Part shown: positions 1 to 64,000 of the stretch, piece by piece | Layout of the letters: each line of letters starts with the position of its first letter | How positions within the stretch are numbered: position 1 is the stretch's first letter | Assembly (NCBI GenBank): GCA_958296135.2 | Contig: CATQHZ020000001.1 | Coordinates: 832,001 to 896,000 of the forward strand | Direction: 5' to 3' | From: an uncultured Poribacteria bacterium | Lineage (GTDB): Bacteria > Poribacteria > WGA-4E > WGA-3G | Length of the DNA: 64,000 nucleotides | Program-made: the position numbers and the translations under genes | Notes under the pieces: model-generated | Database searches by the model: none | Told to the model about the DNA's origin: nothing | The model's input: the letters and a program-made list of their open reading frames with translations, nothing else

Positions 1-115
1 CGCTATATTGAAACGCCCTTGGCCTTCGGGCTTCGGGCGTTTTTTGTTTTCGTTGAAATCTCGCGAGGGGGGCGGTCAGCCTGCTTATGCGGTGCAACGC
101 AGGCTGTCTTCCATG

Positions 116-202
116 TAGGCGTAACGGCCCTCGCGCTACGGAAAAAGGACAGGGATTGAGAGTAAGTGGAAGTTTGCGAGGGACAGACCCTCGTGCTACG
201 GG
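116..202. repeat. Two GTAG-type REP-like hairpins
   Basis: Copies of (g)gccctcgcgctacgg and cgagggacagaccctcgtgctacgg; the second supplies the sulfatase TAG stop. Confidence 0.75.
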
Positions 203-1578
203 TGCCTGAGCTGCGTCTCAACGAGCCGCTCTAAAATTTGCAGGCGCAGCTCCGTTTCCACATCCGCGACTTCAGGGCGGCCGGCGAGGTTCTGTATCTC
301 ATCAGGCTCGTTTTGCACGTCAAACAAGAGATACGCCTCGCCGTTTGCATTGAGAGCGATTTTCCACTGCCGATTTAGCAGCATGATTTCGCCTTCGATT
401 TCAGATATGGCGAAATCTCGGTGCGTTGTCTCTGGTTGCGCTAAAACGGCGCATAGCGATTTTCCGAATTGGCGATGCTTCAACTCGCCGCCTGCGAGTT
501 CAACGAGCGTTGGGCCGATATCAAGCCATTCCACTGGGCTGTCGCAGACAACAGGAGTCGTTCGCCTAGCTGCGAGAGCCTTGGGAGTGCGGACTAACAG
601 CGGGATGCGCACCGCGCCGTTGAGGAAGTTGCTCTTGTAAATCAGGCCGTAGTCGCCGTTCATCTCACCGTGGTCGGAACAGTGGACGATGATGGTGTTT
701 TCTAGTTCGCCGCGCGCCTGAATTACGTCAAGGATTTCGCCGATCTGTGCATCGATGAGGGTGACGTTGCCGGCGTAATTGGCGCGCAGTCTTCCGATTT
801 CGCCTTCCTCAAATGTCGGATTGACTTGCTCCATGAGCCGGTCCAGATGGCCGCGCGGGCGTTCACCTGCAGGCGGCCGCGGAATTGCCGGTGGCATCTC
901 CTCTGGTGCGTACATGCTGGCATAGGGTTCCGGCGTATCCCACGGTTCGTGAGGGCCACCGAAGCTCACCCAGCAGCACCACGGTTCCGGTCTGTCATAC
1001 CGTTTGAGATATTGCTTCGCCTTTTGTCCGACGTAGACATCGGCATAGTCTTCTAACGGTAGCACGGAGGAGCGAACGACGTGCGGTTTATTGCTGAAGC
1101 GTTCGCGATAATCGGCGCGGTAGGCATTCCATAAACCTTTGGTTTGCCACGCCGCTGTCATGTGTGAGAGGACATTCGCGCTTGCCCGCGGCCCACCGAT
1201 TTCGTCTACATCGTCCAAGCCGTAGGCGTTCATTAAGTCTTCGCGTTCGCGCAGATCTCCGCTGTGCGGATGCAAATGCGTTTTGCCGAAAAGACTGGTG
1301 CGGTAGCCTGCCTCTCGCACCGCCTGCATCCACGTTGGGGTTTCTGCTGGCATCTGGTGGTGCATGTTATTCCAAACGCCGGTATTATGCGGGTATAACC
1401 CTGTCGCCAGGCTGAGCCGTGTCGGAATGCAAACAGGCGAGGTGGTGACGCAATTCGTGAACTGCACGCCTTCGCTTGCAATCCGGTCTAAGTTCGGGGT
1501 TTGCGCCCAGTCGCCGCTGCATCCCATCGCATCCCACCGCTGCTGGTCTGTCATGAGGAGGAGAATGTTCGGTTTCAT
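196..1578 (-). CDS. Sulfatase (choline-sulfatase/arylsulfatase A-like)
   Basis: KPNILLLMTDQQR start, formylglycine motif CIPTR-SLATG, GKTH, SDHGEMNG...YK motifs; 460 aa. Confidence 0.93.
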   Translation of the reverse strand: MKPNILLLMTDQQRWDAMGCSGDWAQTPNLDRIASEGVQFTNCVTTSPVCIPTRLSLATGLYPHNTGVWNNMHHQMPAETPTWMQAVREAGYRTSLFGKTHLHPHSGDLREREDLMNAYGLDDVDEIGGPRASANVLSHMTAAWQTKGLWNAYRADYRERFSNKPHVVRSSVLPLEDYADVYVGQKAKQYLKRYDRPEPWCCWVSFGGPHEPWDTPEPYASMYAPEEMPPAIPRPPAGERPRGHLDRLMEQVNPTFEEGEIGRLRANYAGNVTLIDAQIGEILDVIQARGELENTIIVHCSDHGEMNGDYGLIYKSNFLNGAVRIPLLVRTPKALAARRTTPVVCDSPVEWLDIGPTLVELAGGELKHRQFGKSLCAVLAQPETTHRDFAISEIEGEIMLLNRQWKIALNANGEAYLLFDVQNEPDEIQNLAGRPEVADVETELRLQILERLVETQLRHP

Positions 1579-1580
1579 CG

Positions 1581-2423
1581 CTAGGTTCTCTCAATTCCGG
1601 CTTCGGTGAAGGCGCGGGATAAGGTCCCATAAGCCAGCGTCGCCGCGGCGAGCGGTTCATAGTTTTCGCGAGCCTGCACCATGAAACTGACTTCGGCTGT
1701 GATAAACCCGTTGTAGCCGTGCGCCTGCATCGCTTTAAGGTAGCCGACGTAATCGAACGTGCCTTCGCCGGGGATGAGGAATTCAAAGTCGGGTGCGATG
1801 CCACGCTGGTCCTTCACGTGCGTGTGTGCGGATACTGCCGCTAATGCGGCGACAGTCTCTTCCGTTGGCATGCCGACGATGTCAAAGTGGCTGATATCAA
1901 AATTCACCTTGAGATAGGGCGAATTGACTATCTCCAAGAGTTCCAGCACTTTATCCGGCGTGTCAATGATTGCGCCGATGTGTGGTTCCATGGCGATGGT
2001 TACGCTGCGTTCCGCGGCATAGTCCACGAGTTCTCCTATCCGTTCGGCGAGGAAGTTTTTCTGGGTGTCCCACTGTTCTGGTTTTCCGCCGGGTGTCGTA
2101 TTGACAGCGGGGAGTTCGTCGCCTTGCGCGAGTTCGACAGCTAAGTCAACGCCGCCCTTTAACCGCCACATATTCTGCGCGTGTGCGTCTGTGTCCGTTT
2201 CGAGCAGGCTGGAATGCGCGGCGATTGCTGGTAGTGCCAAGTTGTGCTGTTTTAGCATGGCGGCGATGCGCTTCCGTTCGGCGGTATCCAGGGTGCTGAG
2301 TTCTGTCGTGAACCGCGGGATGATGGTTAATTCAATGCCATCGTATCCGAGTTGTGCGATGTGGTGGATGGCGGTGTCTACTGGGACTGTGGGCATCCCC
2401 CACGTGCTATATCCGAGTTTCAT
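1581..2423 (-). CDS. Sugar phosphate isomerase/epimerase (xylose-isomerase-like TIM barrel)
   Basis: GYDGIEL, IAMEPH, NFDISH, HTHVKD, PGEG, GFITAE motifs; AGGAG RBS. Confidence 0.88.
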   Translation of the reverse strand: MKLGYSTWGMPTVPVDTAIHHIAQLGYDGIELTIIPRFTTELSTLDTAERKRIAAMLKQHNLALPAIAAHSSLLETDTDAHAQNMWRLKGGVDLAVELAQGDELPAVNTTPGGKPEQWDTQKNFLAERIGELVDYAAERSVTIAMEPHIGAIIDTPDKVLELLEIVNSPYLKVNFDISHFDIVGMPTEETVAALAAVSAHTHVKDQRGIAPDFEFLIPGEGTFDYVGYLKAMQAHGYNGFITAEVSFMVQARENYEPLAAATLAYGTLSRAFTEAGIERT

Positions 2424-2470
2424 GTGGTTTTCTCCTTGCTCTCAACAATAAACGGAATTTTATGGGTTCA

Positions 2471-2647
2471 TCAGCGGATTTGATAACCGCCAGGCCAGCC
2501 AGTAGGTATCCAGTCCGCTTCTAGTTCCGTGTTCAGGGCACTGGCAAGCAATGCGAGGTTTTCCGCTAGCCATGGTGTGAAATCCCATGCTTCGTGTGGC
2601 CAGATTTTGCGGGGCTTAACTCTCTGTTTTCTTGAAGAGTGCAACAT
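2471..2647 (-). pseudogene. Truncated DUF4268/endonuclease-like protein N-terminus
   Basis: AGGAG RBS, then IWPHEAWDFTPWLAENL, which resembles the conserved DUF4268-family N-terminus; frame stops after 58 aa. Confidence 0.6.
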
Positions 2648-2661
2648 CAGTTGTGAGTCTC

Positions 2662-3735
2662 CTATGATTCGCCCAGGTCTTCCAGCCAAGATTCAACATA
2701 ATCTTGGTGCGTCTTATCGCCTGCTGCGCGGGCGAGTTTGAGGGCGATTTCAAGGGCTGCTCTTGCTTCAGCATCGCGGTTTTTGCGAATTTTCTCAAGA
2801 GCCCTTTCGGTGTACGGATGCGCGGCTTCTGGATCGGCACGAATGGCTGCTTCAAAGTCTGCGAGAGCGGCTTCACGCTGTCCCAACGAGTCTTTGAGTT
2901 GTCCCCGATTGGTGTAACTCGCGGCGCACCCCGGGCTCAGCCGAATTGCCGCATCGTAGTCAGACAGTGCTGATTGACGTTGACCGAGGAAGGACTTGGC
3001 ATAAGCCCGATTGTGATAGACCTCGGCTAAGCGGAGCCGCAAGTCTGCTAAAACCCCTTTAGCGGGGTAATGTTTATAGGCAGCTCTAGTGTCAGTTGGC
3101 ACATCTGGCATGATACGTATTGCTTCGTCCAAGTCTGCGAGGGCGTGTTTATAGTTTCCGATGTTACTGTGCACGATGCCGCGACAGGCGTATGCCTCGG
3201 CGCACTGCGGTTCTAGCCGAAGGGCCGCCTCAAAATCGGCGAGAGCGGCTTCGTGCTGGCCGAGGCAGCACTGCGCCATGCCTCGCGCCGTATATGCTGC
3301 GGCGTTCTCAGGTTCGAGGCAGCGGGCTTTCTCTATATCCAGGAGAGCTGTCTCATAGTGGCCACAGGCGAGGTGTGCCTTGCCTCGGTTGAGATAAGCC
3401 TTCGCGTGCTTTGGTGCTGCCCGGATGACGTTGTCGTAAGCGGCGATAGCTTCCTTGTAATAGCGTGCTGCGGGTGCCGTGCTTCTATCCTGTGCTTGCT
3501 CTGCGAGCAATGTCCCGGCTTGGAGCCATGCGTGCGCGGCGAGGGAATCGTCGGTGTCTTCCACGATGTTTGCAATGGCGCGCCACTTTTCAATTGCGTT
3601 CGCCGGTTTGCCGGCGTGCTGGAGTGCTTCAGCATCGGCGATGGCTTTGTCAATCAAGTGAATCGCCGGGGGAATTTGATATGCTGGCACGGCTTCCTTG
3701 ATGGTTTGCGTGCGCTGTTCGGGTTTTTTTGCCAT
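2662..3735 (-). CDS. Tetratricopeptide repeat protein
   Basis: Repeated AY.NRG...G....A..D...A..L.P units. Confidence 0.9.
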   Translation of the reverse strand: MAKKPEQRTQTIKEAVPAYQIPPAIHLIDKAIADAEALQHAGKPANAIEKWRAIANIVEDTDDSLAAHAWLQAGTLLAEQAQDRSTAPAARYYKEAIAAYDNVIRAAPKHAKAYLNRGKAHLACGHYETALLDIEKARCLEPENAAAYTARGMAQCCLGQHEAALADFEAALRLEPQCAEAYACRGIVHSNIGNYKHALADLDEAIRIMPDVPTDTRAAYKHYPAKGVLADLRLRLAEVYHNRAYAKSFLGQRQSALSDYDAAIRLSPGCAASYTNRGQLKDSLGQREAALADFEAAIRADPEAAHPYTERALEKIRKNRDAEARAALEIALKLARAAGDKTHQDYVESWLEDLGES

Positions 3736-3745
3736 GGTGTGCCTC

Positions 3746-4393
3746 TCAGAAAATTGTTCCTAGCCAATCGTTGATGAGGAAATTGACACGCTGAATTAAC
3801 AGAGCCACACGTCCCATCACCGTGTTGCCAAACGCGGAACCGAATCCAATCATCAAAAAAGCGATGCCAATTTTGGAGAGCCAGCCGACGGTGCCTCGAT
3901 GCTCCACCGAGAAGAAGAAGTAGGTGAGCGTGCAAATCACGCCGATAACCATGAGGGCTGCCTCGAAAATCCCCCAGGGCCCTAGCGTTCCTAGATTTGC
4001 GAAGGGCTCGACTGTTCCACGTGTTTGCTCAAAGATACTCGCCTGCAAGGCAGATGGAATGAAGAGCCCTGAATTAAATCCGATTAGGATAGCGATAGGA
4101 TACCGGATTAGCCAGGTGTGTCGCGGTGACAAGCGGGCAAAGAACAACAGGCCGAGTGCAATCGGAATCAGTTTTACTAACCCGCTTTGTTTTCCCTCTT
4201 CTGTGATAGCTGTGTAGATAGGATCCCATGCGAGGGGTATAAATCCTGAATGGATATTAAGGACGATTCCATATCCAACCGACATGCCTAAGAAGAGATG
4301 CTCGGCAAACCGATAGAACGGGTTATCTCGGTAAAGGAAGCTATAAATGCAGAGTGTGAGGAACGCTGCGATCCAAATGCCAAAAATTCCCAT
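3746..4393 (-). CDS. Conserved multi-pass membrane protein (DUF6754-associated cluster)
   Basis: About 6 hydrophobic segments; motifs SFLYRDNPFYRFAEHLFLG, YFFFS, GFGSAFGNTVMGR; start moved to ATG 4393. Confidence 0.75.
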   Translation of the reverse strand: MGIFGIWIAAFLTLCIYSFLYRDNPFYRFAEHLFLGMSVGYGIVLNIHSGFIPLAWDPIYTAITEEGKQSGLVKLIPIALGLLFFARLSPRHTWLIRYPIAILIGFNSGLFIPSALQASIFEQTRGTVEPFANLGTLGPWGIFEAALMVIGVICTLTYFFFSVEHRGTVGWLSKIGIAFLMIGFGSAFGNTVMGRVALLIQRVNFLINDWLGTIF

Positions 4394-4397
4394 GAAT

Positions 4398-5213
4398 TTA
4401 CTCCTCTCGTCGTTGCTGAATAAAGAAAGCGATATTGCCGAGAACCACCAGGCCGACAATCAACAGATGCACAAAAGATTCGGTGTTTATTCCGGCGGTT
4501 CCTTCTGCTGATGTCTCAATGAGTTTTTCATAGCCTGCCGCACCCAAGAACCCCGGCATTAATCCCACAAGTTGTCCGGTCTGTAGGTAAGGATACATCT
4601 GTGAAACGATAACGCCCGTGACACCTGCGCCGATTTGCAAACCGTATTTCGTGTTCGCGTAGGTAATCCATGCCTCTACCGTACTGCTAGCCGCGAGGTC
4701 CAGCAGCAGGGAGATCTGCTCATAGTTTGTGATATTCTCCATCATCGGTATTTCGGCGAGCGGGTTTCCGGCATAATCGCTGTCAAAGATGCTCGCGATT
4801 TCGGTTCCCATACCGATGATGACTTGTAACGCCCCCGGGCGATAGCCCAAAAAGACATAATCTTCGCCATCGACTGCCCCTTTTTCCTTAGCGACTTTCT
4901 GCATCAGTTTATCTGCCAAGGTTGTTGTCTCAGCAAAAAGGTTAATGCCGATGACGCGCACCTTTTTATCAAAACAGTGCTTCATCACAGCCTCTGCCAT
5001 CGGCTGCGGCTCTGCGAAAGAGGAGGGCCCATAATCAAAGGCGATTATGATGGTTGCCCCGGTGGGAAGCGCGTCAATGTAATCGTAAAGTTGCCGTGTC
5101 GGTTCAGGGACGTTGATTGGCAAGTTTGACGGGAACAACGTTGGAACGATGACAGCGAGCCCGACGAAAATAAAGATAATCCGCCTGTCAATCCTCATCA
5201 GTTTTTCAAACAT
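4398..5213 (-). CDS. Conserved membrane-anchored protein (cluster member)
   Basis: N- and C-terminal TM segments; DYVFLGY.PG, PYLQTGQL.G...G..GAA.YE, LGNI motifs. Confidence 0.75.
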   Translation of the reverse strand: MFEKLMRIDRRIIFIFVGLAVIVPTLFPSNLPINVPEPTRQLYDYIDALPTGATIIIAFDYGPSSFAEPQPMAEAVMKHCFDKKVRVIGINLFAETTTLADKLMQKVAKEKGAVDGEDYVFLGYRPGALQVIIGMGTEIASIFDSDYAGNPLAEIPMMENITNYEQISLLLDLAASSTVEAWITYANTKYGLQIGAGVTGVIVSQMYPYLQTGQLVGLMPGFLGAAGYEKLIETSAEGTAGINTESFVHLLIVGLVVLGNIAFFIQQRREE

Positions 5214-5216
5214 TGT

Positions 5217-5867
5217 CTAATCTCCTCCGCCTAGGTAAGAGCGTTCGATTCCGAGGATAATCCGAATGGATTGTGAAATTGCGCCGAGGCTGACACCGAG
5301 GATAACCCCACGTCTTGAAGACAGGTTTGGGTTATCCAAAATCCATTGGCTAGCGTTTGAGGTAGCGTTGTCCCAAGGTGTCCAAGCCATCACTGTGTTC
5401 CAGAGGAAGTCACCGATAGGGACATTGCCCATCATCACAATCAGCGCGCTAATGAGGAGCAGTGTCGCCTCAAACGTACGGGCTCGAAACGCGCGGTATG
5501 CCGCCGATGCGATAAAGAAGGCGAGGAGCGAAAAAACCGTCGCGTCCATTGGCACTTGGACGTTCTCGTATAACCACTCAAACACGCGATTTTTCGGTCC
5601 GCTGCGAATACCAAATGCTACCATGGTGATGAGCCCTGCGAAGACAACAATGCTGTATTGCCAATGGGTTGTCCGGCGGCGGATCCGGACCCAGTGCGTT
5701 TGGATGAGCGTTGCCACCGCTAGCACCAACGCAAAAGGCGTAATAATATGCGTCCAATTGGTAACTTCGTTGTGAATGCCCTGTGAAAAGGTGTGTGGGC
5801 TAAACTGCGTGAAGATCATCGCAATCCCAAAAACGAAACAGAGCACTAAGGGGACTTGTCGTTTCAT
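5217..5867 (-). CDS. Conserved multi-pass membrane protein (cluster member)
   Basis: TM-rich; SLLAFFIASAAYRAFRART, RIILGIER motifs; GGAGG RBS. Confidence 0.78.
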   Translation of the reverse strand: MKRQVPLVLCFVFGIAMIFTQFSPHTFSQGIHNEVTNWTHIITPFALVLAVATLIQTHWVRIRRRTTHWQYSIVVFAGLITMVAFGIRSGPKNRVFEWLYENVQVPMDATVFSLLAFFIASAAYRAFRARTFEATLLLISALIVMMGNVPIGDFLWNTVMAWTPWDNATSNASQWILDNPNLSSRRGVILGVSLGAISQSIRIILGIERSYLGGGD

Positions 5868-5875
5868 AACACCTC

Positions 5876-7030
5876 CTAATTCACTCGCTGTAAGAGTGCG
5901 GTTATCCAGTTGATGCCGAAAGGTTCAAGCAGGATACCCATCACAAGTGCGACAAAAATGACCAGCTTGCCCCAATCTTGTCCTCTAAGACTTCCGAGGA
6001 GTCTTGGTTCCCTGGAGAGGTAAGCACTTGCAGCGTAGAGTTCTTCGCCAATGAGGGTGTAGTCACAGGCGGCAATCAAAAAGGGAAGTTGGTGTTCCGC
6101 GTCTGTTCCTGCAATCTGAATGGCACCAATGGAGTTTCCCGTTTCGGCGAGGATGAGCGATTCAGCGAAAAAAGTGCCTTGTAGAAATATCGCGGCAGGT
6201 TTCTCGCGTATCATCATGCCATCAACGCCTGCGGCGTAAGCGAACTGGTCTTGGGTGAGAAAGAAAATGTTGTCCTCGTTGTAGGCATCCGGACGGCCTT
6301 CATTGAGATAGGCGGTTTTCACCATCTCACGCACGACGTTCAGCACAATCGGATCCCGGCAAGGCACGCGGAGTGGCGTTTCATAGTCTGCTGTTCGCCT
6401 TGCAACCTGCCCTAGAATCGTCATACTTGCAATAGTGGCGACATCATCTACCGCGCCCATCCCTAACACGTATAAGATTGAACGTCCCATCTCCGTTGCT
6501 CTACCGATGGCCTCATCTACTGCCTCTAAGCCGGGGATGCGCCGGACAAATATCTCTTTGCCGCTTTGGGCGTAATAAATATTCCCGACAATTGCGGCGC
6601 AAAACAAAAGCATTGCGCAGAAGAGCGGGATTTTGCCGGTGTGAAACCACTGGCCTGTTGCTTGAACGGGCGCGGTTGGCACGGAATCTGCTGTCTCCCC
6701 CGTTTCGCCAACGGCGCGGACGAGGTAAACATAATCGGTTCCTGTTTCAACAGATGAATCAACATACGTTGTCGTTGTTGTCGTTTTGGTGTCCCCGATT
6801 TCCTCAAGCGTCTCCGGCGTTGTGCCGCGCAGAATTTTGTAATTGGTGATACCGCCGCTATCCTCTGCCGCTGCATCCCATGTCAGCGTGATGCTTTTGC
6901 CATCGTCGTTCGGCGTATCTTTGGCGGTAACGTTTGTCGGCGGCGCGAGCCCTTGCGCAAACGCGACACCTGCGCATAAGCAGAAAACGAAGCAGGCAAG
7001 TATCAATTGCATTCGGCTGTTAAGTGTCAT
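5876..7030 (-). CDS. Signal peptide + fibronectin type III domain + DUF6754-like membrane domain
   Basis: AFA signal; FN3 pattern PPTNVTA..SITLTW..YKI.R..Y.Y.VRAV; RRIPGLEAVDEAIGRATEMGR and DYTLIGEELYAASAYLS motifs. Confidence 0.8.
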   Translation of the reverse strand: MTLNSRMQLILACFVFCLCAGVAFAQGLAPPTNVTAKDTPNDDGKSITLTWDAAAEDSGGITNYKILRGTTPETLEEIGDTKTTTTTTYVDSSVETGTDYVYLVRAVGETGETADSVPTAPVQATGQWFHTGKIPLFCAMLLFCAAIVGNIYYAQSGKEIFVRRIPGLEAVDEAIGRATEMGRSILYVLGMGAVDDVATIASMTILGQVARRTADYETPLRVPCRDPIVLNVVREMVKTAYLNEGRPDAYNEDNIFFLTQDQFAYAAGVDGMMIREKPAAIFLQGTFFAESLILAETGNSIGAIQIAGTDAEHQLPFLIAACDYTLIGEELYAASAYLSREPRLLGSLRGQDWGKLVIFVALVMGILLEPFGINWITALLQRVN

Positions 7031-7076
7031 ATCATTTCCCTCGTATACCGTGGGGCGGGGGCCTGTCCCCCGCGTT

Positions 7077-8168
7077 TTAAAAACTTTGCGCAATCGCTGC
7101 GAGCATTTCTTGTTTACCGATATCATCGCGGATGACGACTTCGCCGATGCGCGTCGGTAGGATGAGGCGGAGTGTGCCGCCTATCGTCTTTTTGTCTAAA
7201 TACATCGCGCTATGCAACGCTTCAGGCGAAACATCCGAGGGGAAACGCGTCGGCAGATTCGCCTCCTTCAAAAGCGCGCACTGCCGATGAAAATCGGTTT
7301 CCGAAAACATCCCCAAATTAACCGCCAACCGCGCTGCACACGTCATCCCGATGGCGACTGCCTCACCGTGCCGATACCGCTTGTAATCGGTGACGGCCTC
7401 GAGCGCGTGCCCGAAGGTATGTCCGTAGTTTAGCACCATCCGCAAGCGGCTCTCTTTTTCGTCTTGCGCGACGATGTCTGCTTTGTTGGCACACGCGCGC
7501 GCAATCATCTCAATAAGCGTTGATGCATCCGCGTTTAAAATAGCGGCGAGGTTTTCTTCCACCATCGCAAATAGCGGTTCATCGCGGATAACGCCCATTT
7601 TAATCACTTCAATCAGCCCGGCTCGGATGTCGCGTTGCGGCAACGATGTCAGCGTGTCTACGTCAATCATCACCAATTTTGGCTGATGGAACGCGCCGAT
7701 GAGGTTCTTGCTTTTCGGATGGTTAATCGCCGTTTTGCCGCCGACGCTGGCATCGACTTGCGCTTGGAGCGTCGTTGGGATTTGCACATAGGCGATGCCG
7801 CGCATGTAAACCGCCGCCGAGAATCCCGCCAGATCGCCGATGACACCGCCGCCGAGCGCGATGAGCGTTGAGCCTCTGTCCAGCTGATGCGCCACTAAAC
7901 TATCCTGCACGCGGACAAACTGCGCAATCGATTTGCTGTTTTCGCCGATGGGCACTTCCACCGAGCCTACGTCAAACCCGGCGTTGATAAGGCTCTCGCG
8001 AACGACAGGCAGATAGCGCGTTGTGACAAACGCATCCGAAACGATGAGGGCCCGCTTTGATTTGATGTGCGGTGCGAGCTTCTCGCCGATTTCGCCGAGA
8101 ATGCCTTGCCCAACGTGGATAGGATACCTGTTTGCGCCGAGTTCAACATATAAGGTGGTTGTTTCCAT
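7077..8168 (-). CDS. aroB: 3-dehydroquinate synthase
   Basis: ALGGGVIGDLAGF, PTTLQAQVDASVGGKT, LNYGHTFGHALE, HGEAVAIG; start may extend to 8231. Confidence 0.96.
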   Translation of the reverse strand: METTTLYVELGANRYPIHVGQGILGEIGEKLAPHIKSKRALIVSDAFVTTRYLPVVRESLINAGFDVGSVEVPIGENSKSIAQFVRVQDSLVAHQLDRGSTLIALGGGVIGDLAGFSAAVYMRGIAYVQIPTTLQAQVDASVGGKTAINHPKSKNLIGAFHQPKLVMIDVDTLTSLPQRDIRAGLIEVIKMGVIRDEPLFAMVEENLAAILNADASTLIEMIARACANKADIVAQDEKESRLRMVLNYGHTFGHALEAVTDYKRYRHGEAVAIGMTCAARLAVNLGMFSETDFHRQCALLKEANLPTRFPSDVSPEALHSAMYLDKKTIGGTLRLILPTRIGEVVIRDDIGKQEMLAAIAQSF

Positions 8169-8256
8169 AGTTCTCACGTTCAAGAGATGTCTGACATCCA
8201 AGCAATCTTCAGGGTGGTTATAGAAATCCACCCTTACAATTCAGCGGGACTTGGCA

Positions 8257-8802
8257 TTATTCCGATTGTCGGTTAACGACACGATAAAAAACAGACCGGA
8301 TGTGCGCGACGATGTCACCAAACGAGCACCCCGTAGTCTTCACTGTATAGTCGGCTTGCGCGTAATAGGGATGCCGTTCCACCAGCATTGTCTGAATCTT
8401 CGCCATCGCATCCGGTGTCTGTAACAGGGGCCGGTGCGTTTGGTGCCCGACGCGCCGATAGATTTCCTCTGTCGTTGCTGTTAAGCAGAATACGACACCG
8501 TTCCGCTTCAGGTTTTCCATATTCGCCGCTTTCAGGACAACGCCGCCGCCGGTGGCGATGACGTGGTTATGGCGTTTTGAGACTTTGCGCACTGCCTTGC
8601 TTTCGAGTTGCCGAAAAGTTGCTTCCCCATCTTCGGCGAAGATGTCGCTGATGCGTCGCCGGTTGTCCTGCTCAATGACATCGTCTGTATCAACGTAGCG
8701 CATGCGGAGTTGCGTGGCGAGCCGCCTCCCGATGGAAGTTTTCCCGGTGCCCATAAACCCGACGAGGACGATGTTTGGCTTTTTGCCCAAAGGTCTGTTC
8801 AC
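8257..8802 (-). CDS. aroK: Shikimate kinase
   Basis: NIVLVGFMGTGKT P-loop, VIATGGGVV, RPLL; adjacent to aroB. Confidence 0.95.
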   Translation of the reverse strand: MNRPLGKKPNIVLVGFMGTGKTSIGRRLATQLRMRYVDTDDVIEQDNRRRISDIFAEDGEATFRQLESKAVRKVSKRHNHVIATGGGVVLKAANMENLKRNGVVFCLTATTEEIYRRVGHQTHRPLLQTPDAMAKIQTMLVERHPYYAQADYTVKTTGCSFGDIVAHIRSVFYRVVNRQSE

Positions 8803-8970
8803 AGCAATCCTACCTTAAAAACGGAATCTGATTTTATTATAGCATATTCCCGAACAAATTGTGAAGTTGCGCAGGATTTGCAGGATGACGTTTCTTCGTC
8901 CTCACAAAACAGACACATCCCATAGGCGCGGTTTGAAACTGCGACTCCGGCTTTACCAGTTAATCGCGGA

Positions 8971-10551
8971 TTAATGCCGGAAATGCCGCACGCCTGTAAG
9001 CACCATCGCCATGCCGTAAGCGTCAGCTGTCTCGATTACCGGTTCATCATTGACGGAGCCGCCGGGTTGAATGATGGCAGAGATACCCGCTTCACCCGCG
9101 ATTTCAACCCCATCGGGGAACGGGAAATAGGCATCTGATGCGAGGACTGCGCCCTCCGCCTTCTCACCCGCTTTGCGGACAGCGATGATGGCCGAATCCA
9201 CCCGACTCATCTGCCCGGCACCGATGCCGACAGTTTGTGTGCCTCGCGCTAGCAGAATGCAGTTGGATTTGACGTGTTTGCATGCCTGCCACGCGAAAAG
9301 TAAAGATTCTACCTCGGCATCGGTAGGCGCGCGCTTCGTTACGACTTGTAGCGCATCAGCCTGCATCTCGTGGGCATCCGGTGTCTGAACCAGCACCCCA
9401 CCCGTAACGTTCCGAATCTGCAAAACAGAGTCTGTCTGGTGTAACGCGCCTGTCTCCAGAATCGGGCGGCGTTTGACGCGCGAGAGCGCGCGCAGTGCCT
9501 TTTCGGTATAGCTTGGCGCGATAATCGCGTCGATTTTAACGCCTGCGTTTGCCGCTTCGCGGATAGTGTTCGCTGTCTGAATTGTCATCCTGCGATTTAG
9601 GCCGACAACGGAGCCGAACGCCGAAACCCTGTCGCATTCCAACGCGTTCGTGAACGCTGCCTGCAGGTTTTCAGCAGTGGCGAGCCCGCATGGGTTGTTA
9701 TGTTTGATAATCGCGCACGCCGGTTGCGCGAAATCCTTGACTATCTCCAGCGCGGCCGCTAAATCGAGGATGTTATTGAAAGATAGCGGTTGTCCACTGA
9801 GCTGCTTTGCCCATGCGGCACACGGTTCCGGTGCGTTCTCGGTGCGATAGAAGGCGGCGCGTTGGTGCGGGTTTTCGCCATAGCGGAGCGTGCTTGCCTT
9901 TTTGAAACGGAGCGTGAGCGTCTCCCCGAATTCCTCTGAGGTAGGCGTGCTTTCCAAGCGCGCTATGTCAGTAAGATACGCAGCAATCGCGCCATCATAA
10001 TGCGCGGTGTGGGCAAACGCGGCTTTCCCCAGGTCGAACCGTGTCGCCTCTGACAGGCATCCATCGTTCGCGGCGAGTTCAGAGATAACGCGCGGATATT
10101 GGCTGACATCAGTGAGGACAGCGACGTGCCGATAATTCTTCGCTGCGGCGCGAATTATCGTCGGGCCGCCGATGTCAATATTTTCAATCGCTTCGGCGAG
10201 TGTGACATCCTGTCTTGCCACGGTTGCCTCAAACGGATAGAGGTTGGATATCACCAAATCGATGGAAGTGATGCCGTGTGCTGCCGCTTGCGTGCTGTGT
10301 TCCGGATTATCCCATTCCGTGAGGAGCCCGCCGTGGATTTTCGGGTGGAGCGTCTTGACTCTGCCATCGAACAACTCCGGAAACCCTGTGTAGTCAGAGA
10401 CATCAATGATGTCAATGCCTGCTTCGCGGAGGTGTCGCGCCGTGCCGCCGGTGGACAACATTTCCACCCCGCGCTCGGCGAGGACGTTTGCTATCTCTAA
10501 AAGGTTGGTTTTGTCATAAACGCTCATTAAAGCGCGTTCGATTTTCTTCAT
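8971..10551 (-). CDS. purH: Bifunctional AICAR transformylase/IMP cyclohydrolase
   Basis: GRVKTLHP, ENIDIGGPT, RYGENPHQ, KHVKSN, GAGQMSRVDS, SDAYFPF, RHFRH. Confidence 0.97.
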   Translation of the reverse strand: MKKIERALMSVYDKTNLLEIANVLAERGVEMLSTGGTARHLREAGIDIIDVSDYTGFPELFDGRVKTLHPKIHGGLLTEWDNPEHSTQAAAHGITSIDLVISNLYPFEATVARQDVTLAEAIENIDIGGPTIIRAAAKNYRHVAVLTDVSQYPRVISELAANDGCLSEATRFDLGKAAFAHTAHYDGAIAAYLTDIARLESTPTSEEFGETLTLRFKKASTLRYGENPHQRAAFYRTENAPEPCAAWAKQLSGQPLSFNNILDLAAALEIVKDFAQPACAIIKHNNPCGLATAENLQAAFTNALECDRVSAFGSVVGLNRRMTIQTANTIREAANAGVKIDAIIAPSYTEKALRALSRVKRRPILETGALHQTDSVLQIRNVTGGVLVQTPDAHEMQADALQVVTKRAPTDAEVESLLFAWQACKHVKSNCILLARGTQTVGIGAGQMSRVDSAIIAVRKAGEKAEGAVLASDAYFPFPDGVEIAGEAGISAIIQPGGSVNDEPVIETADAYGMAMVLTGVRHFRH

Positions 10552-10644
10552 GTTTTTTGTAGGAGTGTAGGTATGGTTAAGTTCGTTAGGACTTACGTCA
10601 ACCTAGCGATGGGAACGGGCGGAGATAGACATCCGCTCGGACAA

Positions 10645-11970
10645 TCAGCTGACATATCGCGGGAAGCCAAACCCGTCATTCGCGACGTGACTGCGCGCGG
10701 GTATCTGCGAACGGTTCGGAATAATTAGATCCATTTCTGACGTATTTTCAATAATCGTGCCGTCACCGATGCGCACGCCATCGCCGATATAAATCTTACC
10801 GGGATGCTCGGAGGCACCGCGGATAGTGCCGATGACAACTGACGAGCCGATGCGGCACTGCTCCTCAATCTCAACAAACCCGTAAATCTCAGTGTTTGTG
10901 CCGACAGTGGAATGTGCTGCAATTTGCACCGGCCCGAGGAGGCTGGTGTCCGTGCCGATCTCAACGAAATTGCTGATGACAGGGTGCCGTTGCTTCACTT
11001 TGACGCTCAAGCCGCCGAGTGTGCATGGATAAATCACGCACCCTGAGCCGATGATGCCGGTTTGCCCTGTTGTCACCCCACGATGCGGATGCTCCAGGAG
11101 ATTGGCATCGCCTATTTGGGTTTCCGGGTGAAGGTCTGCCTGATAGTAACGTCCGCCGAGTTCCGAAATAGCGCGCGGTAACAGTGGCACTGGCACTCGG
11201 TGAATATCCGAGTTGTCCGCAGCGGGCCCGCTGCGCGTCAAAGCGTGCGCTACATCGTGGTAAAATAACACGCGCCAGCCGGGGTAAGTGCTGATGACGA
11301 GTTGCAACTGGTAGTTCAAGATTTTTTTTGCCAAATCGTCGGCGAGATTCAGCGTGGCGAGGTAATCTTGGTACGGTTCAAAGGTGCGTTCCTGAATCGC
11401 TTCATCAATTTTCGCGCGAAAGTTGAGCGCGGCCAGTTTTTCACGAGAGATTCCGGTGTGGAGAAGATAGGCATCCCAGACGGCCGGGTCCTTCAGGGAA
11501 GCGAATCGGTTCCACAGTGCGCGGCTTTTTAACCGCGGCAGCTCCCAGAGCAGTGAGAACGCAGTCTCCAGCGCGACACTGAGGTGCGTTTCGTCGGCGA
11601 CTGCTAAAAAAGATTGCGCTACCATGGCGTAAAGCTGGTCTGCTACTTCTTCGATAGCTGCCTCGAATTTCTGCTTTTGGTGATGCGGGTGCGGCGCGTT
11701 ATGCGAGCCGGGTGCGATGCACTCGAGCAAATTTCCAAGCACTGTCTCAAGAATATCGCGATTCACAAACCCGCGCCCGGAACGTTGTGACAACACCTCG
11801 CGGCTCGTGCTGTCGATGCGCAAGACGTTCAACTCTGCCTGACTATAGATGGGGCGGAGCCGCTCCAACGTATCGGAGAGCAGCGGGTGCTTTCGGCGTT
11901 CGTAAGCTGCATCAAAAAGCGTTGTTTTTTCTGTATTCCCCAAAGGGAGTGACAGCATCGATTTATGCAT
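10645..11970 (-). CDS. Serine-O-acetyltransferase-like hexapeptide-repeat protein with long N-terminal extension
   Basis: C-terminal DLHPETQIG...TLGG...RHPVI..V.IG....LGPVQI pattern typical of CysE beta-helix; N-terminal half unassigned. Confidence 0.6.
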   Translation of the reverse strand: MHKSMLSLPLGNTEKTTLFDAAYERRKHPLLSDTLERLRPIYSQAELNVLRIDSTSREVLSQRSGRGFVNRDILETVLGNLLECIAPGSHNAPHPHHQKQKFEAAIEEVADQLYAMVAQSFLAVADETHLSVALETAFSLLWELPRLKSRALWNRFASLKDPAVWDAYLLHTGISREKLAALNFRAKIDEAIQERTFEPYQDYLATLNLADDLAKKILNYQLQLVISTYPGWRVLFYHDVAHALTRSGPAADNSDIHRVPVPLLPRAISELGGRYYQADLHPETQIGDANLLEHPHRGVTTGQTGIIGSGCVIYPCTLGGLSVKVKQRHPVISNFVEIGTDTSLLGPVQIAAHSTVGTNTEIYGFVEIEEQCRIGSSVVIGTIRGASEHPGKIYIGDGVRIGDGTIIENTSEMDLIIPNRSQIPARSHVANDGFGFPRYVS

Positions 11971-12092
11971 TTTTTTTCGTATGGCCTGGCGGTGGTTGAA
12001 GGTTTTGACGCGTGGGCACTTTTCGGTTCAGGCCATCTTGACGTTGTCAAGACTTGCGTCCTCTTGCCTCTTTCGGCGTGGAGAAATCCTTT

Positions 12093-13244
12093 CTACCGAC
12101 TCAAAACTTCTTGGGCGGCGGCGACACCGGCACCCAGCGGCAGCTTGCATCCCACTTCTACCAAGCCTCTCTCAAACGCAGCGATGGCGACAATGACATC
12201 GTTTTCATTTATCCACCCGAGGTGCGCGATGCGGGCGATTTTTCCGCGCAATTGGCTTTGCCCGCCGGCGTAGGTAATCCCATGTTTTTCTCGCATGAGT
12301 GCGATGAACGCCTTTCCATCAACTTCTGCTGGCAAACGGATTGAAGTTAACGTATTTGCGGGGCGCGTTGCGAACGGCTGTAGTCCGAGTGCAGCGATGG
12401 CACTTCGCGTTGCTTGCGCCAAGCGCGCGTGCCGAGCAATGGTGTTCCGGATACCTTCGGCACATAAAAGATTGAGGGATGCCTGTAACGCGTGGATGAG
12501 CGTTATCGCCGGCGTGTAGGGGGTAGAACCCTCGCTACCCGCGTCGCGTGCCTTGCGGAAGTCCAGATAGTATTTCGGCAAATCGGCACGTGCGACAGCC
12601 TCCCACGCGCGAGCATTGAGAGAAGCGAAGGCGATGCCGGGCGGTGTCATCAACCCTTTTTGTGAACAGGATACGACGGCATCTACGCCCCACGTGTCCA
12701 TCTGCAAGTCATCCGCGCCGAGCGCGCTGACGGCATCGACAACTAGCAGCGTTGGACGAACCTGCGTCAATTGCGCCAATGCCTCAATGTCATGCAAGGC
12801 TCCGGTTGAGGTTTCGCAAAGCGTAGCGAAAACCGCCTTCACCTCTGGATACGCGGTGAGGTGAGATGCCACCACGGATGGCTCAACCGACTCACCCCAT
12901 GTTACATGAATCGGGATAACTTCAACGCCGTATGCGGTGCAAATATCGCTCCACCGTTCGCCGAATTTGCCGCTGCGGATGACAAGCACCTTATCGCCAC
13001 GGCATAGCAGGTTTGCAACTGCGCCTTCCATGGCACCCGTGCCGGACGTGGTGAGGCACAGCACATCGTTCTCGGTTTGGAAGACGTGCTTGAGTTTCTC
13101 TAGCACATCCTGAATTAACGCCGCGGCGGCAGGGCTTCGGTGATAGTCGATCGGTTGCGCCATCGCCAGCGACGTTTCGGGCGGAAGTGGCGTAGGACCG
13201 GGGGTAAAGAGCAGCGGCTTCTTCATATTTTTCGGGTTTAGCAT
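12093..13244 (-). CDS. Class V aminotransferase (serine-pyruvate/alanine-glyoxylate)
   Basis: LLFTPGPT, SGTGAMEG, ETSTG, VDAVS, SQKGLMTPPG (PLP lysine), RIAHLG. Confidence 0.92.
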   Translation of the reverse strand: MLNPKNMKKPLLFTPGPTPLPPETSLAMAQPIDYHRSPAAAALIQDVLEKLKHVFQTENDVLCLTTSGTGAMEGAVANLLCRGDKVLVIRSGKFGERWSDICTAYGVEVIPIHVTWGESVEPSVVASHLTAYPEVKAVFATLCETSTGALHDIEALAQLTQVRPTLLVVDAVSALGADDLQMDTWGVDAVVSCSQKGLMTPPGIAFASLNARAWEAVARADLPKYYLDFRKARDAGSEGSTPYTPAITLIHALQASLNLLCAEGIRNTIARHARLAQATRSAIAALGLQPFATRPANTLTSIRLPAEVDGKAFIALMREKHGITYAGGQSQLRGKIARIAHLGWINENDVIVAIAAFERGLVEVGCKLPLGAGVAAAQEVLSR

Positions 13245-13316
13245 TGTGAGGTTTCTGACGCAATTAAGCCACCGGACAGATCGCGTCAGAGGGCTCTGAT
13301 GCCTCCCTCCTCTTCC

Positions 13317-13532
13317 TTAGGCGGTGCCTACCGCGATGACTTTTTTGCCCTCCACTTCAACGACGATCCACTCCTGGTCTAACAGTTCGCAGAGGTGCAG
13401 AATCGCGGCGCGCTGTCCGGTGCTATCCATCGGGACTTCAATGGTGAGCGTTGCGAATTCTTCCTTCTGCACTTCGCCGTCTTTGTCAAATTTCATCGGC
13501 GTGATCTGGATTTTCTTCAATTTTGCGTCCAT
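13317..13532 (-). CDS. Small hypothetical protein (71 aa)
   Basis: GAGGAG RBS, protein-like composition; no family recognised. Confidence 0.65.
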   Translation of the reverse strand: MDAKLKKIQITPMKFDKDGEVQKEEFATLTIEVPMDSTGQRAAILHLCELLDQEWIVVEVEGKKVIAVGTA

Positions 13533-13590
13533 GTTTTTATGTTTCTCCTCAGTCTGTAAGCGCGCTTTGAAAGCGCGCCTACCGAGCCAA

Positions 13591-14613
13591 TTATCTTTCA
13601 GCCATGAAGGCTGCTACATCTACACATTCCCCAGTTCGGCGGGCAGAGTGCCATCCTGCCAAGACGGGGGCTAAAGAGAAGAGTCCGTCGTGGTAATCGC
13701 TACGGAGAAGGCTTGCATCTCCTGTCTGGACAGCGCGGATAAAAACGCTGTCTTGTTCTAACCACGGGTCAAACTCGTCTGCCTGATAGACAACTTCGTT
13801 GTTCACTTCGAGCCGCTCGTACCGGTAAATTGCGAGGTAGCCGCCTTCATAGAAGACGGTGAACCACGGTTCCGCCTTTGGGCTCTGTCCGGCGGAGACA
13901 AAGCTGAGCGTCATCGTTGCGCCGTTGTCAAAGCGGTAATTAAAACTTGATGACAAGGCGTTCGCGTATGCTGTCCGTTCACAGTAGAACGCCTGCGCTT
14001 GCGCGACGTTTAAACCTGTCATAAACCGGCTGTAATCCGTTGCATGCACGCCCCAGTCGAGGGCGCGGCCGCCGGATTTATCCATTTCTGCCCACCACGT
14101 CTGTGGCTCCTTGCTTTTAGCAGGTGGGAGTCCGCCGAAGCTCTGGAAGCGGATATGCACAATGTGCTTGTCTGCCAGAAACCGGTGTGCTTCTTGAAAA
14201 ATCGGCCGATACCGTTCACGAAACCCGACAGTGCTGATGACCCCGGTTTTCTGAATAGCGTTGTCAATTCGCTGGGCAACCTCCATGGTGAGTGCCTGCG
14301 GCTTCTCGCTGAAGAGATGAATGCCCTTTTCGGCGGCGGTGACTTCAACATCGGTGCGCACATAAGCCGGCACAATAGAGTATAGCACATCGATGGCTTC
14401 GGTGTCAAGCATTTCGTGGGCCCCACCGTTCTCGCTGTGGTAAACGCGCGGGATGCCGAAGCGCGATGCAGTTTCCTGCGCCGTCTGGGGGTTGTTATCG
14501 CACACGGCGACGATGTCAACCGAACCGAGTTGCATGAGGTTTGGGATTCGGGTTCGGTTTGCGAAGTTTCCACAGCCGTAGAAAGCGACGCGGAGGCGTG
14601 GGGTTGTTCGCAC
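13591..14613 (-). CDS. Gfo/Idh/MocA family oxidoreductase
   Basis: YGCGNFA, HLFSEKP, VGFRERY, DWGVHATD; AGGAGG RBS. Confidence 0.9.
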   Translation of the reverse strand: MRTTPRLRVAFYGCGNFANRTRIPNLMQLGSVDIVAVCDNNPQTAQETASRFGIPRVYHSENGGAHEMLDTEAIDVLYSIVPAYVRTDVEVTAAEKGIHLFSEKPQALTMEVAQRIDNAIQKTGVISTVGFRERYRPIFQEAHRFLADKHIVHIRFQSFGGLPPAKSKEPQTWWAEMDKSGGRALDWGVHATDYSRFMTGLNVAQAQAFYCERTAYANALSSSFNYRFDNGATMTLSFVSAGQSPKAEPWFTVFYEGGYLAIYRYERLEVNNEVVYQADEFDPWLEQDSVFIRAVQTGDASLLRSDYHDGLFSLAPVLAGWHSARRTGECVDVAAFMAER

Positions 14614-14836
14614 TGTAAACGTCCTCCTTTTTCGATGTGTCTATAGGATACCACGATTTTCGATTAAATTGCAAATCCAATGCCGTTAACCCCAGAACGA
14701 TTCAGTTCGCCTTTTCTGTTGTCTGCGCTCGCCAGATTGCAAACGGGTCAAGATCAGGTGAAGATTAAAGAAATAAACGGCTAATTTTTCTCCGGCGGGT
14801 GCGCTGGCGGCAGCGTTTTCGCTGCAGTCCGGTCCG

Positions 14837-15730
14837 CTAACCATTGCGCCAAGGTGGCACATCCCACGTGTTGAACCATTCCCACTTCCAGATAACTTGT
14901 TTCTCTGGCATCTGCACCTCGTATTCTATGCCGGCGGTGAAAGGCAGCAGGCGCGTTCTATCACCGACGATATCACGCATCGACTCAATAAACGCCATGG
15001 TATCGGTGACATTGGGGGGCCAGTGTCCGGCAGGAATCGGGTCGGCGTGCCGGTCGGTGCGGTAATGCGTCGGTATCATGAAACGGGGTTGGATGAGTGC
15101 CAGCAGCTCTATCAGCCGATGTGAAAGTCCCTCCCCGATGCCGGTTTTCATGTGAATTAGAAAATCGACTTTGCCGCGGAGATTTGCTAGCGCGGGGTAA
15201 GGTTCATGCAAATCGCCGGTGTGTAATATAGATATATTCTTTGGGACATGCGTTATCAGATAGCCGTTTGTTGGCAGTTGCGGACTCTGATTTTCGCCGC
15301 TTTCGATCGTCTCAACTTGAATTACGCCGAGGTCTGCCGTTGTTCTTCCGGGAAATTGGCGCGATGCGCCTTGCGTCGCGTTGAGATATTCGGGATAAAG
15401 CACTTCTACCTTATCGGCGGGGACGTGCTTGGTAATCGGCAGGTCGCGTTCAAAAGCGGCATCTCCGTATTTCTCATCAATCGGTTCCGCGGGCGTGATA
15501 CAGCCGATATTGACAAATAGTTTTTTGAAACGCGCGCCGCGGCACAGCTGACGCAGAGTTTCGGGGTGACAGTGGTCGAAGTGTTCGTGGGAGATGAAGA
15601 TGTAGTCGTATATGGGTTGGGCATCGGCGAGGTTCTGATTGAACAGGTACGGGTCGAACGCGATGTTGATATCCCCGAGGCGTGCGTCAAACGCGCCGCA
15701 TCCCCACCATCTGAAAAAGAGATTGTCCAT
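14837..15730 (-). CDS. Metallo-beta-lactamase-fold hydrolase
   Basis: FDPY, SHEHFDH, HTGD, IPTHY motifs; GGAGG RBS before ATG 15730. Confidence 0.88.
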   Translation of the reverse strand: MDNLFFRWWGCGAFDARLGDINIAFDPYLFNQNLADAQPIYDYIFISHEHFDHCHPETLRQLCRGARFKKLFVNIGCITPAEPIDEKYGDAAFERDLPITKHVPADKVEVLYPEYLNATQGASRQFPGRTTADLGVIQVETIESGENQSPQLPTNGYLITHVPKNISILHTGDLHEPYPALANLRGKVDFLIHMKTGIGEGLSHRLIELLALIQPRFMIPTHYRTDRHADPIPAGHWPPNVTDTMAFIESMRDIVGDRTRLLPFTAGIEYEVQMPEKQVIWKWEWFNTWDVPPWRNG

Positions 15731-15800
15731 GATGAATCCTCCCACACCGTAGAGCGGGAGCTGATGCTCCCATCCTACGGTAGGTGAGTAGGAAAATGCG

Positions 15801-16502
15801 TTATTTCGCCTTGAGCGCGCCCCACGTTGTCGCCAGTTTGTTTTGCGGCTCAACTGCGGTTTGCGGGTCTGTCTCGTTCGGATTGAATTCGACATCTGTT
15901 GTGGCGAAAATTTTGTCGATGTAGGTGCCATCTTCGCGGTGGACGATATGGAACGTATGTTCGCCATCCGCTAATTCAACTGGGACCGGGTCATCGCCGT
16001 GTTGGACGAGCTCGGTGCCTTCAAAAGGGCCGTCGCGCGTATTCAACCGGAACCAGACCCACTCGGTAGTATAGTTCACCCGGAGTGCCTCTTGTTCAAA
16101 GAAATCCCAGATGTTCATGGTAGCGTTGTTGTTTGAGACAGCGTCGCCATCGGCGATGTCAAACGCCCAGTACATGGAATTATCGGCGACGGAGGGAGCG
16201 ATGATGCGTCCCCAGAAGTGCCAATTGTCGGCTTCCACCGAGAATTCATATTTCACCCAGGCATCTCCATCGTTACCGATGCCGTTAGCGGAGCCGATGA
16301 AGGCACCGCCGGATGCTTCGGCGACGGTGTAGTCATCAATGCCTTCGGCGGCGTTCCCCGCCTGGTCTGACGGTGCCTTGAATACCTCGAATTTGTCGCC
16401 GTTTGAGGCATCAAAGTTCTCTGCTTCCCAGCTGATGTATTTCTGGGCGAACACCGGCGAGGCGATGAGGCAAAATAGTGCCAATAAAACAATAGTTCGC
16501 AT
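15801..16502 (-). CDS. Secreted beta-sandwich (carbohydrate-binding-like) protein with TTWG tail
   Basis: Signal peptide, WEAEN...REDGTYIDKI pattern, C-terminus AVEPQNKLATTWGALKAK. Confidence 0.75.
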   Translation of the reverse strand: MRTIVLLALFCLIASPVFAQKYISWEAENFDASNGDKFEVFKAPSDQAGNAAEGIDDYTVAEASGGAFIGSANGIGNDGDAWVKYEFSVEADNWHFWGRIIAPSVADNSMYWAFDIADGDAVSNNNATMNIWDFFEQEALRVNYTTEWVWFRLNTRDGPFEGTELVQHGDDPVPVELADGEHTFHIVHREDGTYIDKIFATTDVEFNPNETDPQTAVEPQNKLATTWGALKAK

Positions 16503-16881
16503 AAACAAACCTCCTTATACTCAACTCACTTCTGTAGTTCGGGTTTGCAACCCTCCGATGCTAGTGACATCCGGAGCCCGAACAGGTTTAGAACGTGCAG
16601 ATTATTCCGCATTAGCACAGATTCGTGCGTATTTCTGCTACCTGCAACGAGCCCTACAGAGGGAGACAATTGAACGTAATTTAGATTAAGAATTATTATA
16701 GCAAAATCCACAAAAAGATGCAAATTAAAAAACCCTTGCGAAATCTGCAGGTGCATGCTACAATTATCATATAAGACTTACGTAGAACAAACCCGGTAGG
16801 CGTGGTTTGAGACCGCGGCTACCAGTGGCGGATTTAAATCCTGTCATAGACAACATTCTGCCCACGAAAGGTAAACCATAG

Positions 16882-17673
16882 GTGGCTATCAACACACATT
16901 CGTTTCCTGCCTATATCGCCTTGTTTAAGGTGACACTCCGCCAGATGTTTTGGAGTCGGCGCACGATGCTGATTCTGCTTGGGTGCGTGCTGACGCTGGT
17001 TGTCGCGCTCGTGTTTCGGTTCATGGCGCGCGGTGCGGGGAGCGTGAACCGCTTTATTCCAGAGATGACGCTGGGGTTATACGGACTTTTGACGAACTTG
17101 TGCTCCATTTTCTACGGGACGGCGATTATCTCCGATGAGATTGAGGGAAAAGGGCTCACCTATCTCCAAATGCGGCCGCTCCGCAAGTCGGCCGTGCTGC
17201 TGAGCAAGTTTGCCGCCTATCTCGTTGGCACGGTTGCGCTTATCGCATCATCGCATTTGATACTGACGTGCATTGTAGTTACGCATTCAAAGCTGCAAAA
17301 CGGTATTTTTTTCCATATCGGCATGAGTTTCCTCTATTCTGCCGCGCTGGGGTTAGGTTTGCTTACCTACGGTGCGCTCGCCGCGGTCTTGGCGGTGCGG
17401 TTTAAACACCCGGTGCTGTGGGGGTTGCTGTTCGTCTTGGGATGGGAAAATCTGACAATCCAACCGATGATGCCGATGGGTATCAAACGGCTCTCTATGG
17501 CGCATTATCTCTTGCGGCTCTACCCCGATTACAAGCTGTCGCCGGAGTTAATTGCCCTGCGCGGGAACGAACCGCCATCGGTGTGGGTGGCGTTTCTAGT
17601 TGTCTGCGTGCTGACGGTAGGCTTGCTATGGCTGGCGAGCCGCATTTTCCGGGAGCGCGAGTATTTGATGTGA
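16882..17673 (+). CDS. ABC-2 type transporter permease
   Basis: About 6 TM segments; ISDEIEGKGLTYLQMRPL..SAVLLSKF motif; no ATPase partner adjacent. Confidence 0.8.
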   Translation: MAINTHSFPAYIALFKVTLRQMFWSRRTMLILLGCVLTLVVALVFRFMARGAGSVNRFIPEMTLGLYGLLTNLCSIFYGTAIISDEIEGKGLTYLQMRPLRKSAVLLSKFAAYLVGTVALIASSHLILTCIVVTHSKLQNGIFFHIGMSFLYSAALGLGLLTYGALAAVLAVRFKHPVLWGLLFVLGWENLTIQPMMPMGIKRLSMAHYLLRLYPDYKLSPELIALRGNEPPSVWVAFLVVCVLTVGLLWLASRIFREREYLM

Positions 17674-17731
17674 AGAACGTTAGAAGCAAAAGTGGTGTGT
17701 TGGCTGCGCGCCTACAAACGGAGGGATAAAA

Positions 17732-18193
17732 ATGAAAATCATTGTTGTTTTGCTGATAGGGTTGTTTTTGGTAACCTCGCCGGCGTTTGGCGCGCTCACG
17801 GCGGAAGATTTGCAAGCGGTGGAGCGGCTCCTGCAACCGATAATCAACGAGCTCAGCCAGGTGAAGAGGGAACTCAGGGAACTGAAGGCTGATGTTATGG
17901 CTTTGCAGCGTGAAGTCGGCGAGCTGAAGGGCGAGGTGCGCGGGCAGGGGGCCCGGATAACCGACCAGGGTGCTCAAATGCGGGCGCAGACGAATGCGCT
18001 GCTGGTTGTGGCAGGGCTGCTGGTAATGGTGCTGCTGTGGATGCTCAAGCAGCAGTGGGATGCCCGGCGTGAAGACCAGGAGAAAAACGCTGCACTGCAA
18101 GCGGAGGTTGCTCAGTTGCAGGCGGAGAACGAACGCCTCAGACCACGGATTGTGACGGAGCGGGGTAACCCTGCCACAGGGAACGCGCCCTAA
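17732..18193 (+). CDS. Secreted/membrane coiled-coil protein
   Basis: Signal peptide (AFG-ALT), heptad repeats, one TM segment, second coiled coil; GGAGG RBS. Confidence 0.7.
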   Translation: MKIIVVLLIGLFLVTSPAFGALTAEDLQAVERLLQPIINELSQVKRELRELKADVMALQREVGELKGEVRGQGARITDQGAQMRAQTNALLVVAGLLVMVLLWMLKQQWDARREDQEKNAALQAEVAQLQAENERLRPRIVTERGNPATGNAP

Positions 18194-18252
18194 CGAGAGA
18201 TGGAAAACAGATTCGACTCCTCCCTACGGGAAGGGGATACGGTACCGGCATG

Positions 18253-19467
18253 TCACGCCGAAAGAACGCGCGCTGTCTCCCGCGCGACGATAATCTCCTC
18301 ATTCGTCGAGACGACGAGAATCTTGGCGCGGCTATCCCTCTCGGAAATATCCGCTTCGCCAGTCGCCTGCCGGTTTTTCTCTGCGTCCAACCGAATCCCG
18401 CACCATTCCAGTCCCTCGCAGATTTTTGCGCGCGTTGTCGCGCTCTTCTCCCCGATGCCGCCGGCAAAAGCGATGACATCCACGCCGCCGAGCGCGGCGA
18501 TATACGCGCCGATATATTTTTTCACGCCGTAGACGTAAGTTTCTAGTGCGAGTCGCGCATTGTCATTGCCCGCCTGCATCGCCGTCTCCACATCGCGCAT
18601 ATCGCCGCTGGTGCCGGAGATGCCTTTCATCCCCGATTCTTCAATCAGCTGCCGACGAATTTCGTCGGTAGACACCCCCTCTTTGTCCATCAGATACAGC
18701 ACGGCGAACGTGTCCAACTCGCCGCAGCGGGTGGACTGGATCATCCCGTATTGCGTAGAAGTGCCCATGGATGTATCTATAGATTTTCCGTTCTTGATGG
18801 CACAGAGTGACGAGCTCCCGCCAAGGTGACAGGAGATAATCCTGTGGGTGCGCCCTCCCGGTTGCGATTCATCTCCCGATTGCGCCATCATTTCTGGCAC
18901 GCGTTCAGCAATATAACGATGCGAGGCACCGTGGTATCCGTATCGGCGGATATCGTGCTGTTCCACCCAAAAGCGCGGCACGCCGAATTCGGCGGCATAA
19001 TCCGGGATAGTTTGATGGAACCATGTCTCGAAAACAGCGACAAGCGGCATCGTCGGGAGCAGTTCCTGAAAGGCCCGAATCGAGGCGATATAGGCGGGGT
19101 TGTGCATCGGTGCGAGCGGCGTGGAGGCCTCTAGTGCCGCGATGACATTTTCGGTTATCCGCGCTGAACGCCAATAGCCTTTCGCGAGAATCGTTTTGAA
19201 TCCGACACCGTCCAATTCGCTCAGGGCTGCCATGCAGCCGACTTCCTTATCGGTGATGAGATTGATAGCGTGTGCGATGGCATGGGTATGCGTCGGCGCG
19301 TCGATTTCACCTTCGCGTGGCGGTTTGCCTGGCACGGCGTGCGTAAACGCCGATGGCGAATTCCCAATCCGTTCCACACCGCCCTTGACGAGTGAGGTTT
19401 CGGTTGTCATATCAATGATTTGGTATTTGAACGAGGTGCTACCTACGTTCGCACAAAGAATGCGCAT
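18253..19467 (-). CDS. ackA: Acetate kinase
   Basis: ILCANVGSTSFKYQ, LAPMHNP, RRYGYHGASH, CHLGGSSS, GGIGE, TNEE; some residues diverge from canonical AckA. Confidence 0.9.
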   Translation of the reverse strand: MRILCANVGSTSFKYQIIDMTTETSLVKGGVERIGNSPSAFTHAVPGKPPREGEIDAPTHTHAIAHAINLITDKEVGCMAALSELDGVGFKTILAKGYWRSARITENVIAALEASTPLAPMHNPAYIASIRAFQELLPTMPLVAVFETWFHQTIPDYAAEFGVPRFWVEQHDIRRYGYHGASHRYIAERVPEMMAQSGDESQPGGRTHRIISCHLGGSSSLCAIKNGKSIDTSMGTSTQYGMIQSTRCGELDTFAVLYLMDKEGVSTDEIRRQLIEESGMKGISGTSGDMRDVETAMQAGNDNARLALETYVYGVKKYIGAYIAALGGVDVIAFAGGIGEKSATTRAKICEGLEWCGIRLDAEKNRQATGEADISERDSRAKILVVSTNEEIIVARETARVLSA

Positions 19468-19577
19468 GGTGTTTTTTCTCCGTTGTAAATGGGGATATAA
19501 TAGCATATTTAGGGGAACGCGGTCAAGTCAGTAATATGGGGTGCCCGAGGCGTGGCGCGGGAGCGGGGGCTGCCGTG

Positions 19578-21030
19578 GGGTTCGACCGATCGCGAGGGTT
19601 CCCCTCGGCGAGTAGAAGGGGCGTTTTGGGAGGTCGAGAGATCGCGAGGGACAGTGGACATCTCTGCAGCGAGGCTGCAGAGATGACAACGTTTCGGCGT
19701 AACGGCCCTCGCGCTACGGTTAAAAGGTGCCTGTTTCGCGCGACGATTAAAAGGCGCTTAGTCCGTAGGGCGCGGTCCTGTGCTGCGCCGTGCATCGGTC
19801 TATCAAGAGGGATTGCGAGGAACAAGTTTTCCCGCGCGCGAGGGTGAAAAGGGGCCTTTCTTATCGGTCGAGAGATCGCGGCGGACAGTGGACATCTCTG
19901 CAGCGAGGCGGCAGAGATGACAAAGTTTCGGCGTGACGGCCCTCGCGCTACGGTGAAAAGGGGCCTGTTTCGCGCGACGATTAAAAGGCCCCTTAGTCCG
20001 TAGGGCGAGGGCCTGTCCCTCGCCATGCTGCGGTCTAGCGAGAGGGATTGCGAGGAACAAGTTTTCCCGCGCGCGAGGGTGAAAGGGGGCCTTTCTTATC
20101 GGTCGAGAGATCGCGGCGGACAGTGGACATCTCTGCAGCGAGGCGGCAGAGATGACAAAGTTTCGGCGTAACGGCCGCCGCGCTACGGTGAAAAGGGGCC
20201 TGTTTCGCGCGACGATTAAAAGGCCCTTAGTCCGTAGGGCGCGGTCCTGTGCCGCGCCATGCTTCGGTGAAAAGGCCCCTTAGTCCGTAGGGCGCGGTCC
20301 TGTGCTGCGCCGTGCATCGGTCTATCAAGAGGGATTGCGAGGAACAAGTTTTCCCGCGCGCGAGGGTGAAAGGGGGCCTTTCTTATCGGTCGAGAGATCG
20401 CGGCGGACAGTGGACATCTCTGCAGCGAGGCGGCAGAGATGACAAAGTTTCGGCGTAACGGCCCTCGCGCTACGGTGAAAAGGTGCCTGTTTTGCGCGAC
20501 GATTAAAAGGCCCTTAGTCCGTAGGGCGCGGTCCTGTGCTGCGCCATGCGTCGATCTGCAGAGGAGATGGCGGTAGTCCGGGATTTCGCGCGTTTTTTGT
20601 GTAGGTCGGTAGATCGCGAGGGACAGGCCCTCGCGCTACGGTGAAAAGGGGCCTGTTTCGCGCGACGGTGAAGAGGCCCCTTAGTCCGTAGGGCGAGGGC
20701 CTGTCCCTCGCCATGCTGCGGTCTAGCGAGAGGAATCGCGAGGAACAGGTCCTTGCGCGAGGGTGAAAAGGTGCCTTTCTTGTCGGTCGAGAGATCGCGA
20801 GGGACAGTGGACATCTCTGCAGCGGGACTGCAGAGATGACAAAGTTTCGGCGTAACGGCCCTCGCGCTACGGTGAAAGGGGCCGTTTAGCGGCGAACAGG
20901 CCCTCGCGCTACGGTGAAAAGGCCCTTAGTCCGTAGGGCGCGGTCCTGTGCTGCGCCATGCTGCGGTGAAAAGGGGGCTTTCTTGTCGCGCGAACGATCG
21001 CGAGGGACAGGCCCTCGCGCTACGGTTAAA
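19578..21030. repeat. Mosaic REP/BIME-like array (~1.45 kb)
   Basis: Alternating cgcgagggacaggccctcgcgctacgg and ccgtagggcgcggtcctgtgctgcgcc units; higher-order unit recurs at 19651, 19885, 20120, 20407, 20804. Confidence 0.9.
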
Positions 21031-21086
21031 GGGCCGTTTTGAATCGCAAAAAAATGATAGCATCTAAAAGAATACACATTTTTAAT

Positions 21087-21115
21087 TTGACAAGCGCGCA
21101 AAAATGTGGTATAAT
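21087..21115 (+). promoter_or_regulatory. Sigma70 promoter of LTD locus 1
   Basis: TTGACA-17 bp-TATAAT with extended -10 TG. Confidence 0.85.
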
Positions 21116-21171
21116 ATCTATGTCATTAATTAGGGGCATGAAAGTTAACGCCACGAAAAAGGAGCACGAAT

Positions 21172-21336
21172 GTGAACACTCAATTCCGCGCGGATCACCC
21201 GATTCGCCTGCAGATATCTGTGAAAGCGACGCTGAAGCCACCGCGGCTGCGCGCCGTATCCCCGTTTGCGTTTGCGCGTCCCGTTGACGATGCCCTAGAC
21301 CGGATCACCCCCCCCCCATTACTTTACGCTCGTTAA
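21172..21336 (+). CDS. Leader ORF with C10 tract (54 aa)
   Basis: AAGGAG RBS, GTG start, MNTQFRADHPIR...LRAV...FAR...TPPPLLYAR*; homologous to 51727-51897; below ORF-track cutoff. Confidence 0.65.
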   Translation: MNTQFRADHPIRLQISVKATLKPPRLRAVSPFAFARPVDDALDRITPPPLLYAR

Positions 21337-21569
21337 CCATCGATATACTCGGCAGGAAGGGGCTCCGGGGGGATATCCTTGCTCACAATTCCAATATGAA
21401 AAACCGCGCGCGGTGCACGCGCGCGACTCACATTGCTCCGTGGCAGCCGCTCACGTTCGCGTGGACGCGGCTGCCACGGGGCTCTTCGCGTTGCACCGTC
21501 GGCTGCAACGTCGAGGGCCACCAGCGTTGTTCCGGGGAAATTTCTGTCCCCACTAGGGATATAAAGGGG

Positions 21570-21609
21570 CAGGATAGCCGTGGGCATTCGCCCACGGTTA
21601 CCCTGTTTT
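21570..21609 (+). terminator. Terminator-like hairpin inside leader region
   Basis: CAGGATAGCCGTGGGC-attc-GCCCACGGTTACCCTG followed by TTTT. Confidence 0.5.
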
Positions 21610-21695
21610 CTCCGAGACTGCGACATCTGCTGCGCTCCACTGCAATCGGTGCGGCGGCAACGGTATTATCGGGACCCGAGGTCCCTCCTACTCTT

Positions 21696-21861
21696 CATGT
21701 TTCCGCCGCAATCGGTGTGGTGGAAACTCTAAGGCAAGTCGAGACCGGGAGGTCTCTCCTACATGTTTCCGCCGCAATCGGTGTGGTGGAAACTCTAAGG
21801 CAAGTCGAGACCGGGAGGTCTCTCCTACATGTTTCCGCCGCAATCGGTGGGGCGGAAACTC
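21696..21861. repeat. 66-bp tandem repeat, ~2.5 copies, containing a REP
   Basis: Units start at 21696, 21762, 21828; the two full units contain gagaccgggaggtctctcctac. Confidence 0.9.
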
Positions 21862-21908
21862 CCTATTCATTTTATTTCATTTCATTTTTCTAAGAGGAGA
21901 ATTTTCCT

Positions 21909-24900
21909 ATGAAAAGGCATTCCATTTTTTTCTTATGTTTGCTGCTCGTCGTCGGGATAGTTTCGATGCTCGGCATACCGATAGACGCACAAGCCGTAGA
22001 ATCAGTAGCTGGCATTAAAATCTACGTGAACCCAGAAACGGTGACCAGCTTCGCCGATGCGGGTTATCCAACCGGGGTGCAAACCGGGGTGTCACGTGTA
22101 CGGGGTCACCCGTGGGACAGGGGGCAGGATGGCTACGTGAAACTCGGTACGAGCCACGGCACGGTGAGCGGCGGTACCGAGATTACTGACTCCAACGACC
22201 ACGATAGCGCAAGCCCCGTCACGGCGGGTGTGGGGGATATCATCGCGATTGTGCTTCATCTACAGAATGTAAGCGTCTGGTACGCAACGTTAGACTTCCC
22301 TGGTTTTGATGCGGCCGGGTTGGCAGCACCAACGGATCTGACAAATAACGCAGACGGGATTAAACAGTCACCGGCTCCTAACGTCTTCTTGGAAGGCCCC
22401 GCTTGGTTCAATCCAGTACTTGCAAATGCTACCGCTGTCTACTATTATAAGGTGAAGGTTGGTGACGTTGATACCGACGGTGGGTGGCTTGATTCTTCAG
22501 CGACGGCTACCCCTTTTTCTAATAACCGATGGCCAGTGACAGGTCAAGCGGCGATCGCGTTCGACACTAGAAATGTCAAGTATCCCATAGTGGATGGCAG
22601 AGTCCCGCAAGTCACCGCTAACCCGTTCCGCGTGAGCAGTACGCCTCCCTCATCCCAAACTGGGGAGTCGCTCTATGCATGGAGCTACCAGAATTGTTAC
22701 CTCCCCTGGAGGGACATGGGCGCAGGTTATGCAGCCTTGGTGAGTTGCTATACCGTCGGACATCCCGTTGAATTGTCGTATCTGCTCGGGGATATCGAGA
22801 TCACGACGGGCCATCGGAGCGACCGGCAGACCTACGGTTTCTATAAAGCCGGCGATATCATCACAATCGAGATGGCCTTTACCGAACCGATACGAGTGCA
22901 GGATAGAAGCATCACATTGGAGTTCAAATGGGATGGAGATGTGCGTTACGCGCCGCTTGCTGACACTCAAGAAGGGACGGCTGCCGATCCCACGCCGACA
23001 GTGCTCACCTTTGCGTATGAAGTGCAGCCGGGCGACCGGACTTTTGGGGGCGGTCTGTTTATCAGGAAGCCCTTTGAGGGGAATGAGTCGGCGATCACAG
23101 ATGTTGCTGGGGACGCCTTTACTTATGAGGGCTCGGGTTATCCCGGGTTTTACCTCGCTGGTTGGGAGCAATCAACGGATGCTGTTCAGCCGACAGTGTG
23201 GATAGACAGGTCTGCAGGTGAAACGGGCACGGCGACGGCGGATTTTGATGTGGTATTCAGTTTCATTAATATCACCCCTTGGACCTATAATCGCGGCAAG
23301 GCGAACGAATCGACGCAGACAGAATATTTCCCGGATGAAGTGCCGGGGTTTTCAAGCGGTGACATCACTATCACGGATGCGTCTGGTGCCTCGTTGCAAA
23401 GTTATCTGGGCGAGGTGGAATTTCTCGGGTTAGCACATTTCAAAAGCGGGGACTACATCCGCTTTGCCATTCCGGCTCTAGCGGCCTATCGTGTCACCGT
23501 TGCGCCGCCGCTCGGTTTCGTCGGCGATGTCACTATCCAATTGCCGGCGGGTGCCACGCAGGACATTGCGGGCAACGGGAATCTGGCATCGCATACGTTA
23601 GTGGTGCCGGTGGACAACCCGTTGCGCGTGGTTGAAACGCCGGAGATTGTCAAGCCCGCAGCCGGTGTCCATGCCGCCGGGGATAAGATTGAAGTGTCGG
23701 TGACGTATGCCCGGGAGAATCTGCGGTATGAAGGGACGAACCCGCCGTATCTGGTGGTGTATGTGGGTGAACAGGTGTTAGCGAATGCGCGGCATGCTGT
23801 TTGGACAGCGGCGGCAGACACGAATTCGACGAAAGTGACGTTTGCGTATACGGTGGCAGCCACAGACCCGGTGGCAGAGACAGTGCGTGTTCCCTCTGTC
23901 AATATACTGGTGCCGTCAGGGACGACGTTGCTGTCTGGGCAACAGCGGCAGATAGGCACAGCGGCGCCAGCGGCGGCTTCTGGCACTGCGCCGCCCTCGG
24001 TGCCGGCAGCAGACCCGGCTCCGTTGGAAGATACGTCTGGGCGGGAGGTTTCGCCTGTCGTTCAGGAGACCCTGGTGTTGCCGGTTGTGCCGTTTTTCCT
24101 TGAGGAGACTTCGCCGAAGGCTGCTGCGTCTGCTGTGCCACGTTCGCCCATTGTTTTCAACGAGTTGGGCAATGGCAGCGGCGATGCAAACGACTGGCTG
24201 GAGCTCCGCAATGTCACGGGTTCGGAGGTATCCCTGAAAGACTATGAGCTTTCGGTTGTGGCCGATGGGGAAAAGGAAGATACATCGCTCGTCGTTTTCG
24301 CGGATGTGAGCGTGCCTGCGAATGGGCTCTTACTCATCACGAACAGTGCGCCGGATAAAACGCCGCTGGCAGGTGGTGAGCAGAAAGGGTTGTCGCATGC
24401 GTTTTTAGTGGATGATAAGCTATCCTTGCCGGATGATGGGCAGTTCCTGTTGATTCTGCGGAACGCGAAGGAGAAACTCGGTATGAACGCGGCATTTGTC
24501 GATGTCGCCGGTGGCGGTGGCAGTGACACGGATGCGTTCGTTCGCGAGCAGACGGGTGACTATGATACCTACGTGTGGCCGTTGCAAGTGCGTCAGGCAC
24601 CGGGTGGCGATACGGCATCGGCTCTCGGCTCTGGTAAGGTGTGGCAGCGCGCGAAGGCAGATATTGTGGGTTACCACAAAGATGCCTGGGCGGAAGCCGC
24701 CTTCACCGGTATCGGCTATGACAGGACTGTCTCGAAGTCTGCTGCGACGGGTGGCACGCCGGGGTATCCGAATGGTGCCGTGAAAACGGCAGCAGCTACG
24801 CCGAAGGGTAGTATCACCATCAGCGAAGTGATGTTCGATTCGGGTGGCGGCACACTGCCGCAATGGATAGAGCTCTACAACGCGTCGAAAACGGAGGCAC

Positions 24901-25802
24901 TGAATCTGAATCGGTGGAAACTAGAGTTCCAGAATGTGGATTCGGAAGATTTGGTAGGGCGGCCGATTGTGGCGTTGACGTTGCAGGAGAAGGTGATTCA
25001 GCCGAATCAGACGCTGCTCATCGTCGCGGGGCCTGCGCGTGCGTCATCAAGCACGGTGTTTCCTGCGGAGCGGGTCTACAACCTGTTGGATTTGCATCAG
25101 AGGAACCTGCGCATTAAGACTGCGCGGGATACGTTCCTGAGCGCGGAAGGGTTCTACCTGAAGCTTACCGATAGCAACGGTAACCTCGTAGACGAGGTTG
25201 GCAACACTGATGGTAATCGTCGGACGAAAGATGCGCCAGCGTGGGCGTTACCGGTGAGTGTTGAGGAAGGCGTTCGGAGTTCGCTGATTCGGCGTTACGA
25301 CAACGGCGTTGCACTGAAAGGGAAGGAGCGTGCGAGTTGGGCTCTGGCATCGAACCTCAAGCGACTCGCCGTGGAAGCCCTCCACTATGGGCATGCCGAG
25401 GACATCGGCACGCCGGGGTATCGCGCTGGCGGTGCGTTGCCGGTGGAGTTGTCAAGTTTCTCGGTGATGCAGAATGAAGCCGGCGCGGTTGTCTTAACAT
25501 GGACGACGGAGTCCGAAGTTGACAATGCTGGCTTCAACTTGCGCCGTAGTGAGAAACGCGACAGCGGTTTCACGCTGCTGAATGCTACGTTAATTGCGGG
25601 TGCTGGCACGACAGGTGAGCGTCAGACGTATACGTTTACAGATACGTCTGCGAAGCCGGGTGTTGAGTACTATTATCAGATCGAGGAAGTCGCGTTTGAT
25701 GGGCGGCCGGCGACGTTGGCGATGCGGATGTTGCGGGGGCCAGTCTCTGCGGCGAATCGGATGCTGACGACGTTCGGTGCTGTGAAGCAGCAGGCGAAAT
25801 AG
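21909..25802 (+). CDS. Large secreted lamin-tail-domain/Ig-like surface protein (1297 aa)
   Basis: Signal peptide; Ig-like units (DIAGNGN); two LTDs (IVFNE..DWLELRN; ITISEVMF..QWIELYN; GTPG); LPVELSSF domain; TTFGAVK tail; GAGGAG RBS. Confidence 0.88.
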   Translation: MKRHSIFFLCLLLVVGIVSMLGIPIDAQAVESVAGIKIYVNPETVTSFADAGYPTGVQTGVSRVRGHPWDRGQDGYVKLGTSHGTVSGGTEITDSNDHDSASPVTAGVGDIIAIVLHLQNVSVWYATLDFPGFDAAGLAAPTDLTNNADGIKQSPAPNVFLEGPAWFNPVLANATAVYYYKVKVGDVDTDGGWLDSSATATPFSNNRWPVTGQAAIAFDTRNVKYPIVDGRVPQVTANPFRVSSTPPSSQTGESLYAWSYQNCYLPWRDMGAGYAALVSCYTVGHPVELSYLLGDIEITTGHRSDRQTYGFYKAGDIITIEMAFTEPIRVQDRSITLEFKWDGDVRYAPLADTQEGTAADPTPTVLTFAYEVQPGDRTFGGGLFIRKPFEGNESAITDVAGDAFTYEGSGYPGFYLAGWEQSTDAVQPTVWIDRSAGETGTATADFDVVFSFINITPWTYNRGKANESTQTEYFPDEVPGFSSGDITITDASGASLQSYLGEVEFLGLAHFKSGDYIRFAIPALAAYRVTVAPPLGFVGDVTIQLPAGATQDIAGNGNLASHTLVVPVDNPLRVVETPEIVKPAAGVHAAGDKIEVSVTYARENLRYEGTNPPYLVVYVGEQVLANARHAVWTAAADTNSTKVTFAYTVAATDPVAETVRVPSVNILVPSGTTLLSGQQRQIGTAAPAAASGTAPPSVPAADPAPLEDTSGREVSPVVQETLVLPVVPFFLEETSPKAAASAVPRSPIVFNELGNGSGDANDWLELRNVTGSEVSLKDYELSVVADGEKEDTSLVVFADVSVPANGLLLITNSAPDKTPLAGGEQKGLSHAFLVDDKLSLPDDGQFLLILRNAKEKLGMNAAFVDVAGGGGSDTDAFVREQTGDYDTYVWPLQVRQAPGGDTASALGSGKVWQRAKADIVGYHKDAWAEAAFTGIGYDRTVSKSAATGGTPGYPNGAVKTAAATPKGSITISEVMFDSGGGTLPQWIELYNASKTEALNLNRWKLEFQNVDSEDLVGRPIVALTLQEKVIQPNQTLLIVAGPARASSSTVFPAERVYNLLDLHQRNLRIKTARDTFLSAEGFYLKLTDSNGNLVDEVGNTDGNRRTKDAPAWALPVSVEEGVRSSLIRRYDNGVALKGKERASWALASNLKRLAVEALHYGHAEDIGTPGYRAGGALPVELSSFSVMQNEAGAVVLTWTTESEVDNAGFNLRRSEKRDSGFTLLNATLIAGAGTTGERQTYTFTDTSAKPGVEYYYQIEEVAFDGRPATLAMRMLRGPVSAANRMLTTFGAVKQQAK

Positions 25803-25804
25803 AT

Positions 25805-26960
25805 GTAGGGCGGGGGTTGTCCCTCGCGATGTAGAAAACGGCCGTGGCTCTTCGGAGTTGCGGCTGTTTTCGTTTGGGTTGGGCGATCGCGAGGGATAGA
25901 CATTCGCGCGACGGTGAAAAGGCCCCTTCTACCGTAGGGCGCGGGCCTGTGCCGCGCCGTGCGATGGTAAAAAGGGCCCTTAGTCCGTAGGGCGCGGTCC
26001 TGTGCCGCGCCATGCATCGGTCAATCGAGAGAGATCGCGAGGGACAGTGGACATCTCTGCAGCGAGGCTGCAGAGATGACAAAGTTTCGGCGTGACGGCC
26101 CTCGCGCTACGGTGAAAAGGGCCCGTCAGTGAAAAGGCCCTTAGTCCGTAGGGCGCGGTCCTGTGCTGCGCCATGCATCGATCTGCAGAGAAGAGGCCCG
26201 AAGTCCTGGGGCTTCGGTTGTTTTTTCTGTCGGTCGGTAGATCGCGAGGGTAAAAAGGGGGCTTTCTTGTCGCGCGAACGATCGCGAGGGACAGGCCCTC
26301 GCGCTCCGGTGACTAAAAACGCTTCTTAAACCGTAGGGCGCGGTCCTGTGCCTCGCCATGCTTCGGTCTATCGAGAGGAATCGCGAGGGGCACCCTCGGC
26401 GATTCGCGCTCGCCGGGTTTTCCCTCGTGCTACGGTGAAAGGGGCGGGTTCGTGTGGATCGAACGATCGCGGCGGACAGGCCGCCGCGCTACGGTGAAAA
26501 GGGCCCGTCGGTAAAAAGGCGCTTAGTCCGTAGGGCGCGGTCCTGTGCTGCGCCGTGCTTCGGTCTGGGGAGGAGATGGCAGTGTCCCCGGGGTTTCGGT
26601 CGTTTTTTGTGTCGTTCGGTAGATCGCGAGGGTAAAAAGGGGGCTTTCTTGTCACGTGAACGATCGCGAGGGACAGGCCCTCGCGCTACGGTAAAAGGGG
26701 CCGTTTAGCGAGGGACAGGTCTTCCCGCTCGTGCTCCGGTGAAAGGGGCGGGTTCGTGTGGATCGAACGATCGCGAGGGACAGGCCCTCGCGCTACGGTG
26801 ACTAAAAACGCTTCTTAAACCGTAGGGCGCGGTCCTGTGCCGCGCCATGCTTCGGTCTATCGAGAGGAATCGCGAGGGGAACCCTCGGCGATTCGCGCTC
26901 GCCGGGCCCTCGCGCTACGGTTAAGAGGGGCCGCTTTCGCGCTACGGTGAAAGGGGCCTC
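25805..26960. repeat. Mosaic REP/BIME-like array (~1.15 kb)
   Basis: Same hairpin units as 19578-21030. Confidence 0.9.
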
Positions 26961-27994
26961 TTTCGGGCTGCGGTTTTCATAACGCCAATCCCCGGCCCGT
27001 TTGGCAAAACTAACTTGCCTTTCTCAACAGTCACACCCACATACCGGTCGTTTGCAATTAGCAAATTGCCATCCAGATCGGCGTAATCTACTAACGGTGC
27101 CAAATGCGCAGCGGCGGTGATACCGAGCGAACTCTCTATCATACAGCCAATCATCACGAGCAATCCGTGCGCGCGGGCGACATGAATCATCCGCAAAGCC
27201 TCAAGCAGCCCGCCACACTTCACGAGTTTGATGTTGATACCGTCAACGCATTCGGCAAGTGCGGGAATATCTGCGGCGCGTTTGACGCTCTCGTCGGCGA
27301 TAATGGGCAGCTCCGAATGGTCACGCACAAACTTGAGCCCCCGCAAATCGTAAGGGCTCGTAGGTTGCTCAATCAATTCAACGCCGTATGGGACGAGTTC
27401 TCGGATTTTGCGGACAGCCTCTTTCGGATGCCATGCGGTGTTCGCATCGACGTAGATGGGCTTATCCGTTACATCGCGTAGGGCTTGAATTATCTCCAGA
27501 TCTCGAGGGGTGCCGAGTTTCACTTTGAGGATGGGATATGCTTCGGCGCGTTGCGCCTTCTCTGCCATCATTTTCGGTTCATCGAGCCCAATGGTAAACG
27601 AGGTGTGCGGTGTTTTCTCTGGGTTCAGCCCCCAGAGTCGGTAGAGCGGTACGCCGAGTTTTTTACCGAGTCTGTCGTGCAGTGCCATGTCAATCGCGGA
27701 TTTCGCGGCGTAATTGCCGCCTAGCGTCGTTTCAATGTCAGCCATCACGTCCTGAATTGCGTCAAGTCTGTCGGTGGGCGTGTTTTGCAAGCGCGCTTCA
27801 ATGACCGGGGCGAGGATTTTCAATGCCTCTTCGACTGTCTGCACCGTTTCACCGTAAAACCGCGCGGGCGCGGCTTCACCGCTGCCGCTGTCTATTTCGA
27901 CGGAGATAACTTCCCGGTAGGCATCTGGCGCGCGGCGGGCGATTTTGAACGGATCGGTGAGTCGAAGTTGCGTCATTTTCAATGTGAGGTTCAT
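26942..27994 (-). CDS. Dipeptide (L-Ala-D/L-Glu) epimerase, enolase superfamily
   Basis: LKVKLG, VDAN, IEQP, IADES, NIKLVKCGG, GCMIES, DLDG; AGGAGG RBS. Confidence 0.92.
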   Translation of the reverse strand: MNLTLKMTQLRLTDPFKIARRAPDAYREVISVEIDSGSGEAAPARFYGETVQTVEEALKILAPVIEARLQNTPTDRLDAIQDVMADIETTLGGNYAAKSAIDMALHDRLGKKLGVPLYRLWGLNPEKTPHTSFTIGLDEPKMMAEKAQRAEAYPILKVKLGTPRDLEIIQALRDVTDKPIYVDANTAWHPKEAVRKIRELVPYGVELIEQPTSPYDLRGLKFVRDHSELPIIADESVKRAADIPALAECVDGINIKLVKCGGLLEALRMIHVARAHGLLVMIGCMIESSLGITAAAHLAPLVDYADLDGNLLIANDRYVGVTVEKGKLVLPNGPGIGVMKTAARKRPLSP

Positions 27995-28033
27995 GGCTAT
28001 TTTCCTCCTTTGCCGGTGGGAGAGTCCTCTCGG

Positions 28034-28195
28034 GCTTGATACCAAGATGTCGGGACTTGATGCCAAGATGTCGGGACCGGGAGGTCCCTCCTACTGGGAT
28101 TCAGGCGGTACCGGGAGGTCCCTCCTACTGAGATTCAGGCGGGACGATACCACACGCATCGAGACCGGGAGAACTCTCCTACAGGTCCCTCCTAG
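28034..28195. repeat. Short tandem repeats plus gg(g/a)accggga-type REP copies
   Basis: cttgat.ccaagatgtcggga twice; ccgg(g)aggtccctcctactg.gattcaggc twice. Confidence 0.7.
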
Positions 28196-30351
28196 TGAAC
28201 TGAACGACGTAAATATTCCATGAAACGCTGCTGTTCTTCATCCTCGATTTCTTCGCCGCCTTTGAGGAACTGCCACGCGCCGAAGAATATGGCACGCGCT
28301 TCTTGGACAACGGAACCTACAGTTCGGAGTTCAAGCGTCATCGCCATTTTGTTCGTCTGCTGGATTTCAGGCGTTGCCGTGTCTTGGATGGTCTGCAGCG
28401 GTACGTTGAATTGTTCCAATACCTGCTTGAGAAACATCTCAGTGTCGTAATTGCCACGGTAATGCGCGGCGATGACGGCAGGTTCGCCTTTCCGCCGCTG
28501 CGCGTGATGAATTCGGAGGTAATACCCCTCCTCTGGAATAGCGTTTACCGCCGCTATCCGTGCTTTAGCAGACGATTTTTGGATGCGGTAGACCTTGGCC
28601 CCGGCGAGTTCCAACATCTCTGTCAAGGCGGCAAGGAGTTCCTGTGTTTCACGCGTATTTCCGAGTGAATCGAGCGCAAAGACGGTATCGGCGAACGCGC
28701 CACCTGCAACGGCGTGGAGATTGTGATGGATGCCCGTGGTGCTGTTCGGTTGCACGTGAATCTGGCGTGCCTCGGGATAATAACCGGCTTTGGAAATGCA
28801 CAGTCTCGTCTCGCCTTCAAAGTCCGTTGCGAGGAAGAAGTGCCCTTCGGGATTAGTGGCGCATGTTTTTTGCAAGTTTGGTGCCTGCAAGGAGACGTTT
28901 TGGAGCGGTGCGCCGGTGTATGCATCCGAAACTTGTCCTTGGACAATTCCGTAGTCAATCTCCGCGAAGCGAATTGTCACGGATGCATGTTTCTGCCGAT
29001 AATTGGCCTTCACCGTCGCTGTGCCGGGCTGTGTAGGTGCTCGCAGATAAAAGCGCGCCGTGCCATTTTTGGAGAGCGTCTGTGTTGCGACGAGGAGGGA
29101 GTGCCGCCGGGTGCGCGCGTAAATCGGTTCGTCATCGGCAATCGGGCGGCCGTCTGCATCTAGCGCGGTGACAGAAATGCCGACATAACTTTTTCCATCA
29201 AACGGCAGCGTGTCTGTCCACGCGTTGATATGCATGTTCTCAGCGGGCGGTGCAACTTTGAACCACTGCGGCGAAGGCAGGCTGTGATTGCCGTAATAGT
29301 TGACTACCTCGGTCTGGACACTATGCGTGCCGTTTGATAGCGGTTTCTCAACGACGACATCGATCAAATCCGCATCGCGCTGATAGTGAAAAGGGACGCT
29401 CACGCCATCAAGTTTGACCTGGATGGAATCGCTGAAGACCTGGTTTCGTTTCAGCATCCATGCGCCGCGTTCGTGTAGCCCATCCGCAATCTGAATTTGG
29501 AGGTGCGGGGTTTTGGTGTGAGTGACTGCCGGGGAATCGTGATGAGAACTGGGTCCTACTGGCCGCGGTTTGATGAGTGTGCCTTTCGGAAAACCCGCTG
29601 CAACGTAACGTGCGAGCCCGAGAAAATAACCGGATGCCTCGCGTTTGAGGTAATCCGCCGATTTCAGTCTCGCTTCCTCCGCCGGATTGGAGTAAAAAGA
29701 TGCCTCGCACACTACTGCTGGGCATTCTGTCAGCCGCAGAACACCGAAGCCAGCGGCCGCGACGAGTTTATCTGAATAGAGCCCGGTGGCAGGCGAAGTG
29801 GGCAAACGGAGCGCGTCGGCGACAGCTTGCTGAATGTATCGCGCCAGATCTAGACTTGGACGTGACTCATCAGCATCGCCGTGATACCACGTGGAGGTAT
29901 AGTTCGTCATCGGCTTATTCTCAATGGCGTTGTGGTGCAGCGAAATGAAAAAATCGGCGCGGCTTTCGTTGGCAATCTGGCTGCGCCTCGGCAGGCTGAC
30001 GTAGGTATCGTCAACCCGCGTCATGATGACGGTAACCCCAGAATTTTGCAACATCTCGCGCAGATAGAGGGCAACTTGGAGATTGATTTCTGCCTCGCGG
30101 AGGCCTGTCGGGCCGCGCTTATAGTCGGGGATGTGTCCTTGTCCGCCGTGTCCCGGGTCAAGGCAGATTGTGAACCCTTTGAGATGGCGGGCGTAGGGCG
30201 GCACCTCTATCTCAGCTATCTCAGCTGGTTCTTGTTGTTCAACGATTTCTTCTGGGTGTTGCGCGCAACTCGTGAACAGCAAAAGCGCGGCGAAGGGGTA
30301 TAGGAGGGTTTTTTTAGGTAGCCGGTGCATTTTCTTCTCGACCGTTTTCAT
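28192..30351 (-). CDS. N-acetylmuramoyl-L-alanine amidase lipoprotein with C-terminal beta-sandwich and degenerate second amidase-like domain
   Basis: Lipobox-like LFTSC; CLDPGHGG, E..INL, TR..D, SLHHNA, P.V.CE.SF.SN..E. Confidence 0.88.
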   Translation of the reverse strand: MKTVEKKMHRLPKKTLLYPFAALLLFTSCAQHPEEIVEQQEPAEIAEIEVPPYARHLKGFTICLDPGHGGQGHIPDYKRGPTGLREAEINLQVALYLREMLQNSGVTVIMTRVDDTYVSLPRRSQIANESRADFFISLHHNAIENKPMTNYTSTWYHGDADESRPSLDLARYIQQAVADALRLPTSPATGLYSDKLVAAAGFGVLRLTECPAVVCEASFYSNPAEEARLKSADYLKREASGYFLGLARYVAAGFPKGTLIKPRPVGPSSHHDSPAVTHTKTPHLQIQIADGLHERGAWMLKRNQVFSDSIQVKLDGVSVPFHYQRDADLIDVVVEKPLSNGTHSVQTEVVNYYGNHSLPSPQWFKVAPPAENMHINAWTDTLPFDGKSYVGISVTALDADGRPIADDEPIYARTRRHSLLVATQTLSKNGTARFYLRAPTQPGTATVKANYRQKHASVTIRFAEIDYGIVQGQVSDAYTGAPLQNVSLQAPNLQKTCATNPEGHFFLATDFEGETRLCISKAGYYPEARQIHVQPNSTTGIHHNLHAVAGGAFADTVFALDSLGNTRETQELLAALTEMLELAGAKVYRIQKSSAKARIAAVNAIPEEGYYLRIHHAQRRKGEPAVIAAHYRGNYDTEMFLKQVLEQFNVPLQTIQDTATPEIQQTNKMAMTLELRTVGSVVQEARAIFFGAWQFLKGGEEIEDEEQQRFMEYLRRSVH

Positions 30352-30494
30352 TTGCGATAACGCCTTCTTCGCGAGGGCCAGGCTTCGCGAGGGGAACCCT
30401 CGGCGATTCGCGATCGCCGGGCCCTCGCGCTACGGTAAGGCCGGCGGGGCCAGGTCCTCGCGCTACGGTAGGTACGGTAGTTTTTGACTTATGC

Positions 30495-30923
30495 TTAAAT
30501 CCTATTCCTCGTTCGGCGTGCCTTGGGGCGGCCGAGGATTTCCGACAGAATAATGCCTTGCCGGAACGTCTGCGGCGACAGATCCGGGAGGACAGTCGTC
30601 GGCAGCGGCTTCGTGCCGGTCCGCGCCGGTGTTCGAGGTTCCGGTGGCATTGGCGGTGGTTCCTCATTTGGCGGCGGTGCAGGTTCCTCGACAGTGTGCG
30701 CTGGCTCCGTTTCCTCAGTCTCTAAAAAATCAGGGAGTGTTTCTGTCTCAAACGGAAAACTCTCCATGAAGGGCGGTAATGCCACCTCGTTATCGGGGGG
30801 CGCGTCATCGTGCCTTTCATTTTCCTGTGTCCGCTGTCGTTCGGCTTTTTTGCGGCGATTGCCCAAGACAAACGTCAGAATGACAACGATGAGCGGTAAG
30901 AGCAGTTGCAAAATGTTGTCCAT
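30495..30923 (-). CDS. YqfB-like membrane-anchored protein of floA operon
   Basis: N-terminal TM, Pro/Glu linker, RQGIILSEILGRPKA C-terminal motif; last gene after floA. Confidence 0.65.
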   Translation of the reverse strand: MDNILQLLLPLIVVILTFVLGNRRKKAERQRTQENERHDDAPPDNEVALPPFMESFPFETETLPDFLETEETEPAHTVEEPAPPPNEEPPPMPPEPRTPARTGTKPLPTTVLPDLSPQTFRQGIILSEILGRPKARRTRNRI

Positions 30924-30989
30924 CGGTTTTCTCCATTTCTGTAGGTTAAGAGTTTCGTCAGTCGCGAGTTCTTGTTCTGCTCGGTGCTT

Positions 30990-31175
30990 CGCGAGGGACA
31001 GGCCCTCGCGCTACGGTAAGTATAAGTTTTTCCTCGGCGATTTGCGCTTGACAGTGGACATATCTGCAGCGAGGCTGCAGATATGATAGCGTTAAAGTAA
31101 GGTAGTTTGCTTTTGCGAGGCAAAGCAAACACATTTTCTGTAGACGTGACCGTGACGGCCCTCGCGCTACGGTAG
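30990..31175. repeat. REP-like hairpins between floA and yqfB-like gene
   Basis: cgcgagggacaggccctcgcgctacgg plus a loop-expanded variant; more copies at 30368-30480. Confidence 0.75.
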
Positions 31176-31206
31176 GGCCGATAGTACTTGACTTATGCTT
31201 TCAATC

Positions 31207-32235
31207 CTACGACAATCCTAGCGAATGCGCCGAGCGCGTCGTGTCTATCTCCTGCGTGCCGCCCGGGGAGGCGATGGATTGCCGCATCTCCGTATCGGCG
31301 AGGATATTGCGCAACTCGTAGTAAGCCATGACACTCATCCGTTCTGAATCAAACGAATCGGATATAGCGAGCGGCACCTCTGCCTCCGCTGAGATTAGTT
31401 TGATAGTCATTTCTTCGACGAGTGCCTTGTTTTCCTCTTCTTCCGCTTGTGCGCGTGCGCGTCGTTCTTCTGCCTTCGCGCGCGCGACTTTGAGTTCCGC
31501 TTCCGCCTGGTCTGTCTGCAGTTTCGCGCCGACGTTCTCGCCGACGTTGATATCGGCGATGTCAATGGATAGGATTTCAAAGGCGGTGCCGGCAGACAAC
31601 CCTTTCGCCAGCACCGTTTCGGAGATGAGGACTGGGTTCTCCAAGACTTGCTTGTGGCTGCCCGCGGAGCCGATAGTCGTGATGATGCCCTCGCCGACTC
31701 TGGCACGGATGGTATCTTCCGTCGCGCCGCCGACGAGTCTGTCAATGTCCGCTCGGACGGTGACGCGCGCCTTGACAATCAGTTGGATTCCGTCACGTGC
31801 GACAGCGGTGATGCCGCCGTTCGTACTGCTTCTTTCGGGGATGTCGATAATCTCCGGTGTAACGCTGACCTGAACGGCTTGTAGCACATCGCGGCCTGCC
31901 AGATCGATGGCGGCGGCTTGCGCGAATCCCAGGTCGATGTTCGCTTTATCGGCGGCAATGAGTGCTGCGACGACGCTACCGACGCGCCCCCCGGCGAGGT
32001 AGTGTGCCTCGAGGTCATCGAGAGAGAGGCTGAGTCCTGCCTTGGTGGCGTTAATCTGCGGTTCAACGAGGGCTTTCGGCGGAACGCGCCGCAAGCGCAT
32101 CGCGACCAGGTCAAAAATGCCCACTTTCACGCCCGCGGCGATGGCAGTAATCCACAGGCCGACGGGGACGAACCACGTAAGGATAACTAGAAATAGGATT
32201 AATCCTACGGCGATTATTGCAACAATTGGTTCCAT
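31207..32235 (-). CDS. floA: Flotillin-like protein FloA (YqfA/UPF0365), copy 1
   Basis: [44 protein letters not shown]. Confidence 0.92.
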
Positions 32236-32247
32236 GTTCGTACTCCT

Positions 32248-33138
32248 TTATTCAGTGTTCAAATTCCCTTCGCGGAATGCTCCGGCGAGTGCGCGCGGGA
32301 CGCGTGCCTCTGCTTCGACGACTTTGGCACGCATTTCCTGCACACTGGCAGTCATCTCCTGCTTGCGTGCGACGGCCATTGCGCGGCGTTCCTCTGCTTT
32401 CGCTTGCGCGACAACCAGGTCTGCCTCGGCCTGCTCGGCTTGCAATTCGGCACCGATGTTCTTTCCAACGTTGACATCGGCGATATCAATGGATAGGATT
32501 TCAAAAGCGGTGCCTGCATCGAGTCCGCGGTCTAACACGGTTTTAGAAATGATGTCAGGGTTTTCCAGTACATCTTCGTAGGTTTCGGATGCCCCGATGG
32601 CACTGATAATGCCCTCACCGACGCGGGCGATAATCGTCTCTTCGCCTGCGCCGCCGACGAGGCGGTTGATATTCGTGCGCACCGTAATTCTGACGGTGGT
32701 GATGAGCTCTACGCCGTCTAATGCGAGTGCGCTGATACGCGGCGTGGTAATGACGCGCGGGTTGACGCTCACCTGCACTGCCTCAAAGACATCTCTTCCC
32801 GCCAGATCGATGGCGGAGGAACGTTGGAATGTGAGTTCAATTCGGGCTTTATCGGCGGCGATGAGCGCGCTGACGACGTTCAGCACGTTCCCCCCGGCGA
32901 GGTAATGTGCTTCCAATTCGGCGGTTGTTATTTTCAAACCGGCTTTATGGGCACTGACGAGTCCTTTGACGATGATGTTCGGATCGACGCGGCGGAGTCG
33001 CATGCCAACCAGGTCAAAAATGCGGAGCGGCACGCCTGCCGCAATCGCCGCGATCCACAATCCGACTGGGACGAACCAAAAGAACGCGATAACAACAATT
33101 AAGATAACGAGGGCAACTATCCCCGTAAATGCATCCAT
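32248..33138 (-). CDS. floA: Flotillin-like protein FloA, copy 2 (shorter C-terminus)
   Basis: Same motifs; [13 protein letters not shown]; ends at AFREGNL without the final ADT.MR helix. Confidence 0.92.
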
Positions 33139-33328
33139 AATGTGTTTCTCCTTTAGGCCTTACGCAATTTCTTAGCAAATTCCACGTAGGCGCGCTTTGA
33201 TGAAGAGTGATGAAGATTAAGGAAATCCCCGGTCATTTTTTATCGATGGAGACAGGCGGATGTGAACGACATCCGCTCTTACAGTCGCCATCGGGCGTGT
33301 GTGCTTTCCGAACCTTGTCCGATGCCAT

Positions 33329-33808
33329 TTACAAACTTCGGACAACGACCCGATTTCCTTCAACCAGAATCACTTCAATTTCTGTTTCTTTGTCGACAAA
33401 TTCGCCGCGTGTGACGATGTCCACGCGATGTCCATCAATTAGGGCGATGCCTGCTGGGCGCAGCGGCGTGATGGTTTTTCCGGATTTGCCTATCAACGTT
33501 GTTAATTCCTGTGGCATCGCCTGAAACCCATCGTTGCTATTTTGCGAGGTTTTCAGGATGAAGACGTTCCCTATCGGCGTTTCGCGAATCAGCGATAGGC
33601 TGATGATAGCTATTGGGATGGCGAAAACCAGTGCGATGCTGCCGTAGATGAGTGCGGAGTAGAGCCCGACATTCCACCAGATAATGCCGAGTCCGCTGCC
33701 GACAAGCACAACCCCCGGCACCCCTGCTGCGCCGAACCCCGGCAGGATGAGGAGCTCAATAAAAATGAGCAGGAAGCCTAACGCGATGAGCAGTGTTGGA
33801 AACCACAT
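33329..33808 (-). CDS. Short NfeD-like protein (TM + OB fold)
   Basis: ELLILPGFG, LIGKSG..ITPLRPAG, V..RGEF. Confidence 0.85.
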   Translation of the reverse strand: MWFPTLLIALGFLLIFIELLILPGFGAAGVPGVVLVGSGLGIIWWNVGLYSALIYGSIALVFAIPIAIISLSLIRETPIGNVFILKTSQNSNDGFQAMPQELTTLIGKSGKTITPLRPAGIALIDGHRVDIVTRGEFVDKETEIEVILVEGNRVVVRSL

Positions 33809-33810
33809 AA

Positions 33811-35334
33811 TTATTCCTCAAGTGCTTCAACAAAAACCTTAGCTCCCTCGACTTCGAGTACTTTGACGGTGGTGTTTCGTGCGATGAAATCGCCTTCCGT
33901 GATGACATCCACCCGCTTGTTGTTAATCCGCGCACTCCCCGCGGGCCGCAACGGTGTCAACGCGATTCCTGTCTGCCCAAGGTAGCTCTGGAAATCTTCG
34001 GAGCCTGCTGAATGGTATCCGCTATCCGCTGTCATGACTGTCGGTAGCGCGAACTGCCGGAAGGCTTGTGTCTTGGGGAGTCGCCATGCTGCCAGGATTG
34101 CCATCGTGCATGTCAGAATCACGGAGAGGGAGAGCCACTGAATCGCTGTGCCGAGTTCGTAAGCGTTTTTAAAGACAAAAAAGACGCTGCCTAACATCAG
34201 CGTAATGCCGATGATTCCGGCGACACCGAACCCCGGGATGACGAATACCTCGAGCACGATTAAAGCGATGCCGATGACGAAAGCGAGAGCCGCCCATTCG
34301 GCCTCGATCTGGTTGAGCATGTGTCCACCGAAGAAAAGCCCGAGGCACAGCAGTCCAAGGAAACCGGGGATGCCGAAGCCGGGCGTGCGAATCTCGATAA
34401 AGATGCCCAACATCCCTAGCGAAAGTAGGACAGAGCTGATGAGCGGGCTTGTGAGGAAAAAGACGATGCTATCTGCCAGCGTTACTGCGTAGCGTTGGAC
34501 TTGCGCGTCCTCCAACGGTTTCACGCGCGTCACTTGTCCTACGCCGAGTTCTTCTTGTTTCCGCGTGACATCTTCCGTATGCAGTGCCATTTTGACACCG
34601 TCAATCTCAACGATTTCGTATTGTGCGAGCAATGTTGACAGATTTTCCGCTTGCGCGTCGGCGAATTCGTATTCGAGTGCTTCCAGGGTTGTCATGGTGA
34701 GCAGTTTTCCCTGCGCGCAGAGAATTTCCATTTGCTGTCCGGTTTCTGCTTCTTCGAGATATTCTTCTGGGAGCAGTTTCACGATATGTCCATCGGGTAG
34801 TCTGACGAGGACGATTTCCTTATCCACCATTGCTTCGGCGATATCTGGGTTTCGGTTTTGCCGTTCGGCAGTGGCGCGTATAGTTCCTCTGATGTAGGAG
34901 ATGGCTTTTTCGCCGGCTTCTTCACCTTGAATGTTCACGGGTGCGGAGTCGCCGATGGTGCCGCCGGATGCCATCACAATCTGTGAGCAGGCGGCTGATA
35001 TCATTGCGCCTGCGGAGATGGCTTGCCTGTTGACAAAGGCGATAGTCGGGAGTTGCGTCGCCTGAATGGCACGGATAATATCGACGGCGGCATCGACGCG
35101 GCCGCCGGGTGTATCCACATCAAAAACGATGGCATCTGCCTCCGCCTCCTCGGCGAGGCGAATGCCTTGGCTGATGTAGGAGCTCACGCCGCTGCCGATT
35201 TCGTTGCGAATGTCAATGACATAGACGAGTGCCTCATCCGCCGCCATCGCACCGTGGTTGATGAAAAGGCAACCGATGGTTAAGATGAGGAGGTGATAGG
35301 GCACCCCGTTTTTTAGTTTTCGTGCGCGTTTCAT
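33811..35334 (-). CDS. nfeD: Long NfeD (ClpP-like domain + TM + OB fold; YqeZ-like)
   Basis: VDTPGG, AISAGA, EAMVD, EIRTPGFG, TPLRPAG. Confidence 0.9.
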   Translation of the reverse strand: MKRARKLKNGVPYHLLILTIGCLFINHGAMAADEALVYVIDIRNEIGSGVSSYISQGIRLAEEAEADAIVFDVDTPGGRVDAAVDIIRAIQATQLPTIAFVNRQAISAGAMISAACSQIVMASGGTIGDSAPVNIQGEEAGEKAISYIRGTIRATAERQNRNPDIAEAMVDKEIVLVRLPDGHIVKLLPEEYLEEAETGQQMEILCAQGKLLTMTTLEALEYEFADAQAENLSTLLAQYEIVEIDGVKMALHTEDVTRKQEELGVGQVTRVKPLEDAQVQRYAVTLADSIVFFLTSPLISSVLLSLGMLGIFIEIRTPGFGIPGFLGLLCLGLFFGGHMLNQIEAEWAALAFVIGIALIVLEVFVIPGFGVAGIIGITLMLGSVFFVFKNAYELGTAIQWLSLSVILTCTMAILAAWRLPKTQAFRQFALPTVMTADSGYHSAGSEDFQSYLGQTGIALTPLRPAGSARINNKRVDVITEGDFIARNTTVKVLEVEGAKVFVEALEE

Positions 35335-35437
35335 GATAATGACTCCTTTTTGGAACTATAGCGTTTTCAATATAGTATACATTATCCGTGCGTCGCATGT
35401 CAAGGGAATTTTCAAGTTCGCCAGATGCTGTTGATTG

Positions 35438-36043
35438 TTACGCCTTCTGCGCCGCCATGTTTGCAAGGATGCCCAGAATCTTGTCACATCGTTCAATCGT
35501 GTAAACCGCCATATCCATCTGGAGTTTGTCGCCTTCCAACTTCAGAAAGAGCCAATCGATGCCCGATGTGATGGCTCCATAGATGCAGGGGATATCATTC
35601 CCTCGTTGGGCATTAAAGCGTTGGGCGGCCACCATCTCCGCCGCGCACTGTCCGAGCCCCAGTTTCACGTCGGCGTTTTTTGCCTCGACGAGGATGATGA
35701 CAGGTGCCTCCAGAACGAATTGCGCCGGCGACAGGCTGAGCACGAAATCGCAAGTGCCGGTTAATTCGGCCTGAGCATCGACATTGAAGTCAATCCCTGA
35801 AAAGAGACTGATGCGGTAGTCCATGTGGATGCAGAGTTCGATGAGGATGTCAGCGATAATCATTTCGGAGCGCGCCTTCTCGGTGCCGATGGCGTAGGCG
35901 AACGGCACATTTCGTTCCAACGTTGCTTTGAGATGCGGGCTCGGCTCCACTGGTTCAATCCCCGCGAAGATGCCGGGCGCGTTCACCTGTTCTAGGTGAA
36001 ACGTTTCCTGCACTGACTCTAGCGTAAAATGGCTATAGGCCAT
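35438..36043 (-). CDS. Conserved hypothetical, probable PD-(D/E)XK-like fold
   Basis: TEKARSE.II, G.CDF, IILVEAK, GLGQC.AEM.AAQ, G..T.G..W.F motifs; GGAGG RBS. Confidence 0.7.
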   Translation of the reverse strand: MAYSHFTLESVQETFHLEQVNAPGIFAGIEPVEPSPHLKATLERNVPFAYAIGTEKARSEMIIADILIELCIHMDYRISLFSGIDFNVDAQAELTGTCDFVLSLSPAQFVLEAPVIILVEAKNADVKLGLGQCAAEMVAAQRFNAQRGNDIPCIYGAITSGIDWLFLKLEGDKLQMDMAVYTIERCDKILGILANMAAQKA

Positions 36044-36161
36044 GCGAGCGCACCTCCTGCCTCTTGTCGGGTTGTAGGGCTGTCACTCGGGTCTCGGGCT
36101 GTTATGTTCATTTGCCTCTTTTCCATTCGGTAGGAATTGTAGCACAAATGGGCGGCGCGCG

Positions 36162-37817
36162 TCAAGAGAAAATGAGCCGCAATCCCTCAAGTTCTGCAAG
36201 TTTTTGCAGGGCCCATCCTACTAACTCGCTGTTGCCCTCCGCCTCAGCGAGTTCCAATGCCTTTTGCCAATCCTGCTTTGCACCTGCATAGTCCTCAAGC
36301 TGCGCTTTTGCTGTGGCACGTCCATGGTAGGTGATGGCATGGTTGGGGGTGTATCGGAGAACCTTCGTGTAGTCAGAAATAGCTCCCGCGTAGTCCTCAA
36401 GTTGAACTTTTGACACTGCCCGCAAACCGTATGCCCGAGCATCCTCTGGGTTTCGGCGGAGTGCCTCGTCACAGTCGGCAAGAGCCGCTGCGGGGTCCCC
36501 AAGTGCCCCTTTTGCCAAAGCACGCCAAGAATAAGCGGAGGCATCATCTGGGTTTCGGCGGAGGGTTTCATTGCAGTCTGCGATAACTCCTGCGTAGTCG
36601 TTAAGGGTCGCTTTCACCTTTGCACGCCAACGGTATGCTTCAATATCATCGGGTGTGCGGCGAAGGTATTCGTCAAAGTCGGCGAGAGCCCCCGCATGGT
36701 CCCCAATCAGTCCCTTCGCGTCGGCACGCTGGCGATAAGCAGAAACGTGCTCTGGATCTCGGCGGAGCGCGTTATCAAAGTCAATACGGGCCCCGACATA
36801 GTCATGAATCTGGATTTTTGCCCGTGCCCTGCAACAGTATGCAGTGACATTGTCGGGGTTTAGGCGGAGAGATTCGTCAAAATCAAGGATGCCTCCCTCA
36901 AAGTCACGAAGTTGGACCTTCGCATCGCCGCGCCCGAGGTACGCCTTGGCATCGTTGGGCGCACGGCAGATGAACTCCGTGTAATCAATGATGGCCCCCG
37001 CGTAGTCACCTAGCAGTGCTTTCGCGCCCGCCCGCCAGCGATAAGCATGGCCCGCGCCCAGGTTTAGGCGGAGTGTCTCATCATAGTCTGGGATGGCACC
37101 TGCATAGTCCTCAAGTTCAAATTTCATATTCCCGCGACAGTAGTAAGCCGTGGCATTGGCAGGGTTTCGGCGGATAACCTCTGTATAGTCCTCAAGCGCA
37201 CCTGCGTGGTCTTGACTTATCGCCTTTTCTTGAGCACGACGCATATAGTTTGCCTCGTCAAAGGCGAATTCCTCAGTAATCCACGCGTGCAAAACATGGT
37301 TCAAGACCAGGTGTACATCCTCAACCGGTCCATACCGGTCGCTGTCGACGACGACGCTGATGTCACAGAGTGCTGCCAAGTCGCCGCCGCCGAAGCCGCA
37401 CCACGCCACCGTTTTGCATCCGATATCCGCTGCGTACTGCATCGCGCGGAGGACGTTCTCCGAATTGCCGCTCGCACTGATGCCGATAACCAAGTCCCCG
37501 GGATTCACGAGGTTCTTGAGTTGCTCCACGAAGACATCTTCATAAGCAACATCGTTGGCCCACGCTGTCATCGTGGCGACGTTGTCGGTGAGGCTGATGA
37601 CGCGGAAGCGCGGTTTCCCTTCGATGCTCGTACCTTTGCCTAAATCGCAAGCGAGGTGCGATGCGGTGGACGCGCTCCCGCCGTTGCCGATGACAAAGAT
37701 TTGTTTATCGGCGTGATAGGCCTCCATAACTGCGTCTATGGATTTTTGCACGTCTGCTAAGTTTAATCGTGCCAGAACCCCTTGCAAATGTGAAATGTAG
37801 TTCTGAATTCTTTCCAT
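36162..37817 (-). CDS. SIS-domain phosphosugar isomerase (GmhA-like) fused to TPR array
   Basis: GNGGSASTASH, TAWAND, ISASGNSENV, VEDVH in first ~185 aa; ~10 TPR units follow. Confidence 0.88.
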   Translation of the reverse strand: MERIQNYISHLQGVLARLNLADVQKSIDAVMEAYHADKQIFVIGNGGSASTASHLACDLGKGTSIEGKPRFRVISLTDNVATMTAWANDVAYEDVFVEQLKNLVNPGDLVIGISASGNSENVLRAMQYAADIGCKTVAWCGFGGGDLAALCDISVVVDSDRYGPVEDVHLVLNHVLHAWITEEFAFDEANYMRRAQEKAISQDHAGALEDYTEVIRRNPANATAYYCRGNMKFELEDYAGAIPDYDETLRLNLGAGHAYRWRAGAKALLGDYAGAIIDYTEFICRAPNDAKAYLGRGDAKVQLRDFEGGILDFDESLRLNPDNVTAYCCRARAKIQIHDYVGARIDFDNALRRDPEHVSAYRQRADAKGLIGDHAGALADFDEYLRRTPDDIEAYRWRAKVKATLNDYAGVIADCNETLRRNPDDASAYSWRALAKGALGDPAAALADCDEALRRNPEDARAYGLRAVSKVQLEDYAGAISDYTKVLRYTPNHAITYHGRATAKAQLEDYAGAKQDWQKALELAEAEGNSELVGWALQKLAELEGLRLIFS

Positions 37818-37897
37818 GAAGTTCTTCGCTCCTGTCCTCTATCCCGTGGTACGAGGGAATTTTCCTTCGTTTTTTGGCCCTCGCCATGTCAGGGGTT

Positions 37898-38062
37898 CGC
37901 GGGGGACAGGCCCCCGCGCTACGGTATTGAGGGTTTGTTGCATAACCATGTAAATGAGCAGTTCGCGGGGGACAGTGGACATCTCTGCAGCGAGGCGGCA
38001 GAGATGACAAAGTTACACGCACGTTTTCTGTAGGCGTGACCGTGACGGCCCCCGCGCTACGG
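37898..38062. repeat. REP-like hairpins
   Basis: cgcgggggacaggcccccgcgctacgg (compensatory stem changes) plus loop-expanded copy. Confidence 0.8.
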
Positions 38063-38082
38063 GCTAGGGAGGTGCCGGCCGG

Positions 38083-39036
38083 TTATACTACCAACGCGAG
38101 TGCGGCCATATCCCCCAGATTCTCCCCGAGTTGCGCGGGCATGATTTGCGCTGCGTCAACCGGGCGCGCCATTGCCATTTTCGCCACCGTTTCCCGAATC
38201 GGCTGCAGCAATAAGTCACCGGCAGCCATCGCGATTGTCCCAATTAAGACGATGTCCGGGTTCAAAATGTTGAGCAGGTTTGCAATTCCCCATCCCATGT
38301 AATAGGCGGTTTCTTCTATTAGTTGCAGTGCCAATGCGTCTCCATCACGCGCCGCTGCAAGCACGTGTTCCGATTTGATGGCCCGTGCATCGCCATCGGT
38401 TAATTTCAGTAGTGCGGTTTTGGGTGATTTCTGAACAGCTTCTTGCGCGCGGCGCGCGATAGCGGGACCGGCGCATAACGCCTCCAAGCACCCACGCTTG
38501 CCGCATCCACACCGCGGTCCATCCGGTAAAAGGATTTGATGGCCGACTTCCCCTGCGCTGTCGTTGGCCCCGTGATAAATTTGCCCGTTGACGACGAGTC
38601 CGCCGCCGATGCCGGTGCTCATCGTCATATAGAGGACAATATCGTAGCCGCGTCCGCCGCCGAACCGCCATTCGGCGAGCGCGCTGGCGTTCGCGTCATT
38701 TTCGATTGTCGTCGGGATCTGGAATTCGGCTTCAAGGCGCGCCTTGAGCGGTAGCGCGTCCCACCCCGGCAAATTCGGGGGCGAGTAGACAACCCCGGTC
38801 TTCGTGTCCAGAGGGCCGCCGCAACTTACGCCTATCGCCGAGATTGCTTCCTGTTTCAAACCCGCAGCGGCGACGGTTTCGTCAACCATATCAAAAAGGA
38901 GTTGGATGGCGTAATCCGGTCCCTTTTCTGCGAGCGTCGGTTTGCGCGTTTTATAGAGGATGTTGGCGTTTTCATCGGCGACGACGGTTGCGAGTTTCGT
39001 TCCGCCGATGTCGATGCCTACGATGTGTTTTTTCAT
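38083..39036 (-). CDS. ROK family sugar kinase
   Basis: GIDIGGTK, ENDAN, STGIGGG, AGEVGH, CGCGKRGCLE. Confidence 0.93.
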   Translation of the reverse strand: MKKHIVGIDIGGTKLATVVADENANILYKTRKPTLAEKGPDYAIQLLFDMVDETVAAAGLKQEAISAIGVSCGGPLDTKTGVVYSPPNLPGWDALPLKARLEAEFQIPTTIENDANASALAEWRFGGGRGYDIVLYMTMSTGIGGGLVVNGQIYHGANDSAGEVGHQILLPDGPRCGCGKRGCLEALCAGPAIARRAQEAVQKSPKTALLKLTDGDARAIKSEHVLAAARDGDALALQLIEETAYYMGWGIANLLNILNPDIVLIGTIAMAAGDLLLQPIRETVAKMAMARPVDAAQIMPAQLGENLGDMAALALVV

Positions 39037-40541
39037 GAGAATTGATGATTCAATGGACGCAGTGCCTGATAAATCTGCGCGTATGCCGCCAATTTCTCAT
39101 CGTAATGCGCGGCGACATTTTCACGCGGATAATAGACTTCACGCGGCGTGACGAGCTGCGCAACCGCTGCTTCAACGGACTCATATTTGCCGATGGCGGT
39201 GCCGGCTAAAATTGCTGTGCCGAGGCAGACACCTTCGGAGATGTCTAGTGCTACCACCTTTTTGCCGAACATGTCGGCCTTGAGTTGGAGCCATTTTTCG
39301 GATTTCGCGCCGCCGCCGATGGCGCGCACCTCGTTAATTATAACGCCGGCCTCTTGTAGCATGGCGAGATTCTGCTTTATCTCATAACTGATGCCTTCCA
39401 GGATGGCCTTGACGAGTTCGCCTCTTGTCGTGGAGAGCGTCAATCCGACAATCGCGCCTTTTGACTCCAAATCTAAATAAGGTGTCCCGGAGCCAGTAAA
39501 GTGCGGTAGCAACATCGCCGTGGCAGGTTCATCCGGCATTTCGGCGAGGAGCATGTCGTAGATGTCGCGGCTTTCTGCTGCTGCTTGCGCGACTTCTGCC
39601 TGCGCGAAGGTATCGCGATACCAGCGGAGGACAACGCCGCCGCTGGAGACAAATCCAAGCGTGACGTAAAGCCCATCGACGACGTGTGGGTAGCACGCGA
39701 AATTTCCGTCTATCATAGATTGATTGATGACAGGTTCGGTGAACGCGGGTGCGATGCACTCCACGGTGCCGGTTGCATCCATCACTTCGCCGCTGCGGAT
39801 GATGCCAGCACCCAGTGCGCCGCAGGGCTGGTCATGCCCTCCTGTGACTCCCACGACACCTCTCGGCAGGCCAAGTTCATCGGCGATTTTTGGGCTTACC
39901 TCCCCGATGATAGTGCCGGAGGGTGCGGTATTCGGCAAGAGGTTTGCATCCACATCCCCCAAACCGAGCATTTCGTCCGACCAGGTTTTGTTGATAATAT
40001 CGAAAGCCATCGTGCGCGCGGCGAGCGAATAATCCACCACGGGCGGAATGCCGAGTTGGAAATAGACGAAATCTTCAAAGCCAAGGAACTTCCACACTTG
40101 CCGGTAAATATCGGGTTGATTTCGTTGCATCCAGATAAGTTTTGGCAGCGTGTGAATGTCGCTCGGCGGCATCCCAGTGATGCGCATGACTTCCAGCGGA
40201 CTTAGCTGTCCCTTGAGTTCGTTGCAGATACCGGCGGTTCTATCATCGAACGTCGTGATGGCGTTCGCCAAGATAGCGCCGTTCGCCGAGATGGGTGTGA
40301 CTGCTTCGCCTTGCGATGCGACGCTGATAGCCTCAATCGGTTCGGCGTGTGTTTGCGCTGCAACCTGCTGAATACAGGCGGCGATGTTCTCCCAGACGAC
40401 ATGCGCATCTAATTCCGACCGGCCGGGTTGGGGATGGACGAGGGGGTACTCGCCGTATGCTTGCGCGAGAATTTCGCCATCTTCACGAAACGCGATGACT
40501 TTGCATCCAGTTGTGCCGACATCAATACCCAAAAGACTCAT
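39033..40541 (-). CDS. FGGY carbohydrate kinase (xylulokinase-like)
   Basis: LGIDVGTTGCK, GGHDQ, GT.E, AILEG, GGGAKS..W.Q..AD; 4-bp overlap with ROK gene. Confidence 0.92.
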   Translation of the reverse strand: MSLLGIDVGTTGCKVIAFREDGEILAQAYGEYPLVHPQPGRSELDAHVVWENIAACIQQVAAQTHAEPIEAISVASQGEAVTPISANGAILANAITTFDDRTAGICNELKGQLSPLEVMRITGMPPSDIHTLPKLIWMQRNQPDIYRQVWKFLGFEDFVYFQLGIPPVVDYSLAARTMAFDIINKTWSDEMLGLGDVDANLLPNTAPSGTIIGEVSPKIADELGLPRGVVGVTGGHDQPCGALGAGIIRSGEVMDATGTVECIAPAFTEPVINQSMIDGNFACYPHVVDGLYVTLGFVSSGGVVLRWYRDTFAQAEVAQAAAESRDIYDMLLAEMPDEPATAMLLPHFTGSGTPYLDLESKGAIVGLTLSTTRGELVKAILEGISYEIKQNLAMLQEAGVIINEVRAIGGGAKSEKWLQLKADMFGKKVVALDISEGVCLGTAILAGTAIGKYESVEAAVAQLVTPREVYYPRENVAAHYDEKLAAYAQIYQALRPLNHQFS

Positions 40542-40614
40542 TGACTTCTTCTCCTTGATACGGGATAAAAGTATGATATGATAAATGACGTTTTAATGCA
40601 AGGTTTTTTTTGGG

Positions 40615-40662
40615 TTGCAAAGTGTCGTTTTTTGTGGTATCCTATTCTGATGCGATGAAGTT
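40615..40662 (+). promoter_or_regulatory. Sigma70-like promoter, copy A
   Basis: TTGCAA-17-TATCCT with extended TG; near-duplicate at 44433-44479. Confidence 0.55.
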
Positions 40663-41022
40663 AAAAGGGGCCCTTAGTCCGTAGGGCGGGGTGCTGTGCT
40701 GCGCCGTGCCTAGGTCTGTAGAGCAGATGTCCCGAACATCGAGACGCGGGAGGTCTCTCCTACCGGGGGACAGGTTGTCCCTCGCGCTGCGGTTAAAAGG
40801 GGTCTTTTTTCGCGATCTGGGCATCGCGAGGCACAAGACCTCGCGCTACGGTTGAAGGGGCCTTCGCGCTACGGTGAAAAGGGGCCGCTTTCGCGCGATG
40901 GTTGAAGGGGTCCTTAGTCCGTAGGGCGCGGTCCTGTGCTGCGCCATGCATCGATCTATCAAGAGGAATCGCGAGGGACAGGTTTTCCCTCGCGCTACGG
41001 TGAAAAGGGGCCTTTCGTGCTA
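40663..41022. repeat. Mosaic REP array
   Basis: All three major hairpin families present. Confidence 0.85.
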
Positions 41023-41041
41023 CGAAGGAGAAATACAATAG

Positions 41042-41551
41042 ATGGAACCTAAAATCCTTGTTGAAAGCAAAGGCAAACCCGTAAGAGACGTGGATTTGCT
41101 GGTGTTGTTTCCAAATACAACATGGAAACAAGTTTTCAGTGACGAAACGGGACAAGCTTGTCCCAAGCTTTATACGAACAAGTTACCGATGACTGTCTTC
41201 GCCGCATGTCCCGGCTTCAAGGCGTATGTGGAAAAAGACTGGGTGCCGGCGGAGAGAGTGCTGACAATTGAGCTGCAAGAATTACCCGATGGCGGTTCAC
41301 GTATCTTTCCACTATGCACCGGCTGCCTGCCACAATTTGAGGGGCGGTTAAACCCTATTCTTGATAGCGGAAAACGGACGTATCTCTACGCCGACAACAT
41401 TGCTATCAATGATGCCGACACACAGCCTGTCTCTTTCAAGTTCGGCGAGGATTTGCACCTCGTCGATTCAAACGGCAAGGCGTTGATGGTGCGAATCGTG
41501 GACATGATTAACAGAGCAGCGTTGTTGCAATTCCGTAAGTCGACACCCTAA
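41042..41551 (+). CDS. Hypothetical protein (169 aa)
   Basis: AAGGAG RBS; beta-rich, protein-like; no family recognised. Confidence 0.7.
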   Translation: MEPKILVESKGKPVRDVDLLVLFPNTTWKQVFSDETGQACPKLYTNKLPMTVFAACPGFKAYVEKDWVPAERVLTIELQELPDGGSRIFPLCTGCLPQFEGRLNPILDSGKRTYLYADNIAINDADTQPVSFKFGEDLHLVDSNGKALMVRIVDMINRAALLQFRKSTP

Positions 41552-41632
41552 GCGGAGACACGGCGGTTATGGCAGACTGGATGCGTCCTCAACGGACCGA
41601 CCCGCAGCTAGATAAACAACAGCGAGAGATAT

Positions 41633-44398
41633 ATGTCCTCATACCGAAAGAAATTAATTGAAGTCAGCCTGCCATTGGAGGCCATCAATCGCGAATCCGC
41701 AAAGGATGCATCGCTGACGCATGGGCATCCGTCAACACTGCACAGATACTGGGCGCGCCGCCCGCTCGCAACCTGTCGGGCTATCATTTTTGCCAGTCTG
41801 GTGGATGACCCGGGCTCTTGCGAGGATGAATTTCCTACCGAGAGCGACCAGGGCGCAGAACGCAACCGACTCCACGGCCTCCTCCGGCAGCTCGTTGTCT
41901 GGAAAAATAGCAACGATGAGAATATCTTGGCGGCGGCGCGATATGAAATTGCCCGTTCCATTGCACGTCACCGCGGCGAGACTGCCCCCGCGACATCCGA
42001 TGCGGTGTTGCGATACCTCAGTGAGCACTGCCCCGCGGTTTACGATCCGTTTTGTGGTGGTGGCTCCATTCCGCTAGAGGCGCAGCGGCTCGGACTTCGC
42101 GCGCGAGGCTCTGATTTGAACCCGCTGCCGGTGCTGATCACAAAGGCTATGGTTGAACTCCCGCATCCCTTCCGCGACCTTCCTCCCGTGAACCTCAACG
42201 TTCAGCCGTCAAGCAGGATTGTGAAAGAGGGCAGGTGGCGCGGCACGGCGGGTTTGGCGAACGATGTCCGCTACTATGGTGCGTGGGTGCGCGAGGAGGC
42301 ACACAAGCGTATCGGCCACCTTTACCCGGACGTGCAACTGCGCGATGGGAAAAAGGCGACTGTCGCAGCATGGTTATGGGCGCGCACTGTGCCGTGTATT
42401 AATCCGGCGTGCGGGCTCCAGATGCCGCTGCTGAAAACTTTTCAACTTTGCAGAAAAAAGGGGAATGAGCATTGGGTGAAGCCGGTTGTGGATCGGGAAT
42501 CAAATCAAATCTCATGGCAGGTGCAGCGTCATACCGAGGGAGTGCCGAAGCGCGGCACTGTCAACCGCACTGGTGCGCACTGTGTTGCTTGCGGAAGTGC
42601 TGTCAAATTAGATTATGTCCGCGAGCAGGCAAGCGCGGGCAAAATGGGAGAAACGTTGACAGCGGTAGTCGCCGAGGGAAAAACGAAGTTGTTTATCTCT
42701 CCTACCGATTCGGACATTCAAGCTGCTTTCAAAGCCACGGCAAGTTGGAGACCGAGGGGAAAACTGCCACATCATGCAGCGAATTTAAGGGTGCAGGGTT
42801 ATGGTATAACCGATTGGCATCAACTTTTCACTGAGCGGCAGCTTACCGCGCTTACCACTTTTAGCAATTTACTGTCAGAGGCTCGCAACCGTGTGATACA
42901 AGATGGTGCAGGAACCGACTATGCAGACGCTCTTTGCACCTATCTTGCTTTAGCTGTTGGAAGGGCTGCAGACGGCCACTCTAGTTTCACGTTCTGGTAT
43001 AACACCAATGAACGTGTTGTTGGGGTTTTCGCGAGCCAATTCATTCCAATGCGGTGGAATTTTCCTGAGGCAAATCCTTTCTCCGATGCCAGACAAAATT
43101 GGATGTCTCAGGTTAAGTTAGTAGCTAAGGCAGTTGAGAATTTGCCTGCTTTAGCGAACATCAGCGAGGCCTATCAAGCAGATGCAACTACTACGAGGCA
43201 TGCTGATGATGGGCCTGTTATTGTCACCGATCCGCCGTACTACGATAACATCGGATACGCCGATTTGTCTGACTTCTTTTATGTCTGGCTGAGACCGGTG
43301 CTCCGTGACACCTATCCGGCACTGTTTAGCGGCATAGTAACGCCGAAAGATGAAGAAATGATTGTGAACAAAAATCGGTTTGAAGATTCCCATACACGTT
43401 TTGAGGCATTAATGGCAAAGGCACTGCTGCGGATACGCCGGAACTGCACCGACGAGTTTCCGTCCTCCATTTTCTATGCCTACAAACAGCAGGAGGAGGC
43501 ACGCGATGGCAAAACCTCCACCGGGTGGGAAACGATGCTGACAGCTGTTGTTGAGGCAGGCTTTCAAATCGTCGGTACATGGCCCATGCGCACCGAACAA
43601 CTAAAGGCACTCAAGTCACGGAAAAACGCCCTCGCTTCATCCATCGTGCTCGTTTGCAGGCCGCGGCCCGAAGATGCGCCGTTCATCACCCTTCGGAACT
43701 TTCAGGCGGAACTCAAAAAGGCGATGCCGCCCGCACTCCGAAGACTCACCCGCACCGCAAAGATAAGTCCCGTAGATCTGGCGCAAGCCGCCATCGGCCC
43801 CGGTATGGAGGTGTATTCTCGCTACAGCAAAGTGATGCGCATCAGCGGCGAGATTGTCCCGATTCGCGAGGCACTGAAATATATCAACGACGAAATCACC
43901 GCTTACCATGAAGAAGAGAGCGGCACATTGGACAAGACGACGCAATTCTGTTTGACATGGTTCAAGCAGCACGGGTATCAGGAGGGCGATTTCGGCACGG
44001 CGCAGCTGCTCGCTACCGCGACGGGTGTTGATGTCGCCAGTCTGCATGGAAAAGTGCTGACGGCGGAACGGGGACGGGTGAAACTTTTCCGTCGCGAGGA
44101 TTACTATGAGCGTGAATTGAGCGATGAGGTGTCGGCGTGGGAGGGATGCCAGCAGATGGCGTTCCATCTGTCGGATGTTGCGGTAGGCGGTGGTATCCAA
44201 GCGTGTGCGGCGGTGTTGCGCGCGATGGGGGCTCAGGAGGATTCGGCGGAGCGTCTGGCGCGCGTGTTGTATAGTTATTATGAGGCATTGGACGATTCGG
44301 CGAGTGCGTTAGTCTATAACAATTTGGTTCAGCAGTGGCCCGTGATTTGGGATGCGAGTCGTTCGCCGCGGCAACAGTCGGTCTTCAAGGCTGTCTGA
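41633..44398 (+). CDS. DUF1156 family DNA amino-methyltransferase with Zn-ribbon
   Basis: KKLIEVSLPL..GHPSTLH.YWARRPLA, DPFCGGGSIPLEA (motif I), C..PAC/C..CG, TDPPYYDN (motif IV). Confidence 0.9.
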   Translation: MSSYRKKLIEVSLPLEAINRESAKDASLTHGHPSTLHRYWARRPLATCRAIIFASLVDDPGSCEDEFPTESDQGAERNRLHGLLRQLVVWKNSNDENILAAARYEIARSIARHRGETAPATSDAVLRYLSEHCPAVYDPFCGGGSIPLEAQRLGLRARGSDLNPLPVLITKAMVELPHPFRDLPPVNLNVQPSSRIVKEGRWRGTAGLANDVRYYGAWVREEAHKRIGHLYPDVQLRDGKKATVAAWLWARTVPCINPACGLQMPLLKTFQLCRKKGNEHWVKPVVDRESNQISWQVQRHTEGVPKRGTVNRTGAHCVACGSAVKLDYVREQASAGKMGETLTAVVAEGKTKLFISPTDSDIQAAFKATASWRPRGKLPHHAANLRVQGYGITDWHQLFTERQLTALTTFSNLLSEARNRVIQDGAGTDYADALCTYLALAVGRAADGHSSFTFWYNTNERVVGVFASQFIPMRWNFPEANPFSDARQNWMSQVKLVAKAVENLPALANISEAYQADATTTRHADDGPVIVTDPPYYDNIGYADLSDFFYVWLRPVLRDTYPALFSGIVTPKDEEMIVNKNRFEDSHTRFEALMAKALLRIRRNCTDEFPSSIFYAYKQQEEARDGKTSTGWETMLTAVVEAGFQIVGTWPMRTEQLKALKSRKNALASSIVLVCRPRPEDAPFITLRNFQAELKKAMPPALRRLTRTAKISPVDLAQAAIGPGMEVYSRYSKVMRISGEIVPIREALKYINDEITAYHEEESGTLDKTTQFCLTWFKQHGYQEGDFGTAQLLATATGVDVASLHGKVLTAERGRVKLFRREDYYERELSDEVSAWEGCQQMAFHLSDVAVGGGIQACAAVLRAMGAQEDSAERLARVLYSYYEALDDSASALVYNNLVQQWPVIWDASRSPRQQSVFKAV

Positions 44399-44432
44399 AT
44401 CGCGGATCCTGGGGATCCTTAAAGATGTTTTC

Positions 44433-44479
44433 TTGCAAAGTGTTGTTTTTTGTGGTATGCTATCTGATGCGGTGAAGTT
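44433..44479 (+). promoter_or_regulatory. Sigma70-like promoter, copy B
   Basis: TTGCAA-17-TATGCT with extended TG. Confidence 0.55.
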
Positions 44480-44524
44480 TTCGTATTGAATTGAGAGGTA
44501 GTCCTCAAAAGCGAGGTAACCGTT

Positions 44525-44818
44525 ATGAAAACAAAACCCGAAGTTGAGGTGCGATTCACGCTCCCAATTTCCGAGGGCTGCCTGTGCCACAAAGGTGCCG
44601 CGGAGCAGAAAGCAAAGACCGCGTACGTGTTGGGGTTGCTCCGACACGGTGACATTAGCGCGGGCCGCGCCGCGAAGCTTCTGAACGTTTCGCGATGGGA
44701 GCTCTCCGAACTGATGTATGAGGCGGGCATCTCCCCTTTTGACGACAGTCTCACTGCGGAAACGCTTGCGGCGGAAGTGGAGACGGCTCTGAAGGTTTTG
44801 ACTGGCCGGACACGATGA
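44525..44818 (+). CDS. UPF0175 family putative antitoxin
   Basis: G.IS.GRAAKLL.VSRWE..EL pattern; ATGA overlap with next gene. Confidence 0.82.
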   Translation: MKTKPEVEVRFTLPISEGCLCHKGAAEQKAKTAYVLGLLRHGDISAGRAAKLLNVSRWELSELMYEAGISPFDDSLTAETLAAEVETALKVLTGRTR

Positions 44819-44991
44819 TTGTTTCAAATAGCACGCCGTTGATTGAGCTCTCGAAAATTCGGCGATTGGAGTTGCTTCGGGAGGTGTACGGACAGGGCTT
44901 CGTGCGACGGGCTCCAGGGGCTACGGGGCTTCGCGAGGGACAGTGGACATCTCTGCAGCGAGGCTGCAGAGATGACAAAGTTTCGGCGTAA
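44815..44991 (+). pseudogene. Truncated DUF3368 (PIN-like) toxin
   Basis: MIVSNSTPLIELSKIRRLELLREVYG matches the family N-terminus, then runs into REP sequence and stops at 58 aa. Confidence 0.75.
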
Positions 44992-45278
44992 CGGCCCTCG
45001 CGCTACGGTTAAAAGGGCCTTGCGAGGGGAGCCCTCGGCGATTCGCGCTCGCCGGGTTTTCCCTCGCGCTACGGTTGAAGGGCCTTTCGTGCTACGGTTA
45101 AAAGGGGCCTTTCGCGAGGGACGGGCCCTCGTGCTACGGCAACATTGAGACCGGGGGTTTCTCCTACAACATTGAGACGCGGGAGGTTTCTCCTACAACA
45201 TCGAGACCGGGGGTTTCTCCTACAACATCGAGACCGGGGGTTTCTCCTACAACATCGAGACCGGGAGGTCTCTCCTAC
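44930..45278. repeat. REP array ending in five 27-29 bp tandem units
   Basis: aacat(t/c)gagac..gg..gt.tctcctac at 45141, 45168, 45197, 45224, 45251. Confidence 0.88.
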
Positions 45279-45292
45279 AAGGGGACAGCATT

Positions 45293-46066
45293 ATGCGTTT
45301 TGAAAATAAGGTGGCGTTTGTAACGGGGGGCGGCGGACCGCTCGGTATTGGGAGGGCAGCATGCCTCGCATTTGCGCGTGAAGGCGCAGCAGTGGTTGTC
45401 GCCGGGGGACGAAGCGCAGATGCTGTTGCGGCTGAGGTGAACGCAAATGGCGGTAAAGCGATTGCGGTGCCGTTGGATGTTACCGTGCCGGAACAGGTTC
45501 AAGCGGCCGTTGATACGACATTAAATCGTTTTAATCGGGTGGACATTCTGTTCAATAATGCGGGTATTCTCGGCCGCCAGCCGTTGCTTGAGCTCACGCC
45601 GGTGCAGTTTGATAAGGTGATGGCGGTGAACGTCAAAGGGTTTCTGCTGTGCGCGCAGGCGGTGGCGAAGGTGATGATAGCCCAAGGCATCCGTGGGCGA
45701 ATCATTAACAATTCCTCTATCTTCGCGGAGGAATCACACGTTGGCGTGCTCAGTTATTGCGTGAGCAAAGCCGCCGTGAATCGGCTAACTCGCAGCCTCG
45801 CGCTGGAGCTTCGTCCGTATGGCATTACTGTCAATGCGGTGGCCCCGGGCGGCGGCGCGCCGACTGGTATGAACGCGGCGCAAAATCTTCCTGACGATGA
45901 TGCTTTGCCTGCCTTGCCGTCGGCTTCGCCGGATGCCGCACCGCTTGAACGCGGCGCGACGGTTTGGGACTACATCGGCGCGGTGTTGTTCCTTGCTTCC
46001 GATGAGGCGGCTTATATCAGTGGGGATATTATGACGATTGATGGCGGCGCGGTGGCGCGGCGATAA
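45293..46066 (+). CDS. Short-chain dehydrogenase/reductase
   Basis: TGGG...GIG, NNAG, Y.VSK, VNAVAPG, IDGG. Confidence 0.93.
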   Translation: MRFENKVAFVTGGGGPLGIGRAACLAFAREGAAVVVAGGRSADAVAAEVNANGGKAIAVPLDVTVPEQVQAAVDTTLNRFNRVDILFNNAGILGRQPLLELTPVQFDKVMAVNVKGFLLCAQAVAKVMIAQGIRGRIINNSSIFAEESHVGVLSYCVSKAAVNRLTRSLALELRPYGITVNAVAPGGGAPTGMNAAQNLPDDDALPALPSASPDAAPLERGATVWDYIGAVLFLASDEAAYISGDIMTIDGGAVARR

Positions 46067-46078
46067 GGAGAAAATCGA

Positions 46079-46564
46079 TTGGCGTTCATTGAGGGATTAA
46101 AAAATTACGGCACGCTCTCCTGGGAGTGGCTCAGCGCGCAAAGCGAGCCCCTCTTTGTGTTTTTAAAGGCGCATTGGCTCATCGTCAGCATCCTTTCCGC
46201 TATCAGTTTGGTGGGGAGCCTCGTTGGCTGCGCTGTTGTCATCGTTTACCTGCCGTGTGACTATTTCGCTGCCACAAAACGGGTGAGCCGCATTAAGTCT
46301 CCCGTTTTGCGCTTCGGGCTGTCTCTTCTGAAAAATGTGTTTGCGGTATTGCTGATTGTGGTAGGGATTGCGCAGTTGGTGCTGCCGGGACAAGGCGTTT
46401 TGACGATACTTATGGGGCTCGTCATCAGCGATATCCCCGGCAAGCGGCGGCTGGAGCGTCGCCTGATTCGTTTGCCGGCGATACTTGCGTCTGCGAATGC
46501 TATCCGTGCGCGGTTTAAACGGCAACCGCTGGTGTTAGATGGAAAAGGTGGCGATACGCAGTGA
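46079..46564 (+). CDS. PGPGW-like membrane protein
   Basis: TM segments, LVLPGQG.LT...G....D.PGK..LE motif; AAGGAG RBS, TTG start. Confidence 0.72.
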   Translation: MAFIEGLKNYGTLSWEWLSAQSEPLFVFLKAHWLIVSILSAISLVGSLVGCAVVIVYLPCDYFAATKRVSRIKSPVLRFGLSLLKNVFAVLLIVVGIAQLVLPGQGVLTILMGLVISDIPGKRRLERRLIRLPAILASANAIRARFKRQPLVLDGKGGDTQ

Positions 46565-46588
46565 CGCGGCGTTGGATCGGCATACTGG

Positions 46589-47887
46589 TTAGTCCTCTTC
46601 AAACCGAATTTTCATCGCGGCGGCGTGTCCCTCCAATCCCTCTATCTCGGCGAGTTTCACTACATCCGGCGTGACCTTCGCTAAAGCGGGCTTGGTGTAG
46701 GAGATGAGGCTTGTCTTCTTAAGGAAATCGTCAACGCTTAGCGGCGAGGCATAGCGCGCTGCGGTGCCTGTCGGCAGGACATGATTCGGGCCGGCAATGT
46801 AATCTCCAACTGCTTCTGGCGAGTACGGCCCGAGGAGAATTGCCCCTGCGTTCCGAATCTTACTGAACCAGTCAAGGAGGTTCTCCACGTGCAATTCGAC
46901 GTGTTCTGGTGCGATGGCGTTTGCGAATTCAACGGCTTCCGTTAAGTTTTCAACGATAAAGGCTGCGCCGTAGTTTTCCAAGGCGCGCACAATTTCTTGT
47001 TGGCGCGGCAGCGTTTGCGCTTGGATATCGATGGCGGCTTTCACTTGCTCCGCGAATCCGAGTGATGGGGTTACAAGGAGCGCCGAGCAGTCCGCGTGGT
47101 GTTCTGCCTGCGAGATCAGGTCGGCGGCGACATAATCCGGGTCTGCCGTGCTGTCGGCGATGACGAGGATTTCGCTGGGTCCGGCGAGTTTATCTATATC
47201 GACGTGTCCGTAGACCTCTTTTTTGGCGAGTTGGACGTAAAGATTGCCGGGTCCGACGATTTTGTCAACGGGCTTCACAGTCTCGGTGCCGTATGCCATT
47301 GCGGCGACGGCCTGCGCGCCGCCGCATTTGTAAACTTCGCGAATGCCACATTCTGCTGCTGTCACGAGCATGTACGGGTTAAGTTTGCGGTTTCGTTGCG
47401 GCCCCATGCAGAGTGCGATTTCTTCGACACCGGCGACGGTGGCTGGCACCACGCACATCAGCAACGAAGAGACCAGGAGTTGGCTCACCGATGGGACACA
47501 GACTCCCACCCGTTTTAAGGGCCGGATGAGGTGTCCCAGTAGCACGCCATCGGCTTCAGTGGACATCCATGAGGTGCGGAGTTGCTTTTGGTGAAACTTC
47601 TCAATGTTCGTGCGTGCGTGCGTGATAGCGTCAATAAAGTCAGAGGTAACCTCTAAATACGCTTGTCCGAATTCTTCACGCGAGACAGGGAGTTCCTTCG
47701 CGGCGAAGCGCGGCGCATCGAGTTTACGGGTGTACCGGACGACAGCTTTATCGCCTTCGCTTTGCACGTCGCTCAGCGTGCGTCGGACTGTCTTTAAGAT
47801 ACCTTCGTCTGTTAATTTGCCCCGCGCGTTCAGTTTTGCGAGGAAAGCGTCTGCTTCTGGGGTTTGCGTGTCAAGAATTCGCAACAT
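46589..47887 (-). CDS. hisD: Histidinol dehydrogenase
   Basis: GGAQA.AAMAYGT, KIVGPGN, AGPSE, QAEH, APEH, GDY.AGPNHVLPT, EGL..HA. Confidence 0.96.
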   Translation of the reverse strand: MLRILDTQTPEADAFLAKLNARGKLTDEGILKTVRRTLSDVQSEGDKAVVRYTRKLDAPRFAAKELPVSREEFGQAYLEVTSDFIDAITHARTNIEKFHQKQLRTSWMSTEADGVLLGHLIRPLKRVGVCVPSVSQLLVSSLLMCVVPATVAGVEEIALCMGPQRNRKLNPYMLVTAAECGIREVYKCGGAQAVAAMAYGTETVKPVDKIVGPGNLYVQLAKKEVYGHVDIDKLAGPSEILVIADSTADPDYVAADLISQAEHHADCSALLVTPSLGFAEQVKAAIDIQAQTLPRQQEIVRALENYGAAFIVENLTEAVEFANAIAPEHVELHVENLLDWFSKIRNAGAILLGPYSPEAVGDYIAGPNHVLPTGTAARYASPLSVDDFLKKTSLISYTKPALAKVTPDVVKLAEIEGLEGHAAAMKIRFEED

Positions 47888-47914
47888 TGCTGAGTTATTT
47901 CTCCTTGTAACGTG

Positions 47915-48212
47915 CCGGGTCCTCGTGCTGCGGTGCATTGCGAGGGGAACTCTCCTATCGGAAATCGAGACCGGGAGGTCTCTCCTACCTCGTGCTGCGG
48001 TGCGTTGCGAGGGGAACCCTCGGCGATTCGCGATCGCCGGGCCCTCGCGCTACGATAGAAGGGGCGCGGTACGGTGCGCGGTGCATCGCGAGGCACAGGA
48101 CCTCGCGCTACGATAGAAGGGGCGCGGTACGGTGCGCGGTGCATCGCGAGGCACAGGACCTCGCGCTACGATAGAAGGGGCGCGGTACGGTGCGCGATAC
48201 GGTGCGCGATAC
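47915..48212. repeat. REP array with 58-bp tandem units
   Basis: Units at 48043, 48101, 48159. Confidence 0.85.
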
Positions 48213-48214
48213 GG

Positions 48215-49495
48215 TTACATTTCTCCCCAAGAGTCGTCAACTCTAAGGATATTTGCGCCGATGCGGTTCAACTTTTTCTCGATTGATTCGTATCCCCGGT
48301 CGATGTGATAGACGCGCGATACGACGGTTTCGCCGACTGCTGCCATGCCTGCTGCGACTAGTACTGCGCCGGCTCGCAAATCGGAGGCCATCACAGGTGC
48401 GCCGCTGAGGTGCTTCACGCCGTTAATGATAGCCCGGCGGCCATCCAGCATGATGTCTGCGCCCATTCGGTTGAGTTCGGCGGCGTGTATAAACCGGTCG
48501 GTGTGTACCTTTTCGGTGATAACGCTGGTGCCTGATGCGATGCAGAGGAGTCCCATTATCTGCGCCTGCATATCTGTTGGGAATTCTGGGAACGGGCTTG
48601 TCGTTACGTCGATGCCGCTGATTTGCCGGGGTGTTGTGACGCGCACGCCGCCTTCGTCCCAATCCAATTCCACGCCTGCTTCGACGAGTTTATCCGAGAC
48701 AGCGGGGAGTTGCGCGTACGTAATGCCTTTGACATAGACATCGCCTTTTGTGATGGCGGCGGCTGCCATGAAGGTGCCTGCCTCAATATCGTCGGTGATA
48801 ACGGTGTGTTCGGTGCCGTGTAGATGTTTGACACCGTGGATTGTCAGCACGGATGTGCCGATGCCCTCGATGTTCGCGCCCATTGCATTGAGGAACTGGG
48901 CCAGATCGCTGATGTGCGGTTCGCGGGCGGCGCCCCGGATGACGGTTGTCCCTTCTGCCAACGTGGCGGCCATCATGACGTTTGCGGTTGCGCCGACGCT
49001 TGGGCCGTATTGCCCGGTTAGGTACATTTCTGTTCCGATTAGACGTGGTGCCTGCGCGTAAATGTAACCTTTCTGCACTTGCACCTGTGCGCCGAGGTGT
49101 TCTAACCCGCGGATGTGCAAATCGATCGGCCGCGGCCCGATGGCACATCCGCCTGGGAACGAGACTTTGGCGCGTCCGAGTTTGGCGAGAAGGGGCCCGA
49201 GGACATAGATGGATGCGCGCATTTTCCGCACGAGTTCGTAAGGTGCCTCATACTCCAGATGGTTCACCGGCTGGATGTAGAGCGTGGCATCTTTCAGTTT
49301 AGTTGAGGCACCGAGGCCCTCTAACACGGCGCGTAGTGTTGCGACGTCTGTCAAATTTGGCACATTGTGGAGCACGCTGACACCGTCGCCGAGGATCGCC
49401 GCGGCGACTGCGATGGGGAGCACGGCGTTTTTGCACCCACTGACTGGGATAGTTCCTTCGAGTCGAGTGGCCCCGTTGACAATCAATTTTTCCAT
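48215..49495 (-). CDS. murA: UDP-N-acetylglucosamine 1-carboxyvinyltransferase
   Basis: SG.KNA, KMRAS, PGGCAIGPRP, SVGAT, FPTDMQ, DLRAGA, HIDRGY. Confidence 0.97.
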   Translation of the reverse strand: MEKLIVNGATRLEGTIPVSGCKNAVLPIAVAAAILGDGVSVLHNVPNLTDVATLRAVLEGLGASTKLKDATLYIQPVNHLEYEAPYELVRKMRASIYVLGPLLAKLGRAKVSFPGGCAIGPRPIDLHIRGLEHLGAQVQVQKGYIYAQAPRLIGTEMYLTGQYGPSVGATANVMMAATLAEGTTVIRGAAREPHISDLAQFLNAMGANIEGIGTSVLTIHGVKHLHGTEHTVITDDIEAGTFMAAAAITKGDVYVKGITYAQLPAVSDKLVEAGVELDWDEGGVRVTTPRQISGIDVTTSPFPEFPTDMQAQIMGLLCIASGTSVITEKVHTDRFIHAAELNRMGADIMLDGRRAIINGVKHLSGAPVMASDLRAGAVLVAAGMAAVGETVVSRVYHIDRGYESIEKKLNRIGANILRVDDSWGEM

Positions 49496-49801
49496 TTTCA
49501 ATCTCCTCACGTGCTTTTCAAAGTGGCACGCTTAAGGGAAATCCGTTTTTAAATTTCGCGAGTGTGTCTATCTTTACTTCCCTTTACTGCATAAACGATG
49601 CCAACTCCGTTTTTGTTACAAATATAGCAAGACAAGGGGTTTCTGCGTTTGGGTGGATGTGTCAAAAAAGACACATGTTATTTTTTGGGGTGTGTAGTAT
49701 TGTTCTGGGTTTCGCGGAATGTGCTTGCATAAAAGGGCGATTTTTGCTAGCATCTGGATTGTTACGGGCCTGAACTTATTTTTTTTGACGAGGTGAACCA
49801 G

Positions 49802-50851
49802 ATGGCAGACAAAATATATCGTATCGGGATTATTGGCTGCGGTGGCATGGGCCGTTCGCATGCCCGGAATTGGGCAAGCACTGGACGCGCCGAGGTTGTC
49901 ACTGCATCGGACATCAGTGCTGCATCCGCTGCAAAGTTTGCTGAGGAATTCTCACTGCCGACGCACTACGCGGATTTCGGAGAGATGTGCGATAAGGAAG
50001 AGTTGGACATTGTGAGCATCACGACGTGGCAGAGCGTTCGTGCCGAGCCGACTATCGCTGCTGCGGCAAGCGGCGTGCTAGGGGTTATCACCGAGAAGCC
50101 GATGGCTGCTTCTGTTGGCGATGCGCAAGACATGATGGACGTTTGTGAGAAACACGGCGTGAAGCTTGTTGTCGGGCACCAACGGCGGTTTAGCCCGCAA
50201 AACTGCGAGGCGCGGCGGCTTATCCAAGAGGGCGCGATCGGCGAGCCACAGGCGATGCTTCGCCGCGATGGGCACGGCTTACTGAATCGTGGCACACACG
50301 AGCTTGATGAGATGCGCTATATCCTCGGTGACCCGGAACCGCTGTGGCTTATCGGGCAAGTGGCCCGGCGCACCGACCGGTGGGAACGCCGAGTCCGATG
50401 CGAAGACCTTTGCATGGCGGAAATCTGCTTTGAAGGTGGCATCCGCGGCGTTTACGAGAGCGATTTGCCGGAACCTGCACTCCGAGGCGATGTCGTCTAC
50501 GGAGACGATGGCCAGCTCCGCCGCGGGGAAAACGGAACGATTGAGCTGCTCAATAGCAAAGCCGCGGGCTGGCAGGTGATTGCGCCGCGCCAGAGTGAAC
50601 CGAATCAGTTTGACGAGATGTTGGCTTGGATCGAAGGCGATATTGACGAGCATCGCAACGCCGGCAAGCATGGGCTCTGCACGATAGAGATGCTGATGGC
50701 GATTTATGAATCGTTGCGGATTAAGAACGTCGTGACGTTCCCGCTGACGACGCGCCCGAATCCGTTGGATTTGCTGGTGGAGGGTGGCGCATTGCCGGTG
50801 TTCGTTGAGGGCCGGTATGACATCCGTGCGCCGTTCCCGGAACAGCAGTAG
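49802..50851 (+). CDS. Gfo/Idh/MocA family oxidoreductase
   Basis: IGIIGCGGMG, EKPMA, GHQRRF, GTH..D. Confidence 0.9.
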   Translation: MADKIYRIGIIGCGGMGRSHARNWASTGRAEVVTASDISAASAAKFAEEFSLPTHYADFGEMCDKEELDIVSITTWQSVRAEPTIAAAASGVLGVITEKPMAASVGDAQDMMDVCEKHGVKLVVGHQRRFSPQNCEARRLIQEGAIGEPQAMLRRDGHGLLNRGTHELDEMRYILGDPEPLWLIGQVARRTDRWERRVRCEDLCMAEICFEGGIRGVYESDLPEPALRGDVVYGDDGQLRRGENGTIELLNSKAAGWQVIAPRQSEPNQFDEMLAWIEGDIDEHRNAGKHGLCTIEMLMAIYESLRIKNVVTFPLTTRPNPLDLLVEGGALPVFVEGRYDIRAPFPEQQ

Positions 50852-51595
50852 GAGAGCCCTCCTGGGGGACAGGTTTTCCGTCGCGCGACGGTGAAAGGGG
50901 CCTCTTTCGCGCGAGGGTGAAAATGCGTCTTAGTCCGTAGGGCGCGGTCCTGTGCTGCGCCATGCGTCGATCAATCGAGGTGAATGGCGAGGAGCAGGTC
51001 TTCGCGCGAGGGTGAAAAGGGCCCCTTAGTCCGTAGGGCGCGGTCCTGTGCCGCGCCATGCTGCGGTCTGCGGAGGAAATGCGGTAGTCCGTGGGGTTTT
51101 GGCGGTTTTTGTGTGGGTCGAGAGATCGCGAGGGACAGTGGACATCTCTGCAGCGAGGCGGCAGAGATGACAAAGTTTCGGCGTAACGGCCCTCGCGCTA
51201 CGGTAGAAGGAGCGGTTTTGGGGGTCGGTGAAAAGGGCCCCTTAGCCCGTAGGGCGCGGTCCTGTGCCGCGCCGTGCGTCGATCTGCAGAGAAGAGTAGC
51301 GCAGTCCTGGGGCTTCTGTCGTTTTTTGTGTGGTTCGAGGGATCGCGAGGGACAGGCCCTCGCGCTACGGTACTAAGGGGCCGTTTTGTGTGGATCGAGA
51401 GATCGCGAGGGACAGGCCCTCGCGCTACGGTGAAAAGGGGCCGATGGTGGAAGGGGCTGTTTTGAGGGATCAGGGGATCGCGAGGGGAACCCTCGGCGAT
51501 TCGTGATCGCCGGGCCCTCGCGCTACGGAAGAAGGGATGCTACGGTGAAAAGGGGCCGGTGTATCGAACATCGAGACCAGGAGGTCTCTCCTACC
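50849..51595. repeat. Mosaic REP array (~0.75 kb)
   Basis: Same hairpin families as other arrays. Confidence 0.9.
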
Positions 51596-51632
51596 GGAAA
51601 ATGGGAGAATTAAGAAGATTGCAATTTTAATG

Positions 51633-51661
51633 TTGACAATTGCACAAAAATGTGGTATACT
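51633..51661 (+). promoter_or_regulatory. Sigma70 promoter of LTD locus 2
   Basis: TTGACA-17-TATACT; spacer ends CAAAAATGTGG as in locus 1. Confidence 0.85.
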
Positions 51662-51726
51662 ATGCTATGCTGTAACTGATTTGGGCGAGATGTGAAATGT
51701 CGCCCCTTACGTCTAGGAGAACGAAC

Positions 51727-51897
51727 GTGAAAACTCAACAGGCTTTCATTACGATGGATAACCCTATCCGTCCGAATAGCACCGGTGCATTGACGCTGCA
51801 GCTGCCGTGGCTGCGCGCGGTGTTCACGTTCGCGCGCGGTGTTGTGACACTGCGTTCTCCTGAAACACTCGTACCCCCCCCCCTTTACATATATTAA
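51727..51897 (+). CDS. Leader ORF with C10 tract (56 aa)
   Basis: AGGAG RBS, GTG start, MKTQ...DNPIR...LRAV.TFAR...VPPPLYIY*; homologous to 21172-21336. Confidence 0.65.
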   Translation: MKTQQAFITMDNPIRPNSTGALTLQLPWLRAVFTFARGVVTLRSPETLVPPPLYIY

Positions 51898-51976
51898 CCA
51901 TTGCGAGCTCGGTAGGAAGGCGATCCGGGGGACACCCCTGCCCACTTCCGCTGCAGAATTCCCTTTTAGAGCCCAG

Positions 51977-51999
51977 GCGCGCTTTCCAAGCGCGCTTTT
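51977..51999 (+). terminator. Terminator-like hairpin inside leader region
   Basis: GCGCGCTT-tcc-AAGCGCGC followed by TTTTcgtgttgtt. Confidence 0.45.
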
Positions 52000-52148
52000 C
52001 GTGTTGTTGCGTAGGTACTTCTTGCGCTCGGGGAAGGCATCGGGACGAGGGGATTTCTCTCAGGTGGGCAGGCATCGCAATCGGCTAGCACGCACGGCAC
52101 TGCCGCAACCGGTGCGGTGCCGCGCCATAAATTGAATGAGGAATTTAA

Positions 52149-55100
52149 ATGATGATGAAAACTTTTTTGAACGCTTACGTTTTTCTGTTCCTTGTTGGGG
52201 TCGTCTTCATGGCTGCCCCGATAGCCGCGCAAGCGCAAGAAGATACCACGCCTCCGAGACCAATCACTTATGTTCCGGGTGAACAATATCCGCTCTCGTT
52301 CGTGAATGCAGCCGGTGCGACGTTGCCCTATGCACCGCATACCGGGCGTTCTCGCACTGCACGTGTGGTCAGAGACTGCAATGGGTATCCGTTTGATACG
52401 ACGTTCGGAGCTGCTTTCGCTGTGTTGTGTGATGCAGTGGATACGGAAACGTTCTACTCCACTCCTGAGCCGTGGGGGGTTGCCTATTACGGTGTCGGCG
52501 ATACCATCTATCTTCGTTGGGAATTTGACGAAAATGTGACGGTGACCGGCACGCCGAAATTGGAATTCTGGTTTAAGTCACATTCTCTCGCCGTCGGCGG
52601 TGACGGCCACCCGGGCTCGCGCTGCGCAACTCTCAAAGCCGGTGAGGGAAATGGCTCGAGCAACACACTTACCTTTGAATACACGGTGGAGCCGGGTGAC
52701 TATAACCCGGGTCTCACAATTGTGTCAGCGTTTTGTAGGCCCCATGACTTCAGCATAACAAATAATCATGACTTCAGCATAACAGATAATGTTGGCAACG
52801 AATTTGATCCAATCTCTCTAGGGGATTTTGGGTGGTTTGTAGCAAAACCGACGGCTAGAAGAGTTGATGGGATAAGCCCGTCGGTGAGAATCACCGGCGT
52901 GATATCGGCAGACTCTGAGACGCACGATGGGGATTACTTGAAACAGGAAGTCTTTGTTGAGACGCTTGAGCATAGTGTGTTACAGGCGGCCTCTCCCGTG
53001 CGCGTTTCTGGCGTGAAGACAGGCCCCTTTACGGTGGAAATCAGATTTTACGAAAACTTGGAAATACTCCCTTATCCAACACATGTTCTTGAGAGGACTG
53101 ATGTCGCAGAGGAGCCCGTGGGCTTTGAGGGAGATGACATCCAGGTGACTGATGCGAGTGGCAACGTGTTGGCTTGGCATGTCTCACCACCGACGTTTAT
53201 CGGGCTGGACCATCGTGCTACATTGCGCGGGGCCCATGGTCACGAGGGCCGTGCTGGGAATAAGGCCTATGTGGGCGAAGCAATCTGGAAGCCCTCGTTC
53301 GCGGTTTACAAAGTTACCATTACACCGACTGATTTTGATGGCGGTGAGGTGAGCATCCAAGTGCCTGCAGGTGCCACGCAGGACATCGCCGGTAACCCCA
53401 ATCACGTATCCAATACGTTAACCGTGTCTGTAGGGGACTTGAGCCCCCCGGTCGTGCAAAGCCTCCGGTTCGTTGAAACCGCAAGCGAGATATACACTGT
53501 CGGCGATGAGATTGCGGTTGAGGTGACGTTCGACGAAGACGGTGTCCGTCACGATGGCGGTGCGGCCAATCCGCCGTATCTGACGCTCTATTTAGGGGAG
53601 AGGACGCTGGCGAATGAACGGCATGCGACGTGGCAGCCGAACTCGGAACGCACGGGTTCAACGGTAGTGACGTTCGTGTATCCTATCCAATTCGGAGATG
53701 CGGCTGAGTCGGTGAGTGTGAAAGCGACGGGGATTTCGGTTCCTGTGGGGGTGACGGTGAGCGATGCGGATGGGAACCAGATTGTTGGGGCATCGTCTCG
53801 GGCTGAGCCGCCTGGGACTGCGCCGGATGAGGAGACACCTGCGTCGGATATGCAGTTGCGCTTTGAGGATGCCACCTTGCGTGAGATTCGTGAAACGGAA
53901 GAGAAAAAACCTGTCCACACCATTTTCCCGGTGCTAGAGACGGCGGATCCGAAGTCTCCCGCCTCCGATGTGCCGCGCAGCCCGTTGGTGTTCAACGAGT
54001 TGGGCAATGGCAGTGGTGCTGCAAATGACTGGCTGGAATTGCGGAATGTCACGGGTTCGGCTGTCTCCTTGAAAGACTGGGAGCTCAGCGTCGTGCAAGA
54101 TGACAAAAAGGAAGATACGTCGCTCATTGTGTTTCCGGATGCCAGCGTGCCGGCGAACGGCCTGCTGTTGGTAACAAACAGCGCGCCAGAGAAAACGCCG
54201 CTGGCGGGTGGTGAGAAGAGAGGGTTGTCGCATGCGTTTTTGGTGGATGCGGGGCTCTCGCTGCCGGATGATGGGAAGTTCCTGTTGATTCTCCGTAATG
54301 CGAAGGATAAGCTTGGCATGAACGCGGCGTTCGTGGATGTCGCCGGTGGCGGTGGCAGTGACACGGATGCGTTCGTCCGCGAGCAGACAGGCGACTACGA
54401 TACGCACGTCTGGCCGTTGCAAGTGCTACAAGCTCCCGGTGGTGACACCGAAGACGCGCTAAGTTCGGGCAAAGTGTGGCAGCGCGCGAAAGCGGATATC
54501 ATTGGGTATCATAAAGATGCCTGGGCGGAAGCCGCCTTCACCGGTATCGGCTATGATAGGAATGTTTCCAAGTCGGCGGCGACAGCAGGCACGCCGGGGT
54601 ATCCGAATGGTGCCGTGAAAACGGCAGCAGCTACGCCGAAGGGTGCTATCACTATCAGCGAAGTCATGTTTGATTCGGGTGGTGGCACGCTGCCGCAGTG
54701 GATAGAACTCTATAATGCGTCCAAAACGGAGGCCCTGAATCTGAATCGGTGGCAGCTGGAGTTCCAGAACGTCGATTCGGAAGACTTGGTAGGGCGGCCG
54801 ATTGTGGCGTTAACGTTGCAGGAGAAGGTGATTCAGCCGAATCAGACGCTGCTGCTCGTCGCGGGTGCTGCGCGTGCCTCGTCGGCGGATGTTTTCCCGG
54901 CCGATAGGGTTTACAATCTGTTGGCTTTGCATCAGCGGAACCTGCGCATCAAGACTGCGCGGGATACGTTCCTGAGTGCCGAGGGCTTCTATCTGAAGTT
55001 GACAGACGGCAATGGTAACCTCGTAGACGAGGTTGGCAACACCGATGGCAATCGTCGGACGAAGGATGCGCCGGCGTGGGCGTTACCGGTGAGTGGCGAG

Positions 55101-55637
55101 GCAGGCGTTCGGAGCTCGCTGATTCGGCGTTACAAGGATAACGTGGCGCGAGATGGGAAGGAGAAGGCCAGCTGGGTCTTGTCTGCGAACATCCGGCAGG
55201 TTGCCACGGGCGAACTCCATTATGGGCATGCGGAGGACATCGGCACGCCGGGGTATCGGAAAGGCGGTGCGTTGCCGGTGGAATTGTCAAGTTTCACCGT
55301 GGCGCGCACGGAGGCCGGTGCGGTTGTCGTGACCTGGACGACTGAGTCTGAGGTGGATAACGCCGGGTTTAACCTGCGTCGGAGTGAGCGGCGCGATAGT
55401 GGGTTCACGCTTTTGAATGCTGCGTTGATTGCGGGTGCTGGCACGACGGGTGAGCGTCAGACGTATACGTATATGGATACGTCCGCGAAGCCGGGTGTTG
55501 CGTATTACTATCAGATTGAGGAGGTCGCGTTTGATGGCCGGCCGGCGACGTTAGTGACGCGTCGGTTGCGGGGCCCTGTTTCACCTGCGCATCGGCAGTT
55601 GACGATGTTTGGTGCTGTGAAGCAGCAGGCGAAATAA
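52149..55637 (+). CDS. Large secreted lamin-tail-domain/Ig-like surface protein (1162 aa), paralog of 21909-25802
   Basis: Signal peptide (AQA), Ig-like units, two LTDs, LPVELSSF domain, TMFGAVKQQAK tail. Confidence 0.88.
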   Translation: MMMKTFLNAYVFLFLVGVVFMAAPIAAQAQEDTTPPRPITYVPGEQYPLSFVNAAGATLPYAPHTGRSRTARVVRDCNGYPFDTTFGAAFAVLCDAVDTETFYSTPEPWGVAYYGVGDTIYLRWEFDENVTVTGTPKLEFWFKSHSLAVGGDGHPGSRCATLKAGEGNGSSNTLTFEYTVEPGDYNPGLTIVSAFCRPHDFSITNNHDFSITDNVGNEFDPISLGDFGWFVAKPTARRVDGISPSVRITGVISADSETHDGDYLKQEVFVETLEHSVLQAASPVRVSGVKTGPFTVEIRFYENLEILPYPTHVLERTDVAEEPVGFEGDDIQVTDASGNVLAWHVSPPTFIGLDHRATLRGAHGHEGRAGNKAYVGEAIWKPSFAVYKVTITPTDFDGGEVSIQVPAGATQDIAGNPNHVSNTLTVSVGDLSPPVVQSLRFVETASEIYTVGDEIAVEVTFDEDGVRHDGGAANPPYLTLYLGERTLANERHATWQPNSERTGSTVVTFVYPIQFGDAAESVSVKATGISVPVGVTVSDADGNQIVGASSRAEPPGTAPDEETPASDMQLRFEDATLREIRETEEKKPVHTIFPVLETADPKSPASDVPRSPLVFNELGNGSGAANDWLELRNVTGSAVSLKDWELSVVQDDKKEDTSLIVFPDASVPANGLLLVTNSAPEKTPLAGGEKRGLSHAFLVDAGLSLPDDGKFLLILRNAKDKLGMNAAFVDVAGGGGSDTDAFVREQTGDYDTHVWPLQVLQAPGGDTEDALSSGKVWQRAKADIIGYHKDAWAEAAFTGIGYDRNVSKSAATAGTPGYPNGAVKTAAATPKGAITISEVMFDSGGGTLPQWIELYNASKTEALNLNRWQLEFQNVDSEDLVGRPIVALTLQEKVIQPNQTLLLVAGAARASSADVFPADRVYNLLALHQRNLRIKTARDTFLSAEGFYLKLTDGNGNLVDEVGNTDGNRRTKDAPAWALPVSGEAGVRSSLIRRYKDNVARDGKEKASWVLSANIRQVATGELHYGHAEDIGTPGYRKGGALPVELSSFTVARTEAGAVVVTWTTESEVDNAGFNLRRSERRDSGFTLLNAALIAGAGTTGERQTYTYMDTSAKPGVAYYYQIEEVAFDGRPATLVTRRLRGPVSPAHRQLTMFGAVKQQAK

Positions 55638-55639
55638 AA

Positions 55640-56395
55640 GTAGGACGGGGGCTGTCCCTCGCGATGCAGAGAAAACGGCCGTGGCTCTTCGGGGTTGCGG
55701 CTGTTTTCGTTTGGGTTGGGCGATGGCGAGGGGCCCCTTCTACCGTAGGGCGCGGTCCTGTGCCGCGCCATGCATTGGTCTATCAAGGGGGCTTTCTTGT
55801 TGCGTGAACGATCGCGAGGGACAGTGGACATCTCTGCAGCGAGGCGGCAGAGATGACAAAGTTTCGGCGTGACGGCCCTCGCGCTACGGTTAAAAGGGCC
55901 CGTCGGTGAAAAGGGCCCCTTAGTCCGTAGGGCGCGGTCCTGTGCTGCGCCATGCCTCGGTCAATCAAGGGGCTTCGCGAGGGACAGGTTTTTGCGCGAT
56001 GGTGAAAAGGGGCCTTTCTTGTCGGTCGAGGGATCGCGAGGGACAGGCCCTCGCGCTACGGTTAAAAGGGCCCGTCAGTTAAAATGCGCCTTAGTCCGTA
56101 GGGCGCGGTGCTGTGCCGCGCCATGCATTGGTCTATCAAGAGGAATCGCGAGGGACAGGTTTTCCTTCGCGCGACGGTGAAAGGGGCCTTTCTTGTCGCG
56201 TGGACGATCGCGAGGGACAGGCCCTCGCGCTACGGTAGAAGGAGCGGTTTTGAGGGTCGGTGAAAAGGGGCCCTTAGTCCGTAGGGCGCGGTCCTGTGCT
56301 GCGCCGTGCATCGGTCTGTAGACGAACATCGAGACGCGGGAGGTCTCTCCTACCGGGGGATGAGTTTTCTGTCGCGCGAGAGTGAAAAGGGGCCG
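55640..56395. repeat. Mosaic REP array (~0.75 kb)
   Basis: First ~130 bp closely resemble the sequence just after the locus 1 stop (25805 onward). Confidence 0.9.
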
Positions 56396-56496
56396 TTAAG
56401 ATTATTTGCAATAAACGTTGCTTTTATGGTAAACTATCTCCAGAATGTTAACGAATTTTCTTTTTATCCATTTTATCCATTTTCAGAGGAGAAACT

Positions 56497-57462
56497 ATGG
56501 AAACAGTCAAACTCGGTTTTATCGGTACGGGGGGCATGGCTGGTGCCCACATGCGCAATCTCAAGGACAATTTTGCGGATGTTGAATTCACGGCGATGTG
56601 CGATGTCTCGGAAGACCGCGCCAAACAGCGCGCCCAAGAATTCGGCGGTAATGCTTACACCGACTTCCGGGTCATGTATGACAAGGAAGAGTTGGATGCG
56701 GTTTATATCTGCACGCCGCCGTTTGCACACGGTGAACAAGAACGCATCGCTTGTGAACGCGGCATCGCCATGTTCATCGAGAAACCCATCCACTCGGAAC
56801 TGGAACCGGCCGTGATTATCAACGATTACATTGAGCAGACCGGCGTGATTACGAGTGTCGGCTACCATTGGCGTTACGGTGGCAATGCGCAAAACGCAAA
56901 GGCGCTGCTGGATGCAGAGCCCCAAGTCCTCGGTGCACTCGGTTATTGGGTGGGCGGGTTGCCCGGTACCCCGTGGTGGCGCGTCCGCGCGCAATCCGGC
57001 GGCCAACACGTTGAACAGACGACGCACATTTTCGACCTGGCCCGGTTCCTCATCGGGAGCGATGGGAAGACTGTGCACGGTGTCGCCGCCAGCGGCAGCA
57101 TGACGGATATCCCGAATTATGATGTGGACGACATCAGCATGGTGAACATTGAGTTCCAAAACGGCACCGTCGCGAACATTGTCTCCTCTTGTGCGATGGA
57201 AGGCTACGGCCGCGTGCAGCTGGAAGTGTTCTGCCGGGGCCTCGTTGTCACCGTCGGCGGCCCGAACAACTTCAACCGCAAAGGTGAGACGGAACCGCTG
57301 GGCGGCGAAGGTGGTGCAGACCGGGATAGGGTGTTCATTGACGCGGTGAAGAGCGGCGACGGTTCACAAATCTTGTCGTCCTATAGCGATGCGTTGCAGA
57401 CGCTCCGCATTATGCTCGCGGCAAGCACCTCTTTCCGCACGGGCAAAGCTGTTGATCTTTAG
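56497..57462 (+). CDS. Gfo/Idh/MocA family oxidoreductase
   Basis: GFIGTGGMA, CTPPFAH, FIEKP, SGG..VEQ.TH..D; GAGGAG RBS. Confidence 0.92.
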   Translation: METVKLGFIGTGGMAGAHMRNLKDNFADVEFTAMCDVSEDRAKQRAQEFGGNAYTDFRVMYDKEELDAVYICTPPFAHGEQERIACERGIAMFIEKPIHSELEPAVIINDYIEQTGVITSVGYHWRYGGNAQNAKALLDAEPQVLGALGYWVGGLPGTPWWRVRAQSGGQHVEQTTHIFDLARFLIGSDGKTVHGVAASGSMTDIPNYDVDDISMVNIEFQNGTVANIVSSCAMEGYGRVQLEVFCRGLVVTVGGPNNFNRKGETEPLGGEGGADRDRVFIDAVKSGDGSQILSSYSDALQTLRIMLAASTSFRTGKAVDL

Positions 57463-57537
57463 GTTGAACGATTTTGTTTATTGGGCGGGTAGAGATGTCC
57501 GCCCTTATGGTATCCGGATTGCAGGGATGTTGAGAGT

Positions 57538-57706
57538 ATTGCATCGAGACGCGGGAGGTCTCTCCGACGGTATTGCATCGAGACGCGGGAGGTCTCTCCT
57601 ACCGGGGGGATGTTGAGACGCGGGAGGTCTCTCCGACGGTATTGCATCGAGACGCGGGAGGTCTCTCCGACGGGAGGGGAGTCAAGACGCGGGAGGTCTC
57701 TCCTAC
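57538..57706. repeat. Five tandem gagacgcgggaggtctctcc REP units
   Basis: Directly visible, 31-38 bp spacing. Confidence 0.88.
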
Positions 57707-57755
57707 TGAAGAGTGTTGTCCGGGTACGCGAAAAGAAGAAAGAAAAGGAGAACTC

Positions 57756-58514
57756 ATGGCAATTAACCAATCAATCTGTTTTGGCGGTTTCAGCCGCGGT
57801 GCGGAAGATCCGAAAGATGTCATCCGTAAGGCTGCTGAGATTGGCTATAAATCCGTTGAAATGCTCCCCACGGAGCTCTGGCCGGTCGTGCGGGACTGCG
57901 GTATGCGTGTTGCGATTATCGTCGGACATGCCTCGCTTCCCGATGGCTTAAACAAGCGCGAGAACCATGATAGGATCGAGGACGAGATTCTTAAGAATAT
58001 TGACATCGCTGCGGCGAACGATATCCCCGGTCTGATTTGCTTCTCTGGCAATCGTGAAGGGAAATCGGAGGCGGAGGGACGCGATAACACGATAGAAGGG
58101 TTGTCGCGCGTTACCAAAGCGGCGGAGGAGAAAGGGATCAACCTCTGCATCGAACTGCTCAACAGCAAAGTCAACCATCCGGATTACCAGTGTGATAAGA
58201 CGGAGTGGGGTGTTGAGGTGTGTAAGGGTGTCGGTTCGCCGCGTGCGCTGTTGCTGTACGACATCTACCACATGCAGATTATGGAGGGCGATCTCATCCG
58301 CAATATCACCGATTATAGTGACTATATCGGGCATTACCACACGGCGGGGAACCCCGGTCGCCGCGATCTGGATGACGAGCAGGAGATTTACTATCCTGCC
58401 GTGATGCGCGCTATCGCGAAGACTGGGTATGACCTCTACGTGGGGCATGAATTCGGCCCTAAAGGGGATGCGATTGCCGCGATGCAGGCGGCGTTTGATG
58501 TGTGTAACGTCTAA
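57756..58514 (+). CDS. Hydroxypyruvate isomerase-like TIM barrel protein
   Basis: ELLNSKVNHPDY, LLYDIYHMQIMEG, HYHTAGNPGR, VGHEF; AAGGAG RBS. Confidence 0.88.
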   Translation: MAINQSICFGGFSRGAEDPKDVIRKAAEIGYKSVEMLPTELWPVVRDCGMRVAIIVGHASLPDGLNKRENHDRIEDEILKNIDIAAANDIPGLICFSGNREGKSEAEGRDNTIEGLSRVTKAAEEKGINLCIELLNSKVNHPDYQCDKTEWGVEVCKGVGSPRALLLYDIYHMQIMEGDLIRNITDYSDYIGHYHTAGNPGRRDLDDEQEIYYPAVMRAIAKTGYDLYVGHEFGPKGDAIAAMQAAFDVCNV

Positions 58515-58537
58515 TCTGCATCTTGAGCGGTGCTCTG

Positions 58538-58970
58538 GTAGGCGCGGTTTTTAACCGCGCCTATTGATGATGCGGGGTTTCGCGAGGGGCACCCTCGGCG
58601 ATTCGCGCTCGCCGGGTTTTCCCTCGCGCTACGGTGGAAGGGGCCTCTCTCGCGGGTCGAACGCTCGCGAGGGGAACCCTCGGCGATTCGTGCTCGCCGG
58701 GCCCTCGAGCTACGGTACTAAGGGGCTTCTTTCGCGCGAGGGTAGAAGGGCCCTTAGTCCGTAGGGCGCGGTGCTGTGCTGCGCCATGCCTCGGTCTATC
58801 AAGGGGTTTCGCGAGGGTTCCCCTCGGCGATTCGTGCTCGCCGGGTTTTCCCTCGCGCTACGGTGGAAGGGGCCTCTCTCGCGGGTCGAACGCTCGCGAG
58901 GGACAGGCCCTCGCGCTACGGTACTAAGGGGCCTTGCGAGGGACAGGCCCTCGCGCTACGGTGGAAGGGG
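58538..58970. repeat. Mosaic REP array
   Basis: gtaggcgcggtttttaaccgcgcctat palindrome, then loop-expanded cgcgaggg...ccctcgcgctacgg units. Confidence 0.88.
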
Positions 58971-59094
58971 TGGGTTTGCAACGATGAGCGGGCAAGTGTT
59001 CTGTTGGAACAGAGCCGTGCGGAAAATTTGTCTTGCATTTGATGCGAATTGATGTTACAATTGTGACATTGATATCAGGAGGCCTCTGAAACTT

Positions 59095-59484
59095 ATGGCA
59101 TTACCCTTTGAAGACTCTCCGTTTGACGATGTCTCGCTGCGGGGAGAGGCGCGGCAAAAGCTTGCAGACCTGCGCGAAACAGCGAAAGAGAATAAGGATG
59201 GGAAACCTGTCGCGGAGGCGGCGTATGAAGAGGCACTTTCCGTGCTGGGGCGGCTTTCTCGGCATCTTCCGTTTCCGGAACTGGAAGTGTTGGACGATGG
59301 CGCGATTTGCATGGAATGGTTTCCGAGGAAAGGGATGGTTACCATCAACGTCTATGGGGATGCGTACGTCTTTTTCGGTGCGACGTGGGGCAAGCCGAGC
59401 AAAATTACGGGGGTTTGCGAGCTCTCCGACCCGCTGATTTTGCCCACTTTCCTGAAAATGTTAAATGATTCATTTCGGAGGTAG
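59095..59484 (+). CDS. Hypothetical protein, paralog of 62270-62797 C-terminal domain
   Basis: AYEEA...P.P....L.DG.I..EW...KG..TI..YGD pattern shared; AGGAGG upstream. Confidence 0.75.
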   Translation: MALPFEDSPFDDVSLRGEARQKLADLRETAKENKDGKPVAEAAYEEALSVLGRLSRHLPFPELEVLDDGAICMEWFPRKGMVTINVYGDAYVFFGATWGKPSKITGVCELSDPLILPTFLKMLNDSFRR

Positions 59485-59663
59485 CGTTGTAGCCGTAGCC
59501 GCTCTCTGCTACGTCAATTTTCCATTCGTAAACAAATGGCAGAACATAAAAATACAAGGCTTACGCAAGATTCATAATTCTTGTCCGGTAGGTTCGGTTT
59601 GTCTGCGCGCTTTGGCGGCGCGCCTACGGGGCTCTGCTGCGTAATGCCTAAGGAGATTCTAAC

Positions 59664-61241
59664 ATGACGAAGTTCGCGTTTTTATGGTGCGTTATCGTGA
59701 TGGCTGTGGGGTTTTCCTCCTGCGATAGAATCCAGCAGGTGATGGCTCCGGATGCACCTCCGATGATGGAGGATACCGGTGAGCCAATTCGCATTGGGTT
59801 GGCTGTGCCTCTGACAGGTGCGTTTGAGTCAACCCTCGGTCTGGTGCTGAAAAGGGGGGCTGAGTTGGCGCTTGAGGAGCTTAACGCTCTCCATGGGGGA
59901 GTCGCGACATTCACCTTTGTGATTGAGGACAACCAAAGCACGCCGATGGGTGGCGTTGCGGCTTACACGAGACTGATTGAAGAGTACGGCGTGACAGCCA
60001 TCCTCGGTCCGACGACTTCCACCGTGGTTAGCGCGGTGTTTCCGGTTGCGCAAGAGAATGGTGTCGTGGCCTTAAGTCCGACTTCCGCTGCGCGTGGTCT
60101 GAGCGCGCTAGGCGAGTTCCTCTTCCGCAACAGCCTTACCGTGGACAGACTTATCCCCGGTGGCGTTGCCGAAACGCGGGAGAAATTGGGTTATCAGCGC
60201 GTGGTGACTGTCTATGATAGTGCCGATGTTTTCTCGCGGAGTAGCGATGAAGTGTTGCAAGAGACACTGCAGGAGAACGGCGTTGAGATTCTCGCCACGG
60301 AAACCTTTGAACTTGGGGATAGGGATTTTTCGGCGCAGTTGGCGCGGATAAAAGCTCTTAATCCTGATGCGATTTTTATTTCTGCGCAAACGACGGAGGC
60401 GACAGATGTGATTATCCAAGCGCGCCAGATGGGGATTTCGGTTGAAGTGCCGTTTATTTCCACTCTCACGGTGACTATCAGTGAGATAGAACGCGCTGCT
60501 GGTGCTGCTGAGGGGACAATCGCGTTCACGAGTTGGAGTAGCACAGCGGATACGCCCGGCAATCAGGAATTCGTTGCGAGTTATCGCGCGAAATACGGTG
60601 ACGAACCGAACGTCTTCGCGGCGCAGTCGTATGCTGCAGTCTACATTTTAGCAAAAGCGATTGCCGATGCAGGTTCGGCAGATGCTGCTGCCATCCAACA
60701 GGCGATGGCGAACATCAAAGATTTTGACACGGTGTTGGGCAAGTTCTCCTTTGACGAGAACGGGGATGGGGTTTACATGCCGGTCACGCTGATTGTGAAA
60801 GATGGCAAGTTGGAGGCTTTCAGCGAGGTGGAGGTGGCCGCAGCCGAGCAGGGAGAAGAACCCCGAGATCATCTCTGGGTAGTCAACCAGGACGGTGTTG
60901 AGGTGGCGGTGCCGGGCACGTGGGAGCTCATCTCGACGACGCATCCGAATTCCGTCTTTACCGTTGGGGACACCTTCACTTTGCCGCCGGCGTTGCCGCA
61001 CAAGGTGATGCAAACGGATGGTGTCTATACAGATAGTGAGGGGCGGCTTTGGACGATGGGGCATGTCATGCTTGCGGATGATTCGCGGTTCAAGTTCCTG
61101 GAGTGGGTGGACATGAGTGTCTCTCCGATGCAGCTGCATATCATTTTCAGAACCGATGCCGAGGGTGTGCCGTTGCTAGAGTATGGGACAGAGCCGTTTG
61201 ATGCGCCGGGACACGACGTGCAGGTTTGGGAGAGGCAGTAG
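59664..61241 (+). CDS. Branched-chain amino acid-type (LivJ-like) substrate-binding lipoprotein with extra C-terminal domain
   Basis: Lipobox FSSC, IRIG...PLTG, ED..S, AILGP..S, DFSAQL, G..SFDENGD; ~135 aa tail; no permease adjacent. Confidence 0.88.
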   Translation: MTKFAFLWCVIVMAVGFSSCDRIQQVMAPDAPPMMEDTGEPIRIGLAVPLTGAFESTLGLVLKRGAELALEELNALHGGVATFTFVIEDNQSTPMGGVAAYTRLIEEYGVTAILGPTTSTVVSAVFPVAQENGVVALSPTSAARGLSALGEFLFRNSLTVDRLIPGGVAETREKLGYQRVVTVYDSADVFSRSSDEVLQETLQENGVEILATETFELGDRDFSAQLARIKALNPDAIFISAQTTEATDVIIQARQMGISVEVPFISTLTVTISEIERAAGAAEGTIAFTSWSSTADTPGNQEFVASYRAKYGDEPNVFAAQSYAAVYILAKAIADAGSADAAAIQQAMANIKDFDTVLGKFSFDENGDGVYMPVTLIVKDGKLEAFSEVEVAAAEQGEEPRDHLWVVNQDGVEVAVPGTWELISTTHPNSVFTVGDTFTLPPALPHKVMQTDGVYTDSEGRLWTMGHVMLADDSRFKFLEWVDMSVSPMQLHIIFRTDAEGVPLLEYGTEPFDAPGHDVQVWERQ

Positions 61242-61469
61242 ACTTGTCTGGCGCAGGAGACCGAACCCGAAGTTCTATCGTTACCGTAGGGCGAGGGTCT
61301 GTCCCTTACCCTGCTTCGGTAAGAAAAATCATTTTGCATTTTATGCAAATTTGTGATAAAATTGAAGTCGAGACGCGGGAGATTTCTCCTACATCGTGAT
61401 AAAATTGAAGTAGACTATTGAGACACGGGAGGTTTCTCCTACATCTTGATTAAGGATAGGTGAGAGTTA

Positions 61470-62273
61470 ATGGCTACTCTGCAAAAGAGACTTGATTTCG
61501 CGAGGCCGCCTGTAGAGGAGGTGGTGCTGAGTGTGCTTTTCAATCCACTTGATAGACTGCTGGCACCGCACCTCGGTGAAATCTGGCAGGAATTTAAGAG
61601 GGACGGCTTTGTGCACATCGTAGAGCAGCCGCCGGTTGCTCCCGCGGTGGAAATCTTTCCGATTCCGGGGCAAGAGGCGCAGTTTCGTATAGGCAACGTC
61701 CCGGACCTCGCGCGGATTTTGTTTATACATAAAACCGACACCGAAATTATTCAGGTGCAGCGTGACCGGTTTACGTTCAACTGGCGTAAAGCAAGTCTGG
61801 ATCCAGTATATCCTGGGTTCTCGGCCATTTACGAGAAATTTGAAGGGGTTTATACCCGCTTTACCCAAACTGTCAAAAACATGCAAATCGGCGAAGTCAC
61901 TCCGTCGCAATATGAGTTAACCTACATCGATCAGCTCAGGCACGGGGAAGGGTGGGATACACTCGCTGACCTGGGGAAAATTTACAACATGTTTGTTGAT
62001 GCCCCTTGGGTTGGGGCAGAATCTGTCGATTTTCATGCTTCATTTCCTGTTGCGGATTTGCACGGCCGGTTACACGTTTCCATGGGTAATCGGATAAAGA
62101 TGCCCGAACAGACTCAGACATTACAAACCGATTTCACGGTGCGTGGTTTTCCAGAGGGTACGGAAGATGCTGTGATTGCGTGGTTTAAGTCAGCACGGGA
62201 CCAGATTCGCGAAAAATTCGCCAGTATGTTCTCTGACGACATCCAAACACGAATATGGGGGCGAAAAGAATGA
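61470..62273 (+). CDS. TIGR04255 family protein
   Basis: PPVEEVVLSVLF, R..F......IQVQ.DRF.FNWRK....YP.F, LTYI motifs. Confidence 0.75.
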   Translation: MATLQKRLDFARPPVEEVVLSVLFNPLDRLLAPHLGEIWQEFKRDGFVHIVEQPPVAPAVEIFPIPGQEAQFRIGNVPDLARILFIHKTDTEIIQVQRDRFTFNWRKASLDPVYPGFSAIYEKFEGVYTRFTQTVKNMQIGEVTPSQYELTYIDQLRHGEGWDTLADLGKIYNMFVDAPWVGAESVDFHASFPVADLHGRLHVSMGNRIKMPEQTQTLQTDFTVRGFPEGTEDAVIAWFKSARDQIREKFASMFSDDIQTRIWGRKE

Positions 62274-62797
62274 GTCAATCACAAGAGGAGATAAAATCGG
62301 AATTCATGGGAAGTCCTACTCGTCCTACGGTAACATCTTATTATCATAGGCTTCAAGTTCACGAGAACGTTCCTCAAATCGTTGGTAGCAAGTCGAAACG
62401 TGATGAGTCCTCCGCGGCCAGACTCAGTTTCACATGGTTGGGTGATGCCGCGCAACAACTGCAGGAAATCCGCTTGGAAGTTGAGGAAGCCTGCGAGTTG
62501 GATAGCGAAACCGAAGTCGTCCCAGAGTCGGCCTACGACGAAGCATATTTTCTGCTCAATGTGCTTCATCCTGTCATCCCGATGCCCGACATCATGTGGT
62601 TGGAAGATGGCGGCATCGGGTTTGAGTGGATAGCTCAGCGTGGGAAGGGCATTGGAACGATCAGTCTGTATGGTGACAATCGGGTCATCTATGGTATCTC
62701 TTTAGGAAACAGGCCTCGAGTCAAAGGGACCCGCGCCTTATCAGACCTTGCCGCTTTGGGTGACTGCTTTGCAGCGTTATTCTGTCTCTGTTCCTAG
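62270..62797 (+). CDS. Hypothetical protein translationally coupled to TIGR04255 gene
   Basis: ATGA overlap; low-complexity N-terminus, P.PD...EDGGI.FEW domain. Confidence 0.75.
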   Translation: MSQSQEEIKSEFMGSPTRPTVTSYYHRLQVHENVPQIVGSKSKRDESSAARLSFTWLGDAAQQLQEIRLEVEEACELDSETEVVPESAYDEAYFLLNVLHPVIPMPDIMWLEDGGIGFEWIAQRGKGIGTISLYGDNRVIYGISLGNRPRVKGTRALSDLAALGDCFAALFCLCS

Positions 62798-62930
62798 ACA
62801 TCACTGCTGCGTTCCCGATAACGGTAGCGCGGGACGAAATGCAACCGCTCTTCGACAGCGTCAATCTCGCAGCGTTATTGTGGATGCCTACACCCTTTTG
62901 ACACTTCACCGAAATCTAAGAGGACTTGAT

Positions 62931-63323
62931 ATGAACGTTTCACGGAATGAGAGACTCACACATTTTATCTTTTCTAAAAGTAATTTTTCTGTTGTGAACC
63001 AGAGAGTCAAGTATGGGGCTTTTATTCCGCAGAAAAGCAGTCCAGAAGAAATTTCTGTCTATTGCACCTCGTCACTTACTGAAATTCAAGTGTGGGCAAT
63101 CGGGGAGAAGTATGTCAGACGCGGCGACAGAACCATAAAAGCGCGAGCAGATCTTTCGGCAGGCGACGTTTATGAGATAGGACTTGAAGTCGTTCCAGTC
63201 CCACAACCTCATGAGTTACATGCCAACATCATCCCGATTCCTGTTGAAAAGGAAGACCGCAATGAAATATTAGAGAAACTTGCTGGTATCAGCAAATTGG
63301 TACTTGTCCCACCAGAAGTGTAG
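62931..63323 (+). CDS. Small hypothetical protein, possible ADP-ribosyltransferase/RES-like fold
   Basis: AAGAGG RBS before ATG 62931; AF.P...ISV...L.V...P...HANI pattern; fold is inference. Confidence 0.6.
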   Translation: MNVSRNERLTHFIFSKSNFSVVNQRVKYGAFIPQKSSPEEISVYCTSSLTEIQVWAIGEKYVRRGDRTIKARADLSAGDVYEIGLEVVPVPQPHELHANIIPIPVEKEDRNEILEKLAGISKLVLVPPEV

Positions 63324-63337
63324 GAGGAAATAACCGT

Positions 63338-64000
63338 ATGAATCATCGGGCTCACCTATCCAAAACGGAACACCACGAAACCGCAACGCGTCTCCTTGAA
63401 ACCCTTATCGGTGGCAAACTAGAAGATACCGTTGAAGATGCATCCACCCTTGAGACGTTCCTCAAGACGCTTCCCGCTGATTCGCTTGAACGTTACCTCA
63501 TCCCGCAGTGGGTAGTTCTCGCCGCGGGGAGAGGTACACGCATCGACCCGAGCGGGCGGTTAAGCAAGACATTAGACATTATGTTCGGCGCGCAGAATAC
63601 GCTCCAACTCTCTCGCCGCTATCTCCCCGGCAATCGGCCCCACATCGTCGTCATTAACCCACAGATGTCAGAACGCGAGGATACGCATCTGTTTGAGCCT
63701 GATGCAATTTTATGCGTTCAATCCGAAATGAACGGCACCGGGGGCGCGTTGCAAGCCGCTCTCCCCGAGATTCAGAAATCCGATGCAGCCTGCATAGGCG
63801 TTTCCTTCGGTGATGAACCTTTTTTAGAGAGAGCGATTTTCGTTCAAACTTTGCTCTCCCACTTTTTGTCTGGCGCGGATGTCACACTTTGCGGCAAGGT
63901 GCCAGAGACGGTTGTGGATAAAGGCGGGCTCTTTTTTGATACCGATGGCAGGCTCGTCTGCACTAAAGAGTGGTATGATATGACGGCGGCTGAGCAGGCA
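63338..64000 (+). CDS. Nucleotidyltransferase (GlmU-like NTP_transferase), runs off window end
   Basis: Hand translation: VVLAAGRGTR...SK, Q..MNGTGGAL, GDEPF; AGGAGG RBS. Confidence 0.82.
   Translation, partial: MNHRAHLSKTEHHETATRLLETLIGGKLEDTVEDASTLETFLKTLPADSLERYLIPQWVVLAAGRGTRIDPSGRLSKTLDIMFGAQNTLQLSRRYLPGNRPHIVVINPQMSEREDTHLFEPDAILCVQSEMNGTGGALQAALPEIQKSDAACIGVSFGDEPFLERAIFVQTLLSHFLSGADVTLCGKVPETVVDKGGLFFDTDGRLVCTKEWYDMTAAEQA

Follow-up and report, generated by a model that had tools for sequence, protein, structure and literature searches.

A candidate poly-C-gated switch of leader reading frames upstream of surface-protein genes in a sponge-symbiotic Poribacterium

We analyzed a 64,000-nucleotide stretch (hereafter the window) of an uncultured Candidatus Poribacteria genome, a sponge symbiont (assembly GCA_958296135.2, contig CATQHZ020000001.1, positions 832,001 to 896,000). 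The region 21087-21908 of the window, on the plus strand, lies directly upstream of a gene at 21894-25802, which has a GAGGAG ribosome-binding site (RBS; 21894-21899), an ATG at 21909, and encodes a 1297-aa signal-peptide protein with a Lamin Tail Domain (LTD). A promoter, TTGACA-17 nt-TATAAT with a TG before the -10 element, is located at 21087-21115. It matches the sigma-70 consensus at 12 of 12 positions, is conserved in all 12 paralogous leaders of the genome, and is the only promoter-like site found in 20900-22000 on either strand, so that no second promoter was detected before 21909. It is followed by a Shine-Dalgarno sequence (SD; aggag, 21160-21164) and a leader ORF of 54 aa, which starts at GTG 21172, ends in ...DRITPPPLLYAR and stops at TAA 21334-21336. 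A C10 tract (21308-21317) encodes the PPP of a (T)PPP sequence shortly before this stop, which is contained in a GTTAAC motif (21332-21337).

Downstream of the stop, the leader is structured. A G-rich box, CGGCAGGAAGGGGCTCCGGGGGGATATCC (21350-21378), is conserved in LTD-type leaders and is predicted to pair with the C tract. It is followed by a C-rich, G-poor, unstructured spacer (21378-21406), which we consider a candidate Rho loading site: the C-G skew is at least +0.2 in 18 of 23 leaders at +40 from the stop, and a Rho gene is present in the genome, but this function is inferred. Two GC hairpins follow within 21405-21480, at about 21405-21427 and about 21434-21480. The latter contains more pairs in the minimum free energy (MFE) fold than the 13 originally described, whereas the former lacks a U tail in the LTD leaders of this genome and sits where the other species carry a hairpin with a U-rich tail. 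The other species have an added hairpin followed by CCTATTTTCTTTTG. An 11-bp terminator-like hairpin, TAGCCGTGGGC-ATTC-GCCCACGGTTA (21575-21600), is followed by CCCTGTTTTC, a short, interrupted U run, the whole element spanning 21575-21610. This hairpin is present in 8 of 12 leaders of this genome and 7 of 11 in other species, with variable loops and G.U-compatible stem changes, and its core occurs only in these leaders (8 sites). Finally, a tandem repeat with a 66-bp period (21696-21861, 2.5 copies, 98% matches) is built around a genome-wide REP-like palindrome (151 genome hits for the core). Each unit corresponds to 22 codons, so the long frame described below is kept. Searches against Rfam returned no match at the gathering score in the whole window and only chance-level hits (E up to 5) in 20400-22100, and no Pfam family was found for the leader peptides.

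The three frames entered after the tract differ markedly. In the conserved-stop frame, f0, which is the frame of the present C10, translation would stop at TAA 21334-21336. One C fewer (f1) leads to TAG 21554-21556, 19 nt before the terminator-like hairpin. One additional C (f2) yields a 240-aa frame that is stop-free for 573 nt from the end of the tract (21318-21893) and ends at TAA 21891-21893, 15 nt before the ATG and directly abutting the RBS. No Pfam family was found for its ATG-started part (21396-21890), and a second start at ATG 21396 was rejected because this codon is ATA in three paralogues. The observation made in the original prediction, including the promoter, leader, hairpins, repeat and shifted frames, thus held in every element.

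A second, diverged leader is located at 51633-52148, upstream of a second LTD gene (52149-55637, 1162 aa). It comprises a promoter (51633-51661), an SD (51715), GTG 51727, a C10 tract (51874-51883), TAA 51895-51897 (56 aa, ending ...LVPPPLYIY) and a hairpin (51975-51997). Here, it is the -1C frame that approaches the main gene, ending at TGA 52133-52135, 13 nt before ATG 52149, while the +1C frame ends at TAG 52086-52088. In total, the genome contains 12 paralogous leaders, each preceding a 1160-1450-aa signal-peptide LTD paralogue, with tracts of C8 (five copies), C9 (four) or C10 (three). A DNA search with the leader in 41 relatives found it only in the three genomes of the genus.

To ask whether a shifted frame ends at the downstream RBS more often than expected by chance, which had been proposed as a test, we compared 23 leaders from three species of this genus. 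An SD and start-codon ORF is open up to the tract in 22 of them. The f2 frame reaches within 45 nt of the main ATG, or overlaps it, in 12 of 23 leaders (5 of 11 in this genome and 7 of 12 in two other species), whereas dinucleotide shuffles predict 1.1 (Poisson-binomial P about 3e-11, although paralogues are not independent); for the copy at 21087-21908 alone, P=0.007. The f1 frame does so in 2 of 23, against 0.86 expected. In many leaders the long frame ends 0-34 nt before the ATG or overlaps it as ATGA; such overlaps occur in the leaders G000_1154093, L011 and L023, and the gap is 0 nt in L002. Between the conserved TAA and the main ATG, f2 contains no stops in 10 of the 22 leaders parsed, while the other forward frames contain 1-9 and the reverse frames 1-10. 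The frame stays open across indels, REP insertions and 65-73% identity between species. However, it falls short of the main start by 55-306 nt in 11 of 23 leaders, and in six it overruns the start by 49-122 nt out of frame, which could hinder rather than help initiation. In three other genera (g3, g4 and g6), one non-f0 frame reaches the start of the next gene in 11 of 17 loci tested, including all 7 of one G004 gene family, with leaders of 246-427 nt; if the four omitted loci that had a downstream ORF are counted as misses, this becomes 11 of 21. In most G004 leaders, as in the second leader of the window, the frame that reaches the RBS is f1 and not f2.

The motif A-C8+-N12-17-GTTAA has 23 sites in this genome and occurs in 51 of 101 genomes of the family, with the backward control near zero. 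Tracts next to the same flank range from C8 to C14 in different genomes. The GTTAA, and a YAC 5-7 nt before it, are conserved as nucleotides across genera. The motif precedes surface or adhesin-like genes and DNA methylases, and the same arrangement precedes fn3+cadherin, Laminin_G_3, WD40, cohesin-dockerin, patatin and DNA methylase genes. In four loci of this genome, the third frame is the main ORF itself, corresponding to classical in-ORF phase variation. Runs of G and C in the genome peak at a length of 9 (C8 11, C9 17; G8 17, G9 27), including G9 runs in methylase genes, while A/T runs fall steadily with length. The tract is selected as a homopolymer and not as proline codons: its codons are always CCC, although CCG is preferred in this genome, CCC makes up 22% of Pro codons, and CCC-CCC accounts for 3.4% of Pro-Pro pairs in long ORFs. 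Comparisons between species revealed only weak amino acid constraint on the leader ORF (pN/pS of 0.87, against 1.08 and 1.09 off-frame) and none on the long frame (0.91 in f2, against 0.77 and 0.90 in f0 and f1). The present frames of the 23 leaders are scattered (f0 10, f1 8, f2 5).

Evidence on tract variation within the population was ambiguous. In Logan contigs of four public runs, all from one sample, an exact 90-nt contig of run X1 covers 21287-21376 without any difference, so C10 is not an assembly slip at this locus. A form one C shorter at 21308 appears in two contigs each of runs X2 and X3 and in none of X1 and X4, but paralogue unitigs also map there and may be its source; we therefore did not use it as evidence. 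Searches of a public protein collection with the leader peptide gave three near-length and two longer hits, all equal to this genome's own copies and with the same ends, so they give no information on polymorphism. Two are recorded only on shorter contigs (13,674 and 10,503 bp) and three on two contigs each, which gives no sign of differing states, although these records are not established as independent of this genome's sample. Scans of metagenome contigs with two patterns returned no hits. MutS is present, and on this evidence mismatch-repair loss as a driver of slippage was rejected.

The explanation that we favor, with moderate confidence, is a portable gate built from a leader ORF and a homopolymer. 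In this view, a strong constitutive promoter and SD drive translation of about 45 codons into a C8-C10 tract. The conserved frame stops about 15 nt further on, at the TAA in GTTAA, a second frame usually stops early too, and the third (here +1C, that is C11 or C8) is kept free of stops through the whole 400-570-nt structured leader, ending at, just before, or overlapping the RBS and start codon of the LTD gene. As the long frame shows no amino acid constraint and has no Pfam family, we suggest that it is kept open for ribosome transit and not for a protein product. Slipped-strand mispairing would move each locus heritably and reversibly among the frames. With short translation, the naked leader would fold into its terminator-like hairpins and expose a C-rich stretch to Rho, so that little full-length mRNA is made; this would be the OFF state, predicted for both window copies at C10. 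With long translation, ribosomes would follow the polymerase through the hairpins and deliver themselves to the main start, giving ON by anti-attenuation, anti-polarity and translational coupling. The surface protein itself would never be altered. Our analysis establishes the anatomy, its conservation, the open third frame and the selection for a homopolymer, whereas translation of the leader, switching at the DNA level, any effect of tract length on expression, the identity of the ON state, and the termination and coupling steps are inferred. The main RBS lies in an AU-rich stretch that looks accessible, so coupling may not be needed, and the conservation of GTTAA at the nucleotide level and of the short peptide's end is not explained by a simple OFF state.

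The interpretation given in the original prediction, that tract length or ribosomal frameshifting sets readthrough and coupling without changing the surface protein, was partly supported. The collected leaders, the conserved terminator-like hairpins inside the long frame, the absence of a detected second promoter and the homopolymer selection agree with it. Its suggestion of mgtL-like polyproline stalling is not needed and fits poorly, since PPP occurs only in C10 copies and C8 copies encode only PP in the conserved frame, and a fixed ribosomal frameshift site would not show the observed spread of frames.

Among alternatives, recoding without DNA change is the least unlikely. RNA polymerase slippage on the C run, or -1 ribosomal slippage on C CCC CCC, could send a set fraction of ribosomes into the long frame, so that the tract acts as a rheostat, possibly tuned by EF-P, proline-tRNA or growth rate, and not as a heritable switch. 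All-C runs allow tRNA-Pro to re-pair in any frame, and +1 shifts at CCC-C and slippage on long homopolymers are established. The short frame's stop and peptide end are conserved across genera, as expected if f0 is the normal resting state, no clear tract heterogeneity was seen, and the same states occur in another assembly. However, the genomic states are spread over all three frames and tract length ranges from C7 to C14, which a fixed recoding site would not tolerate. A +1 shift at CCC-C leads to f1, which stops within 23 nt in 13 of 23 leaders. C CCC CCC is formally slippery, but no stimulatory structure sits 5-9 nt after the tract, which is itself paired in the MFE. The G9 runs in methylase genes and the run-length peak at 9 also point to DNA-level contingency loci.

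Somewhat less likely, the short peptide may be the working part, acting as a nascent-chain arrest or sensor peptide (...[F/I]TPP(P)LxYxR-stop) whose stalling, perhaps EF-P- or ligand-dependent, controls the downstream structures as in tnaC, speFL or mgtP, with the poly-C run as a by-product or secondary override. The block AVSPFARPVDD and the end TPP(P)-L-x-Y/I-x-R/S/C-stop recur in diverged leaders and in other genera, C8+14 nt and C10+15 nt versions differ by exactly 3 nt, which keeps the stop in frame, and uORF-controlled Rho termination is well documented (PMC12360218). Against this, the constraint on the peptide is only weak, 13 of 23 leaders are currently out of the conserved frame, and C8 copies have only PP. 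The last sense codon varies among CGT, AGT and TGT (Arg, Ser, Cys) while the letters GT are kept, which points to nucleotide-level and not residue-level conservation. The first hairpin starts about 70 nt after the stop, beyond the reach of a stalled ribosome, and the open third frame remains unaccounted for.

It is improbable that the C tract acts as RNA, pairing with the G box or with a G-rich small RNA or protein, as for the variable G repeat bound by RepG in Helicobacter pylori, with tract length tuning the pairing and the frames incidental. The MFE pairs the tract with GGGG/GGGGGG at 21358-21372, the leader folds far better than shuffles (z -9.9), the G box is conserved in LTD-type leaders of both species, and length-variable 5'-UTR homopolymers targeted by sRNAs are known (PMC12721329). 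However, other leader families with the same tract and GTTAA have no downstream G run, so this hairpin is not a universal feature, and the model does not predict the frame-specific lack of stops over hundreds of bases, the conserved SD and start, or the stop placement at the RBS. An opposite-strand sigma-B-like or spacer-tract promoter (TTAAC...G9...TAA) was rejected on visual inspection because the spacings do not fit. Lack of function, with the tract and the open frame as by-products of GC-rich repeats, duplication of one ancestral leader or homopolymer assembly error, is very unlikely: although the paralogues share ancestry, GC-rich sequence has few stops and homopolymers are error-prone in long-read assemblies, the shuffle controls keep composition, only one of six frames is depleted of stops and stays open between species, the motif is enriched across the family, and C10 is confirmed by an independent contig.

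The arrangement resembles several established systems in part. With slipped-strand contingency loci of Campylobacter, Neisseria, Haemophilus and Helicobacter and with phasevarion mod genes it shares a G/C run of 8-10 or more with frame-dependent early stops, an association with surface proteins and methylases, and a genomic excess of long runs, but here the tract lies in a separate leader ORF, the proposed ON frame encodes no functional protein and ends at the main gene's RBS, the product would never be truncated or altered, and one cassette is reused before many genes. As in leader-peptide attenuation and uORF-controlled Rho termination (trp/his leaders, tnaC, speFL, mgtL/mgtP; PMC12360218), a promoter-proximal short ORF with an SD precedes hairpins, terminator-like elements and a C-rich stretch, and ribosome position would decide read-through. 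However, the input would be a mutable DNA tract and not tRNA charging or a ligand, no mutually exclusive antiterminator structure is evident in the MFE or the alignment, and ON would need translation of the whole leader instead of a pause. As proposed here, leader-embedded invertible elements (E. coli fim, C. difficile flgB; PMC12360218) give stochastic, heritable ON/OFF control after initiation, through termination in the leader, as does C. difficile cwpV; here the switch would be homopolymer slippage read by ribosomes, without a recombinase or inverted repeats. Compared with translationally coupled gene pairs, whose stop/start overlap or stop within the RBS is matched here in the +1C frame only, the upstream cistron is a non-coding-like frame hundreds of bases long, entered only at certain tract lengths. 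Finally, length-variable 5'-UTR or intergenic repeats (H. pylori tlpB G-repeat/RepG, H. influenzae hmw 7-bp repeats with an RNase III element, promoter-spacer tracts such as Bordetella fim; PMC12721329) modulate surface proteins from outside the structural gene, as proposed here, but act through sRNA pairing, RNA processing or promoter spacing, whereas here the repeat would be translated and the reading frame would be the variable.

Phase variation and leader-peptide attenuation are each textbook mechanisms, but a homopolymer in a dedicated leader ORF, whose alternative frame is kept open only so that ribosomes can travel to the next gene's start, was not described in the literature that we could search: no paper was found on slipped-strand phase-variable uORFs, those on phase variation with upstream open reading frames and homopolymeric tracts did not describe it, and the only one on phase variation in Poribacteria was unrelated. 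A more far-reaching possibility, which we regard as unlikely though not excluded, is that Poribacteria run an antigenic-variation-like program on their eukaryote-like surface proteins and restriction-modification methylases through one reusable three-state gate, in which one frame would give an arrest or sensor peptide, its end in a conserved GTTAA context, that makes the locus conditionally inducible, a second would be hard OFF, and the third constitutive ON by ribosome transit through the attenuators and coupling to the main start. This would be a new class of contingency switch joining genetic and physiological control.

The leaders also caution annotators that long "non-coding" leaders can be under selection for an open frame. 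If the favored explanation is correct, it would provide a compact, portable switch design with testable rules, and the symbiont could switch whole sets of adhesin-like, eukaryote-like proteins (LTD, fn3-cadherin, LamG, WD40) and methylases on and off without ever making truncated products. It would thereby show how an uncultivated sponge symbiont diversifies its surface towards host and phage.

The leader that extends over 21087-21908 lies in front of ORF 21909-25802, which encodes a 1297-aa signal-peptide protein with a Lamin Tail Domain (Pfam LTD, E 1.7e-21). It starts with a perfect sigma-70-type promoter, TTGACA-17-TATAAT with TG, at 21087-21115, which is the only promoter-like site found in 20900-22000. 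This is followed by the SD aggag at 21160-21164 and by a 54-aa ORF that begins at GTG 21172 and reads VNTQFRADHPIRLQISVKATLKPPRLRAVSPFAFARPVDDALDRITPPPLLYAR up to its stop. A C10 tract at 21308-21317 codes the PPP of this peptide, and the stop TAA 21334-21336 lies inside GTTAAC. A second GTTAAC is present in the 5' UTR of the leader, between the promoter and the SD (21144-21149), where paralogues have TTTAAC or TTCAAC, and could pair with the GTTAAC at the leader stop. Downstream of the stop, the leader contains a G-rich box at 21350-21378, a C-rich, G-poor spacer, two GC hairpins, an 11-bp hairpin at 21575-21600 followed by CCCTGTTTTC, a 66-bp tandem repeat at 21696-21861, and an AU-rich stretch that leads to the RBS GAGGAG 21894-21899 and ATG 21909. 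As RNA, the leader folds far better than shuffled sequence (MFE -289.6 kcal/mol, z -9.9 against 20 shuffles). Adding one C opens a 240-aa frame that ends at TAA 21891-21893, whereas removing one C gives a stop at TAG 21554-21556. The observation behind the original prediction, a poly-C tract in a leader ORF whose shifted frame runs to the RBS of the LTD gene, is thus confirmed at every coordinate, and an exact 90-nt contig from a public sequencing run spans the tract with C10. The surrounding DNA is rich in repeats. Dense arrays of several interleaved REP-like GC-rich repeat families, including GGCCCTCGCGCTACGGTGAAAAGGGGCC units and a GACAGTGGACATCTCTGCAGCGAGGCTGCAGAGATGACAAAG palindrome, flank the LTD genes and other genes (19500-21050, 25850-26950, 40600-41030, 50870-51600, 55730-56330, and 58520-59000), and the window contains 36 direct-repeat families. 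Two ORFs of 169 aa and 921 aa (41042-44398) are located between such arrays, and the N-terminus of the larger one resembles methylase-associated defence proteins by eye.

BLAST searches of the 5.19-Mb genome of this Candidatus Poribacteria identified 12 leaders of this type. Ten resemble the window copy, and two resemble a second, diverged copy that also lies in the window (51633-52148). Each leader stands before a signal-peptide paralogue of 1160-1450 aa. The tract is C10 in three copies, C9 in four, and C8 in five. In 7 of the 12 leaders, the ORF ends at the conserved TAA in GTTAA, with C10 copies reading TPPPLLYAR and C8 copies reading TPPSLYAS before the stop. C10+15 nt and C8+14 nt differ by exactly one codon. 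The other five are one base out of frame. Two of the LTD paralogues contain a second poly-C tract about 240 nt into the coding sequence (C8 at position 268329 and C9 at position 4477656 of genome contig C1). The copy with C9 is interrupted after 81 aa and resumes in another frame, so these two genes may carry both a leader gate and an in-ORF gate. By DNA similarity, the leader occurs only in the three genomes of the genus among 41 relatives searched, and the second species has at least 10 copies, with C7 to C10.

To compare reading frames, we named them relative to the conserved TAA: f0 is the frame of that stop, f1 the frame entered with one C fewer, and f2 the frame entered with one C more. 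Of 24 leaders collected, 23 could be parsed, 11 from this genome and 12 from two other species, while the window's second copy, whose motif is ATTAA, was not parsed. The original prediction had proposed testing whether one shifted frame of homologous leaders ends at the downstream RBS more often than by chance, and this prediction holds. The f2 frame runs from the tract to within 45 nt of the main ATG, or past it, in 12 of the 23 leaders, whereas dinucleotide-preserving shuffles of each leader predict 1.1 (Poisson-binomial P about 3e-11). For f1 this is the case in 2 of 23, against 0.86 expected. The P value overstates the case because paralogues are related; however, the result holds separately in this genome (5 of 11) and in the other species (7 of 12), whose leaders are only 65-73% identical and differ by many indels. 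Between the conserved TAA and the main ATG, f2 has no stop at all in 10 of the 22 leaders parsed for this comparison, while the other two forward frames have 1-9 stops and the three reverse frames 1-10. The end points of the long frame are telling: it overlaps the start as ATGA in three leaders, ends 0 nt from it in one, 15 nt in the window copy, where the stop abuts the RBS, and 33 nt in another, and it overruns the start by 49-122 nt in six. In 13 of the 23 leaders, f1 stops within 23 nt of the tract, and the usual design is therefore two short frames and one long frame. In the window's second leader, the frame that reaches the RBS is f1 (TGA 52133-52135, 13 nt before ATG 52149), and f2 ends 60 nt short.

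The long frame seems to be kept open but not kept as a protein. Between species, pN/pS in the post-stop region is 0.91 in f2, 0.90 in f1, and 0.77 in f0. The ATG-started part of the long frame has no Pfam family, and the frame runs through REP-like palindromes that occur 151 times in the genome. Selection therefore seems to act on the absence of stops, that is, on ribosome passage. The pre-tract leader ORF is open with an SD and a start in 22 of 23 leaders and is only weakly constrained overall (pN/pS 0.87 against 1.08 and 1.09 off-frame), although a block AVSPFARPVDD is shared by both species. The homopolymer itself is selected as such. CCG makes up 50% and CCC 22% of Pro codons in long ORFs, and CCC-CCC accounts for 3.4% of Pro-Pro pairs.

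Homopolymers of G and C in this genome do not fall off with length (C7 35, C8 11, C9 17, C10 4; G7 27, G8 17, G9 27, G10 6), whereas A and T runs fall steadily. Contig C4 holds C17 and C88 runs and C1:3588040-3588063 holds G/T-rich low-complexity sequence, which are probably artefacts; contig C2 (143,886 bp), with 36.8% GC against 54% for the chromosome, may be a foreign replicon or a binning contaminant. The motif A-C8+-N12-17-GTTAA has 23 sites in this genome and 36 in the sister species. It occurs in 51 of 101 genomes of the family, while the backward control pattern has 0 hits in nearly all. At phylum level, it is found in 47 of 99 genomes of this family, 4 of 26 of a sister family, 1 of 2 of another, and none of the 23 genomes of the other six families. 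Next to one and the same flank (...ACTTCACATTCGTTAA), the run varies from C9 to C14 in different genomes.

Further leader families in this genome share the same layout, with a consensus promoter, an SD, an ORF of about 45-50 codons, and the end TPP(P)xxxxx before the stop. They stand before genes for a WD40 protein with a C-terminal sorting domain, a patatin, an ABC-2 permease, two Laminin_G_3 proteins, a cohesin-dockerin protein, a 2948-aa fn3+cadherin protein, another LTD protein, two N6_N4 DNA methylases, and a DUF362 protein; of the 14 products scanned, three had no family. In many of these leaders, GTTAAGTAA supplies stops in two frames. The third frame ends 3-31 nt before the next start in five loci, and in four loci it is the main ORF itself, which is the classical in-ORF arrangement. 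Reading by eye, we also found G9 runs in the 5' coding parts of, or just upstream of the RBS of, several DNA methyltransferase or restriction-modification genes outside the window (C1:1877380, 1878239, 3449419, 171076, and 1866091, and the 195552 family), which look like classical phasevarion-type switches. In three other genera, 30 loci were retrieved, and 17 that had a leader-like layout and a downstream ORF were tested. One non-f0 frame reaches the next start in 11 of them, including all seven leaders of one gene family, whose leaders are 246-427 nt long. By frame, f1 reaches the start in 8 of 17 (1.33 expected) and f2 in 6 of 17 (1.44 expected). Of the 13 loci left out, four had a downstream ORF and would count as misses (the loci designated L071, L075, L082, and L086), which would give 11 of 21; three were of the in-ORF type, five had no downstream ORF found, and in one the pattern was not found again.

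Terminator-like hairpins lie inside the long frame. The hairpin TAACCGTGGGC-loop-GCCCACGGTTA followed by CCCTGTTTT is present in 8 of 12 leaders of this genome and in 7 of 11 in the other species. Its loops vary, the two stem changes stay G.U-compatible on this strand, and its core occurs nowhere else in the genome (8 sites). In the sister species (G002), the first hairpin after the leader stop, CGCGTGC-TTT-GCACGCG, carries a clear U-rich tail, CCTATTTTCTTTTG (L002, L005, L008, L011, L020, L021, and L023); a first hairpin with this tail is present in 7 of 11 leaders in the other species. In the LTD leaders of this genome, the homologous hairpin is followed by ACTCACATTGC, so the attenuator make-up differs between species. 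A C-rich, G-poor spacer follows the G box in 18 of 23 leaders, and Rho is encoded in the genome.

The element works like a cross between SSR phase variation, leader-peptide or uORF-dependent attenuation, and translational coupling. A recent review of Rho-dependent termination lists uORF-controlled cases such as tnaC and speFL, but for phase variation by a DNA switch only invertible elements (fim, flgB) (PMC12360218). A 2025 paper summarises intergenic SSR mechanisms as promoter spacing and sRNA targeting of 5'-UTR G repeats (PMC12721329). Premature-stop polarity occurs in phase-OFF genes such as meningococcal siaD. Our literature searches, which did not extend to subscription-only papers and supplements, found no description of an SSR inside a uORF that gates transit to the next gene, and nothing on phase variation or LTD proteins in Poribacteria. 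The leader has the structural features of a contingency locus and of a coupled gene pair, but it does not qualify as a programmed frameshift site or as a polyproline sensor, and no antiterminator could be demonstrated.

Several findings speak against a phase-variable reading or qualify it. Direct evidence for heterogeneity of the tract is lacking: a form one C shorter appears in two contigs each in 2 of 4 runs of a single sample, but paralogue contigs also align there. Five leader peptides occur with identical ends in the public protein collection, two recorded only on shorter contigs and three on two contigs each, and MutS is present. In 11 of 23 leaders, f2 stops 55-306 nt short of the start, in six it overruns the start out of frame, and the main RBS looks accessible without coupling. 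Among alternative explanations, transcriptional or ribosomal slippage could add to, or replace, DNA slippage, although the spread of present states (f0 10, f1 8, and f2 5 of 23) fits a mutable tract better than a hard-wired recoding site. The conserved short-frame end and the nucleotide-level conservation of GTTAA across genera (last sense codon CGT, AGT, or TGT) are left unexplained by the phase-variable model, which leaves room for a working arrest or sensor peptide in f0. The predicted pairing of the C tract with the G box is not general.

Taken together, the original interpretation of a phase-variable attenuator is partly supported, as its central prediction on reading frames is borne out across paralogues, species, and genera, while switching and its effect on expression remain inferred. 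We are highly confident that the frame architecture is a selected, functional design, and moderately so in the full model of phase-variable anti-attenuation and coupling. What the analysis establishes is the promoter, the SD-ORF, the homopolymer, and the frame architecture, together with the terminator-like hairpins, the C-rich spacer, and the presence of Rho. From these we infer that the tract slips during replication and moves a locus among the frames. In the short frames, the ribosome would leave about 70 nt before the first hairpin, and the leader would then fold and terminate intrinsically or be cleared by Rho, leaving the surface gene OFF. In the long frame, ribosomes would track the polymerase through the hairpins and terminate at the RBS or start, giving read-through and coupled initiation (ON), although the sign of the switch is a guess. 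On this reading, both window copies (C10, f0) would be OFF. Only 2 of the 12 LTD genes of this genome, and 3 of 11 in the other species, are in the long frame, which resembles a variable surface-antigen family.

What the first reader, a model, noticed from the sequence alone, without database searches (positions are those of the whole stretch)
51633..52148. Second, diverged copy of the same poly-C leader module before LTD gene 2
Seen: same promoter design, homologous 56-aa leader (TQ..D.PIR..TL..P.LRAV..FAR..PPP) and C10 at 51874-51883. The post-stop block is conserved: TTAACCAT..CTCGG(C/T)AGGAAGG..TCCGGGGG. A hairpin+TTTT lies at 51977-51999. Here losing one C opens a frame (FTYINHCELGRKAIRG...; locus 1 long frame has LGRKGLRG) ending at TGA 52133-52135, two bases before the GAGGA RBS. 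Gaining one C stops at 52088. Inference: the architecture persists while the surrounding sequence diverges, which argues for function. The downstream G-runs could also pair with the C tract as an RNA switch.
Basis: partly seen in the sequence, partly recalled or inferred. Interest (0 to 1): 0.88.

Follow-up and report, generated by a model that had tools for sequence, protein, structure and literature searches.

The report
Poly-C switch before surface-protein gene
A short translated leader ending in a run of ten C's sits in front of a large secreted protein gene of a sponge-symbiont bacterium, and it looks like one of many slippage-prone on/off switches that let the cell vary its surface proteins and DNA-defence genes.

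Summary
The module is not a two-copy curiosity. The window's genome (same-genus records are titled Candidatus Poribacteria) holds 12 split copies, each before a 1162-1452 aa LTD-domain paralogue. Two more paralogues carry the leader, the C tract and GTTAAC fused in frame to the protein, one in frame (C9) and one out of frame (C8). A same-genus genome holds at least 11 copies.

The leader ORF is kept open: 0 stops in 1063 codons, against 68 and 52 in the other frames. Tracts are C7-C10, and the leader exits them in all three frames (10/8/5). One frame always hits the invariant TAA of GTTAAC and a second is often closed nearby. The third crosses a conserved terminator-like hairpin in 21 of 21 copies and reaches the gene start in 12 of 24.

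Genome-wide, C8+ tracts also lie in restriction-modification and methylase genes and in a second leader family before other secreted proteins.

Best reading (0.6): a heritable poly-C phase-variation switch, here acting through leader-ORF translation across an attenuator. As assembled (C10), locus 2 would be OFF. Length variation within a population was not shown. The fixed-distance GTTAA is unexplained.

The parts
51633..51661 (+). Sigma-70-type promoter with extended -10 (TTGACA, 17 nt, TG-n-TATACT)
   Evidence: 11 of 12 consensus matches. The same promoter type stands before tRNA genes elsewhere in the genome.
51715..51719 (+). Shine-Dalgarno sequence AGGAG, 7 nt before the leader's GTG
   Evidence: an SD-like GGA(G/T/A) followed by GTG or ATG is kept in 23 of 23 copies.
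51727..51897 (+). Leader ORF: 56 codons plus TAA, as assembled (frame T)
   Evidence: the leader frame has 0 stops in 1063 codons over 23 copies, against 68 and 52 in the other forward frames. The reverse frames have 32, 27 and 32 stops.
51874..51883 (+). C10 homopolymer tract, the proposed slippage site
   Evidence: Paralogues carry C7 to C10. Single-C differences occur between otherwise identical flanks.
51893..51898 (+). ATTAAC, the family's invariant (G)TTAAC. Its TAA (51895-51897) closes frame T.
   Evidence: TTAA is invariant in 23 of 23 copies. Genome-wide, GTTAA follows C>=8 tracts at 13-14 nt.
51908..51931 (+). Conserved G-rich block, CTCGGTAGGAAGG ... GGGGG
   Evidence: Its function is unknown. 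A predicted pairing with the C tract is invariant and therefore untestable.
51975..52007 (+). Terminator-like hairpin (GGCGCGC/GCGCGC stem) with a U-rich tail, CTTTTCGTGTTGTTG; the proposed attenuator
   Evidence: A hairpin followed by the homologous tail is present in 26 of 30 leaders, and the stems differ in sequence between groups.
51884..52135 (+). Long alternative frame, entered if the tract loses one C. It reads ...LGRKAIRG..., crosses the hairpin and ends at TGA 52133-52135, 13 nt before the ATG.
   Evidence: It is homologous to the long frame of the other copies: locus 2 has one base fewer between TAA and the block.
52138..52142 (+). Ribosome-binding site GAGGA of the LTD gene
52149..55637 (+). 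LTD gene 2: a 1162-aa protein with an N-terminal signal-peptide-like start and a Lamin Tail Domain at residues 828-964
   Evidence: (PF00932, E 4.2e-21).
21087..21336 (+). Locus 1 counterpart: promoter 21087-21115, leader GTG 21172 to TAA 21334-21336, C10 at 21308-21317
   Evidence: promoter 12 of 12.
21909..25802 (+). LTD gene 1 (1297 aa)
   Evidence: PF00932, E 1.7e-21.

Best explanation
The locus 2 leader is one copy of a poly-C contingency (phase-variation) switch used by a multigene family of large secreted LTD-domain proteins.

How it would work:
1. A consensus-strength promoter drives a leader RNA.
2. Ribosomes translate a ~55-codon leader ORF into a C8-C10 tract.
3. The tract changes length by slipped-strand mispairing at replication (inferred).
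4. Tract length sets the frame in which ribosomes leave the tract.
   - Frame T ends at the invariant TAA of (G)TTAAC, 11-16 nt later. This is the assembled C10 state of locus 2, predicted OFF.
   - A second frame is often closed within about 25 nt.
   - The third frame stays open across a conserved terminator-like hairpin. In locus 2 it runs ~250 nt to a TGA 13 nt before the LTD start codon; C9 or C12 would enter it, predicted ON.
5. Translation through the hairpin would prevent premature transcription termination and deliver ribosomes to the gene's start. This anti-attenuation and translational-coupling step is inferred.

Shown: the anatomy, its conservation, the frame logic, and the fused paralogues. 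Inferred: switching of the DNA tract in vivo, which frame is ON, and the termination/coupling step.
For: 1. Family size. There are 12 split copies in the genome, each followed by a 1162-1452 aa ORF. All 14 close paralogues carry a tract.
2. The leader is translated. The leader frame has 0 stops in 1063 codons, against 68 and 52 in the other forward frames and 32, 27 and 32 in the reverse frames. An SD plus GTG/ATG is kept in 23 of 23 copies. The peptide sequence is barely constrained: divergence by codon position is 0.066, 0.10 and 0.119.
3. Frame states. Tracts are C7 (1 copy), C8 (9), C9 (9) and C10 (4). The leader leaves the tract in frame T in 10 copies, T+1 in 8 and T+2 in 5. That spread is what unsynchronised switches would give. 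A programmed frameshift would give one fixed relation.
4. Tract mutability. Tract length differs in 8 of 10 close paralogue pairs. Three of these (I/J, M/N, L022/L041) have identical immediate flanks.
5. Fused paralogues. In N (C9), ATG-leader-tract-CCG TTA ACC runs straight into the signal peptide and the LTD protein. In M (C8) the same ATG frame dies at the TAA. A more distant paralogue has C10 right after its ATG, one base out of frame with its 1998-aa ORF. A same-genus record has a fused, out-of-frame copy.
6. The third frame is kept open.
   - It has 33 stops in 3194 UTR codons, against 79 and 68 in the other forward frames and 91-106 in the reverse frames.
   - It is the fewest-stop frame in about 12 of 17 lineages (rough P 0.002).
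   - Its first stop lies beyond the hairpin tail in 21 of 21 LTD copies with a recognised tail (searches compared).
   - It reaches within 20 nt of the gene's ATG, or past it, in 12 of 24 copies, with three ATGA overlaps.
7. Attenuator. A hairpin followed by a GGCU.UUY..GUUGCA tail is present in 26 of 30 leaders, with different stem sequences between groups. Locus 2 has one.
8. Independent replicate. A second, diverged leader family (VNQR...) has the same plan in front of Laminin_G_3, WD40/Por_Secre_tail and patatin genes.
9. Gene content typical of contingency loci. Other C8+ tracts lie in or break Eco57I/MmeI-type, Type ISP and N6_N4 DNA-methylase genes. The same holds in another genus.
Against: - No length heterogeneity at one locus within a population was shown. 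Only assembled contigs of four runs of one sample were available. One contig confirms C10; the other three runs have no contig over the tract.
- Length differences between paralogues could partly be homopolymer assembly errors.
- Per-copy shuffle tests for an open frame are weak, P 0.015-0.5.
- In 12 of 24 copies the long frame stops 36-330 nt before the gene. This includes the twin of locus 2.
- The LTD genes have their own good RBS and could be translated independently.
- The U tails of many hairpins are modest (CUCUUCGCGUU).
- The model explains neither the strict conservation of GTTAA, where any stop codon would do, nor the G-rich block.
Confidence: 0.6

Rival explanations
1. Recoding at the RNA level. 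The C run is a programmed site of ribosomal frameshifting (CCC_C slippage) or transcriptional slippage, so each gene always yields a fixed mix of short and long leader products. No heritable DNA switching is involved. GTTAA at a fixed 13-14 nt could be a stimulator or roadblock for the slipping machine.
For: - GTTAA lies at a fixed 13-14 nt after the tract in 25 of 35 loci. Controls: 3 of 616 C6-7 tracts, 5 of 203 A>=8 tracts and 2 of 203 T>=8 tracts.
- The tract length of 8-10 is close to the length of an RNA:DNA hybrid (recalled knowledge, not tested).
- CCC-C is a known +1-prone site (recalled).
Against: - The frame relation between the leader and the long frame is not fixed: T 10, T+1 8, T+2 5. 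The fused paralogues N (in frame) and M (out of frame) differ likewise. A programmed shift should need the same shift everywhere.
- The same module occurs in both orientations relative to the host gene in two methylase genes. That argues against a signal read on the RNA.
Confidence: 0.15
2. A translation-speed or RNA-structure attenuator. Polyproline codons stall the ribosome (sensing EF-P or Pro-tRNA), or the C tract pairs with the downstream G run. Ribosome position on the leader then decides whether the terminator forms. Tract-length differences are incidental.
For: - Every frame of the tract gives at least PP.
- RNAalifold pairs the tract with the G run in 21-23 of 23 sequences per pair.
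- A terminator-like hairpin follows.
- There is precedent for a repeat pairing with a G-rich arm in a 5' UTR: H. influenzae hmw1A (PMC12721329, abstract read).
Against: - PPP is present in only 10 of 23 leader peptides; the rest have PP.
- Prolines coded only by CCC point to selection on the nucleotide run.
- The C:G pairs are invariant, so they carry no covariation signal. Fold z-scores run from -1.5 to +1.0, and the locus 2 minimum-energy fold does not use the pairing.
- The G run is absent from the fused paralogues and from the VNQR leaders.
- This model does not explain tracts inside restriction-modification genes.
Confidence: 0.1
3. An evolutionary relic. In the split copies, the leader is the stranded former N-terminal coding part of the LTD gene. 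It was cut off by inserted hairpin or repeat elements and no longer controls the gene, which is expressed from its own RBS.
For: - Fused forms exist.
- The UTRs contain repeat-like hairpins and tandem repeats.
- The long frame is interrupted well before the gene in 12 of 24 copies.
- The genes have their own RBS.
Against: - An unselected homopolymer, start codon and open frame would decay. Instead, 23 of 23 copies keep the SD, the start, an uninterrupted open leader, a C7-C10 tract and TTAA, across copies whose UTRs are 20-65% identical.
- The third frame is depleted in stops.
- A second leader family shows the same plan.
Confidence: 0.1

Closest known systems
Homopolymeric-tract contingency loci and phasevarions of host-adapted bacteria (Campylobacter jejuni poly-G genes, Neisseria and Haemophilus simple-sequence-repeat genes, phase-variable mod methylases)
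   Same: - A G/C run of 8-10 at the 5' end of surface-protein genes and inside restriction-modification or methylase genes.
- Frame-dependent ON/OFF with an early stop in the OFF frames.
- Many independent loci per genome.

C. jejuni ON/OFF by tract length is described in bioRxiv 10.1101/2022.11.09.515450 (passages read). For N. meningitidis repeats I saw only the search listing and start of the abstract of PMC5084427. The term 'phasevarion' and the general gene classes are recalled.
   Different: - The host is an uncultivated sponge-associated phylum.
- In 12 of 14 close paralogues the tract is not in the gene. It is in a separate upstream leader ORF, followed by a terminator-like hairpin.
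- An invariant GTTAA sits at a fixed distance from the tract.
- Switching in vivo is not shown.
Leader-peptide transcription attenuators (trp, pyrBI type) and uORF-dependent Rho attenuation
   Same: A translated short ORF in the 5' leader, a terminator between it and the gene, and an outcome proposed to depend on how far ribosomes travel. uORF-dependent attenuation is reviewed in PMC12360218 (passages read). trp and pyrBI are recalled.
   Different: The input here would be a heritable change in DNA length that selects the reading frame, not a metabolite or the tRNA charging level. No alternative antiterminator pairing was demonstrated.
Phase variation executed through transcription termination (E. 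coli fim switch, C. difficile flgB switch)
   Same: A stochastic DNA switch in the leader decides whether transcription terminates before the genes (PMC12360218, passages read).
   Different: Those switches are invertible DNA segments flipped by recombinases and act through Rho. Here the element is a homopolymer acting through the frame of a leader ORF, and the terminator looks intrinsic.
H. influenzae hmw1A 5'-UTR repeat with a G-rich arm
   Same: A simple repeat transcribed in the 5' UTR of an adhesin gene could pair with a downstream G-rich region (PMC12721329, abstract read).
   Different: That repeat is a heptamer array that is not translated and acts through RNase III processing. Here the tract is translated, and the C:G pairing is unsupported by covariation.
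Salmonella mgtP proline-codon leader (recalled, no call)
   Same: A short leader ORF with consecutive proline codons upstream of a virulence or surface-related operon.
   Different: In mgtP the prolines sense Pro-tRNA or EF-P. Here PPP is kept in only 10 of 23 copies, and the run is a pure C homopolymer of variable length.

Membership tests
Simple-sequence-repeat contingency locus (phase variation) | A mutable homopolymer (about 7 nt or more) in a 5' coding or leader region | tested here: met
   C10 at 51874-51883. The 23 copies carry C7 to C10.
Simple-sequence-repeat contingency locus (phase variation) | Tract length decides between an intact and a truncated reading frame | tested here: met
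   Fused paralogues: N (C9) is in frame and M (C8) stops at the TAA. In locus 2, C10 stops at 51895 and C9 would read to 52135. The effect on the separate LTD gene is inferred.
Simple-sequence-repeat contingency locus (phase variation) | Length polymorphism at one locus within or between populations | tested here: inconclusive
   Only contigs of 4 runs of one sample were available. One contig spans the tract with C10; three runs have none there. The metagenome pattern scan gave 0 hits. Between paralogues, 8 of 10 close pairs differ in tract length.
Simple-sequence-repeat contingency locus (phase variation) | Association with surface/secreted and restriction-modification genes | tested here: met
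   LTD proteins with signal peptides. Eco57I/MmeI-type, Type ISP and N6_N4 methylase genes. Laminin_G_3, cohesin/dockerin and Por_Secre_tail proteins.
Leader-peptide transcription attenuator | A translated short ORF in the 5' leader | tested here: met
   In silico only: 0 stops in 1063 codons against 68 and 52 in the other frames. SD and start codon kept in 23 of 23 copies.
Leader-peptide transcription attenuator | An intrinsic terminator between the leader ORF and the gene | tested here: met
   In silico only: hairpin 51975-51997 plus T-rich tail. A hairpin plus conserved tail is present in 26 of 30 leaders. Termination itself was not measured.
Leader-peptide transcription attenuator | Mutually exclusive antiterminator pairing | tested here: inconclusive
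   RNAalifold on 23 sequences gave only the C:G stem and one short hairpin. No alternative pairing was identified.
Programmed ribosomal frameshift site | A conserved, fixed frame relation between the upstream and downstream ORFs | tested here: not met
   The leader exits the tract in frame T in 10 copies, T+1 in 8 and T+2 in 5.
Polyproline (EF-P-sensing) leader | A conserved run of three or more proline codons in the leader frame | tested here: not met
   PPP in 10 of 23 leader peptides; the others have PP.
Any Rfam family | A match at the gathering score | tested here: not met
   0 matches in the window at gathering. The best E-values in the two leaders were 0.66 and 0.22, far below the gathering scores.

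The most novel reading that the evidence does not exclude
The unit 'TA-C8-10, 13-14 nt, GTTAA' is a portable, sequence-specific switch cassette of Poribacteria. It is found in leaders of secreted-protein genes and inside restriction-modification genes, in either orientation and in several genera. Its GTTAA would be read by a machine with a fixed footprint, such as a DNA-binding protein or a paused polymerase. Slippage at the C run would then be assisted or regulated rather than merely stochastic. This would be a new kind of programmed hypermutation or recoding device.
Probability: 0.2. Interest if true: 0.9.

Novelty: new variant of a known kind. Interest (0 to 1): 0.78.

Why it matters
Phase-variable contingency loci are known mainly from cultivable pathogens and commensals of animals. 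If this reading holds:

- An uncultivated sponge symbiont varies a 14-member family of large secreted LTD proteins, other secreted lectin-like and beta-propeller proteins, and its restriction-modification genes by poly-C slippage. That points to strong, fluctuating selection from the host's cells and from phages.
- The split form would add a mechanism: a repeat in a translated leader ORF that gates an attenuator. This joins two textbook devices, phase variation and leader-peptide attenuation.
- It gives annotators a reason not to treat frameshifts at C8-C10 runs in these genomes as errors or pseudogenes.
- The conserved GTTAA at a fixed distance hints at an unknown component of the switch.

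Full-text searches found nothing in print on this: 'Poribacteria' with 'phase variation' (1 unrelated paper), with 'lamin tail' (0), with 'homopolymeric' (7 papers hold both terms, 5 listed; the one I opened uses the word for a 16S read filter, and none of the listed titles or abstracts concerns this), and 'sponge symbiont' with 'contingency loci' (0).

Tried and rejected
- **Rfam.** No family at gathering in the window. Only chance-level hits appeared in the two leaders.
- **Leader peptide and 165-aa ORF.** The leader peptides and the 165-aa ORF at 21396-21893 gave no Pfam family.
- **LTD protein annotation.** No NCBIfam family and no solved-structure relative by sequence.
- **A real protein in the long frame: rejected.** The conserved stretch (QRCSGE..GIKGQDNRG) is read in frame a by 12 copies, frame b by 5 and frame c by 2. 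It is therefore a conserved nucleotide element and not a protein.
- **An antisense gene under the leader: rejected.** The reverse frames carry 32, 27 and 32 stops per 1063 codons.
- **C-tract/G-run helix.** Predicted, but invariant and energetically unremarkable.
- **Reads.** No listed holder is on record as RNA. The four runs (one sample, one study) are kept as contigs. One contig (481 nt) spans the tract unchanged; the other three runs have no contig from 51629 to 51957, which proves nothing.
- **Metagenome pattern scan.** The tract/TTAAY/TCGGYAGGAAGG pattern gave 0 hits. I did not use the second scan that was allowed.
- **Per-copy dinucleotide-shuffle test for an open frame.** Weak, P 0.015-0.5. 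I rely on the frame-specific counts instead. In those counts paralogues are not independent, and for locus 2 and its twin the non-homologous frame was counted.
- **First tail regex.** It was mis-specified and found 2 of 30. The corrected version found 26 of 30. By eye, two of the four misses (copies I and L022) have near-matching tails.
Full report
**1. Observation**

- Promoter: TTGACA at 51633, a 17-nt spacer with TG, and TATACT ending at 51661. It scores 11 of 12 consensus matches.
- AGGAG at 51715-19 is followed after 7 nt by GTG at 51727.
- The ORF runs 56 codons to TAA 51895-97.
- Its last codons lie in a C10 tract, 51874-83. This is one of only two C>=9 tracts in the 64-kb window (4 overlapping matches against 0.44 expected).
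- After the stop come TTAACC, CTCGGTAGGAAGG (51908-20) and GGGGG (51927-31).
- A hairpin at 51975-97 has a T-rich tail.
- Then come TGA 52133-35, GAGGA 52138-42 and the ATG (52149) of a 1162-aa protein with a Lamin Tail Domain.
- Locus 1 (promoter 21087, leader 21172-21336, C10 at 21308-17, LTD gene 21909-25802) aligns with it at 67% mean column identity.
- With one C fewer the frame runs to 52135. With one C more it stops at 52086-88.

**2. A family, not a pair**

- The window's genome has 12 such modules: 10 like locus 1, plus locus 2 and a 95% identical twin. Each precedes a 1162-1452 aa ORF.
- A same-genus genome (G002) has at least 11, and another (G001) at least one.
- Genomes of other genera matched the DNA query only over the promoter (7 of 41 genomes with any match; whole-module matches only in the genus).
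- Record titles of same-genus relatives read 'MAG: Candidatus Poribacteria bacterium'.
- The promoter is the organism's generic strong type and also stands before tRNA genes.
- No Rfam family matches.

**3. The leader is translated, but its peptide hardly matters**

- Across 23 copies the leader frame has 0 stops in 1063 codons. The other forward frames have 68 and 52, and the three reverse frames 32, 27 and 32.
- All 23 copies keep an SD-like site and a GTG or ATG start.
- Divergence by codon position is nearly flat: 0.066, 0.10 and 0.119 among the ten locus-1-type copies, and 0.35, 0.34 and 0.45 in G002.
- Some copies carry internal frame changes yet stay open.
- What is kept is an open frame that delivers ribosomes into the tract.

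**4. Frame logic after the tract**

- TTAA of (G)TTAAC is invariant in 23 of 23 copies. Its TAA defines frame T.
- Tracts are C7 (1 copy), C8 (9), C9 (9) and C10 (4). As assembled, the leader leaves the tract in frame T in 10 copies, T+1 in 8 and T+2 in 5.
- T+1 is closed before the hairpin tail in 14 of 23 copies: in 13 by a TAA 11 nt before, or a TGA 7 nt after, the T stop, and in copy F by a stop 127 nt after it.
- The third frame carries 33 stops in 3194 UTR codons. The other forward frames carry 79 and 68, and the reverse frames 91-106.
- The third frame is the fewest-stop frame in about 12 of 17 lineages (rough binomial P 0.002).
- It reaches to within 20 nt of the gene's ATG, or past it, in 12 of 24 copies. 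In three of these its TGA overlaps the ATG.
- In locus 2 and its twin, one base is missing between TAA and the conserved block.
- Against this: per-copy shuffle tests are weak (P 0.015-0.5), and in the other 12 copies the long frame stops 36-330 nt short of the gene.

**5. The long frame is not a protein**

Its best-conserved stretch is read in three different frames by different copies: 12, 5 and 2. That stretch is therefore a conserved nucleotide element.

**6. An attenuator-like hairpin**

- In 26 of 30 leaders (23 LTD-type and 7 of a second family), a stable hairpin ends directly at a conserved tail, GGCU.UUY..GUUGCA.
- The stems differ in sequence between groups.
- The locus 2 hairpin at 51975-97 is the counterpart.
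- In all 21 LTD-type copies with a recognised tail, the long frame's first stop lies beyond the tail. Frame T always stops before it (searches compared).

**7. Fused paralogues give the polarity**

- All 14 close paralogues (70-80% identical over the C-terminal 780-925 residues) have a tract.
- In two of them there is no second start. In N (C9), the ATG, a leader-like N-terminus, the tract and CCG TTA ACC run on into a signal-peptide-like segment and the LTD protein.
- In M (C8), with identical flanks, the ATG frame ends at the TAA.
- A more distant paralogue has C10 five codons after its ATG and is one base out of frame with a 1998-aa ORF.
- A same-genus record has a fused, out-of-frame copy.
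- So the third frame is the productive one, and single-C differences turn the gene on or off.

**8. Mutability**

Tract length differs in 8 of 10 close paralogue pairs. In three pairs the immediate flanks are identical. The same comparison shows mosaicism, for example I/J at 82% identity upstream and 98% downstream. This suggests recombination among paralogues.

**9. Genome-wide context**

- Contig C1 has 83 C>=8 tracts, fewer than the ~217 expected from composition.
- GTTAA lies 3-20 nt after the tract in 35 of the 83 tracts, and at exactly 13-14 nt in 25 of those. Controls: 3 of 616 C6-7 tracts, 5 of 203 A>=8 and 2 of 203 T>=8.
- Tracts lie at the 5' end of, or at frame breaks inside, an Eco57I/MmeI-type enzyme, a Type ISP enzyme, several N6_N4 DNA methylases and a DUF1156 protein.
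- A second leader family (VNQR...) has the same plan: SD, a ~50-codon ORF, C8-10, GTTAAGTAA closing two frames, hairpin plus tail, and a third frame open towards the gene. It precedes Laminin_G_3, WD40/Por_Secre_tail and patatin genes. Other tract loci precede cohesin/dockerin, ABC-2 and methylase-Mrr genes.
- The pattern C8-N6-18-GTTAA is enriched over its reversed control in several genera of the family: G000 44 against 0, G009 79 against 4, G056 43 against 2, G054 25 against 1, G023 20 against 0. It is absent or rare in most other genomes of the order that were searched (27 of 61 genomes with any match; overlapping matches inflate the counts).
- In G009, two nearly identical 29-nt modules sit in two different methylase genes in opposite orientations. 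One breaks a mod-like gene next to a res-like helicase.

**10. Interpretation**

The gene classes, the frame logic, the fused paralogues and the scatter of frame states fit a poly-C contingency system. For the split form I propose that the frame of the leader ORF decides whether ribosomes cross the attenuator and arrive at the gene. Locus 2 as assembled (C10, frame T) would be OFF.

The alternatives are less likely:
- RNA-level recoding. The frame relation is not fixed, and the module works in both orientations.
- A polyproline or C:G-helix attenuator. PPP is present in only 10 of 23 copies, the pairing is untestable, and the G run is absent from the fused and VNQR forms.
- A functionless relic. 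All parts are too well kept.

Not shown:
- switching within a population;
- termination at the hairpin;
- coupling of leader translation to the gene.

Unexplained: why the stop must be GTTAA at a fixed distance, and what the G-rich block does.

**11. Comparison with what is known**

It works like the homopolymer contingency loci and phase-variable methylases of Campylobacter, Neisseria and Haemophilus (bioRxiv 10.1101/2022.11.09.515450, passages read; PMC5084427, search listing only). In its split form it resembles leader-peptide or uORF attenuators and termination-based phase switches (PMC12360218, passages read). A repeat that pairs with a G-rich arm in a 5' UTR is known from hmw1A (PMC12721329, abstract read).

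I found no report of such loci in Poribacteria or in sponge symbionts, nor of a homopolymer in a leader ORF gating an attenuator (these searches cover only the held library). I rate it a new variant of a known kind.

Noticed in passing
G000 contig C1, e.g. 39277, 1327189, 2822657, 3905222, 4205321, 4722613, 4723634 (outside the window): C8-C10 tracts lie at the 5' end of, or at frame breaks inside, restriction-modification genes (Eco57I/MmeI-type, Type ISP, N6_N4 methylases, DUF1156). These are candidate phase-variable methylases in a sponge symbiont.
   Followed up: partly
G000 C1: 35 loci; G009, G056, G054 and G023 by pattern count: GTTAA lies at a fixed 13-14 nt after C>=8 tracts: 25 of 35 loci with GTTAA, with controls near zero. 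The pattern is enriched in several Poribacteria genera. A plain stop codon does not explain it.
   Followed up: partly
L099:300-335 and L100:300-335 (G009): Nearly identical 29-nt poly-C/GTTAAG modules sit in two different DNA-methylase genes in opposite orientations relative to the gene. This suggests a portable DNA cassette.
   Followed up: partly
G000 C1: 520591, 784414, 4898201, 4986417 (also 2197644, 3766609, 4424607): A second leader family ('VNQR...') has the same plan (SD, ~50-codon ORF, C8-10, GTTAAGTAA, hairpin plus tail) before Laminin_G_3, WD40/Por_Secre_tail and patatin genes.
   Followed up: partly
window 51340-51560 and 20900-21030: Clusters of a repeated palindromic element (…GGCCCTCGCGCTACGGTGAAAAGG…) lie upstream of both promoters. 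Contigs from the sequencing runs pile up there at very high summed depth and with alternative joints, as expected of a genome-wide repeat.
   Followed up: no
window 21690-21870: About three tandem copies of a ~67-nt unit (…GTTTCCGCCGCAATCGGTG.GGTGGAAAC…GAGACCGGGAGGTCTC…) lie in the locus 1 UTR. Paralogues carry fewer copies (UTR 575, 504 and 438 nt). A related palindrome lies at window 51570-51600.
   Followed up: no
G000 C1 paralogue pairs I/J and L033/L037 (outside the window): The leaders are mosaic. Identity upstream of the tract (82% and 60%) is much lower than downstream (98% and 90%). This suggests recombination among paralogues with breakpoints near the tract.
   Followed up: no
G000 contigs C2 and C4: C2 (144 kb) has 36.8% G+C against 54% for C1, so it may be foreign or a different replicon. 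C4 holds long runs of C around 7759-7804 that look like an assembly artefact.
   Followed up: no
window 51633-51661, 21087-21115 and many other places in G000: The organism's strong promoters share a long consensus (TTGACA, then ..AAAATGTGG, then TATAAT) that also stands before tRNA genes. This is useful for annotating transcription starts in this group.
   Followed up: no
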